Source: an uncultured virus (IMG/VR IMGVR_UViG_3300033121_001601) (lineage: Duplodnaviria > Heunggongvirae > Uroviricota > Caudoviricetes). From it: a stretch of DNA of 64,000 bases. Made by a program: the position numbers and the translations under genes. How positions within the stretch are numbered: position 1 is the stretch's first letter; the number at the start of each line of letters is the position of its first letter. A model generated the notes under the pieces. That model was given only the letters and a program-made list of their open reading frames with translations. It was not told the origin of the DNA and searched no databases. Positions 1 to 64,000 of the stretch are shown in pieces. The DNA lies in IMG/VR virus record IMGVR_UViG_3300033121_001601, positions 1 to 64,000 of that record. One strand, given 5' to 3'.

Positions 1-1002
1 CCGCAGAATCTCTGCAGTGGTAATGGGTTTGGCTCCTTCTCGGGCAGCCATGAACTGCTGTTTGGTCATCTGTCCTACATCGTTCAATTCTTTTGGGATT
101 TCAAGCATGCGGACAGATATTCCATACTCCAGAAGAAGCTTTGCCAGTTTGAAACTCTTGGGACGAGCATCATTGTCAAGAGCAAGAAGAACCGGTGTGT
201 TGTTCTCGACAATTCGCTGAAAAAGAAGGTAAGAAGGATCAAGAGTTGACCCAAGAAGGCACGTGGCATTCTCGTTGCACTTTACAAGGTCAAACACTCC
301 CTCCGCCAAAGTAAGTTCCTGGGACCAGTCTACCACAAGTTCGTTGAAAACCACGGTCTCCCTAGGAATATGCGGGTTGGCATACTTGTTGCCCTTGAAC
401 TTACTCCACCACGTTCGGGCGCTGTAATAGTTCAAATTGCCCTTCACATCAAAAGAGGGGACAATCACCCTGAAGCGGTAGTCCTGTTCTCCCTTTGGGG
501 CTTTGTGCTCAGTTACCCCAAACTTCCAAAGCCAAAGGTCTTCCTTGGTGAGCCCTCGGCCATAAAGGTATTCCACGGCGCCTTTGACTGCTTTATTCTT
601 GCTCTCCAGGTGGTTGGCCAGAAGAGTGAACCCTTCTGGAAGGTGAAGGAGGGGAGGTGGTTCAGGCTCGGAAGGACGGTCGAACAGGTGGCTCAAATCC
701 AGGTCAATACACCGACGGTACTTCTCTTTGGCTTTGATCTTGAACTTTTCCCGGTATTCCTGGAGGAGATGGGGCTTGTATCGAGAGAGAAGGTTGACGA
801 GGTTGGTGGACCTATAGCCGCATACCCAGCAGTGAGTCAGGAAGTCATCTGTTCGGATGACCAATTTCCGCTTTTGGAGGTTGTCTTCCTTGTCAGCACA
901 AACCGGACAGACCACAGAGGCGTTGAGACCCTGGTTCGACAGTGTTGCACTGCCGAAAGCTCTCTCAATGAACTCAATGACTTGTCCGGTCGTCGATTCC
1001 AT
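1..1002 (-). CDS. DNA primase (Zn-finger + TOPRIM, DnaG/gp61-like); 3' end runs off the window
   Basis: Missing from the ORF track; translated by hand from ATG 1002 (MESTTGQVIEF...). Has CPVC...HCWVC zinc finger, YLYGRGL, RVIVPSFD..G.LNYYSAR, KYANP, and TOPRIM motifs AEGVFD and ALDND. No stop codon down to base 1. Confidence 0.9.
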   Translation of the reverse strand, partial: MESTTGQVIEFIERAFGSATLSNQGLNASVVCPVCADKEDNLQKRKLVIRTDDFLTHCWVCGYRSTNLVNLLSRYKPHLLQEYREKFKIKAKEKYRRCIDLDLSHLFDRPSEPEPPPLLHLPEGFTLLANHLESKNKAVKGAVEYLYGRGLTKEDLWLWKFGVTEHKAPKGEQDYRFRVIVPSFDVKGNLNYYSARTWWSKFKGNKYANPHIPRETVVFNELVVDWSQELTLAEGVFDLVKCNENATCLLGSTLDPSYLLFQRIVENNTPVLLALDNDARPKSFKLAKLLLEYGISVRMLEIPKELNDVGQMTKQQFMAAREGAKPITTAEILR

Positions 1003-1015
1003 TTACCACCACCAC

Positions 1016-1666
1016 CTACGGATGCAGAATTTGCCCACCCCTACAGATGACCCAGGCATCAATCTCGTCTTCTACACCAGCAGCCGGAACAACTGAACCT
1101 TTCTTCTTGCCCACCTGAACGGTACGGGTCTTGAAAGGTAGGTGCGGGTTGTTCAAGAGCACAAACTCCCGAACCTTCTCCTTCACAGGCCGCTTGTCTC
1201 CCTTGTTGTTCTTGTACCCGATCTTGGACCGAGCTGAGGTGACGTTGATGTCCAGGACCGGTACTCCGTACCACTTGTGGGTGAGGTAGCTCACCAGAGC
1301 ATTCATCTTGGCCAGGGTGAACAAGGTGTCAGCCGAGGAGAAACCCATAGAGTAGCCCTTGGCATTGGCTTCCACGAAAATCCTGGAAACCTTCACATTC
1401 CTGGGAGGGTTCTGCTTGATCCAGTCGATGACAGCATCCGCTTTGTCAAACAGGTTCGTCAACTTCGTGGAAGTCAACGGAACATGACCCATGAAATGCA
1501 AGGCCCCTGTCTTCTTGTCCAACATCACCACACCCGTGATGGAGCTGGAGATGTCCAGGCCCAGGTCCACCTCCACCGGAGCTTGGGTCACTGGATGGTA
1601 ATGGGAGGCTCCCAGAGCCTTTGCAACCGTCTCTGGATCCACCTTGGGCATGGTGGAAGGCTTCAC
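1016..1666 (-). CDS. RuvC-like Holliday junction resolvase
   Basis: RNase H-fold catalytic pattern LGLDISSSITG, IFVE and DEIDA. Start placed at GTG 1666 (GTGA overlap with the upstream stop); ATG 1651 is an alternative. Confidence 0.8.
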   Translation of the reverse strand: MKPSTMPKVDPETVAKALGASHYHPVTQAPVEVDLGLDISSSITGVVMLDKKTGALHFMGHVPLTSTKLTNLFDKADAVIDWIKQNPPRNVKVSRIFVEANAKGYSMGFSSADTLFTLAKMNALVSYLTHKWYGVPVLDINVTSARSKIGYKNNKGDKRPVKEKVREFVLLNNPHLPFKTRTVQVGKKKGSVVPAAGVEDEIDAWVICRGGQILHP

Positions 1667-2148
1667 TTTGAGACGGCCTTCTTGCGCCTCACAGGTGCCT
1701 TCCTTGGCCTCTTCTTTGGTTTGGGTGGAGATGGGTTCCGGGCTTCGTTGATCCTTTTGAGAGCTTGGATCATTGTATCCGACCAAAACTCGTATGTTGC
1801 TCCGTTTGCTTTTGCCCATATTTCTGCTGCCTTTGCTTTCTTCAACACTTTCGGATTGTTTAAGCGATCCTTCCGCTTCACTTCGACCAGTTTCTTTGTG
1901 CCGTCAGCGTAGGTTACCAGGAAGTCGGGGAAATATGAACGAATTTTCCCTGTTCGTGGGTTGGACAGGTAGGGAATGGAAAGACACTCGTATCCGTATT
2001 CCTTCACGGAAGGCTCGGAATCAAGGAAAATACAGACTTCCTTCTCCCACCCCGACCTGTACTCGATGGGAGTGGAACACTTGGGGCTCCTGTGGATGCC
2101 CGTTTTGTAGCGTCTTTTCCGCCGTCTTCTTTTCTTCGTGACTGCCAT
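1663..2148 (-). CDS. TnsA-like PD-(D/E)XK endonuclease / T4 gp4-like head completion nuclease
   Basis: YRSGWE, IPY, YFPDF and EVK motifs. ATG 2148 is preceded by TGgCATACT at 6 nt. Confidence 0.8.
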   Translation of the reverse strand: MAVTKKRRRRKRRYKTGIHRSPKCSTPIEYRSGWEKEVCIFLDSEPSVKEYGYECLSIPYLSNPRTGKIRSYFPDFLVTYADGTKKLVEVKRKDRLNNPKVLKKAKAAEIWAKANGATYEFWSDTMIQALKRINEARNPSPPKPKKRPRKAPVRRKKAVSK

Positions 2149-2195
2149 AGCATCAGTATGCCACAAAAGCAACCAGAAGGGCATTATCCCAAAAG

Positions 2196-2231
2196 CGTGG
2201 AGGATAACCAAGAGGGAGGGGGAGGGAGGGG
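2196..2231 (+). repeat. Dispersed 25-bp element followed by GGGA runs (copy 1)
   Basis: CGTGGAGGATAACCAAGAGGGAGGG is identical to the reverse complement of 56843-56867; four G>=3 runs in total. Confidence 0.9.
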
Positions 2232-2238
2232 ATAGTTA
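2232..2238 (+). promoter_or_regulatory. Putative phage late-promoter motif (A/C)TANTTA
   Basis: ATAGTTA upstream of ORF 2258; one of 12 upstream copies found in the window. Confidence 0.55.
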
Positions 2239-2257
2239 GAGGAGACTCAGAGGGTAA

Positions 2258-2626
2258 ATGAAAATTAAGAAAGAACAGCTCTTGCGGTTGATTCAGGAGA
2301 GTGTAAGGTCAGCTCTCAAGGAAATGGCGATGGGCAAACAGAACACTTCGGCTACGTTGGACTTCTTTGAGTCTGGGCCTGTTACCGTTCATGGAATCTA
2401 CTACCCACCACGGCGTGGTACAATGTACGAGCCCCCGGAGTATCCGGAGTTTGAGCTTCATACCATTTCAAAAGACGGTAAGGAGCTGACTCCAGAGGAG
2501 TTCTTGGCCATTGAGAACCAAGCTCGGGCTGAAGTTGGAGAAGACCCGATGGACGAGGAGCAACTCTACACCAAGGTGGAGGAAGAAGTTCTCTCGATGG
2601 GACCAGACAAAGAAGACGACTACTAG
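2258..2626 (+). CDS. Acidic hypothetical protein with an MKI..QL..LI.E leader, possibly a virion-internal protein
   Basis: 122 aa with a G/A-rich RBS. N-terminus MKIKKEQLLRLIQE resembles that of ORF 37352. Confidence 0.7.
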   Translation: MKIKKEQLLRLIQESVRSALKEMAMGKQNTSATLDFFESGPVTVHGIYYPPRRGTMYEPPEYPEFELHTISKDGKELTPEEFLAIENQARAEVGEDPMDEEQLYTKVEEEVLSMGPDKEDDY

Positions 2627-4992
2627 AAGTCCATCCTGACCTTAAACAAGAACTTCTCCCCTGTTCTTGCTACAATCGGTTGGGCCAGAGCTGTACGTGT
2701 GATCACGTTCAGGTTGTCGTCATGTAGGTTGATTCCTGTGATGTAGACGAATCTCTGGTCGGTGTCGTTAGCATCTGTCGAAGCCGAAACCGGTTCATAG
2801 TTCGGGTTGCTTGAAGAAACGGTTGCCAGTGGCCTCTTGAAGAGGTTGTAGGTCAGGATGTGGGTGTTCTGCTTACCTGAGAACTGCAACTCGAACTGAT
2901 CCGTCCCAAAGAAATAGAGATGCGGGTGCTTCAGAAGAATGATGCCTTCGTTGTAGAAGACATTCCCCACAGAAGCCCAATCTGGGTGAGAGCCCGAGGT
3001 GTTGGCACGGAAAATATTTCCTTCGCCATCATCCCGTAGGGTCATTTCCATCTTCCCCGAGGAACCCGTGAGGTTGGTGTCAGTAATGACCACGGAACCT
3101 GGAAGGATTTGGAGACCATAGTACAGATTGGACACATCGAAGAAAACAACCTGATTAGATGAGTTATCTCCGGTCCTCTGAAGAATGGTGTATCTTTCGC
3201 TGGGTGGATCGCCCAGGTTCTCTGGGCTGACTCCATTGAGTGCCCTTACAAGGGCTCCAGAAGCCTCTTGAACAGGCGTCTGAAAGAGTTCAATGGGAAG
3301 ATAGTTCCGGAGCGTTACGAAGCCCGGATGGGTGCTTCCGTTGTCAGCAACGAACTGTGTTGCCTCCACCTTGTGAGGAGCTTGGAAACTTTGAGTTATG
3401 GATACAGGGAGTCCGGGAACGGCATAGTCATCCGGACCTGGGATCATGAAGGTGAAGTTTGGCAAGAAGTTGCCGTTGTCATTCGGCAAAAGAGTTAAAT
3501 GCCTCTTCAGGTTGCTACCTGAAGAGTACAGATACTCATTGAAGCTGGTAGGAACAGTAGCACTTCCTGTGATCGCCGAAGCGGTCAGATTGAATAGGCG
3601 AGCATATTTTCCGGTTGCGAAGTCCCTGGCAAAATTCTCCAGGTTAAGGTAGTGGCCATAGCCGCCAAAAGCAGCTTCAACATTAATTGGAGTTACTGTG
3701 GTGCCATTGATTTCAAAGAAAGGAGTTGCCAGCACTCCTCCGTGGCCTCCAAAGAATGTCCTGAAAGGCGATTCTGTGCTGTAGAAGGGCGGAAGGTAGA
3801 ATTTCAGCCGGTCATGCAAGAGGGCACTTCCGGAAACAGGCCCTCCTGTTTGCAGGAAGTCCACTTCGTCATTGCTCAGGTATCTGCCGTAAATCTTCAA
3901 TTCATGGACTTCGGCATTCAGACCATGGTCTAGGAGATAGCCTGGAGGCCATTGACCAATGTCATCAACGAGTTGATCGAGTCCATCCCTTGGAGAAACT
4001 TCATTGGTGAAGAAGTAAGGAACGGCTTGCCCTTCGAAGAAGTTGCCAATGAAGAGGCAGTTCTCATTGTGGTAATCCGTCATACTGGCCGACGGGATCA
4101 CAAAGGTTCCTACAGTGTTCCCATTCACCACAAAAGAACCGGAGCCCTGGTTGTAGCCTGTGGTTCCCCAACGGATGGATACGTGGTGCCACGTGTTTCT
4201 GCGTAGAGCATTGTCATCCGAGAAGAAGACAAGGTTGTAGGGGTAACTTCCAGAGTAAGCTTGCGATGGCTGTATTTCAGCTGAATGACTCAGTTGAAGA
4301 CATAGCTTATAGCCATCCACTTTGCCATTTATGTCCCTGGAGGATCCAGACATTAAGGAAATGGCATATGAGCTGGACCTGTGGAACACTGTTCCTGCTT
4401 TGAAGTCGGCTCCCTTGTAGTCGTTGGTGTAACGAGGATTGATCCAAAAGTCAAAGGTAAAGGCACCAGTTACAGCGTACTGGCGGTTTTTGTCAGCATA
4501 GATGAAGGCTGTGTCTTCCGGAAGACCTGAACTTGTGATGAAATTCAGACTGTGGTAGTTCGTGAAGGCAAAGTGAGCTTCAGGGTATGCTCCACGGTAG
4601 TATGGCATCAGGTTGTTCATCACAACCTTCTTTCGAAGGGTGTTCGAACTGAAGTGAGCTGAAGGCTCAAACCTGATCACTCCCACGGTCTGCTGTTTAC
4701 GCAAAGACATGGACTGGGAATTTACGTTCCGCAGGTAGTCCTGGAGCATTCCAGTTTTGTTGGTAGCCGAATTCTGGACAATTGCGTTCCGGATGCCATC
4801 CAGGTCTTGGTCAATGAAAGACCCCGAGAAGATGGAGAGAGGATGCACTTCCTTCTCAAAAGGGCTTCTCCGGGCAAAGACATGGAGAGTCCCACTTACG
4901 ACACCTTGGGAGCTGGACGAAAAAGTCCTTGGCGGGGTTGTCGTAAGGGTAAACGTCTCTATGTCATCAGGGTTGATCCTCTGGATGGTCAC
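2623..4992 (-). CDS. Virion structural protein with LamG/concanavalin-like domain
   Basis: FTFDFWINP, WHHVSIRW and ELKIY motifs are LamG-like. C-terminus YITGINLHD..LN....L.QP...FKVRMDF is shared with ORF 5756-6904. Confidence 0.75.
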   Translation of the reverse strand: MTIQRINPDDIETFTLTTTPPRTFSSSSQGVVSGTLHVFARRSPFEKEVHPLSIFSGSFIDQDLDGIRNAIVQNSATNKTGMLQDYLRNVNSQSMSLRKQQTVGVIRFEPSAHFSSNTLRKKVVMNNLMPYYRGAYPEAHFAFTNYHSLNFITSSGLPEDTAFIYADKNRQYAVTGAFTFDFWINPRYTNDYKGADFKAGTVFHRSSSYAISLMSGSSRDINGKVDGYKLCLQLSHSAEIQPSQAYSGSYPYNLVFFSDDNALRRNTWHHVSIRWGTTGYNQGSGSFVVNGNTVGTFVIPSASMTDYHNENCLFIGNFFEGQAVPYFFTNEVSPRDGLDQLVDDIGQWPPGYLLDHGLNAEVHELKIYGRYLSNDEVDFLQTGGPVSGSALLHDRLKFYLPPFYSTESPFRTFFGGHGGVLATPFFEINGTTVTPINVEAAFGGYGHYLNLENFARDFATGKYARLFNLTASAITGSATVPTSFNEYLYSSGSNLKRHLTLLPNDNGNFLPNFTFMIPGPDDYAVPGLPVSITQSFQAPHKVEATQFVADNGSTHPGFVTLRNYLPIELFQTPVQEASGALVRALNGVSPENLGDPPSERYTILQRTGDNSSNQVVFFDVSNLYYGLQILPGSVVITDTNLTGSSGKMEMTLRDDGEGNIFRANTSGSHPDWASVGNVFYNEGIILLKHPHLYFFGTDQFELQFSGKQNTHILTYNLFKRPLATVSSSNPNYEPVSASTDANDTDQRFVYITGINLHDDNLNVITRTALAQPIVARTGEKFLFKVRMDF

Positions 4993-5014
4993 GCTTGAAC
5001 TCCCTTACTCCTTC

Positions 5015-5713
5015 CTAAGTAGCAGGATTGGGCTTCTTGGGCCGCTTGTTGCGAAAAGTGTCAGTTCGCTCATGGCAATCAATGCAAAGTGTTCTGCCGT
5101 TGTTGATGTCCCAGAGTGCCTCACAGCCAACACTATCTTCCACAGACTTCACATTGCATTCTCGGATAATGTCTGCAGACTTTTTGATGTGATCGGCATT
5201 GATAGCTTTCGAAGCATTTCCGCACCATACACACTTGAAACCATCTCTCTGAAAAACAGCTAGACGCCACTGAGCGTATTTTTCTGTTTGTCGGATTGCT
5301 AAATTCAACAAAGTTTTGCGTTTTCCTGCTGGTTTCCAGTTTGGATTGTTTGTTCCTTTGTGGTTTCGAGCGCCATTGGCGAACTGCTGTTTGTGGATTT
5401 GGGAAACCTTGGTTGCCATCACAGCAACCCTAGAATCCGACTCCTTGGTCAATCCCTTGATCCAAGTTGGTTGTCCTTTTGTTGGACCCTCTTTGCCATA
5501 GAAATGATGCCTCTCTCCCGATTTTGCACAAGACTTGGAGCAAAACCTGGAGGTTCTTCGGTGAGTAATAGAGGCCACATACGGCTTCTTGCAAGCTTCG
5601 CACAATCGTTCCAGTGGTTCTTTCCGGCAAGCAACCGAACAGTAGTTTTTTTCCTTGACAGCGGAAGGAACTCTTTCAAATTCCATCGAGCATCGAGCAC
5701 ATATCACCAACAT
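5015..5713 (-). CDS. HNH homing endonuclease with N-terminal Cys-rich Zn ribbons
   Basis: C..C...YCS..C repeats, NPNWK, and RDGFKCVWCG..ADHIK..WDINNGRTLCIDCH. Confidence 0.85.
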   Translation of the reverse strand: MLVICARCSMEFERVPSAVKEKNYCSVACRKEPLERLCEACKKPYVASITHRRTSRFCSKSCAKSGERHHFYGKEGPTKGQPTWIKGLTKESDSRVAVMATKVSQIHKQQFANGARNHKGTNNPNWKPAGKRKTLLNLAIRQTEKYAQWRLAVFQRDGFKCVWCGNASKAINADHIKKSADIIRECNVKSVEDSVGCEALWDINNGRTLCIDCHERTDTFRNKRPKKPNPAT

Positions 5714-5755
5714 GGCAACCTCACGTTGTAAGTATGTACTGAATTGTTGTATATG

Positions 5756-6904
5756 CTAGAAGTCCAATCGCACTTTGAAGGCAATATCTCTCTCATCGTC
5801 CTTAAGCACAGGCCGGGAAAGCTTTGCAACAGCCAAGAGATTGTCCAGAGCGTCATACAGGCCAATTCCGGTGATGAAGACAAAGCTTCGCTGGGACTCC
5901 TCTTGGCCCTCATCAATCACCACAATCCTGCTATCTGTGTCCGTGTAGGTAGGATTGCTGGAATAGTTGAACTCGTCCGCAGCCGCCCGACAGAAAAACA
6001 GGGCACTGTTGATGTTGGTGATGTTCTGAAAGGTCATGGCCGTCTGTGTTGACCCCGAGAACCTTGTTGTAGCAATGTGGTCCACGATGTTGTCAATCGA
6101 GGCAGAAGCCAGGAACTGGTTGAACGAACCCGTGAACGGAACCTGCCCGGAAACGCTCATTCCATCAATGGTCCCTGTCAAGTAAGTGGTTGCCGTATTT
6201 TGAGCAGAGAAAATTTGACCCATATCCAGGACGGCGATTCCTCTGTCAATGAACAAAAGACCAACTTGTTTGTTCACATTGGCTGAATTCAGAATGGCCG
6301 AGACCTGGCCTCCGAAACTCAGGCTTTTGTTAACGGAAGAGCTGAGGTCGGTATAGATAGCTCCGCTGGTTGCCTGAGTGGTTAGGAGGGTGCCAGTCTG
6401 GAAAAGTTGAACTGCAAAGGTTTCCCTCTTGATTTGATCACGAGAGAATAACCTCTTGAAGCAAATGAACAAAGCCTCGTTGATGACATTTGTGGTAGAA
6501 TCCGAAGTGAAGCTGAACTGCTCATTTGCATTCCCAAGAAGAGAGCCCGCCATCTGTCGATAGAGATCAATCTTCTCACGCATCATTAAGGACTGTGAAG
6601 GGAAGGTGTATTTCCCATTTAAGTCAAGAACAGGGGAGGTTCCAGAAACAACAGCTGAGTTGACATGCAACCCAATGGTCATGTCAAAAACAGGATTTGC
6701 CGTTTGGAGAGAAAAATCCTGATCAAAAACAGTCTGGAAAAGGGAACTGGTAACCCCAGGCCCCAAACCGCCTGTTACAAAAACTTGATACTTGCGTCTA
6801 GTGACAGACCCCGAGATGTCCTCCTGGATGACGTCAACCAACTGGTTGAGGAAAGACCGGGAGGTCTTGATGTCTTCAGCTCCGAATTCCTTGAAGGTTG
6901 CCAC
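5756..6904 (-). CDS. Virion/baseplate structural protein
   Basis: 382 aa with AAGGAG RBS. FNYSSNPTY and FITGIGLYD..NLLAVAKLSRP..K..FKVRLDF make its C-terminus paralogous to ORF 2623. Confidence 0.7.
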   Translation of the reverse strand: MATFKEFGAEDIKTSRSFLNQLVDVIQEDISGSVTRRKYQVFVTGGLGPGVTSSLFQTVFDQDFSLQTANPVFDMTIGLHVNSAVVSGTSPVLDLNGKYTFPSQSLMMREKIDLYRQMAGSLLGNANEQFSFTSDSTTNVINEALFICFKRLFSRDQIKRETFAVQLFQTGTLLTTQATSGAIYTDLSSSVNKSLSFGGQVSAILNSANVNKQVGLLFIDRGIAVLDMGQIFSAQNTATTYLTGTIDGMSVSGQVPFTGSFNQFLASASIDNIVDHIATTRFSGSTQTAMTFQNITNINSALFFCRAAADEFNYSSNPTYTDTDSRIVVIDEGQEESQRSFVFITGIGLYDALDNLLAVAKLSRPVLKDDERDIAFKVRLDF

Positions 6905-6921
6905 GTAATAACTCCTTGATT

Positions 6922-7713
6922 TTACTCTGTTTTTTGCTGTGCAATGTGTCTTAGCAAGAGCTGTTTGCCTCGTCCAGCAAACGAATCAGTTGCTTCGTGA
7001 CAAGGAATACATAGCGTTCTGCCATTCTTTGTATCCCACAGCGGTTTACACTTCACCGCATCTTCTACGCATTGAATTTTGTGGTCAAACAGCAAAATTG
7101 AGTACTGAACGAGATGATCAACTTGAAAAGGACCTCGTTGGATCCCGCACTCTTGACATGAGTAGCCATCTCTTTCAAAGCAGGCTCTTCTCCATTGTTT
7201 GTACTGAATAGTTTCTCGAATCTGCTTGTAGAGTGTGGTTACTCCACCATTCCAATTTGGGTTGTTTTCGCCCTTCATGTCCTCTCGGGTTTGACCGTAA
7301 AGAGGATGATTGCTGCCAGCGTACTTGCCCACTCTGGCTTCTGATATCTTCCGTTTGGACTCTTCCGACATCTTCTTGCCTTGGCGAACTTTTCTCATCT
7401 TGGCTTTGGTGACTTCAGAGTGACATTTGCCTGTCATAGTTGGCCGAATGGCTGCCAATCGTACCTTTTCTTCTTCTGAAACACCATTGAGGCGGCGTTC
7501 CTCATTGGCTTTGATGACATTCTGAATCACTTTGGTTTTGTGCTCTTCCGAAAGTCTGCGACCAGTAAGGGCTTGCGAGACAGAACGAGTGGGAATCCCA
7601 AACTTACGAAGGTAATTTTGGATCGTAGGCGTAGAGCACCCTGCCAGTTTGGCAATTACTGCCATTGACAGACCTTCCACAAGGTACTTCTGGCTCAACC
7701 ACTCGTATTCCAT
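6922..7713 (-). CDS. HNH homing endonuclease with HTH and NUMOD3 repeats
   Basis: HSEVTKAKM and SEESKRKISE (NUMOD3); CQECG..VDH..WDTKNGRTLCIPCH. Paralogous to ORF 5015. Confidence 0.85.
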   Translation of the reverse strand: MEYEWLSQKYLVEGLSMAVIAKLAGCSTPTIQNYLRKFGIPTRSVSQALTGRRLSEEHKTKVIQNVIKANEERRLNGVSEEEKVRLAAIRPTMTGKCHSEVTKAKMRKVRQGKKMSEESKRKISEARVGKYAGSNHPLYGQTREDMKGENNPNWNGGVTTLYKQIRETIQYKQWRRACFERDGYSCQECGIQRGPFQVDHLVQYSILLFDHKIQCVEDAVKCKPLWDTKNGRTLCIPCHEATDSFAGRGKQLLLRHIAQQKTE

Positions 7714-7716
7714 GTT

Positions 7717-8436
7717 TTAGCTCAACTTATTGATTTGGACTTCGAATTCTTTGACGGCCCCAGACTGCACCCCAGAGATTCGAACGAATGTCGAGATGAG
7801 GTTCTTATTGAACTTGGCTCCGTAAATCTGGAACTGAGCCTCGGTGATGGCCTTCACCCCAATCGTGAAAGTTACCTGAGAGCCGCCTACCGAGTTCTCC
7901 GTGGTATCACGGGATAGAATGTAGGTCGCCCTTTGCTGTACGTCAATATTATCAGCAGCACGGGAAAGCACCTGGACAAATTTGTTGTCCATGTCCAGGA
8001 TAAAAGCTTGGTCCCGAAGCTCCACATCAATTGTGGTCTCGCCACCTCCGATAGACTGCTGTACTGTGATTTGACGAGTCTTGTTGGTCGTTGTACCAAT
8101 CGACACTGTGTTATTCGTGGAATCAATACCGAGACCACCAGCCAGAGCCAAGTTGGGAAGTCGAATCAGGTTTGGGTTCGACAGAGACACACACCGATTC
8201 TTCATGGCATAGGCCCCATTGGTCAGTGCCTCAAAAATCGGAGTGTTCTTCTCAATTTTCTCTTTGCCAACCGTACGGCCAAACTGTTGGATAATCGTGT
8301 AGTCTACCTCATCATCCCCAGGAGCCCACTTGATAATGGAAAAACTTCCATCGTTCCGAGCCAGAAGTTGACGACCCGTATCAGTCAGGGCAGCGTCCAG
8401 GATGATGTTGTTCGTGTCTTGCTGTAGAAAACCCAT
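7717..8436 (-). CDS. Virion/baseplate structural protein
   Basis: N-terminus MGFL...ILDAALTDTGRQLLA..F.I..GDDEVDY is paralogous to ORF 16938; lies in the structural operon. Confidence 0.65.
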   Translation of the reverse strand: MGFLQQDTNNIILDAALTDTGRQLLARNDGSFSIIKWAPGDDEVDYTIIQQFGRTVGKEKIEKNTPIFEALTNGAYAMKNRCVSLSNPNLIRLPNLALAGGLGIDSTNNTVSIGTTTNKTRQITVQQSIGGGETTIDVELRDQAFILDMDNKFVQVLSRAADNIDVQQRATYILSRDTTENSVGGSQVTFTIGVKAITEAQFQIYGAKFNKNLISTFVRISGVQSGAVKEFEVQINKLS

Positions 8437-8472
8437 TGCTCACCTTATCGCAGCTTTGCTGCTCTGTGCTAA

Positions 8473-10311
8473 TTAGAAAGGTCTTCCTGTTCTCACGCCA
8501 GGAAGAGAATTTGAAACTGCTGCTGGATCGGTAACATTTTTTACGGTAGGGACGCTCGTAAGCCGAACGTCCTGCAAGGTAATATCCACACTTGCTTGAG
8601 TTTGGAGGTCAACGTTGATGAGCTGAAGGCGGTACTTGCCATTGAGTCGGTTCGTCTTTAAAAGACCCAAATCTGCCCCAAGTCCATCCAGCAATGTCAA
8701 ATACTCTGGGTTAAAAACCACTCGTATATTTGTGTGGTCCGAATCCTTCATTGTATCCACGAACGTATCAGCGTTCAGGTAAGCATTTGGATACTGTTTT
8801 GGGGCTCCGGAAACAGAAACCAACTTCTTGACAAGCCTATTGGCAAAACGGTCGAAAGAAACCTGCAGTTGCAGAGAGTAGTTCGAGGTCAGTCCGTGGG
8901 CATCAATTGCAGCTACAGCGTAGATATAGTTCGAGTCCTTCCCGAACTCATGATCCATATAGAAGCCGACAAAACTAGAGGTTCTCTCTACCAGCTCGGG
9001 AAGGGGATATTCGCTCAGCTCAATTTTTGTGTTGGTGTTGTTGAAGTCCCACATCTTAATGAGCTGGAAAGGGTCTGCTATGCTTTTCCGGCGAAAGAGT
9101 TGGATGTACTTGATGTCTTGCTGCGGGTTGACCGGTAGATTCCAGGTGCAACGAAGAGCTCTCTCTCCATAGTCCCAGGCAACGTTGAAGTCAGCGGGAG
9201 GGGGAGGTGGAACCATTTCAACAGTGTTGACCTTAACTTCCGGAGTGAATTTACTTCCCACCAAGAAAGAAACCAGAAGGTTCTGCTTTGACTTCACATC
9301 CACAGCTCTAGCTTCCACCAAGTAGACAGCCCGAATGCGGTAGAAGTAGGAAGAGTTGTATTTTACCTGTCCGTCGAAAGTAACAGCCGTCCTGGGGTCC
9401 TCAATGATGATTTGAGGATGTATCTCGATTGAGCTATCCGACTTGATCTCCTTCTTCTCAATAATATAGCCAAGGCTATGGACGACCGGCGCATAACCGT
9501 TAGTGTCGGCCGATCTGTACCCCACATAAGACAATACCTCAAACTCGTAATCCAGCGGGGACATCAGATTGGAGTTGGCGTTGGTCACTGCTATGTCCTG
9601 AATGTGCTGAATGTCATTTAAGAATGTTCTAGCACTCAACTCATCAGAGAAAATACCAACCGAGTCGGCTCGAACGGTGTTGACCACAGGTACAAGAAGA
9701 CGGTTGTTTACCCTAGCACTCAAAGCCACCTTCTGAATTCTATCTGTAATCGCCAAGGCTGCCTCTCGCTGATTGGAGAAGGTTACTCCTTGCCGTGTGA
9801 GATCCGAAATTATTTCGGCCAGGAATTGAGCTGATACTTGGTCGGGCGTGTTATTGTTGATCAGCCTAATAAGCTCATTTGCGGACTGAGTGTTGTTGAA
9901 GTCCGGCAAAAGTTTTGCTAGTTGGTCCACAAAAAACTTCAACTTCAGGTCCACTCCAGTGTCCTGGTAATTGAAAGTGGTATAATCCCTGTTGGTAAAG
10001 GTCTCTTCGGAATGTAGCTTTTCCAGGTTAGCTCGAATAGAGACCGTTCCTCTGGCCATGTTGGTATCCGCATTGATAACAATGGGTTTCCATTGGAGCT
10101 TCACAAGCCTTGGAAGCCTCCTGGTTCTAGACACATAGGAAGCATCAAAAGTTTCCGATGGAAGCTGCTTCTCAGCAGCCTGGGAGGAGCCAAGGCCGTT
10201 TTCGAACTCATCGGCTGTCCAGTAGAAGTACTGGAATTCGGCATCAAGAGTTTCCACCTCTGGCACATCCAGGAGGGCAACATTTTTGGAAGGTAATGAT
10301 TCAATTCCCAT
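8473..10311 (-). CDS. Virion structural protein with FN3-like beta domains
   Basis: 612 aa; YFYRIRAV, PPPPADF..W, W..P and YIYAVAAID..G..S are FN3-like signatures. Confidence 0.6.
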   Translation of the reverse strand: MGIESLPSKNVALLDVPEVETLDAEFQYFYWTADEFENGLGSSQAAEKQLPSETFDASYVSRTRRLPRLVKLQWKPIVINADTNMARGTVSIRANLEKLHSEETFTNRDYTTFNYQDTGVDLKLKFFVDQLAKLLPDFNNTQSANELIRLINNNTPDQVSAQFLAEIISDLTRQGVTFSNQREAALAITDRIQKVALSARVNNRLLVPVVNTVRADSVGIFSDELSARTFLNDIQHIQDIAVTNANSNLMSPLDYEFEVLSYVGYRSADTNGYAPVVHSLGYIIEKKEIKSDSSIEIHPQIIIEDPRTAVTFDGQVKYNSSYFYRIRAVYLVEARAVDVKSKQNLLVSFLVGSKFTPEVKVNTVEMVPPPPPADFNVAWDYGERALRCTWNLPVNPQQDIKYIQLFRRKSIADPFQLIKMWDFNNTNTKIELSEYPLPELVERTSSFVGFYMDHEFGKDSNYIYAVAAIDAHGLTSNYSLQLQVSFDRFANRLVKKLVSVSGAPKQYPNAYLNADTFVDTMKDSDHTNIRVVFNPEYLTLLDGLGADLGLLKTNRLNGKYRLQLINVDLQTQASVDITLQDVRLTSVPTVKNVTDPAAVSNSLPGVRTGRPF

Positions 10312-13300
10312 TATTCCACCAACTCAATCGTCACAAAGTAATCCTCGAAAATGGTGTCTTTGTGTGTTCTTGGAGCAAGTTTGTAAACTCCAGCAGCTAG
10401 GGCATTCCTATCCAACATTTCTTGAAAGAAGGTCTTTTCCAAGAAATCCCGCCCGCTTTCAGCGGCAGTTGTTTGTTGATAGTCAATCTCGAAGTCATCT
10501 ACGTTCACTGGGATGGTGAATATCCTCTCAAAAATCTTTGGAGAAAGCATGACCGCCAAAGCATTCTCCAATTTAAAGGCGATGTTTCCAAAGGTCAGGA
10601 GCCGCAAAAGGTCTTTAGTTGTTTGATCTACCTGCTGGCTTACCAGCATCTCCTTAATCGGAATGTCAGGCAGAGGGGACAAAGAAGGATTATTTTGAAT
10701 ATCGGCTGTTCGCTTAGCAAGGAGATATTTCCGAACCAACTCAGAGAACTGTGGAGAGAGGTCCGTGCCGTCCCCAACCGATAATCTCTGGTAGGTCTGG
10801 CTTTGCTGATTGACAAAGGTGGACTCGGCGAGTTCCATTGTGGTTAGGAACTGCACATACGAAGCAAACAGGTCACTCAGAACGTGATTTTCCACCATAG
10901 CTCTCTTGAGAAGAGGGTCTGGAATGAAGGCGTAACGTTCGCTATTTGCCACATCCTGCAATGTAATCGTTGTTGGATGCGAGAAGTTCTGGTAGTCCAA
11001 AAGGGTAATCCTCTGGAGTACTCGGTCAAAGTTCTCGTTGGCACTGATCCTCAGGTTCTTGTAACCGTTAGGGAACAAAGAAAGATCAAAGATGTATTTC
11101 CGTGGTTTGAAGACAAGTTGAGGGAACTCCAAGCTCCGCTTATAAACATTGACCGTAACCACATCAAATTCCTTCTTGCGCAAGAAGGTGGTTGAGACGA
11201 TGTTGTTGCCATTGATCCTCTCAACCAAGTTTTTACTGAACCCTGCTGGAATGCCAACAGTCAGGAGACGATACCGGAAAGCAGCATCGTTGGTGTCTCG
11301 GAAAGAGTCGCGGCCCAAGAGGCTCAAGAGAGCTGCTCGGGTATCTGTGTCGGTTGGAGACCCTGGGATAAATTGCAACCCCTGGGTGTTTGAAGCCAGT
11401 TGTCGAACATACTCATATCGCTGTCTGAGCAAGATCCTCACTTGAGCGGGATCCAGGTTTTGTCCAATATCCTGAATACTTGTGGCATTCAAAGAGGCTA
11501 AACTGTTCAAGGTTTGCTGGGTGAAATAGTTGCTAGCCAAGTCAAGGGCGCTTCGCAACCTTCTTTTGATCACCTGCAAGATGTGCATCACACATGCCAA
11601 AGAAAAGTCTTCCTGGAACAGTTTGTGCGAGATGGAGTTGAGACTAGCATCAATGGCATGGGCATCCAGCAGGTCTTGCGGATTGACTGTTGGTGTTACA
11701 TTCCTCAAAGCCAAAGCGGTCGCATCGGTGAACCTGGAACCAGCAGTAGCAAACTGCCCAGCCAAGATTGACTGGTTGTTACTCACTCCGGTCTGAACGG
11801 CTCCTGGCGAAACTCCAAGCAGAGTCGCCGTCCTGGCTGTTTGATCCACAACGTGCTGCGTTGCTGCGGAGTGATGACTTTGGGCCAACCTCTGGGTTTG
11901 GGAGGTGGTGGAGGATGTCCTTGGGGCACTGTTAGTGCCAGGATCCACCTCAATGATTGGCAATGGGGGCTGGGTTTCAGCAATTATGCTCTGAAGGGAA
12001 TTGTAGGTTCTGGCATTGAAGTTCGTGTCTATGACAACGTTGGGAATATTGTAATTGTCGGTGGAGTTCTGAAAATCACCACCAACATAACGACAAATGA
12101 GTTGCAGAAATGCTTCGAATGCCAGCAATGCCAATGTAGACCCAGAAAGACTGTGATACCGAGTCCTTCTGGAGGAGTCCATGATGTTGTTAACCTCATT
12201 CCCCAAAATGGCATCCAGCTTGATAAAGAATGCAGCAAACCCTTCAATAAGTCGAGAACGTTGCAATTCTCCTGCAAATCCGTAAGAAGTGTCTATGTCA
12301 CATCCAACAACGGCTAATCCAGTTGCAGGGTCAGGCTGCCTAGTTGTTGTTTGAGCATTGGCTCCATCTCCTGTAATGGTTCTTTGATTGACGAGCTCAA
12401 TAATCTTGGCTTGAATGGTTTGAGCCAATCCTGTAATGTACGGGAATAAGCTGCGTTGATCATATAGGTTAGGTCGAACAGCATTGCGATTGAGAGATAC
12501 ACCGCTTAGATTTCGAATGTCACGATTCAAATCCTCAATGATGCTAAGAACAAAAAAAGTCGTTCTGGAAGCTGCAGTATCAGTATCTGCTGCTACTATT
12601 CGTAACAACAGGTACTGAAACAACAAAGCTTTAAGTTCTGGATTGTTGGCGGCCAATTTGAATGTTGCAACAGCAACAGCTTCGGAAGTGCTCAAACCGA
12701 GAGCTTGATTTTGAAGCGAAGTAAACATATCCGAAGCACTCAAGAAACGAATGGAATGCTCCAATGGCTCTAGGATGAGTTTGAACAAACTCATCGGACT
12801 GATAGGAGACACTTCGGTGCCGTAGTCAAAGATGGAACTAATCACATCCGTGGCATTATCCACAGTTTCCATGTATTTCGAAACGTAGCTCCTCAAAGGC
12901 TCTATGTTGAAACCACTCAGGGTTTCAACATTCAGAATGGAGTCTACAAAGAAGACACTCCCTGGGATGTAGGTCTTTCGACTGGTGCTATTGGTGTCGA
13001 TATATTTCGTCTCAAAAGGTAGAACGGCTGAGTTGTCGGTGTTGTTGATGACCGTCAAATTTGCAATAGACCCAGGACCCGTGACAGGATCGAAAATGGT
13101 GTTTCCGACACCTCCGATGATGTTGTCAAATGGAGACCCATCCGTGGTAGCGGCATTGAACTTCTGTTGCAGGCTATTCTGAACGGTTAAACGACCCAAC
13201 CCCCTGGACACCCTCAGCTCCTTCGATAGCATGTTGACCAGGAGTTTAATCCGGTCATCCGGAGATTGCGGCAATGAAGAGTTGAAACGATTGAAGAACT

Positions 13301-14345
13301 CCTGTTCAGCAGCATTCTGCGGTTGGTTAAAGGACCGAATTGTGTCATAGGTGAAACTAAACCCAGCACGAGTGTTGTAGGTCTTGTCAATTGAGATAGG
13401 ACTTGTGAGAGCTACTCCCCCTGCCTGACGGTCTGGATCACTCAGACTTAGGAGATTCATGGAATATCCCTCTGCAATACTCCTGGCGTCAAAAAGGAGC
13501 TGCATCAGAATCTTGGTTCCAGAGAATTGATTGAACACATCAGCTGGAAACATCATAAACGTCTGATAGAAATCACGAAGTGTTCGATAATTCCGCAAGT
13601 CGAAGTTGTTCGAGGGAATGTCTTTTACGTCGAAACCATTCTTCATAGTTTCAATCGTCTGCATAGTGTTGTTGTAAAAGTCAGCAGCAGCATTTACCCT
13701 CTGGAAGCCTCCAACAAAAGCCATCTGGAGGTTACTTAGTTCATTCCTTTGGTCTGTCTGTTGAATACCAGACATCAGCTGGAAGAAGGTCTGTTCCCGA
13801 AGGTGTCGAGCTTGATACTGAACATCCATAAGAAGTCCCACGTCATTCAAGTCCAGAGTGGTTCCGAAATACACAGGTTCGAAATCCATTAAGGAAATGA
13901 TTTCCGGGCGAAGGACACTGATTCCATGAAGGTTGGCCTGCTGGAAGGTTCCATTGGAAAAATTCATCCTGGAAAGAGATAACGTTTCTTCATTTGGCTT
14001 TCTCTGGTTCAGCAAAATGGAAGGAATGATTCGAATGGGGGTATTGCCGGTGATTGGCCGAACTTGAACTGTGTTGAGAGCCTTTGGAATGATGCCTTGG
14101 ACAGCCCTAGAGATATTGCCGGCAATGACATCATTTACAGCAATAGGAAGCTGAGGAGTTGTACCTGCCCTGAGAGCGGCTGCCACAGCAGGAGGAGCTA
14201 CGGCTGGGACAATGGGAGAAACAACCCGGGGAACAGGGAATGTAGAAGGGGCCACAAAAGGAACCGGCTGGGTGGCAAGTCCTCCAAGCTGGAGAGTTCC
14301 TCCGCGAACGCCAATGCCAGTCGTACTGGTTGTTTTCGTTGCCAT
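10311..14345 (-). CDS. Large hypothetical protein, probably virion-associated
   Basis: 1344-aa ORF coupled to its neighbour (TAATG overlap), with a Pro/Val-rich N-terminus. No catalytic motif recognised. Confidence 0.6.
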   Translation of the reverse strand: MATKTTSTTGIGVRGGTLQLGGLATQPVPFVAPSTFPVPRVVSPIVPAVAPPAVAAALRAGTTPQLPIAVNDVIAGNISRAVQGIIPKALNTVQVRPITGNTPIRIIPSILLNQRKPNEETLSLSRMNFSNGTFQQANLHGISVLRPEIISLMDFEPVYFGTTLDLNDVGLLMDVQYQARHLREQTFFQLMSGIQQTDQRNELSNLQMAFVGGFQRVNAAADFYNNTMQTIETMKNGFDVKDIPSNNFDLRNYRTLRDFYQTFMMFPADVFNQFSGTKILMQLLFDARSIAEGYSMNLLSLSDPDRQAGGVALTSPISIDKTYNTRAGFSFTYDTIRSFNQPQNAAEQEFFNRFNSSLPQSPDDRIKLLVNMLSKELRVSRGLGRLTVQNSLQQKFNAATTDGSPFDNIIGGVGNTIFDPVTGPGSIANLTVINNTDNSAVLPFETKYIDTNSTSRKTYIPGSVFFVDSILNVETLSGFNIEPLRSYVSKYMETVDNATDVISSIFDYGTEVSPISPMSLFKLILEPLEHSIRFLSASDMFTSLQNQALGLSTSEAVAVATFKLAANNPELKALLFQYLLLRIVAADTDTAASRTTFFVLSIIEDLNRDIRNLSGVSLNRNAVRPNLYDQRSLFPYITGLAQTIQAKIIELVNQRTITGDGANAQTTTRQPDPATGLAVVGCDIDTSYGFAGELQRSRLIEGFAAFFIKLDAILGNEVNNIMDSSRRTRYHSLSGSTLALLAFEAFLQLICRYVGGDFQNSTDNYNIPNVVIDTNFNARTYNSLQSIIAETQPPLPIIEVDPGTNSAPRTSSTTSQTQRLAQSHHSAATQHVVDQTARTATLLGVSPGAVQTGVSNNQSILAGQFATAGSRFTDATALALRNVTPTVNPQDLLDAHAIDASLNSISHKLFQEDFSLACVMHILQVIKRRLRSALDLASNYFTQQTLNSLASLNATSIQDIGQNLDPAQVRILLRQRYEYVRQLASNTQGLQFIPGSPTDTDTRAALLSLLGRDSFRDTNDAAFRYRLLTVGIPAGFSKNLVERINGNNIVSTTFLRKKEFDVVTVNVYKRSLEFPQLVFKPRKYIFDLSLFPNGYKNLRISANENFDRVLQRITLLDYQNFSHPTTITLQDVANSERYAFIPDPLLKRAMVENHVLSDLFASYVQFLTTMELAESTFVNQQSQTYQRLSVGDGTDLSPQFSELVRKYLLAKRTADIQNNPSLSPLPDIPIKEMLVSQQVDQTTKDLLRLLTFGNIAFKLENALAVMLSPKIFERIFTIPVNVDDFEIDYQQTTAAESGRDFLEKTFFQEMLDRNALAAGVYKLAPRTHKDTIFEDYFVTIELVE

Positions 14346-14348
14346 ATG

Positions 14349-16931
14349 TTATCTCAACTTCTTCGTGATTGTCTGTGAACTCTTGGTGGCAGGGCCATGC
14401 GACAAGTCATGCAACACGGGTATTACATGGTAGGTAACTGCTGTTTCTAAAGCTTGGTTTACCAATCCCGACAAAGGCAGATTCCGTGCTGGATTAGCCC
14501 GAGTCACTTCGGGCAGTGATGGAGTGTCGATAAACTGAAGACTCCGTGTATCCGTAAGAGCGTGCACTTTTCCAGCCAAAGTCCTCATTCCCATCTCCTC
14601 TTTCATAACCAAAAAGTGGTCAATCTGCTTTGGATTACCCTTCAACTCCCACTGCAACAATACTTTGCCTTTACCAAGAGGAGAAACAGTGGCTTTCTGT
14701 ACTGCAGGAACGGGTAATGTCAAAGAAATTCTGATATGCAAGATGTCCCCCACTGTTCCGAAAGTGAAGTCCGTGCTAGCATGATTTCTCTTCAGAGAGG
14801 TGGTGCTCACTAGGTTGCCGTCACGTAATGTTACTGGGTGCTGCCACTTGGATGGAGCATAGGAGTACGTCCGATCCGGATTGCTTGAGTTGGTTACCGT
14901 AGCGGTAAAGGTAGAAATGAGGCTTTGAGCACTCCGGAAGTGAGTGTTGATGGTATACTCATAGGCGTGCCCAACCTGAACTTTTTTCACTCCTAAGTTG
15001 TGCCCAACCGCATTATCGGAAAAGACTTTTCCGATGAAGACACCCATATCCTCAATTTCGCCAGTGGTCAAGTTGGTTCGCTTAATCTGATAGGCAATTA
15101 AGTTCTGGAGCTGATCTCGATTCTGAATGATGTCGCTCTGGTAAAATCCTAGGATCCCTTGTTGTTCCATGGCCTTTTTGACTTGATCCATCTTTCCTTC
15201 TGTGACCGCAGATGAAAGACTGAAAACCACATCAAGCTCATTTCCTACATTGGCAGCCTTGATGGGCGTTGAAGTTGTCGTGATGACATTGTTAACAATG
15301 GGGTTAAACTGGATGTTTGAACTGGAAGAAGACCAGAATTCCGTACCATCCCGGAAGGTCAGCTTGACCCTGTAGTCATAGATCCTTTGGTCCACGGGAG
15401 CAGTGTCGGTGACATAGAACCGTGAATTCGAAGTTGGAAGCTTTTGGATGTACACAACATTTCCAACCTGAGTGGCTTCGGACAACTTCTCATGCCGAGT
15501 TAAGTCCAGCCGAAAAACCTTCATGGTCAGAACACCTGGGGGAGGATCGTTCAGTTCAATCTGGATCGTTTTGCCCAGCACCTTCGTATTGATGGAAATG
15601 AACAATTTCTTCTGCTGTGCATGAGACCGAACCATGTGAGCTCGTTGCGGAGGGTTTACCACCACAGAGGCAAAATCATGGGATTTCAGTTCGGATCGGT
15701 TATAAGTCACCACCCGATAAATGACAGGCTGCATCCCAGGATTAAGATCATTGTACCACTTGGAACCATCCTGCGTTCGAAGAGGCATCTTAGCAATTTG
15801 CACAAAATCAGCCTCCGTTGTAGCTGAGTGTGTATTCAAAATCTTTCGGTAGATGAACACCCCTGCTCCATTCGGGTCAACTTGCTTCAGCTCCAGTCGA
15901 TTATATCCAGTGCAGCAAGTGGCAGACACAAAAGGCAACTGGACTGGCAGGGTGAATACAGAGAGGTTCCGAGCGTGATGCACTACAGTCGAGATACTCT
16001 CTGTTTCCACGCCATTGACGTCCTGAAGCTCGAAAATCAAGTAAAACTGGTCACCCACTGCACTCACATCCAAGTAAAGGTCTTCCTCAATGGTCACGAT
16101 GTTGGTATTCTCCTCAACCTGGACGTGGGCGTAGTCATTGTTAGAGAGCCCAAGCTGGTTTGAGGGCTTCCCTTGAGAATCCCCAAGAATGGTATTCAGA
16201 ATGCCAAAAGCTGGCTTTACAGCCCCAACAGGGCTTCCGATCACAGCTTCCCGAGCAGACCCCCTTGGACGCTGAAGAACGCCCGCATAAGCCTTCTCTG
16301 CGTCAACAACCTGGGTTGTTTTGTTGCCCATCTGGGCAGGGTCAATCCCGTGCTTTAGGATGAGATCGAATCCGTATTCTTGCGGGGGCTGAAGAGAAAC
16401 GATTTCATTGACCGTTGGTTGGAACAGCGGTGTTTGAAAAATTGGTTGAGACACATTCCGGACTGTGAGATCAAAAGCCTTGACAAGTTTGAAGCCACGC
16501 TTCCGGAACAGGTATTTTTCGGCTGTAAGTTTGGCATCGTCATAGTTTTTGAAGGTCTTCTGAACCTTGGTTGGCTTTAGCTCTTTAGTTTTGTCGTTCG
16601 GGATCTTCGAGGTGATGTCGCTGGTTACAGTGGCGATTAAGTTTTTGAGAAAAGCACGGTTCATCTCCGTGCTTTCTGCCTGTCGAGTAAGCAGGTTTTT
16701 AATGACTTCCTGAGAGTTCAACTGAGTGAAACCTGGCACATCCTTCACGTCCGGAGGTTGCAAAGAGGCATGGATTTTCACAAGAAAGGCATTCTCTTTG
16801 ACAGCCCTGGGTATATCCACATTGAACTTTATGGCATACCGAAAGCGACCTTCCTTGGTGATGTCTTCCAGAACAGCGAAATCATTGGGAAGGGTGATGA
16901 TACCATCCTGACGGTTAATGTTGATTCTCAT
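14349..16931 (-). CDS. Hypothetical virion protein with FN3-like repeats
   Basis: 860 aa; repeated IYRK...D....YRV and YDYRV / YEYTI beta-sandwich patterns. Confidence 0.55.
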   Translation of the reverse strand: MRININRQDGIITLPNDFAVLEDITKEGRFRYAIKFNVDIPRAVKENAFLVKIHASLQPPDVKDVPGFTQLNSQEVIKNLLTRQAESTEMNRAFLKNLIATVTSDITSKIPNDKTKELKPTKVQKTFKNYDDAKLTAEKYLFRKRGFKLVKAFDLTVRNVSQPIFQTPLFQPTVNEIVSLQPPQEYGFDLILKHGIDPAQMGNKTTQVVDAEKAYAGVLQRPRGSAREAVIGSPVGAVKPAFGILNTILGDSQGKPSNQLGLSNNDYAHVQVEENTNIVTIEEDLYLDVSAVGDQFYLIFELQDVNGVETESISTVVHHARNLSVFTLPVQLPFVSATCCTGYNRLELKQVDPNGAGVFIYRKILNTHSATTEADFVQIAKMPLRTQDGSKWYNDLNPGMQPVIYRVVTYNRSELKSHDFASVVVNPPQRAHMVRSHAQQKKLFISINTKVLGKTIQIELNDPPPGVLTMKVFRLDLTRHEKLSEATQVGNVVYIQKLPTSNSRFYVTDTAPVDQRIYDYRVKLTFRDGTEFWSSSSSNIQFNPIVNNVITTTSTPIKAANVGNELDVVFSLSSAVTEGKMDQVKKAMEQQGILGFYQSDIIQNRDQLQNLIAYQIKRTNLTTGEIEDMGVFIGKVFSDNAVGHNLGVKKVQVGHAYEYTINTHFRSAQSLISTFTATVTNSSNPDRTYSYAPSKWQHPVTLRDGNLVSTTSLKRNHASTDFTFGTVGDILHIRISLTLPVPAVQKATVSPLGKGKVLLQWELKGNPKQIDHFLVMKEEMGMRTLAGKVHALTDTRSLQFIDTPSLPEVTRANPARNLPLSGLVNQALETAVTYHVIPVLHDLSHGPATKSSQTITKKLR

Positions 16932-16937
16932 TGATGA

Positions 16938-17954
16938 TTACCCCTCAAAAATCAAGGTAAATAAGTTGATGAACTTGTGGACCCCTTTACTATCCGTGTA
17001 GACCTTCCCGACAAAAAACACATGCTTGCTCAGGTCAGGACGATTTCTTGGATCTTTGTCTTGCCTTTTGCGTTCCGAGAGGGTAATGCCGTCTCCAGCA
17101 AGGTTGAATAAACCGAAATCAATCACATCCAGTTTCACGATTTCATTGCCTCCAACTTCGAACATCTGGCAAATAACGTTGTTCGTTTTGGAGGTTTCAT
17201 GGAATGGGATATTGACGGCATACCCCTTTGCTGTAGCCTCAGCCACCTCTCTTTCCACATCAGCAAATGTTAACTGCGGCCTCTGGTTGAGGTTTGGAAA
17301 ATTGCCAAGCAGGTTCACCGTGGTATCGCCATGACGGTATTTGTTGATTGGAGGCAAATATTGAAAGTTTGGAAGATGACTTAGCCTTGAATCCACGAAC
17401 AAAGGGTCCGTTGTTTCCACACTCCCAACTGGCTGTTCTCTCACAGAAATGGGAGCAAGGCTTGAGATGGCAAACTGGATGTTCGAAGCACCTAGGGCAA
17501 ACACAAACTGGTTTTCATCAAATATTTCCGGACTGCCAATGATGTACTGATTCTTGTAGGCATCCAGAGAGCTGCTAAGCAGGCCATCTGCCTCTGAGGC
17601 AAAAATGCTGTCTTGGGCCGGGAGATAAACTTTGCTTGAGCCTGTAGAGCTTGAAGACACAGCCAGGAGAATCTGGCCGTTCCTGACCACAGAACCATTC
17701 GATGGGAAAGTGACCAGCTTTCCAGCATCATCAGCTTCGAAGGCGATCATATCCTGGGGCAGCGAATTGGCTTCCAGGAAGGGTCTCTTGGTGCCATCCA
17801 TGGAGGCACTCACAGAAGTATCCTGAGAGTAGAAGGCGCCCATGTCAGTAAAACTGTAGAACTCTGCCTTCAGTTTGCCAGCTGCAATTTGGCCTCTGCC
17901 TTGGAGGGTGATGATTGTGTCCAGAATTCTTGTTTTTGCGTCCAGAAATCCCAC
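16938..17954 (-). CDS. Virion/baseplate structural protein
   Basis: GTG start; N-terminus MGFLD..TRILDTIITLQGR.QIA is paralogous to ORF 7717. Confidence 0.6.
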   Translation of the reverse strand: MGFLDAKTRILDTIITLQGRGQIAAGKLKAEFYSFTDMGAFYSQDTSVSASMDGTKRPFLEANSLPQDMIAFEADDAGKLVTFPSNGSVVRNGQILLAVSSSSTGSSKVYLPAQDSIFASEADGLLSSSLDAYKNQYIIGSPEIFDENQFVFALGASNIQFAISSLAPISVREQPVGSVETTDPLFVDSRLSHLPNFQYLPPINKYRHGDTTVNLLGNFPNLNQRPQLTFADVEREVAEATAKGYAVNIPFHETSKTNNVICQMFEVGGNEIVKLDVIDFGLFNLAGDGITLSERKRQDKDPRNRPDLSKHVFFVGKVYTDSKGVHKFINLFTLIFEG

Positions 17955-17957
17955 GGC

Positions 17958-18163
17958 TTACCTGTACTTCCATAGATAGCCGCCTGCGGTCTTTTTAGTT
18001 CCTCGGGCATAAGCGCTGATGTTTGCAACATGTACTTCAGTAGTTTTGCTGACCTCTTTCACGCTTGCATAGGTTGCTACTTCCTTCCAACTCCGTGAGC
18101 GCGTGGAACCCTTATGAGCCTCACTCATTTTTTGGTGGAATGTTCATTGTAGATGGGCTCCAT
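17958..18163 (-). pseudogene. Homing endonuclease remnant (NUMOD3 + NUMOD1/HTH)
   Basis: Hand translation: MEPIYNEHSTKK* and, in another frame, MSEAHKG...VATYASVKEVSK...NISAYARGTKKTAGGYLWKYR*. The latter resembles the C-termini of the GIY-YIG ORFs 27731 and 43659. Confidence 0.75.
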
Positions 18164-18186
18164 GAGATTGCAGGTCTCGTTTTGAG

Positions 18187-19485
18187 CTACATGTCATGAA
18201 ATGGTTGACCGGACTTGTATTCGAAATCGTAAATGCCAGAGTCGTTCAGATTGAGAGCAGAGGGGTTGCTGGCAGTTACAGCAGCATCCGAACCAGAAAC
18301 AAACCGAATGGCGATCACAGCTTCGGTTGGACCTTTCTTTCCGTTGTTTTTGCCATCAACGGTGAACCCATCTGGATCGAAGAATTTGCTGTATTTCCTC
18401 TGCTCCAACATATCTCGGAATTGACCATAACGGCTGCTCCGGAAAATTGCAGAGGTATACTGCGGGAATCCATTAATGGCTCCATACCTCCAACCTCGGA
18501 TATCAACGGAAGAGGCATAGAAGCCATTGATCACAGCAATTGTTGTATAGAGCTGGCTAGAAGTTACGGCATTGATAAGCGGAACTCCTTGGTAGTTATC
18601 CCCAAATCCGAAGAAGAGCTTAGTAAGTTGCCTCTGCCGAGGTCTCTTGGTTCCTTTGCCAACGCCAAACAAGCCAGTAACTCCCGGAGGGTACAGGAAA
18701 ACTCCGACCCCCAAGAATTGTTCTCCGGCATTCACACTCCCGGTAACATCAATCAAGGTATACCTAACAGGTTCCGTCGCTCCTCTTCCGACATTTGGAA
18801 GGTCGTCTCCCCATCTCCTGGGTAGGATGACTTCTACCGTTGCCAAGGAGCTGGAAGGATAGCTGTTGTTGGAGCCGTATTTTACAATTCCGCTAGTAGA
18901 AACAGGGTGCGATTCGCTCCCAGGACACATAATGCTTCCACGATAAAAAGTTGGTTCCAAAACCCTTGCGATGTTTTTATAGGTATTCTGGAATGGAAAT
19001 GAGCCAAACCAAAACCTGTCCGCTACATTTGCCCCATTGCTCTCGTAGGAAGCTGTAACACCATACGTTGTGAATACAGCCTTCCCAACTGCTGTACCGC
19101 CGATTGTATACCCATCGGCTCCAGGCTCATTCAGCAAAATTGGGTTTGCGCCAAATTCTCCATTTGCCAAAACAGGCAATCCGCCGTTTGCGTAAAAAAG
19201 CTTCACAATATCCGGGAGGATGGTATCGTGGTACCTCTCGGTTACCGAAAAGAAGTGACGAAAACGCAAAGCAATTCCACGGCTCCTATTCCGATTGGAA
19301 CCACTATAGTCAGCGAATTCGCTGTAATATTGAGCTAGATTCAGCTCATTGGACCCACTGGTGTGGGCAGCAATGACTCTTCTGTTATTCGTGTAGATTG
19401 AACCCGAGAAGATTGGATCTGTGTAGGAGCCAGTGTAGAAAACATTTGGCTCCAGCTCGAATTGGTCAAGTGTCTTGTGGCTCAT
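18187..19485 (-). CDS. Hypothetical virion protein
   Basis: 432 aa, Gly/Ser/Thr-rich, in the structural operon. Confidence 0.6.
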   Translation of the reverse strand: MSHKTLDQFELEPNVFYTGSYTDPIFSGSIYTNNRRVIAAHTSGSNELNLAQYYSEFADYSGSNRNRSRGIALRFRHFFSVTERYHDTILPDIVKLFYANGGLPVLANGEFGANPILLNEPGADGYTIGGTAVGKAVFTTYGVTASYESNGANVADRFWFGSFPFQNTYKNIARVLEPTFYRGSIMCPGSESHPVSTSGIVKYGSNNSYPSSSLATVEVILPRRWGDDLPNVGRGATEPVRYTLIDVTGSVNAGEQFLGVGVFLYPPGVTGLFGVGKGTKRPRQRQLTKLFFGFGDNYQGVPLINAVTSSQLYTTIAVINGFYASSVDIRGWRYGAINGFPQYTSAIFRSSRYGQFRDMLEQRKYSKFFDPDGFTVDGKNNGKKGPTEAVIAIRFVSGSDAAVTASNPSALNLNDSGIYDFEYKSGQPFHDM

Positions 19486-21261
19486 TTATCCCTCAATCAC
19501 CTCATGCACCGTCACTGAAGTGAGGAGCTGATTCAAGGTATCATGGTGCTCCCTATCTTCCTTGATTTGGGATCCGTAAAGAATGATCTTGGAAGGAGCA
19601 GAAGCAAACTGCAAATAAGCACCTTGCCCTGGGAACTCAGTACTCAGAAGCGTATTTTCGTTAAGGATACGACTCCATGGAGGTTGCCAGCCGAAAACGA
19701 GCCGGTCCCCGGGCTGAATCAGATATGGATTTGGCTTGACATACTTGGTAAGGAGGTTGAAAGTCCAGCCATCCTGAGTAATGCTCTTGGCCACTTGCCC
19801 TGAGGAGAAGTCCGAAACATAAGACCTTCCTGTGGTTCCAAAGATGCCAGAACGGCTGCTTTTCTCCAACTTATTCATCATGAAGGTAGTCCCACCGCCC
19901 AAAGTATTGGTAATGATCGAACCCATCCCTTGATTGGCAATTTGGCTCCTAACAGTTCCGGAAACTTGATATCTTCCAGACCACATCGGAGGACCAAGAT
20001 TGCCAAGTCCACTTCCGTACGGCACCATCAAAGTGAGATCTGCTCCCACATCTGCGGCAATTTCATCCGCTAAATAAGAGCCTGTGACGATAGAGCAAAT
20101 ACGTAGTGTGGTCACCAGGTCACGAGTGGTATTGTAACTGGCATAGGCTCCCTCGCCTGGAACAAAGGCTCCTGTGAAGAAGGTTTGGTTTGTAGGCGTT
20201 TGGCAAACAATCTCTTGTGCCTCAGGGATATTAACCGCAAAAGGTTTTCTTTGGTTCAGTACAAAGAAACCAGAAACAGCGACTGTATAGGAGTATTGCG
20301 CAGAGCTGTAAGTCAAAGGATTCACTCCGAAGGCTCCGCTAAACTCCAGAACCACCTTCTCCACAAGGAATGGGGTATCAACAAGGTCGGATACAGCAAT
20401 ACTGTTCGAGCTTGTTGCATGAAATTTTGGGTGGTATGGAAACCCGAAGTTGCTGATAACTTGCCCACGACTCTGATCATATCGTGGATTCAGCCCGCCT
20501 TCCCACATGCTCTCTCCAAAAGCAATGCATTGGTCTTCCAGAAGAGCCTTAAGTCGAGCAAGCCTAGCTGCATCCGTACTGCCACTAGCATATGTGTGAA
20601 ATACGGTTCCTGGACCTATGCCCTCGAATTTCTTCGTTTGGAAATTCCAGTAGGCCATAGGGTAGTTCATTCCTGTGGTCCCGGAAACGCCCTGTTGGAA
20701 AGAAAAAGAGTGAACTGTTGAAGGAGTCAGGTCGATCTCAATCTTGGTTTTGCTCCACAGCGGCTGATCAAATCCTGCACCAACATCGGAGAGCTTACTT
20801 CCAGTTGCATAGAAGGAATTTGGGGTGGCTCCAGAGATAGCAGATTTGGCATCCACAGCCGGGTTCCAATCATCTCTGAATGGCTGAAAGTCTTGTCCTG
20901 GGGTAAAGGTAACGAGTTTGTCTCCAATTCCTTTCCTGACAATCCCTTGCACTACGATATCAGTGTTGTATTCAGGATTCTTGGATGTGGTACCAGTTAT
21001 ATCCGTGCGGTAAAGAGCAAGGTTGCTTGTATGCAACCCGGCTGGCATCGCAACGCCGTGTTTTTCTGGACTAGTCCCAGAAAGGTAAGACTTGAAATAC
21101 ACAGTTTTGGTATCATCGTATTGGACTGGGAAGTGTCCCGTCCTATTGTCCGATGCCAGACGTGAGTGAGCGGGAAAGGAGCCGGTAACGGCATCCCTCA
21201 TCTGGAGTTGAACCTTTGGTGGGAGTCCCTTGATTCTTGTGTTTTTGAGCGTTCTTGACAT
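19486..21261 (-). CDS. Hypothetical virion protein
   Basis: Start at ATG 21261 (TAATG overlap); Ser/Thr/Gly-rich, beta-type composition. Confidence 0.6.
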   Translation of the reverse strand: MSRTLKNTRIKGLPPKVQLQMRDAVTGSFPAHSRLASDNRTGHFPVQYDDTKTVYFKSYLSGTSPEKHGVAMPAGLHTSNLALYRTDITGTTSKNPEYNTDIVVQGIVRKGIGDKLVTFTPGQDFQPFRDDWNPAVDAKSAISGATPNSFYATGSKLSDVGAGFDQPLWSKTKIEIDLTPSTVHSFSFQQGVSGTTGMNYPMAYWNFQTKKFEGIGPGTVFHTYASGSTDAARLARLKALLEDQCIAFGESMWEGGLNPRYDQSRGQVISNFGFPYHPKFHATSSNSIAVSDLVDTPFLVEKVVLEFSGAFGVNPLTYSSAQYSYTVAVSGFFVLNQRKPFAVNIPEAQEIVCQTPTNQTFFTGAFVPGEGAYASYNTTRDLVTTLRICSIVTGSYLADEIAADVGADLTLMVPYGSGLGNLGPPMWSGRYQVSGTVRSQIANQGMGSIITNTLGGGTTFMMNKLEKSSRSGIFGTTGRSYVSDFSSGQVAKSITQDGWTFNLLTKYVKPNPYLIQPGDRLVFGWQPPWSRILNENTLLSTEFPGQGAYLQFASAPSKIILYGSQIKEDREHHDTLNQLLTSVTVHEVIEG

Positions 21262-21771
21262 TATTCGGTGCCTTCTAGGTGCCACCCCTTGTGGTATAGT
21301 CGTTTGCCGTGAAGCACCGAACGAAGATTGCTAGGCTCCAAATGATGAATGGCAGCAAACCCAACCAGATTGTCTATTCTGGTGAACTTTTCTCCTGTTG
21401 GTGATACTAGCACGAAGCCCTCGTACACTTTCCTTCTATACGTATTCCCAAGATGAGCTTTTCGAAGTTTGGCTTTGGTTTCAGGAGAGTGATGCCGTCC
21501 AAGCATCGGATGGACTTCACCTTTCCGGTCTACTGCTCCAAATTCAGTAGCAGGGGAGTTATGTTTCCCCTGAAGAGAAGAACTTATCTTCTGCTTGGTT
21601 TCCGGAGAATGTTGATGCCCCATTTGTTGTTGACGAATAAGGTTTTTTGTGTCGTTCGAATGAGTTCGACCAAACCAGTGACTTGCTTCTCCTGTCATCC
21701 CCTTTGACCAAGGTACATGTCCCCTCTGAAATTGACCAACCTTGATGGCTTCATTCGTCGTTGAATTTCAT
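21261..21771 (-). pseudogene. Nuclease-less homing endonuclease remnant (NUMOD3 repeats + HTH) with a frameshift just after the start
   Basis: HSPETKQKIS and HSPETKAKL repeats; LVSPTGE..NL..FA..H.L..HKGW tail. The ATG at 21771 (5 nt after ATACTTA) is one base out of frame with ..GQFQRGHVPWSKGMTG. Confidence 0.7.
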
Positions 21772-21803
21772 GAGTGTAAGTATGAGATGGAGGGTAGGCT
21801 TGG

Positions 21804-22619
21804 CTAACCTCTTGCCCATCCGCCAAATGCTATCGAATCTGTTCCGTATTGTCCGGCATTCAAGCCGTAGTAACTCCACCCAGCAGCAGCAGATTTTTTG
21901 CCATAAGGCAAAAAGCTGTCACTTGTCTGGGCTCCCTTAGCAGCCAACTCCGCAATGGTGGAGTTAGTGTTTTGGAGTTTTTTGTCAATAGCGTAGGTCA
22001 AGGAGTCGTCAAAAGGAGCAAATCTTCTCTCGATGTCAGCTACATAAGAGTCTCTCCTTACGTTACCGAAATAATCTCCGCCTTCGTCCAAGAAGAATTT
22101 GGGATCCTTCGGAGGAGCAAGCTCAATGAATTGCTCGATTTGGTTGGAAGATCGGTAAATGTAAGAGTCGAAGTTGTTGCCGTCCTCAAGTTCGCCACGT
22201 GCTGCGTGGGCGTAAAAAGGCCCTTCATTGCTGTGTTTTCGGAAGGGGATGGCAAGGGGCTCAATGACAGCTTCATTCTGTTGAAGCGGACCTTCGTTGA
22301 ACTGAATGGGAATGGGGTAAGCTGCCCCTTGAGAAATGTAAGCTACTGGGTTAAACTTAGGGAGGTCCAGGAACTTACTTTCTAGCCCCAAAGGATTTTC
22401 CTGAATTGCACCCTGCATTTGTCCATAGGTTACAATGGAGACCGACCCATCTGTATTCCCTGACCACATCTTGGGCTGAGTCCCCAGGAATCGGAAGCGG
22501 TCATTGATGATTTCTACTCCTTGGCGGTACTGATCCCATGCGGAGGTATCGTAGCCGTTACGAGTGGGCCGTGGAGCCCGAACAGGGTAGCGTTGATCAT
22601 CGAAGGGAGTAAATGGCAC
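21804..22619 (-). CDS. Hypothetical virion protein
   Basis: 271 aa in the structural operon; PFDD occurs twice. Confidence 0.55.
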   Translation of the reverse strand: MPFTPFDDQRYPVRAPRPTRNGYDTSAWDQYRQGVEIINDRFRFLGTQPKMWSGNTDGSVSIVTYGQMQGAIQENPLGLESKFLDLPKFNPVAYISQGAAYPIPIQFNEGPLQQNEAVIEPLAIPFRKHSNEGPFYAHAARGELEDGNNFDSYIYRSSNQIEQFIELAPPKDPKFFLDEGGDYFGNVRRDSYVADIERRFAPFDDSLTYAIDKKLQNTNSTIAELAAKGAQTSDSFLPYGKKSAAAGWSYYGLNAGQYGTDSIAFGGWARG

Positions 22620-22621
22620 AA

Positions 22622-22735
22622 TTAACCTCTTGTCCAGCCATGGTAAGAAGCATAGTTGCCTCTGGCCAAACCATAAATACCAGAACCCAACTTTTGTTCT
22701 CTAGCAAAACTGCCAAGTTCACAATTGGACCGCAT
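22622..22735 (-). pseudogene. Possible homing endonuclease C-terminal HTH remnant
   Basis: 37-aa MRSNCELGSFAREQKLGSGIYGLARGNYASYHGWTRG resembles the L..FA..H.L...L.G....KGW tails at 21261 and 45952. Confidence 0.45.
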
Positions 22736-22768
22736 GAAACCAGCGCAAATCAGAGAGGACGTTTTGTA

Positions 22769-25700
22769 TCAAAACCTTGCCAGTGAAGTCGCGAACTGCT
22801 GGAACAGGATGGTGTCCTTCAGGGCATGCCTCGTGCTGTCTCCAAGGTACATATCGACAAACTGGTATTCCAGCTTGGGCCGTTCAAGCATGTGGCTCTC
22901 AATCACGAAGTTGGTTCCGAGGAACTTAGTCTTCCTTGGAAGCAACTGAGCAATGAATTGCCCAATATTTGTGTCAAACCACTTGTAGAACTCGAAAAAA
23001 CTCTTCAGGTTTACTCGGTCTACAAGCCGGTTGAAGTAGATGTTCCGCAAGCTATCCAAGTCCGGATAATCTGGAGAGAAGATCAACTCTGGGTTGCCGA
23101 TTACATTGTCCAGGATATCCAAGGTAGCGAAGATATTGATGATGTCCTGATCCAAAGCATCCACAATCGAGAAGTCGATCGTGAACCGAGTGTTATCTTG
23201 TGGAATCTCTGAAGAATCCAGGGAGTAAATTGGGGCCACCTGGGCATAGGAACTGCTCAAAATGTTGTCGTGATTCTGAAATGACCGAACACGTACTTTG
23301 TCCGTGGTGGCACCCACATCAAATTTCGGAGACAACAGACTGTACTGGAAGAGTTGAGGTACGATCACGGAGCTAGTAGCCGGGAAGGACCCTGACCAAT
23401 GAAGGTTGTTTTGGGAGAAGTCAGTGAGTTGAAGGAAGCCAGTGTTGCTGGAGGCCAACTCAACCTGATCCGAGCTAACATCCATACGAAGACGGCCAAA
23501 GGAGCCCGTCTGGTTGACTACAAAGTTGAAGTTAACCAAAGGGTTCTCAACGCCCAAGGACTTGAAGTTTCTAACGTGCTCAGTCCATTCAGCCTGCGTC
23601 AGCGCCTTCGACCAAAAACGAAAATGACCAGCTCTTCCATCAAAGGCTGTTGAACGATAAAAAGAGTCAAGACTGCCCGTGTTGAGGTGAACAATTCCAG
23701 TTAGGATAGTTTCTAGCCCTATAGCAATAAAAGAACCCGAGGCATTCCCTGGAGCGCTTTTATTGCTCCAGGCTATGTTGTTAACGCTGCTTGTACCGAT
23801 CTCATCAAAAAATGATGAGGTGACTTGCATAGTGGTGAGTTCCCCGGAACTCTGCTTGGCTGCCCGAAGAAAGTAGGAAGAGGAGGCAGTAGAAGCAATT
23901 TCATCAGCTCTTTGGCGGCCAAATGAAATGTGCCATACGGATCCATCAAAAACGTCGACTGCAAGACTCATAGTCAAGATTGACGGAGTTCCAATATTGG
24001 GAGATACGGCAAAAGTAAGGCCACTATTCTGCGTTGCTAAAAGGTTGGCTACAACAAAACTTCCACTGATTGCACTTCCTGTTGTTTGCATCCTGGCAAG
24101 ACTTTGGGTTACGCTAGACAAAGAAGAAGTGGTCGGAAAGCGGTATACACCTTCAAAGGTCCAGGAACCAGAGGTGAACAAACCATCCCGAGGCTGATTT
24201 GAAATGCCATTCACAAAGGTGCCAACAGGCTGCGGGAAGCCACTTTCTGTCTCCAGGCGAGATCCTGAGAGGTAAGAAGACTGAATATGAGCACTACCAG
24301 AAAAATCGATGAGTGTGCTTGCTTCACTTCTATTCTCCCTTGCATTGGAAAGGTACCTAAAGCTAGGCCCACCAAACTCTCGAATCCTAAGGTTGTTGTC
24401 CGGTTCGATGCCAATAGAACGGATGAAGGTCTTAACCGAGTGAATTGTGCCCTTAGACTGGAGCACATCCTGGAGATTCAGGAGAACCCTTCTCCAAATT
24501 TGGTTCTGGATGTACTGCAACGAATAGTCGTTGGTGCTGATTTGGTTGTCGATGTTTTCAGCGTTGATGAACTGGGCAATCGAAGACCCGGTGAACAACG
24601 GAGGAAGCGTGATGCCGAACTTATCCGCAAATAGCTGGAGAAAAGCATCCGGAATAGTGTCTGTCGAGTCGTAGTCCAGGTGCAACAGATCCCCGAAAGC
24701 CTGGATGTACAACTTCATCTCGTCAAAGAACTTCGCCCAGGTGTACAAGAGCATCAGGATGACCTGAGTGTCGCCCAACTTGGCTGTGTCGGGAGTACTT
24801 CCTCCCGCAGCCAGGGCATCAATGATGGTTCCTTCCTCTGTGGTCAGGCCATCCTGATCTTGTCCTTGCAGGAGGTAATGTTTTGGGATAAGTCGATCAA
24901 TTCTGTTTGGATTTACGCGGTCAAACTCTTCGGCTTGCTCAAGGAGGGAAGAATTTAGCTCCTCCAGGTCGGGGTGCAGAGGGAAAAGGACCGGGTTGTT
25001 GGCCAGTTTCTCATAGAGCATAGGAGAAGCTCCGGCAACTGAACCGGTAGCCACATTTCGAATACCACGATCAAAGGCCCAGGAGGATAGTGTGCCATGG
25101 AGGGAATTCCCCGAGTGATCGATCACCAAAGGGCTCTGGCTGCCAGAAGCCTCGTTGAATCGCATGTATAGCTTCAGGTCCTGTTGAGCAAACACATTCT
25201 TTTGCATGTATTCGTCCCGATTTTGTTGCGAACGGTTGACATGCCAGATTCGAAGCTCATCAATGGCTCCGGAAAGAGTGTTCGAGCCGGTAAAAGATGG
25301 AATGGCCGAACCGGATCCAATAATGAGATCGGCCGAGTCCATGTTCATCAAGCCGATTTCAACCCCAGAGCTAGAGCTGTTGGAAAAAACACCGTTGACG
25401 TAGCCGAAGGCCTTGTTGACATTTGGCCTTCTGTCCCACACAAAAGCAATGTGATTCCACTGACCTTTCGGAATGATCACATCTGTGACAACGCCGTAAG
25501 CTCCTGAAAGGAAACTAACCCCCACTCTACCAAGGGTTGTGGAACCTGTAGCAGCCAAAGAGACACCAAAACCATGAGTTCCGCTAACGGTCGAAGTGGC
25601 CAGCTTGTTGATCACGAAAGAGCTGGAGTTGGCTTGAGCCGGAAGGTAGAGCTGAAACTCGATGGTCATATCATTGGACCCAGGATTCAGGATGGACTGT

Positions 25701-26203
25701 CCAGTCAAGTTCCTGGAGATCCCAGGGTAAGTGACTCCGGCTACATCCTTGACGGTAACGTAGGTACCGCTCAGGCCAGTTTCAGATGGCTTGGTGCCAC
25801 TCAGAAACAGGTAGGTTGTGCACTTCGGGAACTGGTCGTAGACGTACTTCTCGAAGCCTGTAAGGCTGTCAAGGAAAACTTCGAACTCGGCCTGAGTTCC
25901 GTCGAAAGGGAACTGATCGTACATTTTACGGAAGGCCACATTGGTCTTCACGTGAGCTGAGTTGAAGAAGGTGTGATTTTCGAAGTTGTGCCAATCTACG
26001 TTGAGCTGCTGGGTACTCTTGATACCGTCTCCAGCCAAGTTATAACGGAATGAACTAGAGTGGTCAAGAGCTGTAGAGGACAGAGTTTCGTAATCCACCT
26101 TGTGAAAGGTGTTAGAGCCCATGTCATTCTCAACCATCTGTCGGATCACCGCAGGGGAAAACAAGACTGGTCTGTTCTGCCTTAGAGTTCTTGGATTTGG
26201 CAT
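22769..26203 (-). CDS. Baseplate wedge-like protein with LamG domains
   Basis: LamG motifs WNHIAFVW and IDELRIW. IWRRVLLNL..L.SKGT..SVK..I..G...IREFG is typical of phage baseplate wedge / P2 gpI-like proteins. Confidence 0.75.
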   Translation of the reverse strand: MPNPRTLRQNRPVLFSPAVIRQMVENDMGSNTFHKVDYETLSSTALDHSSSFRYNLAGDGIKSTQQLNVDWHNFENHTFFNSAHVKTNVAFRKMYDQFPFDGTQAEFEVFLDSLTGFEKYVYDQFPKCTTYLFLSGTKPSETGLSGTYVTVKDVAGVTYPGISRNLTGQSILNPGSNDMTIEFQLYLPAQANSSSFVINKLATSTVSGTHGFGVSLAATGSTTLGRVGVSFLSGAYGVVTDVIIPKGQWNHIAFVWDRRPNVNKAFGYVNGVFSNSSSSGVEIGLMNMDSADLIIGSGSAIPSFTGSNTLSGAIDELRIWHVNRSQQNRDEYMQKNVFAQQDLKLYMRFNEASGSQSPLVIDHSGNSLHGTLSSWAFDRGIRNVATGSVAGASPMLYEKLANNPVLFPLHPDLEELNSSLLEQAEEFDRVNPNRIDRLIPKHYLLQGQDQDGLTTEEGTIIDALAAGGSTPDTAKLGDTQVILMLLYTWAKFFDEMKLYIQAFGDLLHLDYDSTDTIPDAFLQLFADKFGITLPPLFTGSSIAQFINAENIDNQISTNDYSLQYIQNQIWRRVLLNLQDVLQSKGTIHSVKTFIRSIGIEPDNNLRIREFGGPSFRYLSNARENRSEASTLIDFSGSAHIQSSYLSGSRLETESGFPQPVGTFVNGISNQPRDGLFTSGSWTFEGVYRFPTTSSLSSVTQSLARMQTTGSAISGSFVVANLLATQNSGLTFAVSPNIGTPSILTMSLAVDVFDGSVWHISFGRQRADEIASTASSSYFLRAAKQSSGELTTMQVTSSFFDEIGTSSVNNIAWSNKSAPGNASGSFIAIGLETILTGIVHLNTGSLDSFYRSTAFDGRAGHFRFWSKALTQAEWTEHVRNFKSLGVENPLVNFNFVVNQTGSFGRLRMDVSSDQVELASSNTGFLQLTDFSQNNLHWSGSFPATSSVIVPQLFQYSLLSPKFDVGATTDKVRVRSFQNHDNILSSSYAQVAPIYSLDSSEIPQDNTRFTIDFSIVDALDQDIINIFATLDILDNVIGNPELIFSPDYPDLDSLRNIYFNRLVDRVNLKSFFEFYKWFDTNIGQFIAQLLPRKTKFLGTNFVIESHMLERPKLEYQFVDMYLGDSTRHALKDTILFQQFATSLARF

Positions 26204-27738
26204 TATGGAATCACCTTGAACCGGAAGCCTTCGCCTGTAATGAGGTAGTCCTGCCCATTTTCAGTGATCTTGAATTCCAGTTCATAAACCACTTGAGTAT
26301 CAAGGTCTGCCATGTACATATCAAAGTACATGCCAACTCCATCAGAAGATACCTTTGTTGCCGTAGAGTGGAATGGGATAACCACCTCTCGGGAGAAAGC
26401 GTTGACCAATCTCCAGACCATCTGCTGGCAAATGAAAGACTTCACGGGCCTTGGCACATGGAAGGCTGGAAGCTCTGTACTCCTGTCCTGGACGAACACC
26501 CGAAGCCTTGCTACATCCGTGGAACCGTAGTCGGTCTTCAAATTTGTGACATTAACCACAAAGTTCCTCTCAGTCACCACGTTTTCCTGGCTTTGAGGCA
26601 AAGAAAACTCCAAGAAAGCTCCGGAACTGTACATGACCGTACCATCCAAACTCTTCCAGTAAGACTGGAATGTAGCTTTCTTGTCAGTTCCGAGGTAGCT
26701 GGCAAGAGCTGCATCTGAACCCGGGTCTAGAGTGACAGAGGCTTGGTAATATCCCAAAAGTGGAAGATAACCAAGAAGGGAGGATTGGGAGCCGGTAAAG
26801 GAAGCTGAGAAGTAAGAGTAGCTTCCTGTCCTGTAAGTGATGGAAGCAGAGAAGTTCTGGAAGTACGAGGACGTGGTGATGGTGATGCTCTTGGAAGCTG
26901 CTAAAACCAACATCAAGCAGTTCGATCCTGTAACTTGACTTGCTCCTGAAACAAAGTTGGTGTACTGTCCATTTACGGTTTTGTAGGTTCGGACAGTGTT
27001 AGCCTGACCGAATACCAACTGATTCCCATTGTCCTGAACAGAGTCAGAAAACTGGAAAATGAGCTTCGGATGCAATAGATTGTTGGTGGTATGCCGAGTG
27101 CCAAACCGCTTGACGAAGTAGCTGTTGGTGTCTTCTTCCAAGGAGGCACTGTAAGACAACCTCCACCCGTAGTCAGGCAACAACCCAACCAGAGTTGCAG
27201 ATACGATGGAGGTCACATCCATCAAAAGGTCTTCATCTCCACGGAGGAAGGTCTGCTTCACCTCGTAGCTGGTGAGGTAGTCAGAACCAGCCCCGCCAGC
27301 CCCCGTAACAGCCCAAGGAGAGGGCGTTCCGTTGGTGACCGAGGCAGTGACCCAGTTGGCAGCATCGAGGTCTCTAAAGGCCCTTACGTCGCTTCCTCGG
27401 CCCTCATCCCAGGACTTGGACAGTGGGTTAAGGACGAGAGTGAAATTGGAGGGGGTGGTTTGGCCGCCATAGACATCTTTCAGGCGGAGGTAGCACTTGA
27501 AGGAAGGGTCGGAGATGGAAACCTGTGAACCGGTGAGAGCCTGGATGGCTGAGAGGTCTGCCTGGACCAGAAGTCTGGATAGCTCAATGGCGGGAATTGA
27601 GCCTGAACTGGTCTGGGACCAAATCTTGAAGAGGTCCAGGGTACCGGCTTGGCCGACATTGGACGTGGTGGAGCCCGAACCAGCAATGATCTTGTTTTGG
27701 ACATATGTATCCTTAGCTATCGTAAGAAGTCTATACAT
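26203..27738 (-). CDS. Virion/baseplate structural protein
   Basis: Start MYRLL at 27738, overlapping the GIY-YIG stop. KDTY, SRLL, LSKSWDEGRG and HPKL resemble a DNRLRE-like pattern. Confidence 0.65.
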   Translation of the reverse strand: MYRLLTIAKDTYVQNKIIAGSGSTTSNVGQAGTLDLFKIWSQTSSGSIPAIELSRLLVQADLSAIQALTGSQVSISDPSFKCYLRLKDVYGGQTTPSNFTLVLNPLSKSWDEGRGSDVRAFRDLDAANWVTASVTNGTPSPWAVTGAGGAGSDYLTSYEVKQTFLRGDEDLLMDVTSIVSATLVGLLPDYGWRLSYSASLEEDTNSYFVKRFGTRHTTNNLLHPKLIFQFSDSVQDNGNQLVFGQANTVRTYKTVNGQYTNFVSGASQVTGSNCLMLVLAASKSITITTSSYFQNFSASITYRTGSYSYFSASFTGSQSSLLGYLPLLGYYQASVTLDPGSDAALASYLGTDKKATFQSYWKSLDGTVMYSSGAFLEFSLPQSQENVVTERNFVVNVTNLKTDYGSTDVARLRVFVQDRSTELPAFHVPRPVKSFICQQMVWRLVNAFSREVVIPFHSTATKVSSDGVGMYFDMYMADLDTQVVYELEFKITENGQDYLITGEGFRFKVIP

Positions 27739-28381
27739 AACGCCACCTAAAGCCACCGGCTTTTTGTCGAAGTCCCACACAGCACTTTGAAATATTTGGC
27801 CTGCTGATGCCTAGTGTTCTAGCTGCTTCTTGAAGTGAAGCGAATGTGGCCAACAACTCACCATTCAGCGTAAGCTGTTGAACCTTCTTAAATTTCCCTT
27901 CGCTAATCCGAACGCACACATCTTTTGGCCTTTTACGCCCAGTGAGTGGATTAGCAGACCCAACTACTCCCTTGTTCCAGGACGCTTTTCCTTTGTGGGT
28001 CTTACTCAGATTGGCCTTGTGTTCTGCCGAGAATTTCATACCCATTCTCGATTGGGATTGTCGTTCCCGAGCTTCGTCAGACCACTTGGTACCCACCCCT
28101 CCATCTCCGCCTTTGGTACTGTTGTACCCATTGTGGTAGGTATCCAAAGTATCAATCCACCACTTTTCCCGCTCACAGCTTGTTGGTTCCGGGCAACTTT
28201 CAAGTATTTCAGCGTGAAAGTCTTCTTTTCCGTGTTTTCGAATAGCCCTAGCAAAATGGGTATCCAATCTACGTTTGAAGGCATCGTAGCAATGAACAGC
28301 CCAACGGGTAGACACCGGCCTTTTTGTTTTGCCAACGTACTTCTTGCCGGTTGTTTGGTTGGTGATGCAGTAGATCCACAT
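27731..28381 (-). CDS. GIY-YIG homing endonuclease
   Basis: WIYCITN..GKKYVGKT..R..H, E, GYN; NUMOD3 repeats; NUMOD1 tail AGGFRWRY. Confidence 0.9.
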   Translation of the reverse strand: MWIYCITNQTTGKKYVGKTKRPVSTRWAVHCYDAFKRRLDTHFARAIRKHGKEDFHAEILESCPEPTSCEREKWWIDTLDTYHNGYNSTKGGDGGVGTKWSDEARERQSQSRMGMKFSAEHKANLSKTHKGKASWNKGVVGSANPLTGRKRPKDVCVRISEGKFKKVQQLTLNGELLATFASLQEAARTLGISRPNISKCCVGLRQKAGGFRWRYV

Positions 28382-28427
28382 AGCGGTAATTATCCATTCA
28401 CAGAGTTTGTTGGTTAAGAAAGTGTCG

Positions 28428-30272
28428 CTAGAGAACGCTGCCTATAAGGTCATTGTCTTTGAAGCGGACTTCGAAGATGGAGCCTGGAGGGCCAATGACC
28501 AGACCACGGTTGGTGTTTGCTCCCACATCAAATTGGACTTCGCTGTAGGTCCTGGTTCCAATGGTTCCGATAACATTTCGGATGTTTAGGCTTTGAAGAG
28601 ACAGGACTCCAGTGTTGTTGTAAATGATGTTCCGGATGTCGTCCAACACGATTGGTTGGTCAATCTCGAAGAACTTTATATTGAAATACTGCTTCAAACG
28701 TGCCAGAACGTTGTTGAGGACAAGAGCCCGGTTGTAGTTTGGATCCACCACCAGGACAAACTCCACCTGAAGGTTGATCACCTGGGCATCAAGCACGTCG
28801 ATGGCATCCGAAATCATCCGATAGGTGTTAAGGTACCGAGCAAGGTTCTTCTTTAGTGAATCCGGAGAGACAATCAGCTGTCCGCTCGTGTTTCTGGAAA
28901 TGATGTACAGGAGTGAAGAAAGGGGATTGCTCGGATTGGACCGAATAGAAGCCCTGAAGACACGACCGAAGTTAGCTGGCATGGTGTATACACGAGCCAG
29001 GAGGTCTGGCTTAGTGACGATACGTGCCTGTGCAGCCCTTGCTCCACCCACTCTGAGCTTGAGATCATCCAGGTTAGGAGCATCCTCTCCTCCCGAAGCA
29101 GGTTGATCATTTCTTGCACTAAGACTCTGCCGTACCCTGGCGGAAACGTCTGGGGTTGGAGACCGTGGGAAGCCAATTGCAAGGCTGATGATATTTGAGA
29201 TGGATCCTGCTCCAATATTGTGAGAGAGTCCTCCGCCATACCTATATTCAACTGTAATTGCAGTGTTGGTGCCAATCACCCCAAGAGTGGTTGTCCGAAG
29301 AAGACTTGTCGGGTTCAAGGTGAATCGAGAGAAGGTCTTTTTGCCATACAAGGGAAGAGAAAATTCGGAAGGATCTGGGACAATATCATTGTCCAAACTT
29401 TCCGCATTTCCTCCTCCGAAGGTGAGAGTAGTCAAACGAGTATCAATGGACATCTCCCGAAGGAAGCGGTATGGACAAGGGATGATTTGAAGGTTTTCCT
29501 TCACCAAGTCTCCGTCTTCGTTCTGATTGGTCAAGGCTTGGTAGATGGTATCCTGAGCCAGATAGCCTACCTCGTAGTAGGTATTGCCTTGGGAATCCCT
29601 GACCGAAACTACCTGAGTTACATTTTCTTGGCCGAGAGTGAACTTCTTGAAGGCTTCGAACGTGCCAACCGTGAAAGACTCCGTGGCCCTGAAACCGGAA
29701 ATTCCAATCTCTGTTCGCTCCAGGACAAAGTGGGTTACTTGATTGTTGGCATCTCGCTGAGAGATACGAACATTGGCCAAGAGAGCTCCGGTGCTGTCCA
29801 CGTCAGCAAAGTCAATGTCTTCTGTTAGTTCGAACTGAATGCCGTTACGCGCCTGCACTCTGGTCCCAGTATAGAGAATCGGCATAGCCGTCTTGGAAGG
29901 TACAGGAGGGCTTACAGAGGTGTCTGCTGGTACTTCCACCGAGAAGGTGACATTCACAACCGAAGGAGAAGCTCCGACGATCTCCACTCCAGCCGAACGG
30001 ATGTGAGCCTGAATGTTCCTTGGTTCCACAGCCGTCTCTGGGTTTAGTTCGTGAAACTGGTGATCCATGTAGAAAGACTGTACGTCTCCCACGTAGGAAG
30101 CAAGATCCAGGAAAAGACCTCCTAGCCCTGTTTCTGAAAAATCCTTGATTCGGTCGGGGAAATGAACCCGAGCATGTTCGTACAGATCGGCCCGGAAGCC
30201 ATCGAAATCTTTGTTTAGATACTTTCGCTGCTTGACGGTCTTGAGGAGTTGATTACGGCTGTCTACGGGCAT
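28428..30272 (-). CDS. Baseplate wedge subunit, T4 gp6 / baseplate J-like
   Basis: KDFDGFRADL..FPD..DFS..G..F.D..SYVGD..FY.D, FG.G, Y..GGG..HN, ASGGED and RIVT..D. Confidence 0.85.
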   Translation of the reverse strand: MPVDSRNQLLKTVKQRKYLNKDFDGFRADLYEHARVHFPDRIKDFSETGLGGLFLDLASYVGDVQSFYMDHQFHELNPETAVEPRNIQAHIRSAGVEIVGASPSVVNVTFSVEVPADTSVSPPVPSKTAMPILYTGTRVQARNGIQFELTEDIDFADVDSTGALLANVRISQRDANNQVTHFVLERTEIGISGFRATESFTVGTFEAFKKFTLGQENVTQVVSVRDSQGNTYYEVGYLAQDTIYQALTNQNEDGDLVKENLQIIPCPYRFLREMSIDTRLTTLTFGGGNAESLDNDIVPDPSEFSLPLYGKKTFSRFTLNPTSLLRTTTLGVIGTNTAITVEYRYGGGLSHNIGAGSISNIISLAIGFPRSPTPDVSARVRQSLSARNDQPASGGEDAPNLDDLKLRVGGARAAQARIVTKPDLLARVYTMPANFGRVFRASIRSNPSNPLSSLLYIISRNTSGQLIVSPDSLKKNLARYLNTYRMISDAIDVLDAQVINLQVEFVLVVDPNYNRALVLNNVLARLKQYFNIKFFEIDQPIVLDDIRNIIYNNTGVLSLQSLNIRNVIGTIGTRTYSEVQFDVGANTNRGLVIGPPGSIFEVRFKDNDLIGSVL

Positions 30273-30283
30273 TGGCGTTGTCT

Positions 30284-30751
30284 TTAAATAACGAACAAGA
30301 GCAATTCTAGAGCTTTTTCAATAATCCCCAGTTGTGGCACGCTGTAAATCATTAGGATGACAATCCTGCCTGTGTACCGATTGTCAATAAACTCTGGCCT
30401 AGAGTCGAATCCTACCAAGGAGATGAACGGCATCCATTTTGCTACAGCGGTGTTGATTCGGATCATAGCTTCAGCATCAAAGTCCTCTTTGGAAGAGAAC
30501 TCAGCTACAAGGGGTCGAAGGTTAGCGCCCAGGTCGTAATGAACTAGTCTTTCTCCGTGGTTGGTAAGCAAGAGATTACGAAGGTTATCGTGGATCACAT
30601 CCTGGATATTGGTGTACATAGCCAGGATGCCTTCTCCGGCATCACCCAGTTGGGCTGGAGTTTTAATTCCGATTGGGGTGATGCTGGCGGGAGTGGTCAG
30701 GACGTTTTGGGTCTGGAACTGACGGATACCAACGTTTTTGAAGCTCAGCAT
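30284..30751 (-). CDS. Baseplate gp25-like / sheath initiator
   Basis: NLRNLLLTNHGERL..D.G.NL and I..AV.KWMPFI. Start at ATG 30751, downstream of ATACTTA. Confidence 0.85.
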   Translation of the reverse strand: MLSFKNVGIRQFQTQNVLTTPASITPIGIKTPAQLGDAGEGILAMYTNIQDVIHDNLRNLLLTNHGERLVHYDLGANLRPLVAEFSSKEDFDAEAMIRINTAVAKWMPFISLVGFDSRPEFIDNRYTGRIVILMIYSVPQLGIIEKALELLLFVI

Positions 30752-30774
30752 TTTGGCCTGTCTGCTTACTAAGT

Positions 30775-30990
30775 ATGAAACCAATCAACTCTTGGGCAAA
30801 AGAGGAAGACGCTCTTCGCAGGCTGTATGTAGAAGATGAGTGGCTTGGACTCATTGTTCACAAAACAACATTCAGCCACTTGAAGGAATTTCTTTGTGCG
30901 AAGGGCTTTGGGGCATCAACAGCGAACAATTCCCATGTTTGACTTGTCACAAAGCAGTACCCTCTTGGAGTCGTACTTTGCTAACTCTGA
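30775..30990 (+). pseudogene. Degenerate HNH endonuclease remnant
   Basis: MKPINSWAKEEDALRRLYVED.. then, in a shifted frame, CEGLWGINSEQFPCLTCHK, which resembles CEALWDINNGRTLCIDCHE of ORF 5015. Confidence 0.6.
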
Positions 30991-31332
30991 TTAGGACAAA
31001 TTGTTCCTAGAAAGAATGGCCCGAAGATCGGCAATCTCTGATCGAAGAGCATCCAGGCTTCCCTGGATACTTCTTCTGTCGATTTCATCGCTAGCAACCT
31101 GAACGATGAACTTTTCGAGGAAGCCAAATAGGGCTTTAGTCCTTTCCTCTGCCGCTTGTTGAGCCACTTCTTCCTTTATCTTCTCCCTATTTGGTTCTGG
31201 GGGAAGTGTTTTAGGATTTGGTCCAGGATCCGGCGGTGCCGAGGGAGGTTCGAAATTGGCAATGGCCAATTCGGCTGGTTTTAGTGCGTCCAGCATATCG
31301 TTCTCTATGAGCTTTCCGTTGCTATCTGGCAT
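30991..31332 (-). CDS. Hypothetical protein
   Basis: 113 aa with a Pro-rich linker and coiled-coil C-terminus; abuts the spike gene. Confidence 0.55.
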   Translation of the reverse strand: MPDSNGKLIENDMLDALKPAELAIANFEPPSAPPDPGPNPKTLPPEPNREKIKEEVAQQAAEERTKALFGFLEKFIVQVASDEIDRRSIQGSLDALRSEIADLRAILSRNNLS

Positions 31333-31333
31333 G

Positions 31334-33004
31334 TTAACTCTGATTTTCCTTGTTCACGAATACCCACTTGGATTTACATGGATCGATTTTACTCTTAAAA
31401 TCGACAGATTGGCCTTGAATGTTTGCTTTGGCAACACTTGTCTGAACCTTCAACCCAATCAACCCTGGAATGGGCGAAAATGGGCCTGCAGCATTTGGAG
31501 CTGAAATGCCTTGGGATCCCAAGTTTCCAATTTCCGAGGCTACCTTGTCTCGTAAATCCTGCATTTTAGTGAACACTTCCTCCATGCATTCCTTGAATTT
31601 TGAGAATAGGACGATAGGGTCGGCATCATTCGAAGAAGCGGTATTGCACCGCAGGAGCACCTTCCCGTCCTCGTGCGTCTGCATTTGGATATCTTTGCCC
31701 ACCATAACGATGCGTCCCTCTTTGGTCATGACGAACAAGGAAAGATCTTTGTCATTCACTGTACCTTCTTTGATGAGTCGAATCTGTCCATGTTCTGAAG
31801 GGCCGTTGTCATCGTCCTTTTTGGTGGCAATCAGGCGAAGCTGCTCGGATTTCAAAACAATGAAAGGCTGCCCGTTCTGCTCATCTTCTGGAAGATCAGC
31901 AATCTCTTCCAGGAGGTGATCTCCTGAAGAGGGATAAATGCCATTGTCCCCGCCAAAAGTGATCTTAAAATTCTTGTCTCCCTTGGTCTTCATGGCGATA
32001 TAGAGTCTAGAAAGATCTCTCATGAAGTCTGGGTCACCTTCCCTTGGATTATCCACCTTCTGGCTCTTGTAAGGGGTCTTGTAGACTTCCTTCTTATTTC
32101 TGACGTTCTGGATCACCCTAGGAGATGTCGGATTAAAGTTGTCAGCGGTTGGATCCGTGTTCTCATCCGCAGGCAACTTTCGAATGGAGCCCACTCCAGC
32201 AACAAGATCTATTGTCCCAGCCTTCTCAAGAATGTCCTGCCCGGTCGAACCAGTAACAGGAACCACTGGTCCTGTTCGGTCAGCTCCCAAGCGAATCAAG
32301 GCATTGTTGGAACCTTGCAGGAGGAAGTCACCTGGACGCTTCTTGACCCTTGGCACAGTTTCCCAGGAGAACAAAGCGGAGGCGCTGGCATTGGTTACGA
32401 TGTCGTCGTAGGGGTTGGTGGATCCTGAAGGTCGAAGAGAAAAAGATTCTGGCGTTCCGGCTCCGTTGGGGAAGGTGGGAGCGGAAGCTGTGAGATTGCT
32501 CAGGATATTCGAGGTCATGTTCCTCGGATGGTTGTAAGGATCAAATACCCGGTCCCCATGGGTGTAGTTCACATCCTCAACCTGCCTTGCCGCCATTGGT
32601 CTTGTCAGCCAATAACCAGAAGAATTCCCCGTTCTATAGTAATCCTCGTATATGATGAGGACTTGCTCACCTGGCTTCACAGGAAGTTGGAAGTGGCTTG
32701 GAAACATCGGGTAAAAAATGTGGAGGCTAGGATGTCCGAGGTCTTGGGAGTTGGTGATTACTCTGGCAATGATGGAGTTGTACGGCATGCCCTCTACCAA
32801 CTCCGGGTTGGCAACAGCATCCTCAAGAACATCCATCTGCTCATTCGTGAGTGAAGTTGGGTCATAGATCACATCCACCACCACGGCTCTTTGGAGGGTC
32901 GGGGCTTGTCCTCCAAGAAGTTGGTCCCGGCGTTGTTGTGTATTGTCATTCGGACTGACTCCGCCTGTCAGTACTCGACCAGCATTGAATCCACGATTGC
33001 TCAT
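31334..33004 (-). CDS. Baseplate hub/spike protein (gp5/gpV-like)
   Basis: OB-fold-like FYP..FQLPVKPGEQVLII..YW, then PGDFLLQGSNNALIRLG. Lies directly upstream of the gp25/gp6-like genes. Confidence 0.6.
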   Translation of the reverse strand: MSNRGFNAGRVLTGGVSPNDNTQQRRDQLLGGQAPTLQRAVVVDVIYDPTSLTNEQMDVLEDAVANPELVEGMPYNSIIARVITNSQDLGHPSLHIFYPMFPSHFQLPVKPGEQVLIIYEDYYRTGNSSGYWLTRPMAARQVEDVNYTHGDRVFDPYNHPRNMTSNILSNLTASAPTFPNGAGTPESFSLRPSGSTNPYDDIVTNASASALFSWETVPRVKKRPGDFLLQGSNNALIRLGADRTGPVVPVTGSTGQDILEKAGTIDLVAGVGSIRKLPADENTDPTADNFNPTSPRVIQNVRNKKEVYKTPYKSQKVDNPREGDPDFMRDLSRLYIAMKTKGDKNFKITFGGDNGIYPSSGDHLLEEIADLPEDEQNGQPFIVLKSEQLRLIATKKDDDNGPSEHGQIRLIKEGTVNDKDLSLFVMTKEGRIVMVGKDIQMQTHEDGKVLLRCNTASSNDADPIVLFSKFKECMEEVFTKMQDLRDKVASEIGNLGSQGISAPNAAGPFSPIPGLIGLKVQTSVAKANIQGQSVDFKSKIDPCKSKWVFVNKENQS

Positions 33005-33068
33005 GAGGCACTCTTCTCTGAATTACATAGAGGATGCTCTAAAATTGAGGAAGTGCGTGCTCGTGTCG

Positions 33069-33512
33069 TTAATGCTTGTTCTTGTTTTTGTTGATTTGAT
33101 TATAGATGTCGTCTTCAGAGAAGTTGTCTTCCTCAATTTTCGGAGACTTCTCTTCAGCTGCGGCCACCAGCTCGGCTAACTTCAAAAGTTGGTTTGTTGC
33201 CTTCTCCATGCGCTCCATATACTTGGCAAGGGTTTGCCCATGAATGGCATGCTCAGCTGCCCTGCCATGAACCTGGACGTAGAGGTCAGCAAACACGAGG
33301 TAAGCGTTCTTACGATCAATGACAGCATTCTCGTAAATCTGCTTCCAGAGTTGCTTCTTCTTATCCAGGCTCTTATCAAGGGAATTCAGAAGGTCCCCGA
33401 ATGCCTTCATTTGCTCTTTGGCTTGCCGGTCAAGCTCCTTTGTCGGAATTGGCTTGAATTCGGTTTCTGGAAGTGCGTTCACAGCATCCTTGTCGAAAAG
33501 ATCGTTGCTCAT
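33069..33512 (-). CDS. Hypothetical alpha-helical protein
   Basis: 147 aa, coiled-coil-like; follows the sigma-like gene. Confidence 0.6.
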   Translation of the reverse strand: MSNDLFDKDAVNALPETEFKPIPTKELDRQAKEQMKAFGDLLNSLDKSLDKKKQLWKQIYENAVIDRKNAYLVFADLYVQVHGRAAEHAIHGQTLAKYMERMEKATNQLLKLAELVAAAEEKSPKIEEDNFSEDDIYNQINKNKNKH

Positions 33513-33516
33513 TTTG

Positions 33517-34284
33517 TTACTTCGTCATCTCTTCCTTGACTGTCCGGTATTGCTTCTTGAGAGAAGAGAGGACAATGGAAAGTTGTTTGCTCGACAATCC
33601 AGTTATTTCACGAATGTAGAGCATGACAGCTCTTTTACTAAGCAGGTCGATGTCGTCGATGTTTTTCACCAGAATTTCGATGGCATCCAAACAGGACCGC
33701 TCATTGTCCGTCTTTGCTTTTTCCTTGAGGGTCTCTACCAACTGTGGCAAATTCTTGGAAATGTTATCGTTGATGAGAAGGTCTTCAGCCGAAGGCAGGA
33801 CGTTCTGCTCCTCAATCAAGTGAAGATCATGCTTGGACAATGCCTCTCGATTATCAAGAGAGACATAGTTCTGAACCACTTTCACATTTTGCTTTGAACG
33901 AACCGTAAGCCAGTGCTTTGCAACTACATTAAAGTAGGAGAAAGCCTTAGTGCCTCGATCTTTTTTCCACTTGTCAATGGTGCCATAGAGGAACTCTAGG
34001 CACTCATTCTTCAGGTCATCCCGGGACTCATAGAGAACGTGGTAGCCGTAGACGTTAATCAAATTCTCCACCAGCGTTGCGAACGCTGGCAGAATGTCCA
34101 TAACGTAAATATTGTTCCGAGCCTCGTAGTTGTGAACCACCGTGTTATCAGGTAAAGTCGTCACTGACTCCTGGTAACGAACAATGGCTTCCTGGGTCTC
34201 ATCATCGAAGTAGTTTCGAAAACTTTTCTCGCCCGGCTTCCTCCGTGATATTTTTTTCTTTTGTGGTGGCGACGCTGTGGTCAT
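33517..34284 (-). CDS. Phage sigma factor, T4 gp55-like (late transcription)
   Basis: NYF...AI..Y and DDL..ECL.FL...IDKW..DRGTKAFSYF..VAK.W match sigma region 2. Confidence 0.7.
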   Translation of the reverse strand: MTTASPPQKKKISRRKPGEKSFRNYFDDETQEAIVRYQESVTTLPDNTVVHNYEARNNIYVMDILPAFATLVENLINVYGYHVLYESRDDLKNECLEFLYGTIDKWKKDRGTKAFSYFNVVAKHWLTVRSKQNVKVVQNYVSLDNREALSKHDLHLIEEQNVLPSAEDLLINDNISKNLPQLVETLKEKAKTDNERSCLDAIEILVKNIDDIDLLSKRAVMLYIREITGLSSKQLSIVLSSLKKQYRTVKEEMTK

Positions 34285-34616
34285 TAAGCTTCTTCCCCGG
34301 CAACCTCACGAACTTCAATGTACTTTTCTTTGGACCGTTGGGTGAACTTCGCCACCATCTTCGCAACCGCCAGCTTGGCAGCTTTAACCCCCTCCAGAGC
34401 ATTCATGGTTGCCTGTTGCACCTGGGGCGAATCAAAGAACATCGGAAGCGCCAAACAATCTTCGATTGACTTTTCTGCATCCTGCAAAACCTCCGTTGTC
34501 TCAGAGAAGTCATTCTCCAAGATCAAAATGATGCTGGCAAACCTCCAGAGGTAAAATACAGAAACCACTAAGAGTCCTGCCAGCAGCAGACACAAGAGAA
34601 TCAGAAAGGCAATCAT
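34284..34616 (-). CDS. Membrane-anchored hypothetical protein
   Basis: Hydrophobic N-terminal helix followed by a coiled coil. Confidence 0.6.
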   Translation of the reverse strand: MIAFLILLCLLLAGLLVVSVFYLWRFASIILILENDFSETTEVLQDAEKSIEDCLALPMFFDSPQVQQATMNALEGVKAAKLAVAKMVAKFTQRSKEKYIEVREVAGEEA

Positions 34617-34619
34617 TAA

Positions 34620-35798
34620 CTAGCCTCCAAGATGTGACAATAGTAGATTATCATATTGGGCACTAATCGTCTCGAAGCTGTAAAGGATTAAAAGCTTTTG
34701 CCGAAGATCCATGGCCCACTCCTTGGGAACTGCGTGGCTTTCTACGAACTTCAAGAATCTTCTCTTGGCATCGGCTTCTGTAGGATAGGCCCACTGAGCC
34801 CCGGGAACAAAGATTTGTCCATCCACCCTGGTTTCATGAACAGGAGCTAGCTTGTGCTCCACTTTCGAGAACCTTCCGTGCTTCATAAAATCCATGTGCC
34901 CGGACCAGCCTGTAGCAAACACAGGAAGCCCTGTGGCTGCTGCCTCCAGGATAGGCAGACCATAACCCTCGCCGTGCGTCAGGGAGACAAGCGCCTTGAC
35001 CTTGGGATGGCTGTAGAGGCCCACCACCTCCGAGTTGGTCATGGGACCGTGCAGAAGGTAGAACTTTGGCCCAGGGCCACGTTGCACTCCAGCAAGGATT
35101 TGCAACAGGGTATTTTGGGTGGCTAGCCGATCAATCTTGGTGTTCCTGATCATGTTAGTTTTGATGATCACACCAACGTCTGGACGATTGGCAAATGCCT
35201 CTGCCATCCACTTCAAAGTGTAAGGCAGGTTCTTCCGGTCGTTCTCGGGATTGTTCCCAGTGATCTGGCCAAAAACCAGGAAGTTGAAGTCCGTTGGAAT
35301 CTGGCTCAGGTCGATGCTGTGCTCCGAAGGATTTTTCACCTCGTCAATGAAAGACTCGGGAATCACCACAATCTCTGTGTTTACAGGACCGGAGTTCAAG
35401 AACGACTGCTTGGTGAACTCAGATGGAACAATAACCAAGTTCATGTTGTTGACAGCTTCAACCCACTTAGGGTTGCACTTGTCTGTCTCCACACCAGCCG
35501 TCATTCCGACGTTGAAGGACCCCAACATGGGATTCCACTCGTTCGGCAGTTGAAGCTGGATCGTAACATCATAGAAGGGCTTGGTATTCTCTGTTGCCTG
35601 GAGGATGCGACCCACAAGGCCATCCTCGGCTTCCACATCCGTTAACCACCCGGTGTGTCCCCAATGGAGAGCTTCCACGGCGATGTCAAGGTCCAGCTCT
35701 TCTTCCTTGGAAAACAGCCACTTGGCCACCTGTCGAGCATGAACGCCATACCCGGAGCAGGTCAAAACAGGAGCCCTCAAAAGAACAGTCTTTCCCAT
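34620..35798 (-). CDS. Glycosyltransferase, GT-B (GT4-like)
   Basis: SGYG..AR, IVPSEF, DRKN and GEGYGLPILEAAATGLPV. Confidence 0.9.
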   Translation of the reverse strand: MGKTVLLRAPVLTCSGYGVHARQVAKWLFSKEEELDLDIAVEALHWGHTGWLTDVEAEDGLVGRILQATENTKPFYDVTIQLQLPNEWNPMLGSFNVGMTAGVETDKCNPKWVEAVNNMNLVIVPSEFTKQSFLNSGPVNTEIVVIPESFIDEVKNPSEHSIDLSQIPTDFNFLVFGQITGNNPENDRKNLPYTLKWMAEAFANRPDVGVIIKTNMIRNTKIDRLATQNTLLQILAGVQRGPGPKFYLLHGPMTNSEVVGLYSHPKVKALVSLTHGEGYGLPILEAAATGLPVFATGWSGHMDFMKHGRFSKVEHKLAPVHETRVDGQIFVPGAQWAYPTEADAKRRFLKFVESHAVPKEWAMDLRQKLLILYSFETISAQYDNLLLSHLGG

Positions 35799-35800
35799 GA

Positions 35801-37228
35801 TTACTTCCCCTTGCCCTTCACTCCCAGTTTAGCCAGGATTGTGGGGTGGATTTTCTTAAACGGATGATCAGCGGGCAGATTGATAGAAGGTTTTGACTTT
35901 TCCACCTGAGCTGCCATCCTCTGTGGTTGAGCTTGAACGTTCAGCGGTGTAATGCTCCATCGCTTCCGAGTTGCCTTTTCTGCTTCCCACTTCTGGATGG
36001 TCTCCGAGAGAGTCCTGGACCACTCCTCAATCATTTTCTCGAAACTGAATTCGTGAGCCACATACTCCGTAGTCTTGGCCTTCATGGCAGCCTTTTCCTC
36101 GGCCGTCATCTTGTAGATTTTCATCAGACCATTGGCCACATCTTCCTGCGACGCAAAATCCTCGTAGATGTACGGAACCATCTGGCTTCCAACCAGCTTC
36201 CTGGTCACAGGCTCAATAGCAGCTCCCAGCTCCGTTCCATCTCGGTAGTCAACCACCTGACGGGTCAGACCACCTGTCTTCAGAGCCACCACAGGCTTGC
36301 CACACTGAAGGGAGATGAGGGTAGAAAGCCCAAATCCCTCATTCTTGGCAATGTTGATGCAACAATCCGTTACGTTGTGCAGGACGTTCATGTGCCCGAA
36401 ATCAAGCTTTTGAACAGAGAACAGAACGTTGTTCTGTAGCCCCAAGAGCTCCTGAACCATGAGTAGGTTTGGACCTTCAGGATCTCCAGGATCTGTGTGC
36501 ATCACAAGACATGCCTTCCGGTGTCCCTCTTTCTTTTCCAGCTTGTCCAGGAAGAGCTTCCATGCCTCCATGACATCAGAAGGAAGCTTGCGGGTCGCAT
36601 TTCGGTTAACCCACAGAGCCATGAACCAATCAGCCCGGGGACCAAAGTTGGCCTTCCGTAGCTGGGCAATCTCGTTCTCCGGACCAGCGAAGTACATCTG
36701 CTTCGGGAAGGAGTGGGGAATGTAGTTGGTCTTCTCTGGGAAGTGTGGCTTGACCATCTCGTATGTCTTGTAGGACAAACAGTTGATCAGCTCCGTAGAT
36801 TCATACCAAACCCGATTGAACATGGGATAGGGATCATTGTCCCAGACGTGCCAGTATGCAATCGGACAAAGCTGGTGAATCTCATCCTCAACCTCCCAGA
36901 GCCAGACGAACTGCCTTGGATCGGTGAAAATGATGATGGCATCCGGACGCTCAGTCATCAGGATGTTCCGGACTTGATCACGGGTTCCAAAGCCATCCAC
37001 AGGCTTGATGATGAAGTCAGGATTTACCTGGACAGTAGAGTAGTCCGGATGCTTGATCGCTCCACCAAGGCACAGAAACTTGAACTTTCCTGTGGCAATG
37101 AGGCCCTCAATGAGCATCCTTGCTTGTACGCCCACTCCTGAAGGGGCAAGTGGGTGATCAGACAGGAACAGAATCTTCTTCTTCTCAAGCGGGGCGGTTA
37201 CCGGTTCAGTTTGCTTGATGAGTGGCAT
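35801..37228 (-). CDS. Glycosyltransferase, GT-B (GT4-like)
   Basis: ILFLSD.P..SGVG, NRN..RK and NEGFGL....QCGKPVV...GGL. Confidence 0.9.
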   Translation of the reverse strand: MPLIKQTEPVTAPLEKKKILFLSDHPLAPSGVGVQARMLIEGLIATGKFKFLCLGGAIKHPDYSTVQVNPDFIIKPVDGFGTRDQVRNILMTERPDAIIIFTDPRQFVWLWEVEDEIHQLCPIAYWHVWDNDPYPMFNRVWYESTELINCLSYKTYEMVKPHFPEKTNYIPHSFPKQMYFAGPENEIAQLRKANFGPRADWFMALWVNRNATRKLPSDVMEAWKLFLDKLEKKEGHRKACLVMHTDPGDPEGPNLLMVQELLGLQNNVLFSVQKLDFGHMNVLHNVTDCCINIAKNEGFGLSTLISLQCGKPVVALKTGGLTRQVVDYRDGTELGAAIEPVTRKLVGSQMVPYIYEDFASQEDVANGLMKIYKMTAEEKAAMKAKTTEYVAHEFSFEKMIEEWSRTLSETIQKWEAEKATRKRWSITPLNVQAQPQRMAAQVEKSKPSINLPADHPFKKIHPTILAKLGVKGKGK

Positions 37229-37271
37229 TTCTTACCTTTTGCTCATTGATTGTTGAGCATCGTTTAAATTT

Positions 37272-37294
37272 GTATTGCCTGTTTTAGGCAATAC
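37272..37294. promoter_or_regulatory. Perfect 9-bp hairpin in the divergent intergenic region
   Basis: GTATTGCCT-gtttt-AGGCAATAC, in the leader of ORF 35801-37228. Confidence 0.4.
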
Positions 37295-37351
37295 GCTCAG
37301 TCTACTGCAATTAACCAGAGAGACTCTAATAGGTGGCCCATAGTTACCATC

Positions 37352-37615
37352 ATGAAAATCACAACTGCTCAACTACGTCAATTAATCAAAGAAGCCGTCT
37401 ACAAAGGTCTACGTGAAGGCGCGTACGAACCACCCAACTGGGATGATTATTTTTCTTCCGATAGAGAAAGTGGCCATGAAGGCATGATGGATGTCATTTT
37501 GAGCAAATTGGAAGAAGGCGAACCGCTAAGCAAAAATGAACTTGAAACTCTCAAAAGCGAACTTAGTGGTGACAGGCACATGGCAGGTCTAAAGCACTCT
37601 TCCGGCAAATTCTAA
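37352..37615 (+). CDS. Small protein with MKITTAQLRQLIKE leader, possibly a virion-internal protein
   Basis: ATAGTTA-5nt-ATG; leader resembles ORF 2258. Confidence 0.7.
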   Translation: MKITTAQLRQLIKEAVYKGLREGAYEPPNWDDYFSSDRESGHEGMMDVILSKLEEGEPLSKNELETLKSELSGDRHMAGLKHSSGKF

Positions 37616-38448
37616 ATCCCATATTTGATTCTAATAGACTCGGGCAAGTATTCCGTGTTATAGCGAAGAGCCAATGGAATAGTCCATTCGTAACCCAACG
37701 AAATCTCCAGGTTCACGTTATTGCCCTTCTCATCCCAGCCCAACCACTTGTTTTCATACCAGTCCTCGTTGGGCGGACTATCACCAACAATCCTAGAAAA
37801 AGCCAAGGCTGTCAGGTGTTTCCAGTACATGTTCTGCGGAGACAGACAGAACCCGAGATTGTGGACCTTGGCAGGAAGCCTGTGGATGCCCTCAGAAGCC
37901 CCATTGAAGCCTGTTTCGCCCATGGGAGACCCTAAGATACGGTGAAACACCACAGACGTTCTGTTGGGCCTCTCGGGCACGTAGAACTCGGGGGTCTTCC
38001 ATAGCTCAACCTGCCGGGTTGTAGCCTGGGTGCCAGAGTAAAGATGCCAGGAAGTGAAAGCTTTCTCAGCTTCCTCCGCACTGAACACATGATCAGGTTC
38101 AATGAATACCACGGTATACGGCTTGCACCTCTTTAGGATCAGGTCGTTGACAATGTGGGTGAGTTGGCCTTTTGGAGTTGGCCAGTAGTCATCAATGATT
38201 TCGACCTTGGATTCGTTCAATTCCCGAATCTTCTCTCGGGTCTTGTCGAACTCCTCCGGCCAGGAGACCCACTGCCCTTTGTAGGTCACTCCTCGGGTAT
38301 TGCCCCATGGCTTCTCGGCCTTCACGACAAACACCTTGTCCACATAAGGGAGGATGGATCGGATTGACTCCTGGATGAAATCCTCGCCATAGAGGATTCG
38401 ATAGACCGCTACAGTGCCTAGATCGCAGTTTGGATGAGTGGTGGACAT
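37612..38448 (-). CDS. Glycosyltransferase-like protein, GT-A (GT2-like)
   Basis: EDFIQESIRSILPYVDKVFVV, D.T.E.I, EPDH (DxD-like) and HNLGF. Confidence 0.65.
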   Translation of the reverse strand: MSTTHPNCDLGTVAVYRILYGEDFIQESIRSILPYVDKVFVVKAEKPWGNTRGVTYKGQWVSWPEEFDKTREKIRELNESKVEIIDDYWPTPKGQLTHIVNDLILKRCKPYTVVFIEPDHVFSAEEAEKAFTSWHLYSGTQATTRQVELWKTPEFYVPERPNRTSVVFHRILGSPMGETGFNGASEGIHRLPAKVHNLGFCLSPQNMYWKHLTALAFSRIVGDSPPNEDWYENKWLGWDEKGNNVNLEISLGYEWTIPLALRYNTEYLPESIRIKYGI

Positions 38449-39335
38449 GCTTCTCTGGACCCGCTGTTGAGAATGTTGGAAATTAGGTTGAAATTGAGTG
38501 TCTGAAGATTGGAGGCAAGTGTTTTATTGCGAGTGTGGTTTACCCGCTCAAAGGGTTCAAATACCACCACAGGAACAATCCCTATGCGGGAGTAGTTCAT
38601 CAGGTGTTCGGTATCCTCACCCCAGAATTGCTTAAACCGCTCGTCATAACCATTCTTGGCCATCACATGCCGGTCACCGAAGTAGAGCCCATTGCCCAGT
38701 CGATAGTCATTCTTCAGGTTTAGGACGCCGCCGTTAGGGAATTGCTGGAACTTCCCGATTATGTTGTTGAACTCGGTGTAGGACAGTCTCACGTCCACGT
38801 CCAGGACGAACATGTGGTCATAGGTGGCATTTTGGAGACAGAGGTTCCGGGCGTAAGCCATGTGGAACTTCTCCAGCGGCTCCTTGTGGACTCGAATTCC
38901 TGGGGGGAGATCTGCATCCCCAAAAAGGACCACACTGATTTCCATGTTCTCAGGTAGCCACTTCTGGTAGTGTTTGATCGTCTCCCGGAAGATTGAAATG
39001 TATGGCTCATCCGCTGTGCATATGAACCCAAAGGTCACCCCTGGAATGTACTTGGCTGTCACCTTGGGGAAGGCAAGCTTCAGCCGGGCTGCTTCTTTTA
39101 GGACAAACAAGTGAAAGGAGTGGTCGTCATATGCTAGAGCCTCGATGAGCCGGGCTCCTTCAATCTCAATTTCCTGTGGAAGACGTTCGTGCCAAACTCC
39201 CAGCATGGAATGCAGCGGTGCTTCCAGGAAGTGCTTCTCGAAATCTGTGACATTTGTGAAAAAGTAGTGGGGACCAGCACAATAAGGCATGGTACCCTCG
39301 AACTTGTGCCGAGCACATTCCATGGAAAGAGTCAT
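38418..39335 (-). CDS. Glycosyltransferase-like protein (GT2/GT7-type C-terminus)
   Basis: F..AYARN....A..D..FVLDVD and GYDERF..WGED. Confidence 0.7.
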   Translation of the reverse strand: MTLSMECARHKFEGTMPYCAGPHYFFTNVTDFEKHFLEAPLHSMLGVWHERLPQEIEIEGARLIEALAYDDHSFHLFVLKEAARLKLAFPKVTAKYIPGVTFGFICTADEPYISIFRETIKHYQKWLPENMEISVVLFGDADLPPGIRVHKEPLEKFHMAYARNLCLQNATYDHMFVLDVDVRLSYTEFNNIIGKFQQFPNGGVLNLKNDYRLGNGLYFGDRHVMAKNGYDERFKQFWGEDTEHLMNYSRIGIVPVVVFEPFERVNHTRNKTLASNLQTLNFNLISNILNSGSREACPPLIQTAI

Positions 39336-39360
39336 TCGCTAAGTCTAGCGAACGGAATGC

Positions 39361-40164
39361 CTATTGCACTTCCACGTCCAAAATTTTGACTTGATCGTTG
39401 CTGAAGACGGCAACTTCTGGAATTCCCTCCACCAAGTCCTCACCGTAGAAGACAACGGCATCGTAGACGTTGGAAGAGGCTTGCCTTGCTTCTTCCTTGT
39501 CCTTGGTGACCAGAACCCTGAAAGCGGTGACAGAGACGGTATAGACCTTGGGACGGTACTTGGAAGAATCGAGACCAACATCATCCAGTAGGTCATACAT
39601 CCACGACGGGGAGCCGGTGTTGCCCCCGAAGATATTCGTGAAGTCATCCAGGCCGTTATCTCCTCGTTCGCCCTTTTTGGAACCTGGGATGAAGTCGGCA
39701 ATATCTGAAATGGTGTTCGGATCCACCTTCAGGAATTGCTGGAACCCTTGAGAATCAAAGGTTCCTTCCCCTGGTGGGGGGTTGTCATTCCAAAACCCAT
39801 GAGTCCGTGCAAAAGTCTCCCAGGCATCTGGGCCTTCCTTGTAGATGGCCTCCAGGAACTCTCCGGCTGACTTGTTCACACTCTTCAGGTCTTGAATGAC
39901 TTCAGGGGGAAGACCCATGTTTCTGTTGGCGTTGGCATACTTCCAGGCCACTCGTTTGGAAGGAGTGAAAAAGAGCCCTTTCCCGTAGTAGGCATTGACC
40001 AGTTCATCTCGGCTTTTCCCAATGTCAAAAGCCTTGAAAGAAGCCGTGGTGCCGTGATAAAGGGTAACAGGCTGGCCCGAAGTAAGACCTTCTAGGCCGT
40101 AGTAGGAGAGGTTCAGGTCGGGGGACTCTTTGAGCAACCACTTCCAGTAACGTTGTAGTCTCAT
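39361..40164 (-). CDS. ADP-ribosyltransferase-like protein (polyvalent-protein ART type)
   Basis: LYHGT..F..F, G.GLFFT....A..YA and C-terminal YDAV..EVAVF..QVK; preceded by ATACTTA-5nt-ATG. Confidence 0.6.
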   Translation of the reverse strand: MRLQRYWKWLLKESPDLNLSYYGLEGLTSGQPVTLYHGTTASFKAFDIGKSRDELVNAYYGKGLFFTPSKRVAWKYANANRNMGLPPEVIQDLKSVNKSAGEFLEAIYKEGPDAWETFARTHGFWNDNPPPGEGTFDSQGFQQFLKVDPNTISDIADFIPGSKKGERGDNGLDDFTNIFGGNTGSPSWMYDLLDDVGLDSSKYRPKVYTVSVTAFRVLVTKDKEEARQASSNVYDAVVFYGEDLVEGIPEVAVFSNDQVKILDVEVQ

Positions 40165-40186
40165 GGAAGTAAGTATTCAGAGTGGC

Positions 40187-43100
40187 TTATGGCTTCGCAG
40201 GAGCCTCAGAAAAGCCACCGAAAGCGAGAGCGGGGGAACGGCCCTTGCCAACACCGAACACGAATACCCCAGGCTGCTCAGGGATCATTCTCCAGGGGTC
40301 AATCACCACAGACCCGGCAGGGAACTTGTAGTCCCGGAATACTGCATGGTGTGTGCCAATAAAGAAGCACTTGGCAGGACCGTTAGCATACGGATTCACC
40401 GTCTTATCCTCAGCATTATCCACCCAAGGATCATACATCTCAGCCTCGATGCCCCTCTCGGCCAGGATGTTCTTCAGGAGGATCGCAGGAGAGCCAACCT
40501 CAAGGTTGGTCTGCTCCTTGAACGCCTTTCCGAGAATGACCACCGGGAGGGTCTTGTATTCCTTGACACCGAAGTCATCTGCGGAATAGATGGCTACCCG
40601 ACGACTCTTCTCAACCAAGTTAGCCAGGAAGTCCGTCTGCTTCTCCCGAGCCATCATGATGGCCTCATGGAAGTCAAAAGTCATCCCCAGCTTCCTGGAG
40701 AGCCAAGAGAGGGCGATGTTGTCCCGAGGGTGGCAGTTGTTTGATATACCTGATGTAGTCAGATAGTTGTGAGTTCCTTCAACATTAAGGTTGTACACAG
40801 TACCCTTGTAGTCTTCCAGTTCTACCTTGACAACTTGGTGGTAAGATACACCATCAATTACCGGGATTTCTCGCTGGATAAACTGTGCAATCGCTGGTTT
40901 ATGGTTTTGTTCACCAAGCAAGGTGCAAAGCTTTTGAACATATTGGTCATTTTCAACTCTGACCTTCCATTGAGGTTTTCGATTGCACCCATCATTGCTG
41001 TTTTCCTTTTCAACAGTAATTGTTGGCACAATGCCAAACTTCCTGAGAATGAAGTAAAGGTTAGAAGCCAAGACCTCAGAAGTGGTTGTGTAGCTCAAAC
41101 CCTTGCCATTCTTCATGTTGCATCCATCCCCTGCCCACATGCTTTGTACCAATGGAGTCAACACTTCTGGTTTGGCAAAAAGCAGCCATGGCGGGATTGT
41201 CTTCTTTGAAGAACCTCTCCCAAAGTCGTTCAAGAGCTTGCGTTTCAGGTCAGCAGAACTAATCCGAATATCCAAGCCATTTCGCTTGTTGTGCTTCTTT
41301 GCTGAAACGCGCTTGCTAGGATACAAACGCTTCAATGATTTAGTGAGATCGGTATGCAATTCAGTTTCATTGGAATGGAAACTGAAAGCAACACGAGGCT
41401 CATTAGCGATAGAACCTTCTGCAAGATAGTAACCAGCTACCTTCAAGTAATCCTCTGTGGCATGCTTGGGCATTGCAAAGTCTTGGTTGTGTGCCTCAAA
41501 TGGGAAAAGAATGTGATGCCTGTTCGGTTCCAGTTCCCAGCCCTTGACTTCTTTTACTGTTGTCACCTTAGTTTTATCTTCCAGTTCGGCCACCAAGAAC
41601 GTGTGGTCCAAGGTAAACTTCATGGCAGGCAAACCTTTTACATGCACATTCACAAGTTGTGAGTGATAAGGTCGCCTATACGTTTCAAGCACCTTGTGAA
41701 ACTGCCCATCCGAAGACAACACCATGTCACCCTTCTGGATATCTTTGGTCTGTCTCACTCCTAACTCCGTGAAAACATTACAGTTTTCAAGGGTGCATCC
41801 CCCACCGTCTCCCATGCCTGCATTCAGGTACTTCGTAGAGATGAGACGTTCCTTCCCCAGTTTCAGAGCCGAAGTCACCTCATCCACATCTGCTCCGGTG
41901 TGGTGACAGATTTCCATGAGGTTGTTGACAAAGGCAATCTTGGTGGAGATGAAGGTGTTGCCCTGCCATGAGCATTTGCCATTTCTTCGCGTCAAAAACA
42001 CATGATTCTTAGGCAGGACGGCACAATAGATCATGCCCTCGTATTCTAGCACTTCCTCATACTTCAATCCAACCTTGGATGAACGCTGAAATAGGGATGT
42101 TCTGCCTGTGAGCTCGTAGATAAGGTTGCAAGGCTTGTTTGAAAGCTCACTCTCGTAGACCCGATATGAGGGGAAGTGGCCTGCCTTGATAATCAGCTCG
42201 CCAATGTCCGCTGCCATCTGCTCTGACGAGGTGGCGTAATAACGATCAAACTCCCCGGTGGGTTCGCCATTGAATCTAGTTCTTGCTTGCTTACTGCCAT
42301 CAGCTTGGTTGTAAACATCCAAGAACAGCCTGATCTCCGGACGACCAAGCTCCTTGAGCCATGATGGCACGTACTTATCAAATGACTTGCCAAACTGGCA
42401 CAGGTATTCCCCGAGTTCGGCATGGTAGAAACTGACACCTGACTCTTGCTGGCAGATTCCATTGCTGCTTCCAAGAGCAGCTTGCAGCGCGGCGACGTTC
42501 TGAACGATGGAATTGTACTTTTCCAAATTTTTGGAACGGTTCTGAGAAATGATAATTTGGTAGGAGTTCTCAGAAACCTTGGTTGTGCATCCTTCTGCCA
42601 AATACCAAGCCATGAACTCAGTCATAAGCTCTATCGGAACTTCTCCAAACCCCAGGTTAACGGTTTCTGGGGACTTTAGGTCCCAGTTTGTGTGCCTGAG
42701 AAAAGCAAATGATTTCCTCTTGATAACTTCATTTGCTTTCTCCAGCTTCCACTTGTAGGAGTAGCTCTTGCCATTGGCTGACTTAGAGCTGAGTGTGCCG
42801 ATAAACATATTGTGCCCTGGAGTGACAAACACATCATCCTTTCGACTTTGGAATCGAATCATAGGTCCCTGGTGGTAACGGCCAACGATTTTGTCTGGCT
42901 TTACCCATTCGGGCACGAGGGTGTCTGGGTTCAGACTGAGTATTTCGTCCTTCTCGGTAACATTCGGAAACAGCTTCCACCCACCCGAAGTCAAAACTTC
43001 TGTGTCTTCCGAGTAGCAGTTATAAGCAACCTTCACAAGTTCAGCACTCTTGATGGAGCATCGATAGAACGGAGCGTTGTGGATGGTCTTGTAGAAGGCT

Positions 43101-43657
43101 TCAGCGAGATCAGCCGTCTTCTCGTCACTCATTCCAAAAAGAACGAACTCCGGGTGAGTGAAGTCGTACCTTGTGGTGCCCATGGCGATGAAAAAAGGGT
43201 TGTAGCAAAGCTTAAAGTGCTTGCCCAAGTGAGGAATCACCTTGGAATCCATGGTTCCTGGGAGCACCGTGGAAATGACCACCACGGGCTTGTCCTTGCC
43301 GTTCTTCTCAATGGCTTCATTGAGCTGCTTGCAAGCTTCAATCAGGTAAGTGTAATCAAAATCCACACGATCTTCTGGGATTCGAGTCACGCCCTCGTAT
43401 CGTGGGTTGTGTGGCGTCTGAACGGCCACAAAGATCAGGTCCGCAAAGTCCACCATCTCCTGAACGGAAACCACCCGAATCTTGGTGTTCTGCAATAGCT
43501 CAGGTGTCCCTTCCTCTCGGTAGGGTATTTGCTTTGTCCTGATGTACTCAGCAACAGCAGGGTTTGGGTCATAACCCACAACCTCGTGTCCAGCCGCTTC
43601 AGAAGCCAGGGCACATGGTAGCCCCAATTTTCCGAGCCCACAGTATCCTACACGCAT
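40187..43657 (-). CDS. ugd: UDP-glucose/GDP-mannose 6-dehydrogenase with two inteins
   Basis: GLGKLGLP Rossmann motif, AVQTP, STVLPGT, NP.F, AEL.K..YN|TF..KI.F.N and GGG|CHPRD. The spliced product would be 448 aa from ATG 43657. Confidence 0.9.
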   Translation of the reverse strand: MRVGYCGLGKLGLPCALASEAAGHEVVGYDPNPAVAEYIRTKQIPYREEGTPELLQNTKIRVVSVQEMVDFADLIFVAVQTPHNPRYEGVTRIPEDRVDFDYTYLIEACKQLNEAIEKNGKDKPVVVISTVLPGTMDSKVIPHLGKHFKLCYNPFFIAMGTTRYDFTHPEFVLFGMSDEKTADLAEAFYKTIHNAPFYRCSIKSAELVKVAYNCYSEDTEVLTSGGWKLFPNVTEKDEILSLNPDTLVPEWVKPDKIVGRYHQGPMIRFQSRKDDVFVTPGHNMFIGTLSSKSANGKSYSYKWKLEKANEVIKRKSFAFLRHTNWDLKSPETVNLGFGEVPIELMTEFMAWYLAEGCTTKVSENSYQIIISQNRSKNLEKYNSIVQNVAALQAALGSSNGICQQESGVSFYHAELGEYLCQFGKSFDKYVPSWLKELGRPEIRLFLDVYNQADGSKQARTRFNGEPTGEFDRYYATSSEQMAADIGELIIKAGHFPSYRVYESELSNKPCNLIYELTGRTSLFQRSSKVGLKYEEVLEYEGMIYCAVLPKNHVFLTRRNGKCSWQGNTFISTKIAFVNNLMEICHHTGADVDEVTSALKLGKERLISTKYLNAGMGDGGGCTLENCNVFTELGVRQTKDIQKGDMVLSSDGQFHKVLETYRRPYHSQLVNVHVKGLPAMKFTLDHTFLVAELEDKTKVTTVKEVKGWELEPNRHHILFPFEAHNQDFAMPKHATEDYLKVAGYYLAEGSIANEPRVAFSFHSNETELHTDLTKSLKRLYPSKRVSAKKHNKRNGLDIRISSADLKRKLLNDFGRGSSKKTIPPWLLFAKPEVLTPLVQSMWAGDGCNMKNGKGLSYTTTSEVLASNLYFILRKFGIVPTITVEKENSNDGCNRKPQWKVRVENDQYVQKLCTLLGEQNHKPAIAQFIQREIPVIDGVSYHQVVKVELEDYKGTVYNLNVEGTHNYLTTSGISNNCHPRDNIALSWLSRKLGMTFDFHEAIMMAREKQTDFLANLVEKSRRVAIYSADDFGVKEYKTLPVVILGKAFKEQTNLEVGSPAILLKNILAERGIEAEMYDPWVDNAEDKTVNPYANGPAKCFFIGTHHAVFRDYKFPAGSVVIDPWRMIPEQPGVFVFGVGKGRSPALAFGGFSEAPAKP
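40736..41797 (-). mobile_element. Intein 2 in the UDP-sugar dehydrogenase (LAGLIDADG), 354 aa
   Basis: Starts CTLENCNV; T.DH block B; GYYLAEG and MWAGDG; VYNLNVEGTHNY block F; ends SNN|C. Confidence 0.9.
41957..43018 (-). mobile_element. Intein 1 in the UDP-sugar dehydrogenase (LAGLIDADG), 354 aa
   Basis: Starts CYSEDTEVLT..GW; VTPGH; WYLAEG and NQADG; ends RRNGKCSWQGN|T. Confidence 0.9.
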
Positions 43658-43658
43658 T

Positions 43659-44441
43659 TTAGCCTTCTTTCCACTTCCACTTGAAACCACCCGCACTAGG
43701 ACGGCCCCCATTGCAACACCTAGAAATTGATTGATACGCAATTCCCACGGCAGCTTGTGCTTCTTTCAAGCTGTCAAATTCTGCAACCAGAATACCTGTT
43801 ACTCGATCCAATTGTACAACAGCTTTTTCATGTTGTTGGATGACAGCGGCCATCTTGTAACGAGTCTCAACAGACCACTTGTGACCATAAGCAGGATGAT
43901 TTGAACCTTTTTTCCCAAAATTGGGATGCTTTTCACCAGAGTTCAACTCACTCAGTTTCTTCTTGGTAGCTTCAGATAGCACTTTCCCCTTATGGGCTTC
44001 GCTGATTTTCTGCCGTACATTCTCCGACAGGTGCTTCCCAAAGTTGACATGCTGGTCCCCTTTGCCAAACCATGTCCTGCTCATTTTGGCCATAGCTTCA
44101 GGTGAGTGCTTTTGTCCTCGAAAAGTTTGCTCAACACTGCACATGATGTTGTAACAGTACTCTTTTCCAGCATGTTCATCCAAGAGTTTCTGTTCAGCAG
44201 CATCTAGTTCAATGGCAGGCAGGAGTGTCACAATGCTCATTTCAAAGGCATCTGAACCGTGTTTGTTGAAAGCATGCTGAAGACGTGGATTGTCATGAGT
44301 GCCTTTGGTTAGGTGTTCACAGTGATCTCGAAAGCGCCTACGAAGGTTGTCAGACTGGCCATAGTAGCACTTGCCATCAAGAACATTCCGTATGCAGTAT
44401 AGACCACACAACCGTTTCCCTTTTGGAGCTTCAAACTTCAT
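43659..44441 (-). CDS. GIY-YIG homing endonuclease
   Basis: GLYCIRN..GKCYYGQS..R..H, E, YN; NUMOD3 repeats; AGGFKWKW tail. Confidence 0.9.
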   Translation of the reverse strand: MKFEAPKGKRLCGLYCIRNVLDGKCYYGQSDNLRRRFRDHCEHLTKGTHDNPRLQHAFNKHGSDAFEMSIVTLLPAIELDAAEQKLLDEHAGKEYCYNIMCSVEQTFRGQKHSPEAMAKMSRTWFGKGDQHVNFGKHLSENVRQKISEAHKGKVLSEATKKKLSELNSGEKHPNFGKKGSNHPAYGHKWSVETRYKMAAVIQQHEKAVVQLDRVTGILVAEFDSLKEAQAAVGIAYQSISRCCNGGRPSAGGFKWKWKEG

Positions 44442-44510
44442 ATAGCCAAGTATGAGCCAAGCTTACCCAATTACACATATCCACTTCATGAGTATGAACA
44501 CAGGGGAGGT

Positions 44511-45119
44511 TTAGAGGATCAAAAGGCAACTCACTCCTGGGGTGTCGTACACGGTAAAAAGATTGAGCCGAAGAAACGTTTTGTATTCGAATTCCTTGAA
44601 GAACTCGATCCACTGTTCCTTGGTTTTGCAGTTGATGTGAGTGGGGTCTTGACGAGATACTTCCAGAGTGAAGGTCTTCCCGCCATCCGTTGAAGACGGA
44701 ATTCGAACCAACAAAGCCCTGGGATTCGTCTTGGTTAATACCTTGGCAATCTCTTGGTCCGTCATGTGCTCGAAAACATCCAGAGCAATCAAGAGGTCAG
44801 GCCGGCTGAAAACTATATCATCAATCGACTTGTGAACAAGAAGGCCATTCTTTTGGGCTATTTCTCTGGCCCAGTCAGAGATTTCCACGCCGATTGTATT
44901 CTTCAGACCAGCCTCTCGGAGACCTTCAATCAGGAAACCAACAGCGCACCCGAAGTCAATGATCAAGCTATCACGATCAACCAGACTAATAGTTCGAAAA
45001 AGGCCAGCCAGCTCATAGGCTGTTTTCTTGTAGCGGTCGGCTCTCTCCAGGTAGTCGGCATAGTTGGAAGATTGGTAATACTCTGCTGTATAGACGCTTG
45101 GGTCAACTGGTCCCGTCAT
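44511..45119 (-). CDS. Class I SAM-dependent methyltransferase
   Basis: IDFGCAVG, GVEISDWA, DVFEHM and DPTH. Confidence 0.85.
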   Translation of the reverse strand: MTGPVDPSVYTAEYYQSSNYADYLERADRYKKTAYELAGLFRTISLVDRDSLIIDFGCAVGFLIEGLREAGLKNTIGVEISDWAREIAQKNGLLVHKSIDDIVFSRPDLLIALDVFEHMTDQEIAKVLTKTNPRALLVRIPSSTDGGKTFTLEVSRQDPTHINCKTKEQWIEFFKEFEYKTFLRLNLFTVYDTPGVSCLLIL

Positions 45120-45418
45120 GGCTTGCCCTCTAGCACACTAACTTGACCAAAAAACTCCGATTTGGCCATCTTGCCCCCATATCGGCTCATGATCCCTTTT
45201 CGGGAACTGGACTCCTTTGAGACAGTCTTCAGGCCAGCTTTCCGTAGTTGCTTCTGAAGTGCAACCTGTGGGTCTACCTCAAAAATGGTGGGAGAAACTT
45301 GCAATGGCACGTAAGGTGCGTGGATGTATCCAGCATCCAAGAAGGTACGTCCCTTCATTTGGAGCTGTGAGGTTGTAGGGAAGTAAGGATCCTTGTGGAT
45401 CTTGTACTGTCGGCTCAT
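45116..45418 (-). CDS. Major-capsid-protein C-terminal fragment with inserted QLRKAGLK motif (ORF C)
   Basis: Y..KDPYFP...KG..FLDAGY..APYVPLQ.SPTIF...RKGIMSRY..KM..EF.G is a gp23-family C-terminus. ATGA-coupled to ORF B and in frame with ORF A. Confidence 0.75.
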   Translation of the reverse strand: MSRQYKIHKDPYFPTTSQLQMKGRTFLDAGYIHAPYVPLQVSPTIFEVDPQVALQKQLRKAGLKTVSKESSSRKGIMSRYGGKMAKSEFFGQVSVLEGKP

Positions 45419-45955
45419 GTTGTGTAGAGAATCGCTCCTGAGAGGGTTCCTAGGTTGGCGAAAGAAAAAACTAGGGGGAATGAACCCTTGAAACGCTGGT
45501 CTACCATTTTCAGGCCAGCCTTTCGAAGCCGTTGCTCCAGGGCTACAGACTCCACACTGGCATAGATCGAACCGGAGTGATGGTAGTGCCGATACCCCAC
45601 TGAGCAGGTTCCTGGCTGGTTGCAGGATGATTGATAATAGGCTGACGTGAGCAACAAGTGGTGCTGGTTGTACGACGAGCCAGAGTGAACGGTCAGAGCA
45701 CCAGACAGGTTCGAATGGTTCTGGCCGTATGAAAGGAAGTAAACTGAGCATGTCATGACGCTTTATTGACTCCAAGTCTCTCAGGATTTCAGCGTCAATG
45801 TCTTCTGAGATGCTCTGTGCCAATTCTTCGGTTAGCCTACTCTCCGGAGACGTGACCTTCAATCCAGCTTTACGCAGTTGCTGGTAGAGATGCTTTGACG
45901 TTTCCCAGGTTTCTTGAGTATGTTTCCAATGCGTTGGCGTCCAAGTCATGGTCAT
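45116..45955 (-). CDS. ORF A: capsid-derived helix plus QLRKAGLK motif; reads open through ORF B into ORF C (279 aa)
   Basis: WTP and LTEELAQSISEDIDAEILRDL resemble the gp23 motifs WT.E and L...I..EI..EIL.DL. Confidence 0.55.
   Translation of the reverse strand: MTMTWTPTHWKHTQETWETSKHLYQQLRKAGLKVTSPESRLTEELAQSISEDIDAEILRDLESIKRHDMLSLLPFIRPEPFEPVWCSDRSLWLVVQPAPLVAHVSLLSIILQPARNLLSGVSALPSLRFDLCQCGVCSPGATASKGWPENGRPAFQGFIPPSFFFRQPRNPLRSDSLHNMSRQYKIHKDPYFPTTSQLQMKGRTFLDAGYIHAPYVPLQVSPTIFEVDPQVALQKQLRKAGLKTVSKESSSRKGIMSRYGGKMAKSEFFGQVSVLEGKP
45415..45756 (-). CDS. Small protein with ALEQRLRKAGLK motif (ORF B)
   Basis: Has its own ATG; its stop overlaps the ORF C start (ATGA). Carries the same peptide motif in a different frame from the 279-aa ORF. 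Confidence 0.55.
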   Translation of the reverse strand: MTCSVYFLSYGQNHSNLSGALTVHSGSSYNQHHLLLTSAYYQSSCNQPGTCSVGYRHYHHSGSIYASVESVALEQRLRKAGLKMVDQRFKGSFPLVFSFANLGTLSGAILYTT

Positions 45956-46559
45956 GGTAACAATCGCCAGCCCTTTGTTTGAGAAATTTTGCCTCGAATC
46001 AAAGCTCCCAACCCTTGAGGTAAAAGTCCGTGCATCTTGGAAAAGGCATTAAGGTTGGTGATAGGTCCGAAAACTTCTCCGGTAGGAGATAAAGCTTCAC
46101 ATCAAAGGTTTTGGCCATGTATGTCCGACCTTTGTGTGCTTCCCTAATTTTCCGTTTGTGCTCCTCGGAAAACTTCTTGCCAAGCTTTATCTGAGACCAC
46201 TTCCTTCGTTGCTCCTCAGTCAGCTTTGCGCCCTTGCGATTTGGTGGTTTGTTGGCGACCGCCTTCATGTTGTAACAGGCTTTGCAGCCATCCCAGAATA
46301 AATCAACCCACTCCTGCTCAATTCGATCTAGGTCTGCCTCCAAACAGGTCCGCATCATAAACATCACAAAGGCATCTGAGCCGTACTTGTCGTACGCTCG
46401 GTGCAAATGGGCATTCTCGTGTTTGCTCCGGCGAAGAAGCGAAGAATGCTCCTTGAACCGACGCTTCAGTCTGTTAGCTTGGCCAAGGTAGAAGTGGCCG
46501 TTCACCAAGTTCTCGATGACGTAAATACCAACAGAGTCAACAGCTTCAATGAGTTTCAT
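45952..46559 (-). pseudogene. GIY-YIG homing endonuclease with a 1-nt frameshift before the C-terminal HTH
   Basis: GIYVIEN..YLGQA..R. After CTTTAT (~46092) the alternative frame reads LSPTGEVFGPITNLNAFSKMHGL..GKISQTKGWRLLP*, ending in an ATGA overlap with ORF A. Confidence 0.8.
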
Positions 46560-47629
46560 GCAAAGTTCTTATCTGGCAAATCTTCTACTACATAAGACAG
46601 AAGTTCATTATTTCGAAAATAATAACAGTGCCAGCACTGGCCTTGGATGTCAATGTCATAGGGATTGCCTCCCGTCTTGAATTTGGCATTCATAGCATCC
46701 CAGGCTTCTTTGATCTTGTCCGAGTCGCATAGCTTCCAAGTGTCGTGATAGTTCCGATGTTTCAGAACATGGGAGGTGCACATGTACACACCGTTCCACA
46801 CCCAGTAGGGCCTCACCATTCCGACCCAACAACCACCTTGGTAGGGATGGAAGGTCTCTCCAATCTCCTTGATGAAGAACCTGGAGTGAGTGTCCACTGT
46901 CTTCACGATATCGCCCCAATCTTTCTTGATGGTAATGGAGTTCTCGGTAAGGCAGTCCGAGGCGATTCGAACGAACTTGATCGAAGGATTCAGTTCCACC
47001 AGTTTTGCGATCTTCTGGATGGACTCCACAGTGGTGCCTTCGTAGATGATGTAGCTGAATCCCATCTTGGAGACGGAAAATCCTGTGAAGTCGTAATCCT
47101 CAGGGTTCTTACCTTCGTCCAGCTTGATGAGAGAGATTCGAATCCAAGAGAGCTTTGCAGCATTCTCTGGCTTGATATGCCTGGAAAGCTTCTCGGAGTT
47201 GGTGATAACCCCAATCTCGTAGCCCAAAGAGTGTGCCAACTCAATGATGTGATTGACATTTTTGTCCCCATCCTTGTAGAGCAGAGGGTTGCCACCTCCT
47301 GTGATCTCCACGGACTTGGCTCCCAGCTCTCGGAACTCTCGAAGACCCTTCTCGATCAGAGCAAAAGGGATCTTCTTGTCCACCGACCTCCAGGATACCG
47401 AGCAGAATGGGCAGTTGGAATCGCAAGCTTCTGTGGGAGCAAGCTGGATGGTGATTGGCTTGAAGGTTTTGTCAGCTTGGATGGAATGCAACACGTCAGC
47501 ATGTTGAAGGAGTTTTCCTCCCCAGGTAGAGTACGCTTGCGTCTGCTGCTCGTAACTCAGGTTCTCCTTCACAGGAGCCCCAACAGGCTGCTGCCCTGGC
47601 TGAATCACGTTTAACTTTGTTTTACCCAT
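46556..47629 (-). CDS. Radical SAM enzyme with SPASM/twitch-like C-terminus
   Basis: CDSNCPFC, ITGGGNP, ITN and RISL; C-terminal CW..C..CWHC. Confidence 0.9.
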   Translation of the reverse strand: MGKTKLNVIQPGQQPVGAPVKENLSYEQQTQAYSTWGGKLLQHADVLHSIQADKTFKPITIQLAPTEACDSNCPFCSVSWRSVDKKIPFALIEKGLREFRELGAKSVEITGGGNPLLYKDGDKNVNHIIELAHSLGYEIGVITNSEKLSRHIKPENAAKLSWIRISLIKLDEGKNPEDYDFTGFSVSKMGFSYIIYEGTTVESIQKIAKLVELNPSIKFVRIASDCLTENSITIKKDWGDIVKTVDTHSRFFIKEIGETFHPYQGGCWVGMVRPYWVWNGVYMCTSHVLKHRNYHDTWKLCDSDKIKEAWDAMNAKFKTGGNPYDIDIQGQCWHCYYFRNNELLSYVVEDLPDKNFA

Positions 47630-48014
47630 GTTGTTTCATCTCACGAATCTGCTGTTCCTCATCGAAGACGGTTGACCCACCCATCAAAAGTCCAAAATGA
47701 TTTTCATACCCGGTATTAGAGAAAACTTCATCCCCAGAAGCTTTACTCTCCAGTTCTCGAAACACAGCATCCGAAGACCCAAGAGACGGGTTGATAAAAA
47801 CCTGAATATTCATCCCTTTTCGGATGTACCGCCGCAGGGCATAGAACTCCGAGGAGCTTTTGTGGTCATCGTTATCCATCCACAACAAAACCTCTACTGG
47901 ATCAACCTTCTGACCCGTCTTGGCTCTCCAAGCTTCATAACCAACAACGCTGTCCAGAAATTTAAACAGGGTAGCAGGATCTTTTGGGAAATACACACAA
48001 ACAGTGATTGACAT
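47622..48014 (-). CDS. Truncated GT2-like paralog
   Basis: VEVLLWMDNDD..S and KASGDEV align with LEIVFYMDKDD..S and KIATGEI of ORF 48017. Lacks the GDD motif. Confidence 0.5.
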   Translation of the reverse strand: MSITVCVYFPKDPATLFKFLDSVVGYEAWRAKTGQKVDPVEVLLWMDNDDHKSSSEFYALRRYIRKGMNIQVFINPSLGSSDAVFRELESKASGDEVFSNTGYENHFGLLMGGSTVFDEEQQIREMKQHG

Positions 48015-48016
48015 GG

Positions 48017-48733
48017 CTATCCGATCTTGGTGTAGGTTCGAATGAACTCCTGGAGTTTCCGAGCATCTTCCTGGCGCTTGGGGAACATGTCATTATACAT
48101 CTGGGTCACATTGTCTCGATGGCCACGAGCCACAGTATCAGAGTAGGTCTGATCTCTTGGCTGCTTTCCGACGGCCCAGTGCATGTGCTCCGTATAGATA
48201 CGTGGCTCATAAACTCTCCGACCAATCATCGTGCTTACATCAGTGAGCCAAGTGTCATTGTAGTCACAGGAAAAGTACGGAGGTACGAAGTAGCCAACGG
48301 TATTCACCCAGTTCCGGTGAAGGAAACCGTGGGTGCCCAGCTTTTCATTTTGGATGCCGTCCATTCCGTGAACAAATACGATTTTGTCCGGCTGGGCATT
48401 GATGTGTTGCCTTACCAGAGTGTCCCACCCCTGGGAGCGGAAAATAATGTCATCGCCGCAATGCAGGTAGATTTCACCTGTGGCAATCTTCTGGCATTCA
48501 TTCCACATCTGGGAAAGGACAATTCTTTCTCCGCAGATGCCAAGGTGCTGTGGAGAGTCCATTCGTTCGAACTGCTCCAAGGAGTGAATGTCATCCTTGT
48601 CCATGTAGAAGACAATTTCCAGATTTTCCTTGTCGTCGGCTGTGTTCCAAGCAGACTCCCAGAGACGCTGCATTGCGTGGGGTCTTCCCCTGGTGGGTGT
48701 GAGAAGGCTGATCTTTGTGTTACTCATAGTCAA
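48017..48733 (-). CDS. Glycosyltransferase family 2
   Basis: ISLLTPTRGRP, WN, ATG..L..GDD, GWD, YND and EHMH. Confidence 0.85.
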   Translation of the reverse strand: MTMSNTKISLLTPTRGRPHAMQRLWESAWNTADDKENLEIVFYMDKDDIHSLEQFERMDSPQHLGICGERIVLSQMWNECQKIATGEIYLHCGDDIIFRSQGWDTLVRQHINAQPDKIVFVHGMDGIQNEKLGTHGFLHRNWVNTVGYFVPPYFSCDYNDTWLTDVSTMIGRRVYEPRIYTEHMHWAVGKQPRDQTYSDTVARGHRDNVTQMYNDMFPKRQEDARKLQEFIRTYTKIG

Positions 48734-49083
48734 ACAAACCTCTTTTCCCCATTCTCATGGATTCCCATGAAATTGGAATGTTCTCGAACCCAAGATTCTC
48801 CAGAAATATCCTCGTAAGTTACCAGGAACCTTGTTGGATCTTCACAGTCACGAGATACACGAACAACAGTATACACGGTGCCCTTGAAATGCCTCCACTT
48901 GGTTCCAGGAACAGGATCGAGGGGTTTGGGATCCAGGTTCTTGTTGTTTGATACGTTTCTGCCTCTGAGAACATCTCGGAGTTCTTGTACCTGTTTGGCC
49001 ATGACCAGATACGAAGTCTTCATCCAGGACTCAATTCCATAGCCTTCAAAAGACTTCACCAATTCTTCAAGGTCAACATCCAT
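48730..49083 (-). CDS. DUF1653-like domain protein
   Basis: G.WRHFKG..Y.V...D.E....V.Y....WVR...F...RF. Confidence 0.75.
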   Translation of the reverse strand: MDVDLEELVKSFEGYGIESWMKTSYLVMAKQVQELRDVLRGRNVSNNKNLDPKPLDPVPGTKWRHFKGTVYTVVRVSRDCEDPTRFLVTYEDISGESWVREHSNFMGIHENGEKRFV

Positions 49084-49119
49084 TGTTTGCTATTCTCCAT
49101 TCCTTGTGGGACATTTCTC

Positions 49120-49890
49120 CTATTGAGATTCGTCATTTACTCCCGTCCATCTTCTGTAAAGGTAGAGTTTTTCAGCCAAAACAGTGGTGTTTCTGAGAGC
49201 AAGTGTCACTCTTAGGTTAAAGTCAGAGTCCTCCGAGTTGGTGATCCGGAGACCCATTCCTGGAGGGTTGAACCGGAAACCAACGTTCCAGAGAGCCTTG
49301 AGGAACATCGCAGAAGTTCCAGCTGTTTCAAACTCTGCCGTAAAGAAATGGTTAATGCCCTCGGTCTGGAATCCGTACTGAACCATCTGGGAGACCACAT
49401 CAGCTTCAATACCCTTGAGGTCTCCTTCCACGTATTCATTCTTTCGTGCCTGCACCTCTTCCTCGGAGTGGCAGTGGTAGAAGCCACACAGGTTGTGAAC
49501 GCTCTCTGTGGCCCTCATGGCCTGAAATTGCCTCTCGATTCGCTGAGGCAATGCAATGTCATCAGCATCCTGACAGGTAATGACGAGGCCATTGCATTGC
49601 TCAATTGCAGCATTCAGGCAAAACCACTTCCCCTTATTGGAAGGAAGGTTGATGTAGCGAACTCTGGAGTCCTTGCGACACATTCTTTGGGCTACCTCAT
49701 CTGTCTCATCCGTTGAGCCATCATTCACGATGACGATCTCCAGGTTTCGGTAGGTCTGTCCGATAATGCTCTCCACGCTCTCTTGGAGAAACTTCCCATG
49801 GTTGAAACAAGGGATGACCACAGTAATCGTAGGGAGTTCAGTAATCGATTCGTCCTGGCTGGGCTGCTCTGTTGCTGCTTCTGTTGACAT
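49120..49890 (-). CDS. Glycosyltransferase family 2
   Basis: VVIPCFN, SI.GQTY.NLEIVIVNDGSTD, QDADD and EDSDF. Confidence 0.92.
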   Translation of the reverse strand: MSTEAATEQPSQDESITELPTITVVIPCFNHGKFLQESVESIIGQTYRNLEIVIVNDGSTDETDEVAQRMCRKDSRVRYINLPSNKGKWFCLNAAIEQCNGLVITCQDADDIALPQRIERQFQAMRATESVHNLCGFYHCHSEEEVQARKNEYVEGDLKGIEADVVSQMVQYGFQTEGINHFFTAEFETAGTSAMFLKALWNVGFRFNPPGMGLRITNSEDSDFNLRVTLALRNTTVLAEKLYLYRRWTGVNDESQ

Positions 49891-49892
49891 GT

Positions 49893-50174
49893 TTTGAGTC
49901 CTGCTTTTCTCAGTTGTTTGCTCAAAGAGAAAGATAGTCTCCCATGAACGGGATGAATATATCTTTCTGAACCTGAAGTGGGTTCTACCACATTTTATGC
50001 TCTTCTAGGCTTGCAGCTAGTTTTCAATCCAGTGGACTTCGAAATAGCTTTGAGGCCAGCTCTCCAAAGCTGCCTGGCAAAGTTCTACTTTGCCAGGGCT
50101 TTCTCTGGAAGGTACTTTGGCGACTCACTGCCTGGTGGATGAGTGGTAATGAACCATTTGAAACTTTTACCCAT
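49893..50174 (-). pseudogene. Two degenerate small ORFs carrying the QLRKAGLK motif
   Basis: 49995-50174 reads MGKSFKW..EKALAK*NFARQLWRAGLKAIS..; an ORF from 49991 reads ..SLSKQLRKAGLKT and runs out of frame into the GT2 gene. Confidence 0.55.
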
Positions 50175-51195
50175 GCGTTTTTACCCAATCTTGGATGAGA
50201 GCAGGGTGGGACCTGTGGATAGTAACGTGAGGAGTTGCCGTTCCCGACCATCTGAAGTGAAAGATGTGCCCTCCGGTCTTATTCTCCAGGTCCACGGCCT
50301 TTTGACGGATCATCTCATCGGTTACCTTGGCCCAAGGGACTTCAAAGAATGGATTCCAGTCAGGGTCCTTGTTCTTAGCACTGTCCGGACCGTACATGGC
50401 TTTCCAAAAGGTTGTCCAGAAGGAACGGTACTGCTTGATCTTTCGCTCCACGGAAAACCAGGAATAATGATGAACTCCTGGGAGCTCTGTGACAGCTTGA
50501 TTGAACCACTTTTCGTAAGTAGCAATCAACTTGGAAGGATTTTTCATCACTATGTGTCGAAGACTGTCAATCTCTGGGGGCATGAAGCCCATCACAGGGA
50601 GAATTTGGCCTGTACTCTTGGAGATGTAGTCGCAGGTATCTGTTCCCGGCGAGGCATAGTCCAGGCCGTTAAATTTCCTCCTGAGCTGGACAGGGATGCC
50701 GTGAGTGATGTCTGGAAGGTTTCGAGAAAGACGAGCTTTCCAGGGGTTGATATCAGCTCGAACCTTCCCTTTGCTTCCCCAGTATTCAATAACAGGCAAG
50801 GCCACAATGGAGCATTGCCGAAGGTAATTCAGCTTCTCAATCAAAGGCCGAATCTTCGGAGCATCCAACTCGTGGACAATCTCATCCGTATCGAACTGCC
50901 ATAGAAACTGCCCCTTGCAGTGAGACCTAGCCAGGGCCTTCGTCTGCCCATCGAAGATACCGTGATTAGGGGCCTTCCAGTCGAACTGATCGGTATGGAG
51001 GGCCCTAACCCTAGGGTCCTCCTTGGAGAGAGCTTGTAGAGCCTCCAGGGTGCCTTCGTTGGGGTCTCCAGAATCCAGAACAACTACCTCGTCAGCAAAT
51101 TGAAGCATGCTCTTGATGGACTCCAGGAAAGGGTAGTCCATAGTCAGGGCATTGCGAGTGGTCGTGTAAGCAGAAATGGTAACTGCGGGAGGCAT
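50167..51195 (-). CDS. Glycosyltransferase family 2-like
   Basis: YPF.ESIKS.L.FADEVVVLDSG, WQFDTDE and HHYSW. Confidence 0.8.
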   Translation of the reverse strand: MPPAVTISAYTTTRNALTMDYPFLESIKSMLQFADEVVVLDSGDPNEGTLEALQALSKEDPRVRALHTDQFDWKAPNHGIFDGQTKALARSHCKGQFLWQFDTDEIVHELDAPKIRPLIEKLNYLRQCSIVALPVIEYWGSKGKVRADINPWKARLSRNLPDITHGIPVQLRRKFNGLDYASPGTDTCDYISKSTGQILPVMGFMPPEIDSLRHIVMKNPSKLIATYEKWFNQAVTELPGVHHYSWFSVERKIKQYRSFWTTFWKAMYGPDSAKNKDPDWNPFFEVPWAKVTDEMIRQKAVDLENKTGGHIFHFRWSGTATPHVTIHRSHPALIQDWVKTHG

Positions 51196-51198
51196 GGG

Positions 51199-51537
51199 TT
51201 ACTCTTCCTCGACAACTTCATCACAACTTTGGAAGTTGGGGTGAGGAAGCCGGCACTCTGAACACACCTTCACAGCTCTCATTTTTCCCTTTACGGTTTT
51301 GAGAGTGGAAGTCCCAGCTGCTTTCGGTTGAAATTCTGGAAGTTCTGCCGCAAGATCTCCTTGGTAACGTTCGATAAGAAATACGGCAGTCAAAACAGGT
51401 CGAAGAGTCTTTGAAAGCTCTTTTGTCAGCTTCCCATCGGACTTTTTTTGCTTCCGAAGGTCATCCAAGTTGTCGGCGGCATCTCGAAGAGTTGCGATGA
51501 CTCCTTTCAATATCACTTCCAGTTCTTCTCGTTTCAT
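51199..51537 (-). CDS. Hypothetical protein
   Basis: 112 aa with GGAG RBS and an upstream TGaTATAAT; C-terminal C..C..H...C. Confidence 0.6.
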   Translation of the reverse strand: MKREELEVILKGVIATLRDAADNLDDLRKQKKSDGKLTKELSKTLRPVLTAVFLIERYQGDLAAELPEFQPKAAGTSTLKTVKGKMRAVKVCSECRLPHPNFQSCDEVVEEE

Positions 51538-51552
51538 GTGTTCTCCAAATGC

Positions 51553-51580
51553 ATAAGGGGAGCCTTCTGGCTCCCCTTAT
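51553..51580. terminator. Perfect 12-bp hairpin (terminator or leader structure)
   Basis: ATAAGGGGAGCC-ttct-GGCTCCCCTTAT, downstream of ORF 51612; only a weak U tract. Confidence 0.55.
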
Positions 51581-51611
51581 TATATCACTTGGAGTTTCGA
51601 AACGCTACGGA

Positions 51612-52685
51612 TTACCACTCTCCGTTGGTGATGACGTTTTTGGGAGTGGGAGTTGGACCCTTGAGATTGACCGTGTGGTTGGTGATCTTTTCGTTTAGGG
51701 GAGAGTCGTCCTGCTGACCGGTGAACCCATGGTCCTTGTCCTTCTGGGAAACAGGCTTCACGTTGGCCAGAGTACCGGAACCCTTGACGGCATCATGTCC
51801 GTTCTCGTAGGTGAAGTAGGCTCCCTTATACTCCGAAGCAGCGATGGGGCTCTCGGGGCACTTCTCTCCGGTAATTTGTTTCCAGAGTTCAGCGTTGACA
51901 ATGTGGATGAACACACGTTCAGCCTTGGCTTGATCCCACACTTCGATCCCATGAGGATCCTCGTAGACCTTCTGCTCCATCCGGCCACCCTGAGCCAGGC
52001 CCATCTCGGTCGACTTGTTGAAGGAGCGAGAAGACGACCTGGTTGCGATCGGAGCACCAAAAGGTTCGGCGGAAGTGTTGTAAGGCTCAAATGCGGCTAT
52101 ACTGGCAGCGTAGATCTCCGGATCACCTCGATAGGTGTATTGAGGTACCTTAATGGCCCAGGGTTTCGGAGGAATCACGAGAACCTGGATGCCTCCCACG
52201 TCTTCCTTACCGGTGACCTGGGCTTCCACGGTGTAACTCTTGCCCATCTGCATGGCCACGAACTGACGAATCTGTCCGCCACCGATGTTGAACCCATCCA
52301 GCCAGGGCTGGGGATCAGGAGCGACCATGTAGTCTTGCTCAGGATCTTTGCCATCCACGCCGGTTGGGGGTTGAAGCTCCTGGGACCACTTGCCACCGGA
52401 AACAGCATTTACCTTGCCGGTTGCCACCTTCACGGCAGAGGTTGGGCCGGAGAAGCCAAGCCACATTGCTTCACGCTCGAACATGGGGATGAAGACACCA
52501 CCGTGGTCCTTCCAGGCAGCAGGCACCTTATCCTTGTAGTCTTCGATCCGCTTCATGGCGAAGTGCCCACGAGACGGAGGAAGGGAGTGAGACTTCCCAT
52601 CCTCTGGCAGCCGAATGGTCCGGTGCAGGGTGATGGTGAAGCCGTTGTCGAACACGATGGAACCGTTCTGAATCTTGATCGTCAT
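51612..52685 (-). CDS. Conserved hypothetical protein of a family I recall from bacteria and fungi (often ubiquitin-like fusions)
   Basis: RT.RLP.DG..LPP..G.F, GGVF.PM..REAMW, QPWLDG, IRQFVAM..G.YTVEAQVTG and GGIQ. Confidence 0.65.
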   Translation of the reverse strand: MTIKIQNGSIVFDNGFTITLHRTIRLPEDGKSHSLPPSRGHFAMKRIEDYKDKVPAAWKDHGGVFIPMFEREAMWLGFSGPTSAVKVATGKVNAVSGGKWSQELQPPTGVDGKDPEQDYMVAPDPQPWLDGFNIGGGQIRQFVAMQMGKSYTVEAQVTGKEDVGGIQVLVIPPKPWAIKVPQYTYRGDPEIYAASIAAFEPYNTSAEPFGAPIATRSSSRSFNKSTEMGLAQGGRMEQKVYEDPHGIEVWDQAKAERVFIHIVNAELWKQITGEKCPESPIAASEYKGAYFTYENGHDAVKGSGTLANVKPVSQKDKDHGFTGQQDDSPLNEKITNHTVNLKGPTPTPKNVITNGEW

Positions 52686-52697
52686 TTCTTGTTTTCC

Positions 52698-53564
52698 TTA
52701 CGGGCAGAGAGGGGTTGCTCTGAAGTCACAGAACCGGCATGAGTTCCGGTTCTTCAGCCAGTAACGTTTGGCTATCAGGTTTACTGACAACGAAACGAGG
52801 TCCAGAGCATCTTTCCTCGTCTTGTCGCCTACAGATACCTCCACAAGCTCACAGCGTTCTTTCTTGGCTGTACGCTTGAGGAGGACAAAACCACACCGGA
52901 TGTCCTCCAGTGGTATGCCCATTTTAACACTGAAATAGTGCTTGTAAAGGGTTAGCTGCATTCTTTTGAATTTGTCTTGCTTCTTCTTTTTGTCCCAACC
53001 CCAAGAGGTGGTTTTCCAATCAAGAATCCAGTAGATATAACCGGATGCAGGCTTCTTGCTGCCCTTCCGAGCCTGCTTGGGCACCTTAACCACACAGTCA
53101 ACGAACCCTTTGAACCACTTGTTGGTTAGGCCTTCAATCGGCTCAAACAGCGGCAGTTCGGCTGCAACGACTTCCCATCCTGGGAAAGTCTCATTCATCC
53201 AAATGGGAACCCTTCGAAGGATATGGTCGATGGGATTCATCCACTCCTCCATCAGAACTCCAGGATCCGGCTTAAAGTTAGGCAGCTTATCGAAGTCCTT
53301 GAGGATTTCGTTGTAGCAATCATCAATCCGCTCTTCCCAGTCAAAGTCAGCAGTTTTACCCTTGAGCAGCCAATCCTGGAGAGCTGAGTGCATTCCGTGA
53401 CCGTAGATAGTATGCTCCGTATCAGGTTCGGTATGCCCATCCACGTACTTCAGTTTGTGCTTGTGACCGCAGTCATTGCATGTGCTGACTTCCGAGAAGG
53501 AAACGTGGTATTTCCCGGTCGGAAGTATTGTTGGGTCCTTGAAAAGAGGAAGGTGGACGGGCAT
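52698..53564 (-). CDS. PD-(D/E)XK exonuclease, Cas4/RecB-like
   Basis: SFSE...C, G..H, E, GFVD, DWKT, QL.LY and C-terminal CRFC..C (Fe-S ligands). Confidence 0.85.
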   Translation of the reverse strand: MPVHLPLFKDPTILPTGKYHVSFSEVSTCNDCGHKHKLKYVDGHTEPDTEHTIYGHGMHSALQDWLLKGKTADFDWEERIDDCYNEILKDFDKLPNFKPDPGVLMEEWMNPIDHILRRVPIWMNETFPGWEVVAAELPLFEPIEGLTNKWFKGFVDCVVKVPKQARKGSKKPASGYIYWILDWKTTSWGWDKKKKQDKFKRMQLTLYKHYFSVKMGIPLEDIRCGFVLLKRTAKKERCELVEVSVGDKTRKDALDLVSLSVNLIAKRYWLKNRNSCRFCDFRATPLCP

Positions 53565-53612
53565 GGGTTTAGCATAACATGCTTCTGGCCCGATGTTGAC
53601 CTATTTACCAAC

Positions 53613-53978
53613 ATGGACAAGACACCCGAAAATCTGAAACTCCTACAGGAGTTCACAGCCTATGTGATTGAGCAGCTCCAAATCCAGAGCAATGCCAAGA
53701 TCATTTTCCTTTTCGGACATGACCCCAATTACCCTTCTGCGGGCGGTTATCTCCCAGGCAAAAAGACCGTGGTGTGTGCTGTGAAGAACCGGGCCATTGC
53801 AGATGTCATGAGAACTCTAGCCCACGAACTGACCCACCATCGTCAATATGAGCTGGGGATGATTGGCCCTGGAGATATGGACAACCAGAAGCTTGAGGAC
53901 CAAGCCAACGTTTACGCTGGCCGTCTGGTCAGGTGGTTCGGGCGGGAGCACAAGGAAATCTACGGGGACCTGGGCTAG
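53613..53978 (+). CDS. Small zincin-like metallopeptidase (HExxH)
   Basis: RTLAHELTHHRQ..E..AN..AG. Start at ATG 53613, 5 nt after CTATTTA. Confidence 0.75.
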   Translation: MDKTPENLKLLQEFTAYVIEQLQIQSNAKIIFLFGHDPNYPSAGGYLPGKKTVVCAVKNRAIADVMRTLAHELTHHRQYELGMIGPGDMDNQKLEDQANVYAGRLVRWFGREHKEIYGDLG

Positions 53979-53987
53979 AACCTTCGG

Positions 53988-54914
53988 CTAAATGCTGAGT
54001 TGCGCCCAGAAGAAGTCACCCCTGGAGCGGAGATAGGCTTCGCAATCCTCTGCTGAGGAAGCAAACCACTCGTCGTTCTTCTGGAGCACATTGTCGTTGA
54101 CCATCACCTTCAGGCCCATCAGACGGGCCTCCAAGGTGACTCGGGGACAGGTGTCCTTGTCGAGCGGCATGAAGATGAACCCCTCGTACTGGCTGAGCCG
54201 CTGGAGGAAATCCTTGTACGGCAGGTTCGGGATGGGCTCGGACTTGAACTTCTTCAGATTGCACCACTTCTGGGTCTCGTCCACTCCCTTGATCCAGGAG
54301 CCCGAGCCGAGGGTGGCCCAAACAGCCTTCCGCTCCCTTGGCTCCTGATTACGGTAGGAAGCCAGAAGGTCCAGGGTTTCGTCATCGAAGACAGAAGACA
54401 GGACGATATGGCCAGGGTGGTCAACCAGTTCAGGAACGTGACGGAGCCAGTGTCCTTTTTGCCCATAGGACATCCAGAAGATCCTCTCGGCTTTTCGGAA
54501 AAGCCGGACAACCATCAGGCCGTGCTTGTCCTTGGCGCAATTGCAAGACTCTCCTGTTGCTTGCTGGTGTCGGTTGGTGGATCTCCAGGCACAGAACTTG
54601 AAGTCGTACTCCACGATAGAGTAGCGAACCCCACTTTCAGGGAGGTACTGGATCATGGTCTCGTTCATGGCGGCAAAGTTGCCGAAGATCCAGTATTTGT
54701 CCTTGTTGGCGTCCAGAAGCTTCCGGGTAACCGAGACTGAGTGCAAGCGGAAGACCTTGTGGGGGCTCTTCTTGATGATGGCTTCAGAAGTCAGTTCGGC
54801 TCCTCCTGCAACCTCGCGAACAAAATAATCGTTGACAAAGACAACTTTTGCTGTCTTGGGAATGGCGTACTCCACCGGCATTCCAGTAAACAAACTTCGA
54901 CCTACTCCACTCAT
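53988..54914 (-). CDS. Glycosyltransferase, GT-B-like
   Basis: GGAEL, S..Q, KG and F.P..DTCPR..LEA.L.G. Confidence 0.7.
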   Translation of the reverse strand: MSGVGRSLFTGMPVEYAIPKTAKVVFVNDYFVREVAGGAELTSEAIIKKSPHKVFRLHSVSVTRKLLDANKDKYWIFGNFAAMNETMIQYLPESGVRYSIVEYDFKFCAWRSTNRHQQATGESCNCAKDKHGLMVVRLFRKAERIFWMSYGQKGHWLRHVPELVDHPGHIVLSSVFDDETLDLLASYRNQEPRERKAVWATLGSGSWIKGVDETQKWCNLKKFKSEPIPNLPYKDFLQRLSQYEGFIFMPLDKDTCPRVTLEARLMGLKVMVNDNVLQKNDEWFASSAEDCEAYLRSRGDFFWAQLSI

Positions 54915-56785
54915 GACTTTTTCTTTACCTTTTTGGTTTTCGAAATTTCCTCCACATCATGAAGAAGAACAATGGTCATGTCTTCGGTAGCCGATTCTCC
55001 ATATGGCTTCTTGTTCCTCCAGAGAATGTCCAAGAGTCCAAGCTCTCGGGCATGGTCAATCTCGCTCGTCAGGAAGACGCTGGCACAAGCATCAGGGAAA
55101 GGACGAAACTCTCCGGGTTTCCCATGAACATGATTGACCGAGATTACTGGCAATTCAACTCCAGGCTCTTGCCGTTTCTCATAAGGGAGAACTTTATACC
55201 GATTGCACTTCACTCCAATAATATCTCCCGGCTTCACTGAACGCATCCAAGCCAAGGTTTTCTCTCGGTCCATCACCAATTCGTTGCGTTCCAGCAGATC
55301 CATTTGTTCTTCAGAGAGCCGACTAAGCAGAGACATCATGGACTTGTTGTAATCGTAACCAGTAGAGCCCATGTAAAGGTGCTCGCGAGAATGCTGCTTT
55401 ACCGGGACCTTAGATTTGATGAGTTCAACCCGTACCTTTTGGCCATTGTAGTCGATGATGTCGCCGTCTTTCAAACCCTTTTTCTTGCTTTCGTCTTTTA
55501 GCTCTTCGGTCATGTTCAATGTCTCCAATGGTTGAGTCGGAGGTTTTACTTTCATCATAGGCTCTGGGGAAGTGGTTTGCACACCAATCTTTACCATCCA
55601 AAAGTTTCCTTTTCTGGTTCTTCTCTTCAAGAAGCCCAAAGAAAGAAGCTTCTTTGCCAACAGTTGTGACTTGTAAGTTGCAAATCGAACCAAGCCCTGG
55701 GACTTCAGAAATTCCTCTCGACAGGCTGAAACTTCTTGAAGTGTCATTGGTATTTCCAGCTCGGAGGTCTTTTTCAGTGTGTCAAAGAATTTCTTGTCGA
55801 AGGCTTCCAAGGTATCCAGCTCATAGTGGACTTTATGGCCATTTTTGGCCAACCAACCGAGGTATAACTCGTTGACTTTCTCGAAGGAGTTATTGTAGGC
55901 AGGGTACCTCGAAACCGAGTTCACAATTCCCTCCAGTTCCAATTCGAAAGAGGTTGGGTCCTCAAAGCAACCCAGGTACTTCAAAGCCAAAGTCATCAGC
56001 TTCGCCTTGGTTGCCACCCCTCGGGCTCTGTCAGAGGAGAGCAATCGGTGCATTGTCGCATTCCGGACACCACAAGGGATCAACATCCCCATGGCCATCT
56101 TGTCCCGAATCATTGAAACGCTCATGGATTGCCAGAGCTTCGTCAGCTCTGAGGTTTCTTTGGGTACAACAGCAACCGGCCCGGGAGTTTTCTGTTCCTT
56201 AGCCTTGGTCTTTGCTGCCACGGCAATCTGAAGTTTCTTTCCCAGGAAATCAGGAACATCCTGGATGGTTGTGGTCTTCAGATCACAAGTAAACTCGTAC
56301 TTCTTCCCGCTTTTGTGGGTGCTGGGAGCAATCACCACAATACCACCAGAGCCTCGGATGTCCATCTTCTCGTCAACCAACTGACAGGAATTCTTTACAG
56401 GCACACTGGACCAATAAAGGGCGTGGTCTCCACCACCTCCACTCCGCTGAGTAACCGTGGTGCTGTGCCTCGCAAGCCTCTGGAGGAAGGGATGAGACAC
56501 AAGATCGCCATCAGCAACCACAAGGAACTTTCCTACGACAGAACTTTTTCTACCAGTACTCAGAGCCAAATTAACAGGCTTCTTTCCACCAAGCCAGGAC
56601 ATCACCCTCTTCGGATCCGTGGAAGCGATCATTTGCCACTTAGCCATCAGGGGATGTTTCCCAGGACTAGGACAGTTGCCGCCCTTTCTGCAAGTGCACT
56701 TTCCATCTAGGATGCCATGACAAGGAAGCAAAGGGATGTCAAGGGCACAGAAGTAATTAACGATTTCCTGCAAAGAGTTGCTCAT
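54911..56785 (-). CDS. Bifunctional DNA primase/polymerase (Prim-Pol)
   Basis: CTC....C.SPGKHP, N.ALSTG, DGD, SGGGG.H, DIRG.GG.VV.APS.H.SG..Y and PriCT-like G.RN. Start placed at ATG 56785. Confidence 0.85.
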   Translation of the reverse strand: MSNSLQEIVNYFCALDIPLLPCHGILDGKCTCRKGGNCPSPGKHPLMAKWQMIASTDPKRVMSWLGGKKPVNLALSTGRKSSVVGKFLVVADGDLVSHPFLQRLARHSTTVTQRSGGGGDHALYWSSVPVKNSCQLVDEKMDIRGSGGIVVIAPSTHKSGKKYEFTCDLKTTTIQDVPDFLGKKLQIAVAAKTKAKEQKTPGPVAVVPKETSELTKLWQSMSVSMIRDKMAMGMLIPCGVRNATMHRLLSSDRARGVATKAKLMTLALKYLGCFEDPTSFELELEGIVNSVSRYPAYNNSFEKVNELYLGWLAKNGHKVHYELDTLEAFDKKFFDTLKKTSELEIPMTLQEVSACREEFLKSQGLVRFATYKSQLLAKKLLSLGFLKRRTRKGNFWMVKIGVQTTSPEPMMKVKPPTQPLETLNMTEELKDESKKKGLKDGDIIDYNGQKVRVELIKSKVPVKQHSREHLYMGSTGYDYNKSMMSLLSRLSEEQMDLLERNELVMDREKTLAWMRSVKPGDIIGVKCNRYKVLPYEKRQEPGVELPVISVNHVHGKPGEFRPFPDACASVFLTSEIDHARELGLLDILWRNKKPYGESATEDMTIVLLHDVEEISKTKKVKKKS

Positions 56786-56834
56786 GGAGAACCTACGAGT
56801 ACCATATTTCAATCCTCTGTTTAACTTTTCTCTT

Positions 56835-56867
56835 CCCTCCCTCCCTCCCTCTTGGTTATCCTCCACG
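56835..56867 (-). repeat. Dispersed 25-bp element plus (GGGA)3GGG (copy 2)
   Basis: Minus strand reads CGTGGAGGATAACCAAGAGGGAGGGAGGGAGGG. Confidence 0.9.
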
Positions 56868-56868
56868 A

Positions 56869-57090
56869 TTATGGAGAAATAGAAAAAATGACAACATCAG
56901 TAGCTCCACCTGGTGGAGTGTTGTCGGAATACACGTAGTTTCCTCCCAATCTTCCCCTGTAGCGGATGGTTGGTTGGGATGTGGTTGTTTGAATGCTAAT
57001 GCTGTTCACCAAATTGGCTTGCACAGCCACTTGTGCTGTGCTAAAGTAAGGAGATAAATCAAATAATTGATTTCCAGTAAAATCTGCCAT
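56869..57090 (-). CDS. Small hypothetical protein, possibly fibre-associated
   Basis: 73 aa from MADFTGNQ with GAGGA RBS. Confidence 0.55.
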   Translation of the reverse strand: MADFTGNQLFDLSPYFSTAQVAVQANLVNSISIQTTTSQPTIRYRGRLGGNYVYSDNTPPGGATDVVIFSISP

Positions 57091-57101
57091 GGGGTCCTCT
57101 C

Positions 57102-58091
57102 TTAAACTGCCGGTGTGCTTCCATCCCAACGCACAACGTAGTCTCTCATGCAAATCCAGTCTTTAGAGCCCGAGCTGGTTGTTGATAGAGTGTCCCCCGT
57201 GCTACGGCTTACGTTCTTGGCCCTTAGGAGGCTTGAGAAGCCCTTGAACCCTGTTGTGCCACCTGCTGCGCTTTGGCGCGCCCAAAACACCGGCAGAACG
57301 TCGTCCTTGGCGTTGGAGGGGTTAGTGCCGAGAGTATTGGTAGCTGTTATCGTGGCAGCATTATACCAGCTTAAGGAAGGTATACCTATTCCAGTAAATG
57401 ACTCTCCGGTTACTCCTTTTGCCAACCAGCATTTAGGAGTATGCGGCAATGATGCAGTAGAAACTTGATTCATGGCATTGTTATTGCCTGCTGCATCTTG
57501 AACTAAAACATTGGAGCTGCCGGCATAGAAAACGTATGGATCGTTGTCGGTGTTGGGGAAAGACCCAGAAATCATTGGATCCATGAGAATCATGGTGGTG
57601 GGATTCCCGCCTCCGATTGGATATGCTCCGGCCCAAAAACCATATGGAGCCTCATTGTCTGCAACGCAATGCCAACGATAGGTGTTATCCGTGGCAAATA
57701 AGGTTTGTCCTGCCGCTCCATCTGCAAAAATCCATCGGCGTTCGACATTTCCTGTATCATTGGGCATTACAGTAGCTGAACCACCATTGGTCGAAGCGCT
57801 AGAATGGGTGTAGGTAATTCTCCACACTAGATTTGTTGTGGTTCGTTGGAATCCTAATTCTCTTCTCACTCCTCCATAGGAACCAGTAGCTCCAAGTGGT
57901 TGTTTGACCACGAAGTACGCATTGGCATTAGCTAATACGGCTCCGCTAGTAATCAAATCGCCTGCTTGCAAAGTTGTTCCATTTGAGGAGGACACCACCA
58001 CCCAACCTGCAGCAACGAGAAGTTGCTTGAAGTTGTACATGGCTTCTGCTCCTGTAGCGGGTGTTAAACTTGCACTTGTTATGATGGTCAT
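57102..58091 (-). CDS. Putative virion/fibre protein
   Basis: 329 aa, Thr/Gly/Ala/Ser-rich, with L..AGW....S at the N-terminus. Confidence 0.55.
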   Translation of the reverse strand: MTIITSASLTPATGAEAMYNFKQLLVAAGWVVVSSSNGTTLQAGDLITSGAVLANANAYFVVKQPLGATGSYGGVRRELGFQRTTTNLVWRITYTHSSASTNGGSATVMPNDTGNVERRWIFADGAAGQTLFATDNTYRWHCVADNEAPYGFWAGAYPIGGGNPTTMILMDPMISGSFPNTDNDPYVFYAGSSNVLVQDAAGNNNAMNQVSTASLPHTPKCWLAKGVTGESFTGIGIPSLSWYNAATITATNTLGTNPSNAKDDVLPVFWARQSAAGGTTGFKGFSSLLRAKNVSRSTGDTLSTTSSGSKDWICMRDYVVRWDGSTPAV

Positions 58092-58098
58092 TTCATTC

Positions 58099-59700
58099 CT
58101 ACACTGTAGTCAATAGCTCAGCTGAACCCAAAATAGCAGTAGCACTGTTTTGGGCTACGTAAAGCTGGATTTCGTAAATTTGCTGACTGCTAGTCACGAA
58201 GTTGACTGCGCCAGTCAGGTTAGTAGAAATCTTCCTTTCTGGTGTGGTCGAAGTGCTTGTTATGGCAATGTTGCCAGGACCACCAATCTCCACATAAGCT
58301 CCGGAGGTTACGTTATACAGGAGGAGAGAAGCAGTTGTGGCTGTTGTCGATAGAATTGCAGCCAAGTAAACCGCCGAAGAGCTTGGAGTAAAGCAAAATT
58401 CGGATGGCACCCAAATGTTTTGACCGCAAACTTGCGGGTTGCTTGAGGTGTTGTTAGTGGTATTGTATGATGCCATAAACAAACGTCCATAGGTTCCTGC
58501 AGAACCAGTGATCGTTACGGCACCGTTGGAGCTGCTGTTAATTACGACCCCAGGTCCAGCTCGAAGGTAGGACGTTCCATCTGTAAGCTTTGTGAGAGAT
58601 CCAGAAATTCCTTTGTTGAACTCAAAAGGACAATAGGAAATGCCTGAAAGACTCCCTGTCATCAAAATTTGAGTTCCTGAGAGAAATACAGGATCTCCAG
58701 CAATGACAACTGTGTTTACTTTGTCTCCAAATTGGAGAGTGCTTGCATCAGGAAAGAAGGTAAGTGCATTGCTCCAGTTCCCTCCGATGCCGTCCCAGAA
58801 TGAAATAAAAGTACCAACAGTCCCGTTGTCATTGACATTGCCAAGAAAGACGCCACTTTGAGCTATTAGAGACCTGCTGGCAATTAAGGTGCCAGAAACG
58901 TAAAGGTCTCCTCCGAAGAGACTTGCTTTGGAAAGAGCATACAGATTGTCAAGGTTGGAGCTAGTCTGAGGAGAACCGCTTACGAAGAAGAAGATGTCAC
59001 TTCCAAGCTGATTGGGATACCTTCCAGAAGAGTCAAATGAAACAGAAGAGGTTGTATACGCTCTCGTTCCGCTAACCGTAAATAAGGAAGGCGAGGATGA
59101 GGATCCTGATATCGTTACTGCACCATTAGCCGTTGTGCCAATTGTGATTCCGGGACCAGCTACAAATGCTGGATTCCCATCCGCTAAAGCAGTATGGGAT
59201 CCGGAAATGCCAACAGATACTAGCAAGTCCCCATCAATTTCAGTCGAAGAGCTAAGAATGATCCCATAGCCTGTGTCTGTCGGAGCAAAGAAGAAATTGT
59301 TAGCACGGAACAGGAATGTTTCAAAAGGGTTCCCGACAACAGGGTTGTCATCTTCGATGAAGAAAAATTGCTTGAAAGTCGCATCAACACGACTTAGATA
59401 GTGAATGGGGCCAATGACATCAAAGGAACCCTGAACTCTTAGAGTTCCGGAAACATGAGCGTCTCCACCGAAGCCAACAATGCCATGCGAGCCAGAATCT
59501 AAACTGCCGCTTGAGCCAGAAATGAACAGAAAGACATCTGTTCCAATAGAGCTGGTTGAGAATAAGCTGGTATTCAATCCTCCAGAAAGATTAGATGCGA
59601 CAGAGAAGGGGTAAACAAGCAAACTTGCATTTGTTCCAGTGGAACCTGAAGCAATAAGCTTGTTTGTCCTGGTTTGGCTAGCTCGAAAATCTAATGCCAC
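58099..59700 (-). CDS. Putative tail fibre/virion protein with internal repeats
   Basis: Two copies each of G.D.F.F.SGS..FGGD..VSG and ISGS.T.L.DG....AGPG..I....NGAVTI.GS. Confidence 0.7.
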   Translation of the reverse strand: MALDFRASQTRTNKLIASGSTGTNASLLVYPFSVASNLSGGLNTSLFSTSSIGTDVFLFISGSSGSLDSGSHGIVGFGGDAHVSGTLRVQGSFDVIGPIHYLSRVDATFKQFFFIEDDNPVVGNPFETFLFRANNFFFAPTDTGYGIILSSSTEIDGDLLVSVGISGSHTALADGNPAFVAGPGITIGTTANGAVTISGSSSSPSLFTVSGTRAYTTSSVSFDSSGRYPNQLGSDIFFFVSGSPQTSSNLDNLYALSKASLFGGDLYVSGTLIASRSLIAQSGVFLGNVNDNGTVGTFISFWDGIGGNWSNALTFFPDASTLQFGDKVNTVVIAGDPVFLSGTQILMTGSLSGISYCPFEFNKGISGSLTKLTDGTSYLRAGPGVVINSSSNGAVTITGSAGTYGRLFMASYNTTNNTSSNPQVCGQNIWVPSEFCFTPSSSAVYLAAILSTTATTASLLLYNVTSGAYVEIGGPGNIAITSTSTTPERKISTNLTGAVNFVTSSQQIYEIQLYVAQNSATAILGSAELLTTV

Positions 59701-59732
59701 AGTTGAGTACCTCAGGAGTAAGTAGGCAATGG

Positions 59733-60527
59733 TTACGGACCAGGAACGCCTGTGTCTGGATTGGCCTGGAAATAAGAACCAGAGGTGTCACTCAGGACAA
59801 TAAACTGAATCAGCCCATCGTAAGCAATTGATAGGTCATTCACAGCATAACTAGAGGATACCGCAGAGATGTTTTGGCCGATGTCCAAGGTCACATCCAA
59901 GCTAGTTCCGATTGGATTGTAGTTGAGAAACTTGGGATTATCGGGAAGTGTAGCCCAAGACATCGTAACCGAAGAAGCTCCTCCAGCGCTTATCTGTCCA
60001 GCAGCACACCAAGCGAAGGTGCCAGAAAGATCCGTAGCACGGTTCACATACACAGGATAAGACCCAGCCGTATAAACGCCGCGATAGGTTATCTTCCCAG
60101 TGAACGGAGCCGAGAAGTTGGCTCTAAAGCCTGTGATTCCCAGGTTGGTCACCCACCAAGCAACAGAAGGGGTTTCCTCCCCATTCGTACCCGTGAACTG
60201 ACTCTGAGATGTCTCAAAGCCAAGGTAAGGAATACCGGAGAATGGAGTGGGAAAGGTGATGTCCTGGTAAAGCGACGACGAGAAGGAGCCAACTGTTACC
60301 TCCAGGTACTCCACAATGGAAGGGTTGGAAGATGAGGAGGCTGATTCTTGGTTTTGGTTGACGAGAAAGAAATCTCGGTCTCGGATAATCTTCTGAAAAT
60401 CAAAAGACCGAGTGGTATCGGTGAGAGGGTCAATAAAAGACCGAATGTCCGGTCTTCTGGACATTCCGTACCCGTAGACTTTACGGTACTTTGACCGGTT
60501 TTTTGCAAACTTGTCGTCGATACTCAC
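59733..60527 (-). CDS. Putative virion protein
   Basis: ITFPTPFSGIP and F.ANFSAPFTG.I.Y (H-type lectin / gp53-like pattern); ATACTTA-6nt-GTG. Confidence 0.55.
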   Translation of the reverse strand: MSIDDKFAKNRSKYRKVYGYGMSRRPDIRSFIDPLTDTTRSFDFQKIIRDRDFFLVNQNQESASSSSNPSIVEYLEVTVGSFSSSLYQDITFPTPFSGIPYLGFETSQSQFTGTNGEETPSVAWWVTNLGITGFRANFSAPFTGKITYRGVYTAGSYPVYVNRATDLSGTFAWCAAGQISAGGASSVTMSWATLPDNPKFLNYNPIGTSLDVTLDIGQNISAVSSSYAVNDLSIAYDGLIQFIVLSDTSGSYFQANPDTGVPGP

Positions 60528-60583
60528 AACTTGTAAGTATCCACTCGCTTCGGAGTGGAACGAAGCAAGATAGACCCATTAGC

Positions 60584-61258
60584 CTACAGGATGCTTGCAG
60601 CAATTGTGGCCAACTTGCTGCTCAGGACGTATTGACCTTCTTTGAACTCCACCAAACCTTTCTTCAAAAGGTCAATGGCCAACTTCTCAGCGGAAGCATG
60701 AACAGCTTGGTGTATTTGCCTGGACTCGGTAATTGTCGTTCCAGAACACAAATACAGATTGCTGGGATGATTGTTGAGTTTGTCTTCATCAATATGATGA
60801 ACAATCTCATGTGACTCTAGGAACCGTCCCAATTCTTTCTCCATCACCAAGATGTGTTCCATGATGTATTTGCCGTTTTTTCTGGGTTTGGTACGTGGAT
60901 GTTCCTCATCTACAATAATTTGCTTATAGCCACTTTGGTATCTCCACCCTTGTTTGCGAATGGCTTTACTGATGGCTTTCCGATGTGACGGGCTGTAGGT
61001 CTTGCCTGTGAGCTGTTTGGTCGTTGAACAAGACTTGCACGGATGCTCTGCTTTTTTGCAGTTTGAAAGGAAATGCACCTCTCGTTCGATGTTGCAGTAT
61101 TCACATCGAACGAGAGCAATCTTGTCTTTTGCCAGAGTGGTTTTGCCGGGTTTGGACGCAATCAACATACCATTAGATATGCGTTGCCAAGTTGGATTTT
61201 TTGGAAAAGCGACACTAGAGAATGGAAGCCGCAATAGTGGCCAACTTGCTTCGTTCAC
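60584..61258 (-). CDS. HNH homing endonuclease (HNH_3 type); start uncertain, possibly ATG 61168
   Basis: GY, HP, Y..EH.LVME..LGR.L...EIVHHIDEDKLNN..SNL. Confidence 0.85.
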   Translation of the reverse strand: MNEASWPLLRLPFSSVAFPKNPTWQRISNGMLIASKPGKTTLAKDKIALVRCEYCNIEREVHFLSNCKKAEHPCKSCSTTKQLTGKTYSPSHRKAISKAIRKQGWRYQSGYKQIIVDEEHPRTKPRKNGKYIMEHILVMEKELGRFLESHEIVHHIDEDKLNNHPSNLYLCSGTTITESRQIHQAVHASAEKLAIDLLKKGLVEFKEGQYVLSSKLATIAASIL

Positions 61259-63578
61259 CTTTGGTTAAGGTGACGTGGCCAGAGAGGTCATAGGTTTTGA
61301 ACTTCTCAATTGCCACGGTCAGGCCGTTAGACACTGAATCCACATACATATTGTCAATCTGCTCAATGTCCCCAGTCAGGACGATTTTGGTTCCCTCACC
61401 CACACGAGTGATGAGGGTCTTCAACTCATGAGCATTGAGGTTCTGCGCCTCATCAATGATCATGAAGGCATTGGCGATAGATCTACCACGGATGTAGGTC
61501 ATGGCTTCAACCTCGATGGTGCCATTCTCGAAGAGCATCTGGAGAGTCTCTTCGCCCCTCTTGCTCTTCTTTCCGTCAGCCGAAAGCAGGAACCGGAGGT
61601 TGTCCTTGATCGGGGCAACCCATGGCTCCATCTTTTCCTCCATAGTGTTATGGGTTACCACGAAATGGTTGGTAATGTAAAGATGCTCCGGATTGTCAAC
61701 GAGAATGCACTGCATTTCAACTTTTTTTCCAGTCCTCTCAATTCCAACAATTCTTCGTCTGCGTTCCAGTTTACGAAACTGGTAACGTTCACGCTTGCGA
61801 GTTAAGTTGAACGGCTGGAACTGGTCCTCCCAGAAAGACACAGAAATTGTGTACGCCCTCTTTAGTGCCGAGAATTTTGTATTGGCAGCTCCTCCGAGTG
61901 AGAATACCAATTCCTTAAATCCATCTGCAAGGGCTTTAGAACAGGTTGTCAAGCTAACATCGGAACCATCTGCTGACACATAGCCATCTGTATCCATTAA
62001 TCCTTGCAAAAGCGCAACTCTGTCTTGAATTGAGGCTGTCAGGTACTCGACTGGGATGAATTTTGTGTACGAATTGGCCCCAGCAAGCCCGAGAGATTCT
62101 ATTCCAGCTCGAACAATATTGGGAACCCTTTTCTTTCGTCCAATGTTGTCTGACATCCCGAAATACCAAGTTAAGCCCGACTTGTGGCGTAACGTTGCTC
62201 CGCTCGGGAGGGAACGCTGAACCCTCTCTACAATTTCACTATCAGCAGAAGACAATTCAGTAGCATATCGCTGGGTTACACATCCATCACCAAGAATGGC
62301 GCCAAGGACATAAGGATCAATTGGAAGTTTGTGAACTGTCTGATACTCCACTGGTTTCACGTATTGCACAAAATGGTGCAGGTGTTCCTTTCCCGTAAGG
62401 AGATCAACTTCAATTTCCTTGGTTGACCGGGTTTTGGGAATTTCTTCGTGTGGCTTGTATGTGTTCCACGGATGGTCCTCGCAGCACTCAACTTCAGCTC
62501 CATCCTCAAAGATAAGCTTCAAAACCTCCTTTTGCCCTTTCGGAAAGACCTCCAGAACAGACGTTGGCTTACCATCCCGAGCAATCACCTGATTACCCTT
62601 CTGGATTGCTCCCATTGTGGTCCACCCCGTCGGCGTTAATACCTTGGAGTAAAGTGGTTGAGGTCCCGGAAGAAATCCAATGTCTTTGCCCAAGGGCTGA
62701 ATTGGACGGCACACGATGAGGCTCTTGTACCGCTTCTGGTCAATTACCTGATGGAGGCCAGCTGCAATGGCCAAGAGAGTCTTGCCGGTACCAGCAGAAC
62801 CAACAATGGTCGCCAGGGAGATAGAAGGATCCATCAGAAGGTCGATGGCAAATTTCTGCTCCTTGTTTCTTCCTTCGATCTTTGAAGGTGCAAACTCGGT
62901 GATTCCTTTGACCTTGCCACCCTTGTATCGCATGATGGCTGAAGACTCAGCTCCCTCCCTCTTTACAAGCAAGAACTGATTCTCGTAAAGGGTACTCTTA
63001 ACTTCTTCTGGAAGCTCTAAAACTCCTTCTCGATAAAACCTCTCTAGGTCATAGTCTCCAACCAAAGTAGTCTCGCCTGTGTACAAGCCAGAAATAGACT
63101 CAGCCACATGTAGCTTTTTATAGTCATCAGCTAGAATGCCCAAAGCATGAGCCTTGAGTCGAAGTAAGATGTCCCTGGACACCAAGACCATCTCTGCGTC
63201 CGGGTTCTTTCGCTTGAAAGCCATACAGACCGCAAGAATCTGGTTGTCTCCAGATTTGCCTTCCAACTCCGATGGGATCAGTTCCTTCAGGTCTGAAAAT
63301 CCAAGGGAGTTGAACGACAGAATCCGAAGCGACCCCTGACCTTCTCCAAGCGGAATAGGTTCATCAAATGCCTTGTGATCTTTTGTTATTTCCGTTAGCT
63401 TCCGAGAGGTCTCTCGGGCATGCCTACCCACTTCATCCTGACGGTCTTTGTGTCTGTCCAACTCCTCCAGGACAATCATAGGCAGAACCACGTCGTGCTC
63501 CTTGAAGGAGAACATGGCATTCGAGTCAGAGAGAAGAACGTTGGTGTCGAGGACAAAAGTTTTCTTGTTGTTGTTCAT
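61215..63578 (-). CDS. phoH: PIN-PhoH (PhoH2-type) ATPase with intein
   Basis: PIN motifs VLDTNVL, LEELD, DN.IL and SRD. PhoH motifs G.AGTGKT, IGFLPG|T.EEKM.PW, YIRGRS, IDEAQN, TRVG.G.KIV.TGD..Q.D. Confidence 0.93.
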   Translation of the reverse strand: MNNNKKTFVLDTNVLLSDSNAMFSFKEHDVVLPMIVLEELDRHKDRQDEVGRHARETSRKLTEITKDHKAFDEPIPLGEGQGSLRILSFNSLGFSDLKELIPSELEGKSGDNQILAVCMAFKRKNPDAEMVLVSRDILLRLKAHALGILADDYKKLHVAESISGLYTGETTLVGDYDLERFYREGVLELPEEVKSTLYENQFLLVKREGAESSAIMRYKGGKVKGITEFAPSKIEGRNKEQKFAIDLLMDPSISLATIVGSAGTGKTLLAIAAGLHQVIDQKRYKSLIVCRPIQPLGKDIGFLPGPQPLYSKVLTPTGWTTMGAIQKGNQVIARDGKPTSVLEVFPKGQKEVLKLIFEDGAEVECCEDHPWNTYKPHEEIPKTRSTKEIEVDLLTGKEHLHHFVQYVKPVEYQTVHKLPIDPYVLGAILGDGCVTQRYATELSSADSEIVERVQRSLPSGATLRHKSGLTWYFGMSDNIGRKKRVPNIVRAGIESLGLAGANSYTKFIPVEYLTASIQDRVALLQGLMDTDGYVSADGSDVSLTTCSKALADGFKELVFSLGGAANTKFSALKRAYTISVSFWEDQFQPFNLTRKRERYQFRKLERRRRIVGIERTGKKVEMQCILVDNPEHLYITNHFVVTHNTMEEKMEPWVAPIKDNLRFLLSADGKKSKRGEETLQMLFENGTIEVEAMTYIRGRSIANAFMIIDEAQNLNAHELKTLITRVGEGTKIVLTGDIEQIDNMYVDSVSNGLTVAIEKFKTYDLSGHVTLTKGERSKLATIAASIL
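61647..62663 (-). mobile_element. Class-3 intein (Pro1) with LAGLIDADG endonuclease, 339 aa
   Basis: Starts PQPLYSKVLTPTGW; DHPW; LGAILGDG and LQGLMDTDG; MQCILV; ends VTHN|T. Confidence 0.88.
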
Positions 63579-63619
63579 CGCATGTTATTTCTAAGCTGTG
63601 GCACTTGCAAGAACATTGG

Positions 63620-63625
63620 ATTATA
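63620..63625 (-). promoter_or_regulatory. Possible sigma70-type -10 box for phoH
   Basis: TATAAT about 40 nt upstream of the phoH ATG; -35 match is poor. Confidence 0.4.
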
Positions 63626-63650
63626 CGTGAATGCCTTTTTTGCATCTAAC

Positions 63651-63995
63651 TTACAAGACGTTCTTTGAACCCTTCACTTGCTTCCCAGCAGCCTTCGTTG
63701 GGACAGTCTTCGGAGTCTCAACAACAGGAGGCGCAGCTGCCGGCTCTTCTGTTTCCTTAGCCACAGAAGACTCTACCGCCTGAGATTCGGAAACTGAATC
63801 AGAAGCTTTTTCTTCAGCAATAATGACTGGTTCCGGAGTTTTTTCAGGCTCAGAAATGGCAACGACGGCAGGTGCTTGAGGTTGTACTTTCGGAGTGAAA
63901 GGAACAGCCAGCATGCCGTCGTAGCCAAGTGTGCGATGCGGGACGGATGGGTCCAATCCCTTTGAGATTGCGTCAGCAGCGATATGCAGCTTCAT
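63651..63995 (-). CDS. Hypothetical protein, low complexity (Pro/Glu/Ala/Lys)
   Basis: 114-aa ORF; its start could extend beyond the window edge. Confidence 0.55.
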   Translation of the reverse strand: MKLHIAADAISKGLDPSVPHRTLGYDGMLAVPFTPKVQPQAPAVVAISEPEKTPEPVIIAEEKASDSVSESQAVESSVAKETEEPAAAPPVVETPKTVPTKAAGKQVKGSKNVL

Positions 63996-64000
63996 ACCCA

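What the first reader, a model, noticed from the sequence alone, without database searches (positions are those of the whole stretch)
45116..50174. Small ORFs sharing a conserved QLRKAGLK peptide tag, two of them attached to major-capsid-protein fragments
Seen: the motif occurs five times, at 45857-45880 (QLRKAGLK), 45508-45531 (RLRKAGLK, different frame), 45227-45250 (QLRKAGLK), 49893-49916 (QLRKAGLK) and 50049-50072 (QLWRAGLK). Codons differ between copies (for example CGT/CGA/CGG/AGA for Arg, TTG/CTG/CTC for Leu), so conservation is at the peptide level, and the flanking sequences are unrelated. Known: the flanks of two copies match T4 gp23-family capsid motifs (I..EI..EIL.DL helix; DPYF..KG..DAGY..APYVPL..RKG.M.RY), and in ORF C the tag sits inside the capsid segment. 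Inference: this may be a modular tag-plus-variable-cargo system, such as capsid-mimic decoys for capsid-sensing host defences, dominant-negative inhibitors of competing phages, or a docking/targeting signal. Copy A (LRKAGLKVT) also matches, from memory, the first helix of Fur proteins, which may be convergence.
Basis: partly seen in the sequence, partly recalled or inferred. Interest (0 to 1): 0.85.

Follow-up and report, generated by a model that had tools for sequence, protein, structure and literature searches.

The report
Capsid-derived mini-genes sharing one motif
A large uncultured phage carries a variable cluster of very short genes that share one eight-residue peptide motif, two of them built from pieces of the phage's major capsid protein; the motif and the capsid pieces are real and under selection, but what the small proteins do is still unknown.

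Summary
QL[RW][KR]AGLK occurs five times, all on the minus strand, and nowhere else in the 120.8-kb contig. Shuffled sequence gives no matches. Copies vary mainly at third codon positions.

The 279-aa ORF (45116-45955) is not one protein. Substitution patterns against a relative of 66-80% nucleotide identity show three short genes.
- A: about 60-85 aa, frame of 45955.
- B: 113 aa, 45415-45756, another frame.
- C: 100 aa, 45116-45418.
- B/C and C/methyltransferase overlap by ATGA.

A belongs to a rare family of stand-alone 59-82-aa proteins. They have a variable N-terminus, the motif, and a helix homologous to the capsid protein's presumed spine helix (hhalign 95%). C is the capsid protein's last ~85 residues with a ~19-residue insertion that carries the motif. 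Copies D and E lie in broken ORFs here; E lies in an intact 65-aa ORF in the relative.

The motif copies are recombination points. A 281-bp deletion between B and C is polymorphic in metagenomes, and sequence upstream of copy A is replaced in other contigs.

Function is unproven. My best guess is capsid-segment mimics. Decoy, dominant-negative and tag readings remain untested.

The parts
45701..45955 (-). ORF A (mini-protein, about 60-85 aa). It has a variable N-terminal helix, motif A, then a helix like the capsid protein's presumed spine helix. The 3' end is uncertain in this genome because the frame stays open to 45116. Relatives stop after 59-82 aa.
   Evidence: pN/pS 0.33 in this frame over 45760-45891, against 1.05 and 2.01 in the other frames. 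Family members P0009, P0011, P0012, P0013 and P0014. AF2 model with helices 5-27 and 35-73, pLDDT 70.8.
45857..45880 (-). Motif copy A (QLRKAGLK). It covers the end of helix 1 and the turn of ORF A.
45773..45844 (-). Segment of ORF A like the MCP's presumed spine helix (ESRLTEELAQSISEDIDAEILRDL).
   Evidence: BLASTP to relative's MCP 417-440, E 5e-4. hhalign of the ORF A family against 26 MCPs: 95% probability, E 3.6e-8.
45415..45756 (-). ORF B (113 aa, different frame from A). Rich in Ser, Tyr, His and Cys, with motif B near its C-terminus. Its stop overlaps ORF C's start (ATGA).
   Evidence: pN/pS 0.35 in this frame over 45488-45667, against 1.01 and 1.13 in the other frames. The start MTCSVYF is conserved in G002. 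No family or fold was found.
45508..45531 (-). Motif copy B (RLRKAGLK). It is the upstream partner of the 281-bp deletion.
45116..45418 (-). ORF C (100 aa). It is the C-terminal ~85 residues of a gp23-type MCP with a ~19-residue insertion that carries motif C. Its stop overlaps the methyltransferase start (ATGA).
   Evidence: Custom MCP HMM positions 454-531, E 4.5e-20. BLASTP E 2e-21. Homologues P0007 (100 aa) and P0008 (96 aa) at 86-89% identity.
45227..45250 (-). Motif copy C (QLRKAGLK), inside the insertion in the capsid fragment. It is the downstream partner of the deletion.
45228..45508 (-). 281-bp segment present here but absent from the 98%-identical relative G001 and from many metagenome contigs. 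It is bounded by the ~20-bp repeat formed by motifs B and C.
   Evidence: BLASTN of G000 against G001. Joints 45225/45227 -> 45507/45509 in 3 of 4 runs laid.
49893..49916 (-). Motif copy D (QLRKAGLK). It ends 2 nt before the ATG of the GT2 glycosyltransferase gene. Its ORF is not conserved in frame upstream.
50049..50072 (-). Motif copy E (QLWRAGLK). It is a relic here. The orthologous copy in G002 (QIRKAGLN) lies in an intact 65-aa ORF.
50085..50174 (-). 29-aa ORF whose ATG overlaps the stop of the upstream glycosyltransferase. It is cut by a TAG four codons before motif E. It is probably the broken 5' half of the ORF that is intact in G002.
45999..46559 (-). GIY-YIG homing endonuclease gene directly upstream of ORF A. 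It is not part of the unit, because it is absent in G002 and in one RNA-library contig that still carry A and B.

Best explanation
SHOWN. The region 45116-45955 holds three short genes, not one 279-aa gene.
- ORF A is a helix-loop-helix mini-protein. Its second helix is homologous to the major capsid protein's (MCP) presumed spine helix. Its loop and helix cap are the QLRKAGLK motif.
- ORF B is an unrelated Ser/Tyr/His/Cys-rich protein that ends with the motif.
- ORF C is the MCP's C-terminal ~85 residues with the motif inserted.
- A second intergenic slot at 49.9-50.2 kb holds two further copies, D and E. These are decayed here, but E is intact in a relative.
- A and B are under purifying selection. 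A has distant stand-alone homologues.
- The motif copies serve as short homology for recombination. This yields a common 281-bp deletion that fuses B to C's tail, and replaced N-termini upstream of copy A.

INFERRED. The copies arose by duplication and recombination of one small module (helix, then AGLK-x-x-S-x-E turn). The motif is kept because it is a structural connector or a binding site of these proteins.

INFERRED, LOW CONFIDENCE (about 0.25). A and C keep the MCP's most conserved residues while being only ~41-51% identical to any MCP. I therefore think they act as mimics of MCP segments that bind something the MCP itself binds. Candidates are another part of the MCP during folding or assembly, an assembly factor, or a host sensor of capsid protein.
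For: Motif reality and peptide-level conservation.

Three genes in two frames:
- pN/pS against G002 is 0.33 in frame A over 45760-45891 and 0.35 in frame B over 45488-45667.
- The alternative frames give 1.0-2.0 and contain stops.
- Neighbouring bona fide genes give 0.07-0.29.
- ATGA overlaps join B/C and C/methyltransferase.
- G002 has separate 61-aa and 112-aa ORFs.

ORF A family:
- A profile search of 1.84 billion representatives gave 6 hits at E <= 0.001.
- Five are short (47-82 aa) and share one architecture. The sixth (162 aa) is a frame-A read-through like the window's.
- hhalign against 26 MCPs gives 95% probability, E 3.6e-8.
- AF2 predicts a helix-loop-helix with the motif at the helix 1 end and turn.

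ORF C:
- HMM E 4.5e-20 and BLASTP E 2e-21, with the insertion at the motif.
- Called as a 96-100-aa gene in other contigs.
- It matches 26 MCPs about equally: 31-39 identities over 70-79 aligned residues. This includes the lineage's own MCP, so it is not a recent copy.

Recombination at the motif.

The unit is independent of the homing endonuclease.
Against: - No direct evidence of expression. Contigs from two RNA libraries carry the locus, but they may derive from DNA.
- ORF C is dispensable. It is deleted in the 98%-identical G001 and in most related contigs, and decayed in G002.
- D and E are broken in this genome.
- ORF B has no predictable fold (pLDDT 36). Its composition is odd.
- pN/pS of 0.33-0.35 is weaker constraint than in most neighbours (0.07-0.17). 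It rests on essentially one pairwise comparison with near-saturated synonymous sites.
- The motif itself lies outside the region that profile comparison aligns to the MCP, so its origin is unresolved.
- Nothing tested here shows binding to anything.
Confidence: 0.55

Rival explanations
1. Neutral debris. The ORFs are decaying remnants of an old capsid-gene duplicate, or of fragments dragged in by illegitimate or endonuclease-driven recombination. The repeated motif is a leftover of internal duplication and has no present function.
For: - C is lost or decayed in most relatives.
- D and E are broken here.
- The locus is a hot spot with two GIY-YIG genes inserted nearby.
- A further MCP fragment ORF lies next to the real MCP in G001.
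- The genome is rich in homing endonucleases.
Against: - The coding frames of A and B show a threefold excess of synonymous change, while the other frames look neutral.
- Orthologous motif copies differ almost only at synonymous sites.
- ORF A homologues at 35-53% identity persist as stand-alone 59-82-aa ORFs.
- C keeps most residues that are invariant in 26 MCPs, despite 41-51% identity.
- ATGA coupling is preserved.
Confidence: 0.2
2. Modified-peptide system. The short ORFs are precursor or substrate peptides. The shared motif is the recognition sequence for the neighbouring radical-SAM enzyme, methyltransferase and glycosyltransferases, as in RiPP or glycopeptide clusters.
For: - A, B and C lie exactly between a radical-SAM gene (46556-47629) and a methyltransferase (44511-45119). 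In G002 they follow the radical-SAM gene directly.
- D abuts a GT2 glycosyltransferase start and E follows another glycosyltransferase.
- B is rich in Cys, Ser, Thr, Tyr and His.
- Weak NCBIfam hits of the radical-SAM core include peptide maturases.
Against: - All radical-SAM hits are far below their cut-offs. The best are viperin-like and MoaA, not peptide maturases.
- The surrounding genes (UDP-glucose dehydrogenase, several glycosyltransferases, a methylase of a sugar pathway type) fit sugar chemistry.
- No protease or exporter gene was seen in the part I annotated.
- The MCP homology of A and C is unexplained by this model.
Confidence: 0.07
3. Nucleic-acid element. The 24-nt sequence is a DNA or RNA signal, such as an endonuclease target, recombination site, regulator binding site or ribosome-binding context. 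The peptide reading is incidental.
For: - Copies bound rearrangements.
- D places AGGA 8 nt upstream of a gene start.
- E and D are untranslatable as they stand in this genome.
- A GIY-YIG gene sits next to copy A.
Against: - Variation is codon-periodic, with 18 extra states at third positions against 6 and 2.
- The copies occur in different reading contexts but always in an open frame in at least one relative.
- No Rfam family matched.
- Promoter-like sites are not enriched: 5 found against 5.4 expected.
- The endonuclease is absent in relatives that keep all copies.
Confidence: 0.05
4. One 279-aa protein, as the open frame suggests: an internally deleted capsid paralogue made of the spine helix, a linker and the C-terminus.
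For: - The frame is open from 45955 to 45116 here.
- It is also open in a 262-aa relative, P0016.
- Frame A also stays open across B in the deletion-form proteins P0001, P0002 and P0004.
Against: - The ~100-codon 'linker' evolves neutrally in that frame (pN/pS 1.01), while the overlapping frame B is constrained at 0.35.
- G002 has stops in that frame, and P0009 ends after 82 aa.
- B's low content of Lys, Asn, Asp and Glu codons makes off-frame stops rare. The open frame can therefore be chance (inference).
Confidence: 0.03

Closest known systems
T4-type major capsid protein gp23 (Pfam PF07068) and its paralogue gp24 (gp24 is recalled, not tested here)
   Same: ORF C aligns to the last ~85 residues, and ORF A's second helix aligns to the presumed spine helix. 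Most residues invariant in MCPs are retained.
   Different: These are 60-100-aa stand-alone products that lack most of the protein (the rest of its length). They carry a basic motif absent from the lineage's true MCP. They lie ~75 kb from the MCP gene in the relative.
PeSL mobile regulatory cassettes of T4-type phages (PMC2839356 and PMC4122927; search listing and abstract starts seen only)
   Same: Short conserved sequences recur in variable regions of T4-like genomes and bound insertions, deletions and replacements.
   Different: By those papers' titles and abstracts, PeSLs are promoter-terminator motifs. Here the repeat is conserved as a peptide inside ORFs, and no promoter enrichment was seen.
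Conserved glycine-rich motifs of gp38 adhesins, which separate hypervariable segments (PMC3157838; search listing and abstract start seen only; the motif detail is recalled)
   Same: A short conserved coding motif flanked by divergent sequence could allow modular exchange by recombination.
   Different: That case lies within one adhesin gene with a known function. Here the motif is shared among different small genes of unknown function.
N-terminal helix 1 and turn of Fur regulators (PDB 1mzb, 6h1c, 2fu4)
   Same: Identical LRKAGLKVT stretch at a helix-turn-helix junction.
   Different: The match covers only ~18 aligned residues at E 0.3-0.9. No Fur family hit was listed in Pfam scans, and there is no DNA-binding wing or metal-site region.
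IF2_N (PF04760)
   Same: Residues 19-55 of ORF A match profile positions 16-52 of 53 (E 6.6e-5). P0009 carries the same precomputed hit.
   Different: The score of 23.0-23.4 bits is below the gathering cut-off of 25.3. It is probably a generic helix-Gly-strand-helix pattern.

Membership tests
Gp23 major capsid protein (PF07068) | Significant profile match | tested here: met
   The 279-aa frame scores 28.6 bits against a cut-off of 24.4. ORF C alone scores 24.0 bits, just under the cut-off. Custom HMM of 6 MCPs: E 4.5e-20.
Gp23 major capsid protein (PF07068) | Full-length capsid fold (profile of 376 positions; MCPs here are 477-665 aa) | tested here: not met
   Only profile positions 287-337 of 376 are matched. 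Only HMM positions 328-351 and 454-531 of 536 are matched. The products are 60-100 aa.
Gp23 major capsid protein (PF07068) | Retention of residues invariant among MCPs in the matched segment | tested here: met
   DPY, KG, L, GY, APY.P, RKG and RY are kept in ORF C. Thr597 and Thr614 become Ser. Tyr588 is His here but Tyr in P0007 and P0008 (by inspection).
ORF A mini-protein family (defined here) | Stand-alone 59-82-aa ORF with a variable N-terminus, LR[KR]AGLK, about 8 residues, then [ED]ID.[EK][IF]L.DL | tested here: met
   The pattern holds in 6 of 6 aligned sequences of A6. Five of the six profile-search hits are short proteins (47-82 aa).
Fur family | Profile match to the Fur domain, with a DNA-binding winged helix and a metal-binding dimerisation domain | tested here: not met
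   No Fur family was listed in Pfam scans. The profile against PDB sequences gives E 0.31 over 18 residues only.
IF2_N (PF04760) | Score at or above the gathering cut-off | tested here: not met
   23.0 and 23.4 bits against 25.3.
PeSL-type regulatory cassette | Non-coding promoter plus stem-loop | tested here: not met
   Codon-periodic variation. Promoter-like sites: 5 found against 5.4 expected. Only copy E has an adjacent hairpin, at 50073-50097.
PeSL-type regulatory cassette | Copies bound indels and replacements between close relatives | tested here: met
   281-bp deletion between B and C. Breakpoint at 45885, 5 nt upstream of copy A, in two contigs.
RiPP-like precursor peptides | Short ORFs adjacent to a peptide-modifying radical-SAM maturase | tested here: inconclusive
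   Adjacency is met. The radical-SAM subfamily is unresolved, because all NCBIfam hits are far below cut-off and the best are viperin-like and MoaA.
Homing-endonuclease cargo or scar | Presence depends on the neighbouring endonuclease gene | tested here: not met
   G002 and the X19 contig lack the GIY-YIG gene but keep A and B, and X19 also keeps C.

The most novel reading that the evidence does not exclude
ORFs A and C are capsid-segment mimics, one of the presumed spine helix and one of the C-terminal strands. They are joined to a shared basic helix-cap motif and made on purpose by the phage. Their role would be to titrate a partner that recognises the MCP. That partner could be a host immune sensor of capsid protein (a decoy role) or a rival phage's assembly machinery (a dominant-negative role). 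The motif would double as the recombination handle that lets phages swap such mimics.
Probability: 0.12. Interest if true: 0.85.

Novelty: new variant of a known kind. Interest (0 to 1): 0.52.

Why it matters
Capsid proteins are now known triggers of several bacterial defence systems. I saw passages on this in one review (PMC13728456); the terms 'decoy', 'major capsid protein' and 'capsid' returned no passage describing a capsid-fragment decoy there. A family of conserved stand-alone genes made from capsid segments would be a concrete candidate for a counter-measure or an assembly modulator. It can be tested with ordinary expression and pull-down experiments.

Even without that function, the locus illustrates two things clearly. 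An eight-residue coding motif can act as a recombination handle that creates presence/absence and chimeric alleles in natural phage populations. And a long open frame can be an artefact that merges three genes.

Tried and rejected
- Rfam scan of 44000-51500 at E <= 5 gave nothing.
- DNA search of 44400-46700 against GenBank phages found no match. tblastn of ORF A and of P0014 against the same collection found no match at E <= 1.
- PHROGs and NCBIfam have no family for A, B, C or the G002 E ORF.
- ESM Atlas gave no usable hit for P0009 or ORF B.
- Foldseek of the ORF A model against PDB gave no match at E <= 0.001.
- AF2 of ORF B gave pLDDT 36, so the model is unusable.
- Complex prediction of the MCP with ORF A gave no verdict (score 0.00, controls not run). 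It is not evidence either way.
- I suspected by eye that ORF B is a collinear, decayed copy of MCP residues ~441-552. The MCP HMM did not support this, giving no frame-B hit, so I dropped it.
- I first thought the 281-bp segment was unique to this genome. That is wrong: P0007, P0008, P0016 and the X19 contig also carry it.
- I considered that the endonuclease had dragged capsid fragments here. I rejected this because relatives without the endonuclease keep the ORFs.
- I considered stop-codon reassignment as a way to rescue E. The in-frame stop is TAG, and the only suppressor-like tRNA found reads UGA.
- I could not recover the genomic context of the distant ORF A homologues. Neither P0012 nor P0014 was found in the viral collection; the hits were MCP genes or spurious.
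- An IMG/VR scan for DNA encoding QLRKAGLK gave 14 loci, of which only 2 come from related phages.
- Parts of the stretch without cover in the laid runs were not interpreted.

Full report
**Setting.** The window is the first 64 kb of a 120,849-bp viral contig, which CheckV estimates at ~31% complete. The genes I annotated all read on the minus strand. It is a large tailed phage. It has a baseplate wedge protein and many HNH and GIY-YIG endonuclease genes. It also has a sugar-chemistry block:
- a UDP-glucose/GDP-mannose dehydrogenase interrupted by intein sequence;
- several glycosyltransferases;
- a radical-SAM enzyme;
- a methyltransferase.

Two related contigs were recovered.
- G001 (189 kb) is ~98% identical over the central blocks (90-98% across all).
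- G002 (129 kb) is 66-80% identical across the aligned blocks.

Runs that hold parts of the locus are labelled wastewater, sludge and river metagenomes.

**The observation.** They are the only such copies in the 120-kb contig. A degenerate DNA pattern covering them matches 5 times, against 0.00 expected in 100 shuffles. I compared 14 copies (12 distinct) from G000, G001, G002 and a metagenome fragment. Extra nucleotide states number 6, 2 and 18 at codon positions 1, 2 and 3. All eight third positions vary (P about 0.009). Orthologous copies of A and B in G000 and G002 differ almost only synonymously. The conservation is therefore peptide-level.

**The 279-aa ORF is three genes.** I aligned G000 and G002 and counted synonymous and non-synonymous differences in all three frames.

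| Region | Frame of 45955 | Frame of 45756 | Third frame |
|---|---|---|---|
| 45760-45891 | 0.33 | 1.05 (with stops) | 2.01 (with stops) |
| 45488-45667 | 1.01 | 0.35 | 1.13 |

Neighbouring genes give 0.07-0.29 by the same method. Other points agree with three genes:
- G002 has separate ORFs of 61 and 112 aa.
- ORF B's stop overlaps ORF C's start as ATGA, and C's stop overlaps the methyltransferase start in the same way.
- Gene callers elsewhere have called A as an 82-aa protein, B/C fusions as 119 aa, and C as 96-100 aa.
- One lineage fuses A to B by a small indel (P0003, 182 aa).
- The open frame across B is also seen in P0016 (262 aa). It evolves neutrally in that frame.

**ORF A.** A profile of ORF A sequences was searched against 1.84 billion representative proteins. 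It found six proteins at E <= 0.001. Five are short (47-82 aa); the sixth (P0002, 162 aa) is a frame-A read-through like the window's. The short ones share one layout: a variable N-terminus, LR[KR]AGLK, about eight residues, then ..LA..I..[ED]ID.EIL.DL, followed by a stop. Profile-profile comparison with 26 MCPs aligns residues 34-68 to MCP 415-449, the presumed spine helix. Probability is 95% and E is 3.6e-8. The motif lies just outside the aligned part. AlphaFold2 on seven sequences gives helices 5-27 and 35-73 (pLDDT 70.8). That places ..QRLRK at the end of helix 1, AGLKVTS in the turn, and PES at the start of helix 2. The recalled Fur resemblance is real but short: LRKAGLKVT is identical in 1mzb, at E 0.31. 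The IF2_N match is below its cut-off.

**ORF C.** It aligns to residues 547-633 of G001's 637-aa MCP (E 2e-21). There is a 19-residue gap in the MCP exactly at ..QVALQKQLRKAGLKTVSKE... An HMM built from six MCPs gives E 4.5e-20. ORF C is about equally distant from all 26 MCPs compared, with 31-39 identities over 70-79 aligned residues. It still keeps nearly all residues invariant among them (by inspection). The true MCP of G001 lacks the motif. Homologues of C exist in other contigs (P0007, P0008, P0016). An RNA-library contig of ~91% identity carries A, B and C without the endonuclease.

**ORF B.** It is a Ser/Tyr/His/Cys-rich 113-aa product with conserved Cys and His positions. No family, atlas neighbour or confident fold was found. 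Only the part up to and including the motif is conserved with G002. The tails after the motif differ.

**Copies D and E.** They share a frame in the 276-bp gap between two glycosyltransferase genes. In G002, E (QIRKAGLN) lies in an intact 65-aa ORF whose ATG overlaps the upstream stop. In G000 and G001 the corresponding ORF is cut by a TAG. That TAG sits in the loop of a perfect 11-bp hairpin. D ends 2 nt before the GT2 start in G000. In G002 it reads NLRKAGL-stop. Upstream of D the conserved residues fall in different frames in the two genomes. I read D and E as relics of further motif-bearing small genes.

**Recombination.**
- G000 differs locally from G001 by 261 extra bases plus a 20-bp repeat formed by motifs B and C.
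- The same 281-bp joint appears in contigs of three of the four runs laid. The fourth run carries the full form.
- Many database proteins are B/C fusions.
- G002 keeps a decayed trace of the capsid fragment (FLEPKCLFASYVPLQ, weak, E 0.066) and a frameshifted motif C. The full form is therefore probably ancestral.
- Two contigs diverge from the window exactly at 45885, 5 nt upstream of motif A.
- G002 has a different N-terminus for ORF A and no endonuclease gene.

**What it most likely is.** It is a set of small accessory genes built round one helix-cap and turn module. Two of them derive from MCP segments. They sit in variable intergenic slots, and the motif doubles as the homology that recombination uses.

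That A and B are functional proteins is reasonably supported. That C is functional is less so. Their activity is inferred only. A and C retain the MCP's conserved faces, which suggests mimicry of MCP segments. I found no evidence for any specific partner.

Rivals are neutral debris, precursor peptides for the adjacent radical-SAM and transferase enzymes, a nucleic-acid signal, and a single 279-aa protein. Each is weighed in its own section.

**Literature.**
- A full-text search for 'LRKAGLK' returned 0 papers.
- I searched for capsid fragment and decoy terms, and for truncated capsid paralogue terms. I judged the results from listings, abstract starts and passages of PMC13728456. None described such mini-proteins.
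- PeSL and gp38 papers were seen as listings and abstract starts only.

Noticed in passing
window 40187-43741 (-): A 1184-aa UDP-glucose/GDP-mannose dehydrogenase is interrupted by an intein with a LAGLIDADG domain (residues ~682-998). A second ~350-residue insertion lies between the N-terminal and central domains. G002 lacks the second block and has different sequence at the first site.
   Followed up: partly
window 45999-46559 (-) versus L002:5360-6010: The GIY-YIG endonuclease next to ORF A is 186 aa here, and its C-terminal DNA-binding part is out of frame (a separate 27-aa ORF at 45952-46035). G001 has a 216-aa version that differs markedly at the protein level by inspection, although its flanks are ~98% identical. 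This points to an allele swap or a decaying copy.
   Followed up: partly
L003:609-1403 (-) (G001, just downstream of its capsid gene): A 264-aa ORF contains another MCP fragment (MCP HMM positions 385-470, E 7e-11) flanked by unrelated sequence. This lineage therefore carries capsid-derived pieces at two or more loci.
   Followed up: partly
G000 contig 106833-106906 (+), outside the window; also in G001: ARAGORN calls a 74-nt tRNA with anticodon UCA, labelled SeC. It is too short for a true selenocysteine tRNA, so it may be an opal suppressor. Long ORFs read normally under code 11.
   Followed up: no
window 50073-50097: A perfect 11-bp inverted repeat with a 3-nt loop lies immediately upstream of motif E. 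The in-frame TAG that breaks the E ORF lies in its loop. The repeat is absent from G002.
   Followed up: partly
window 61215-63578 (-): A PIN-PhoH fusion protein (787 aa) has a LAGLIDADG domain inside it (residues ~521-565). This suggests another intein.
   Followed up: no
window 39361-40164 (-): A 267-aa protein has an ART-PolyVal ADP-ribosyltransferase domain (E 5e-13).
   Followed up: no
window 46556-47629 (-): The radical-SAM enzyme has a CX3CX2C motif and a Cys-rich C-terminal half (C-x16-C ... CxxC). It matches no curated subfamily. It is highly conserved with G002 (89% amino-acid identity, pN/pS 0.08).
   Followed up: partly
G001 contig 25395-25745 (-): ARAGORN calls a tmRNA-like gene (tag GADALQMAA) in the relative's contig. 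It lies outside the region shared with the window.
   Followed up: no
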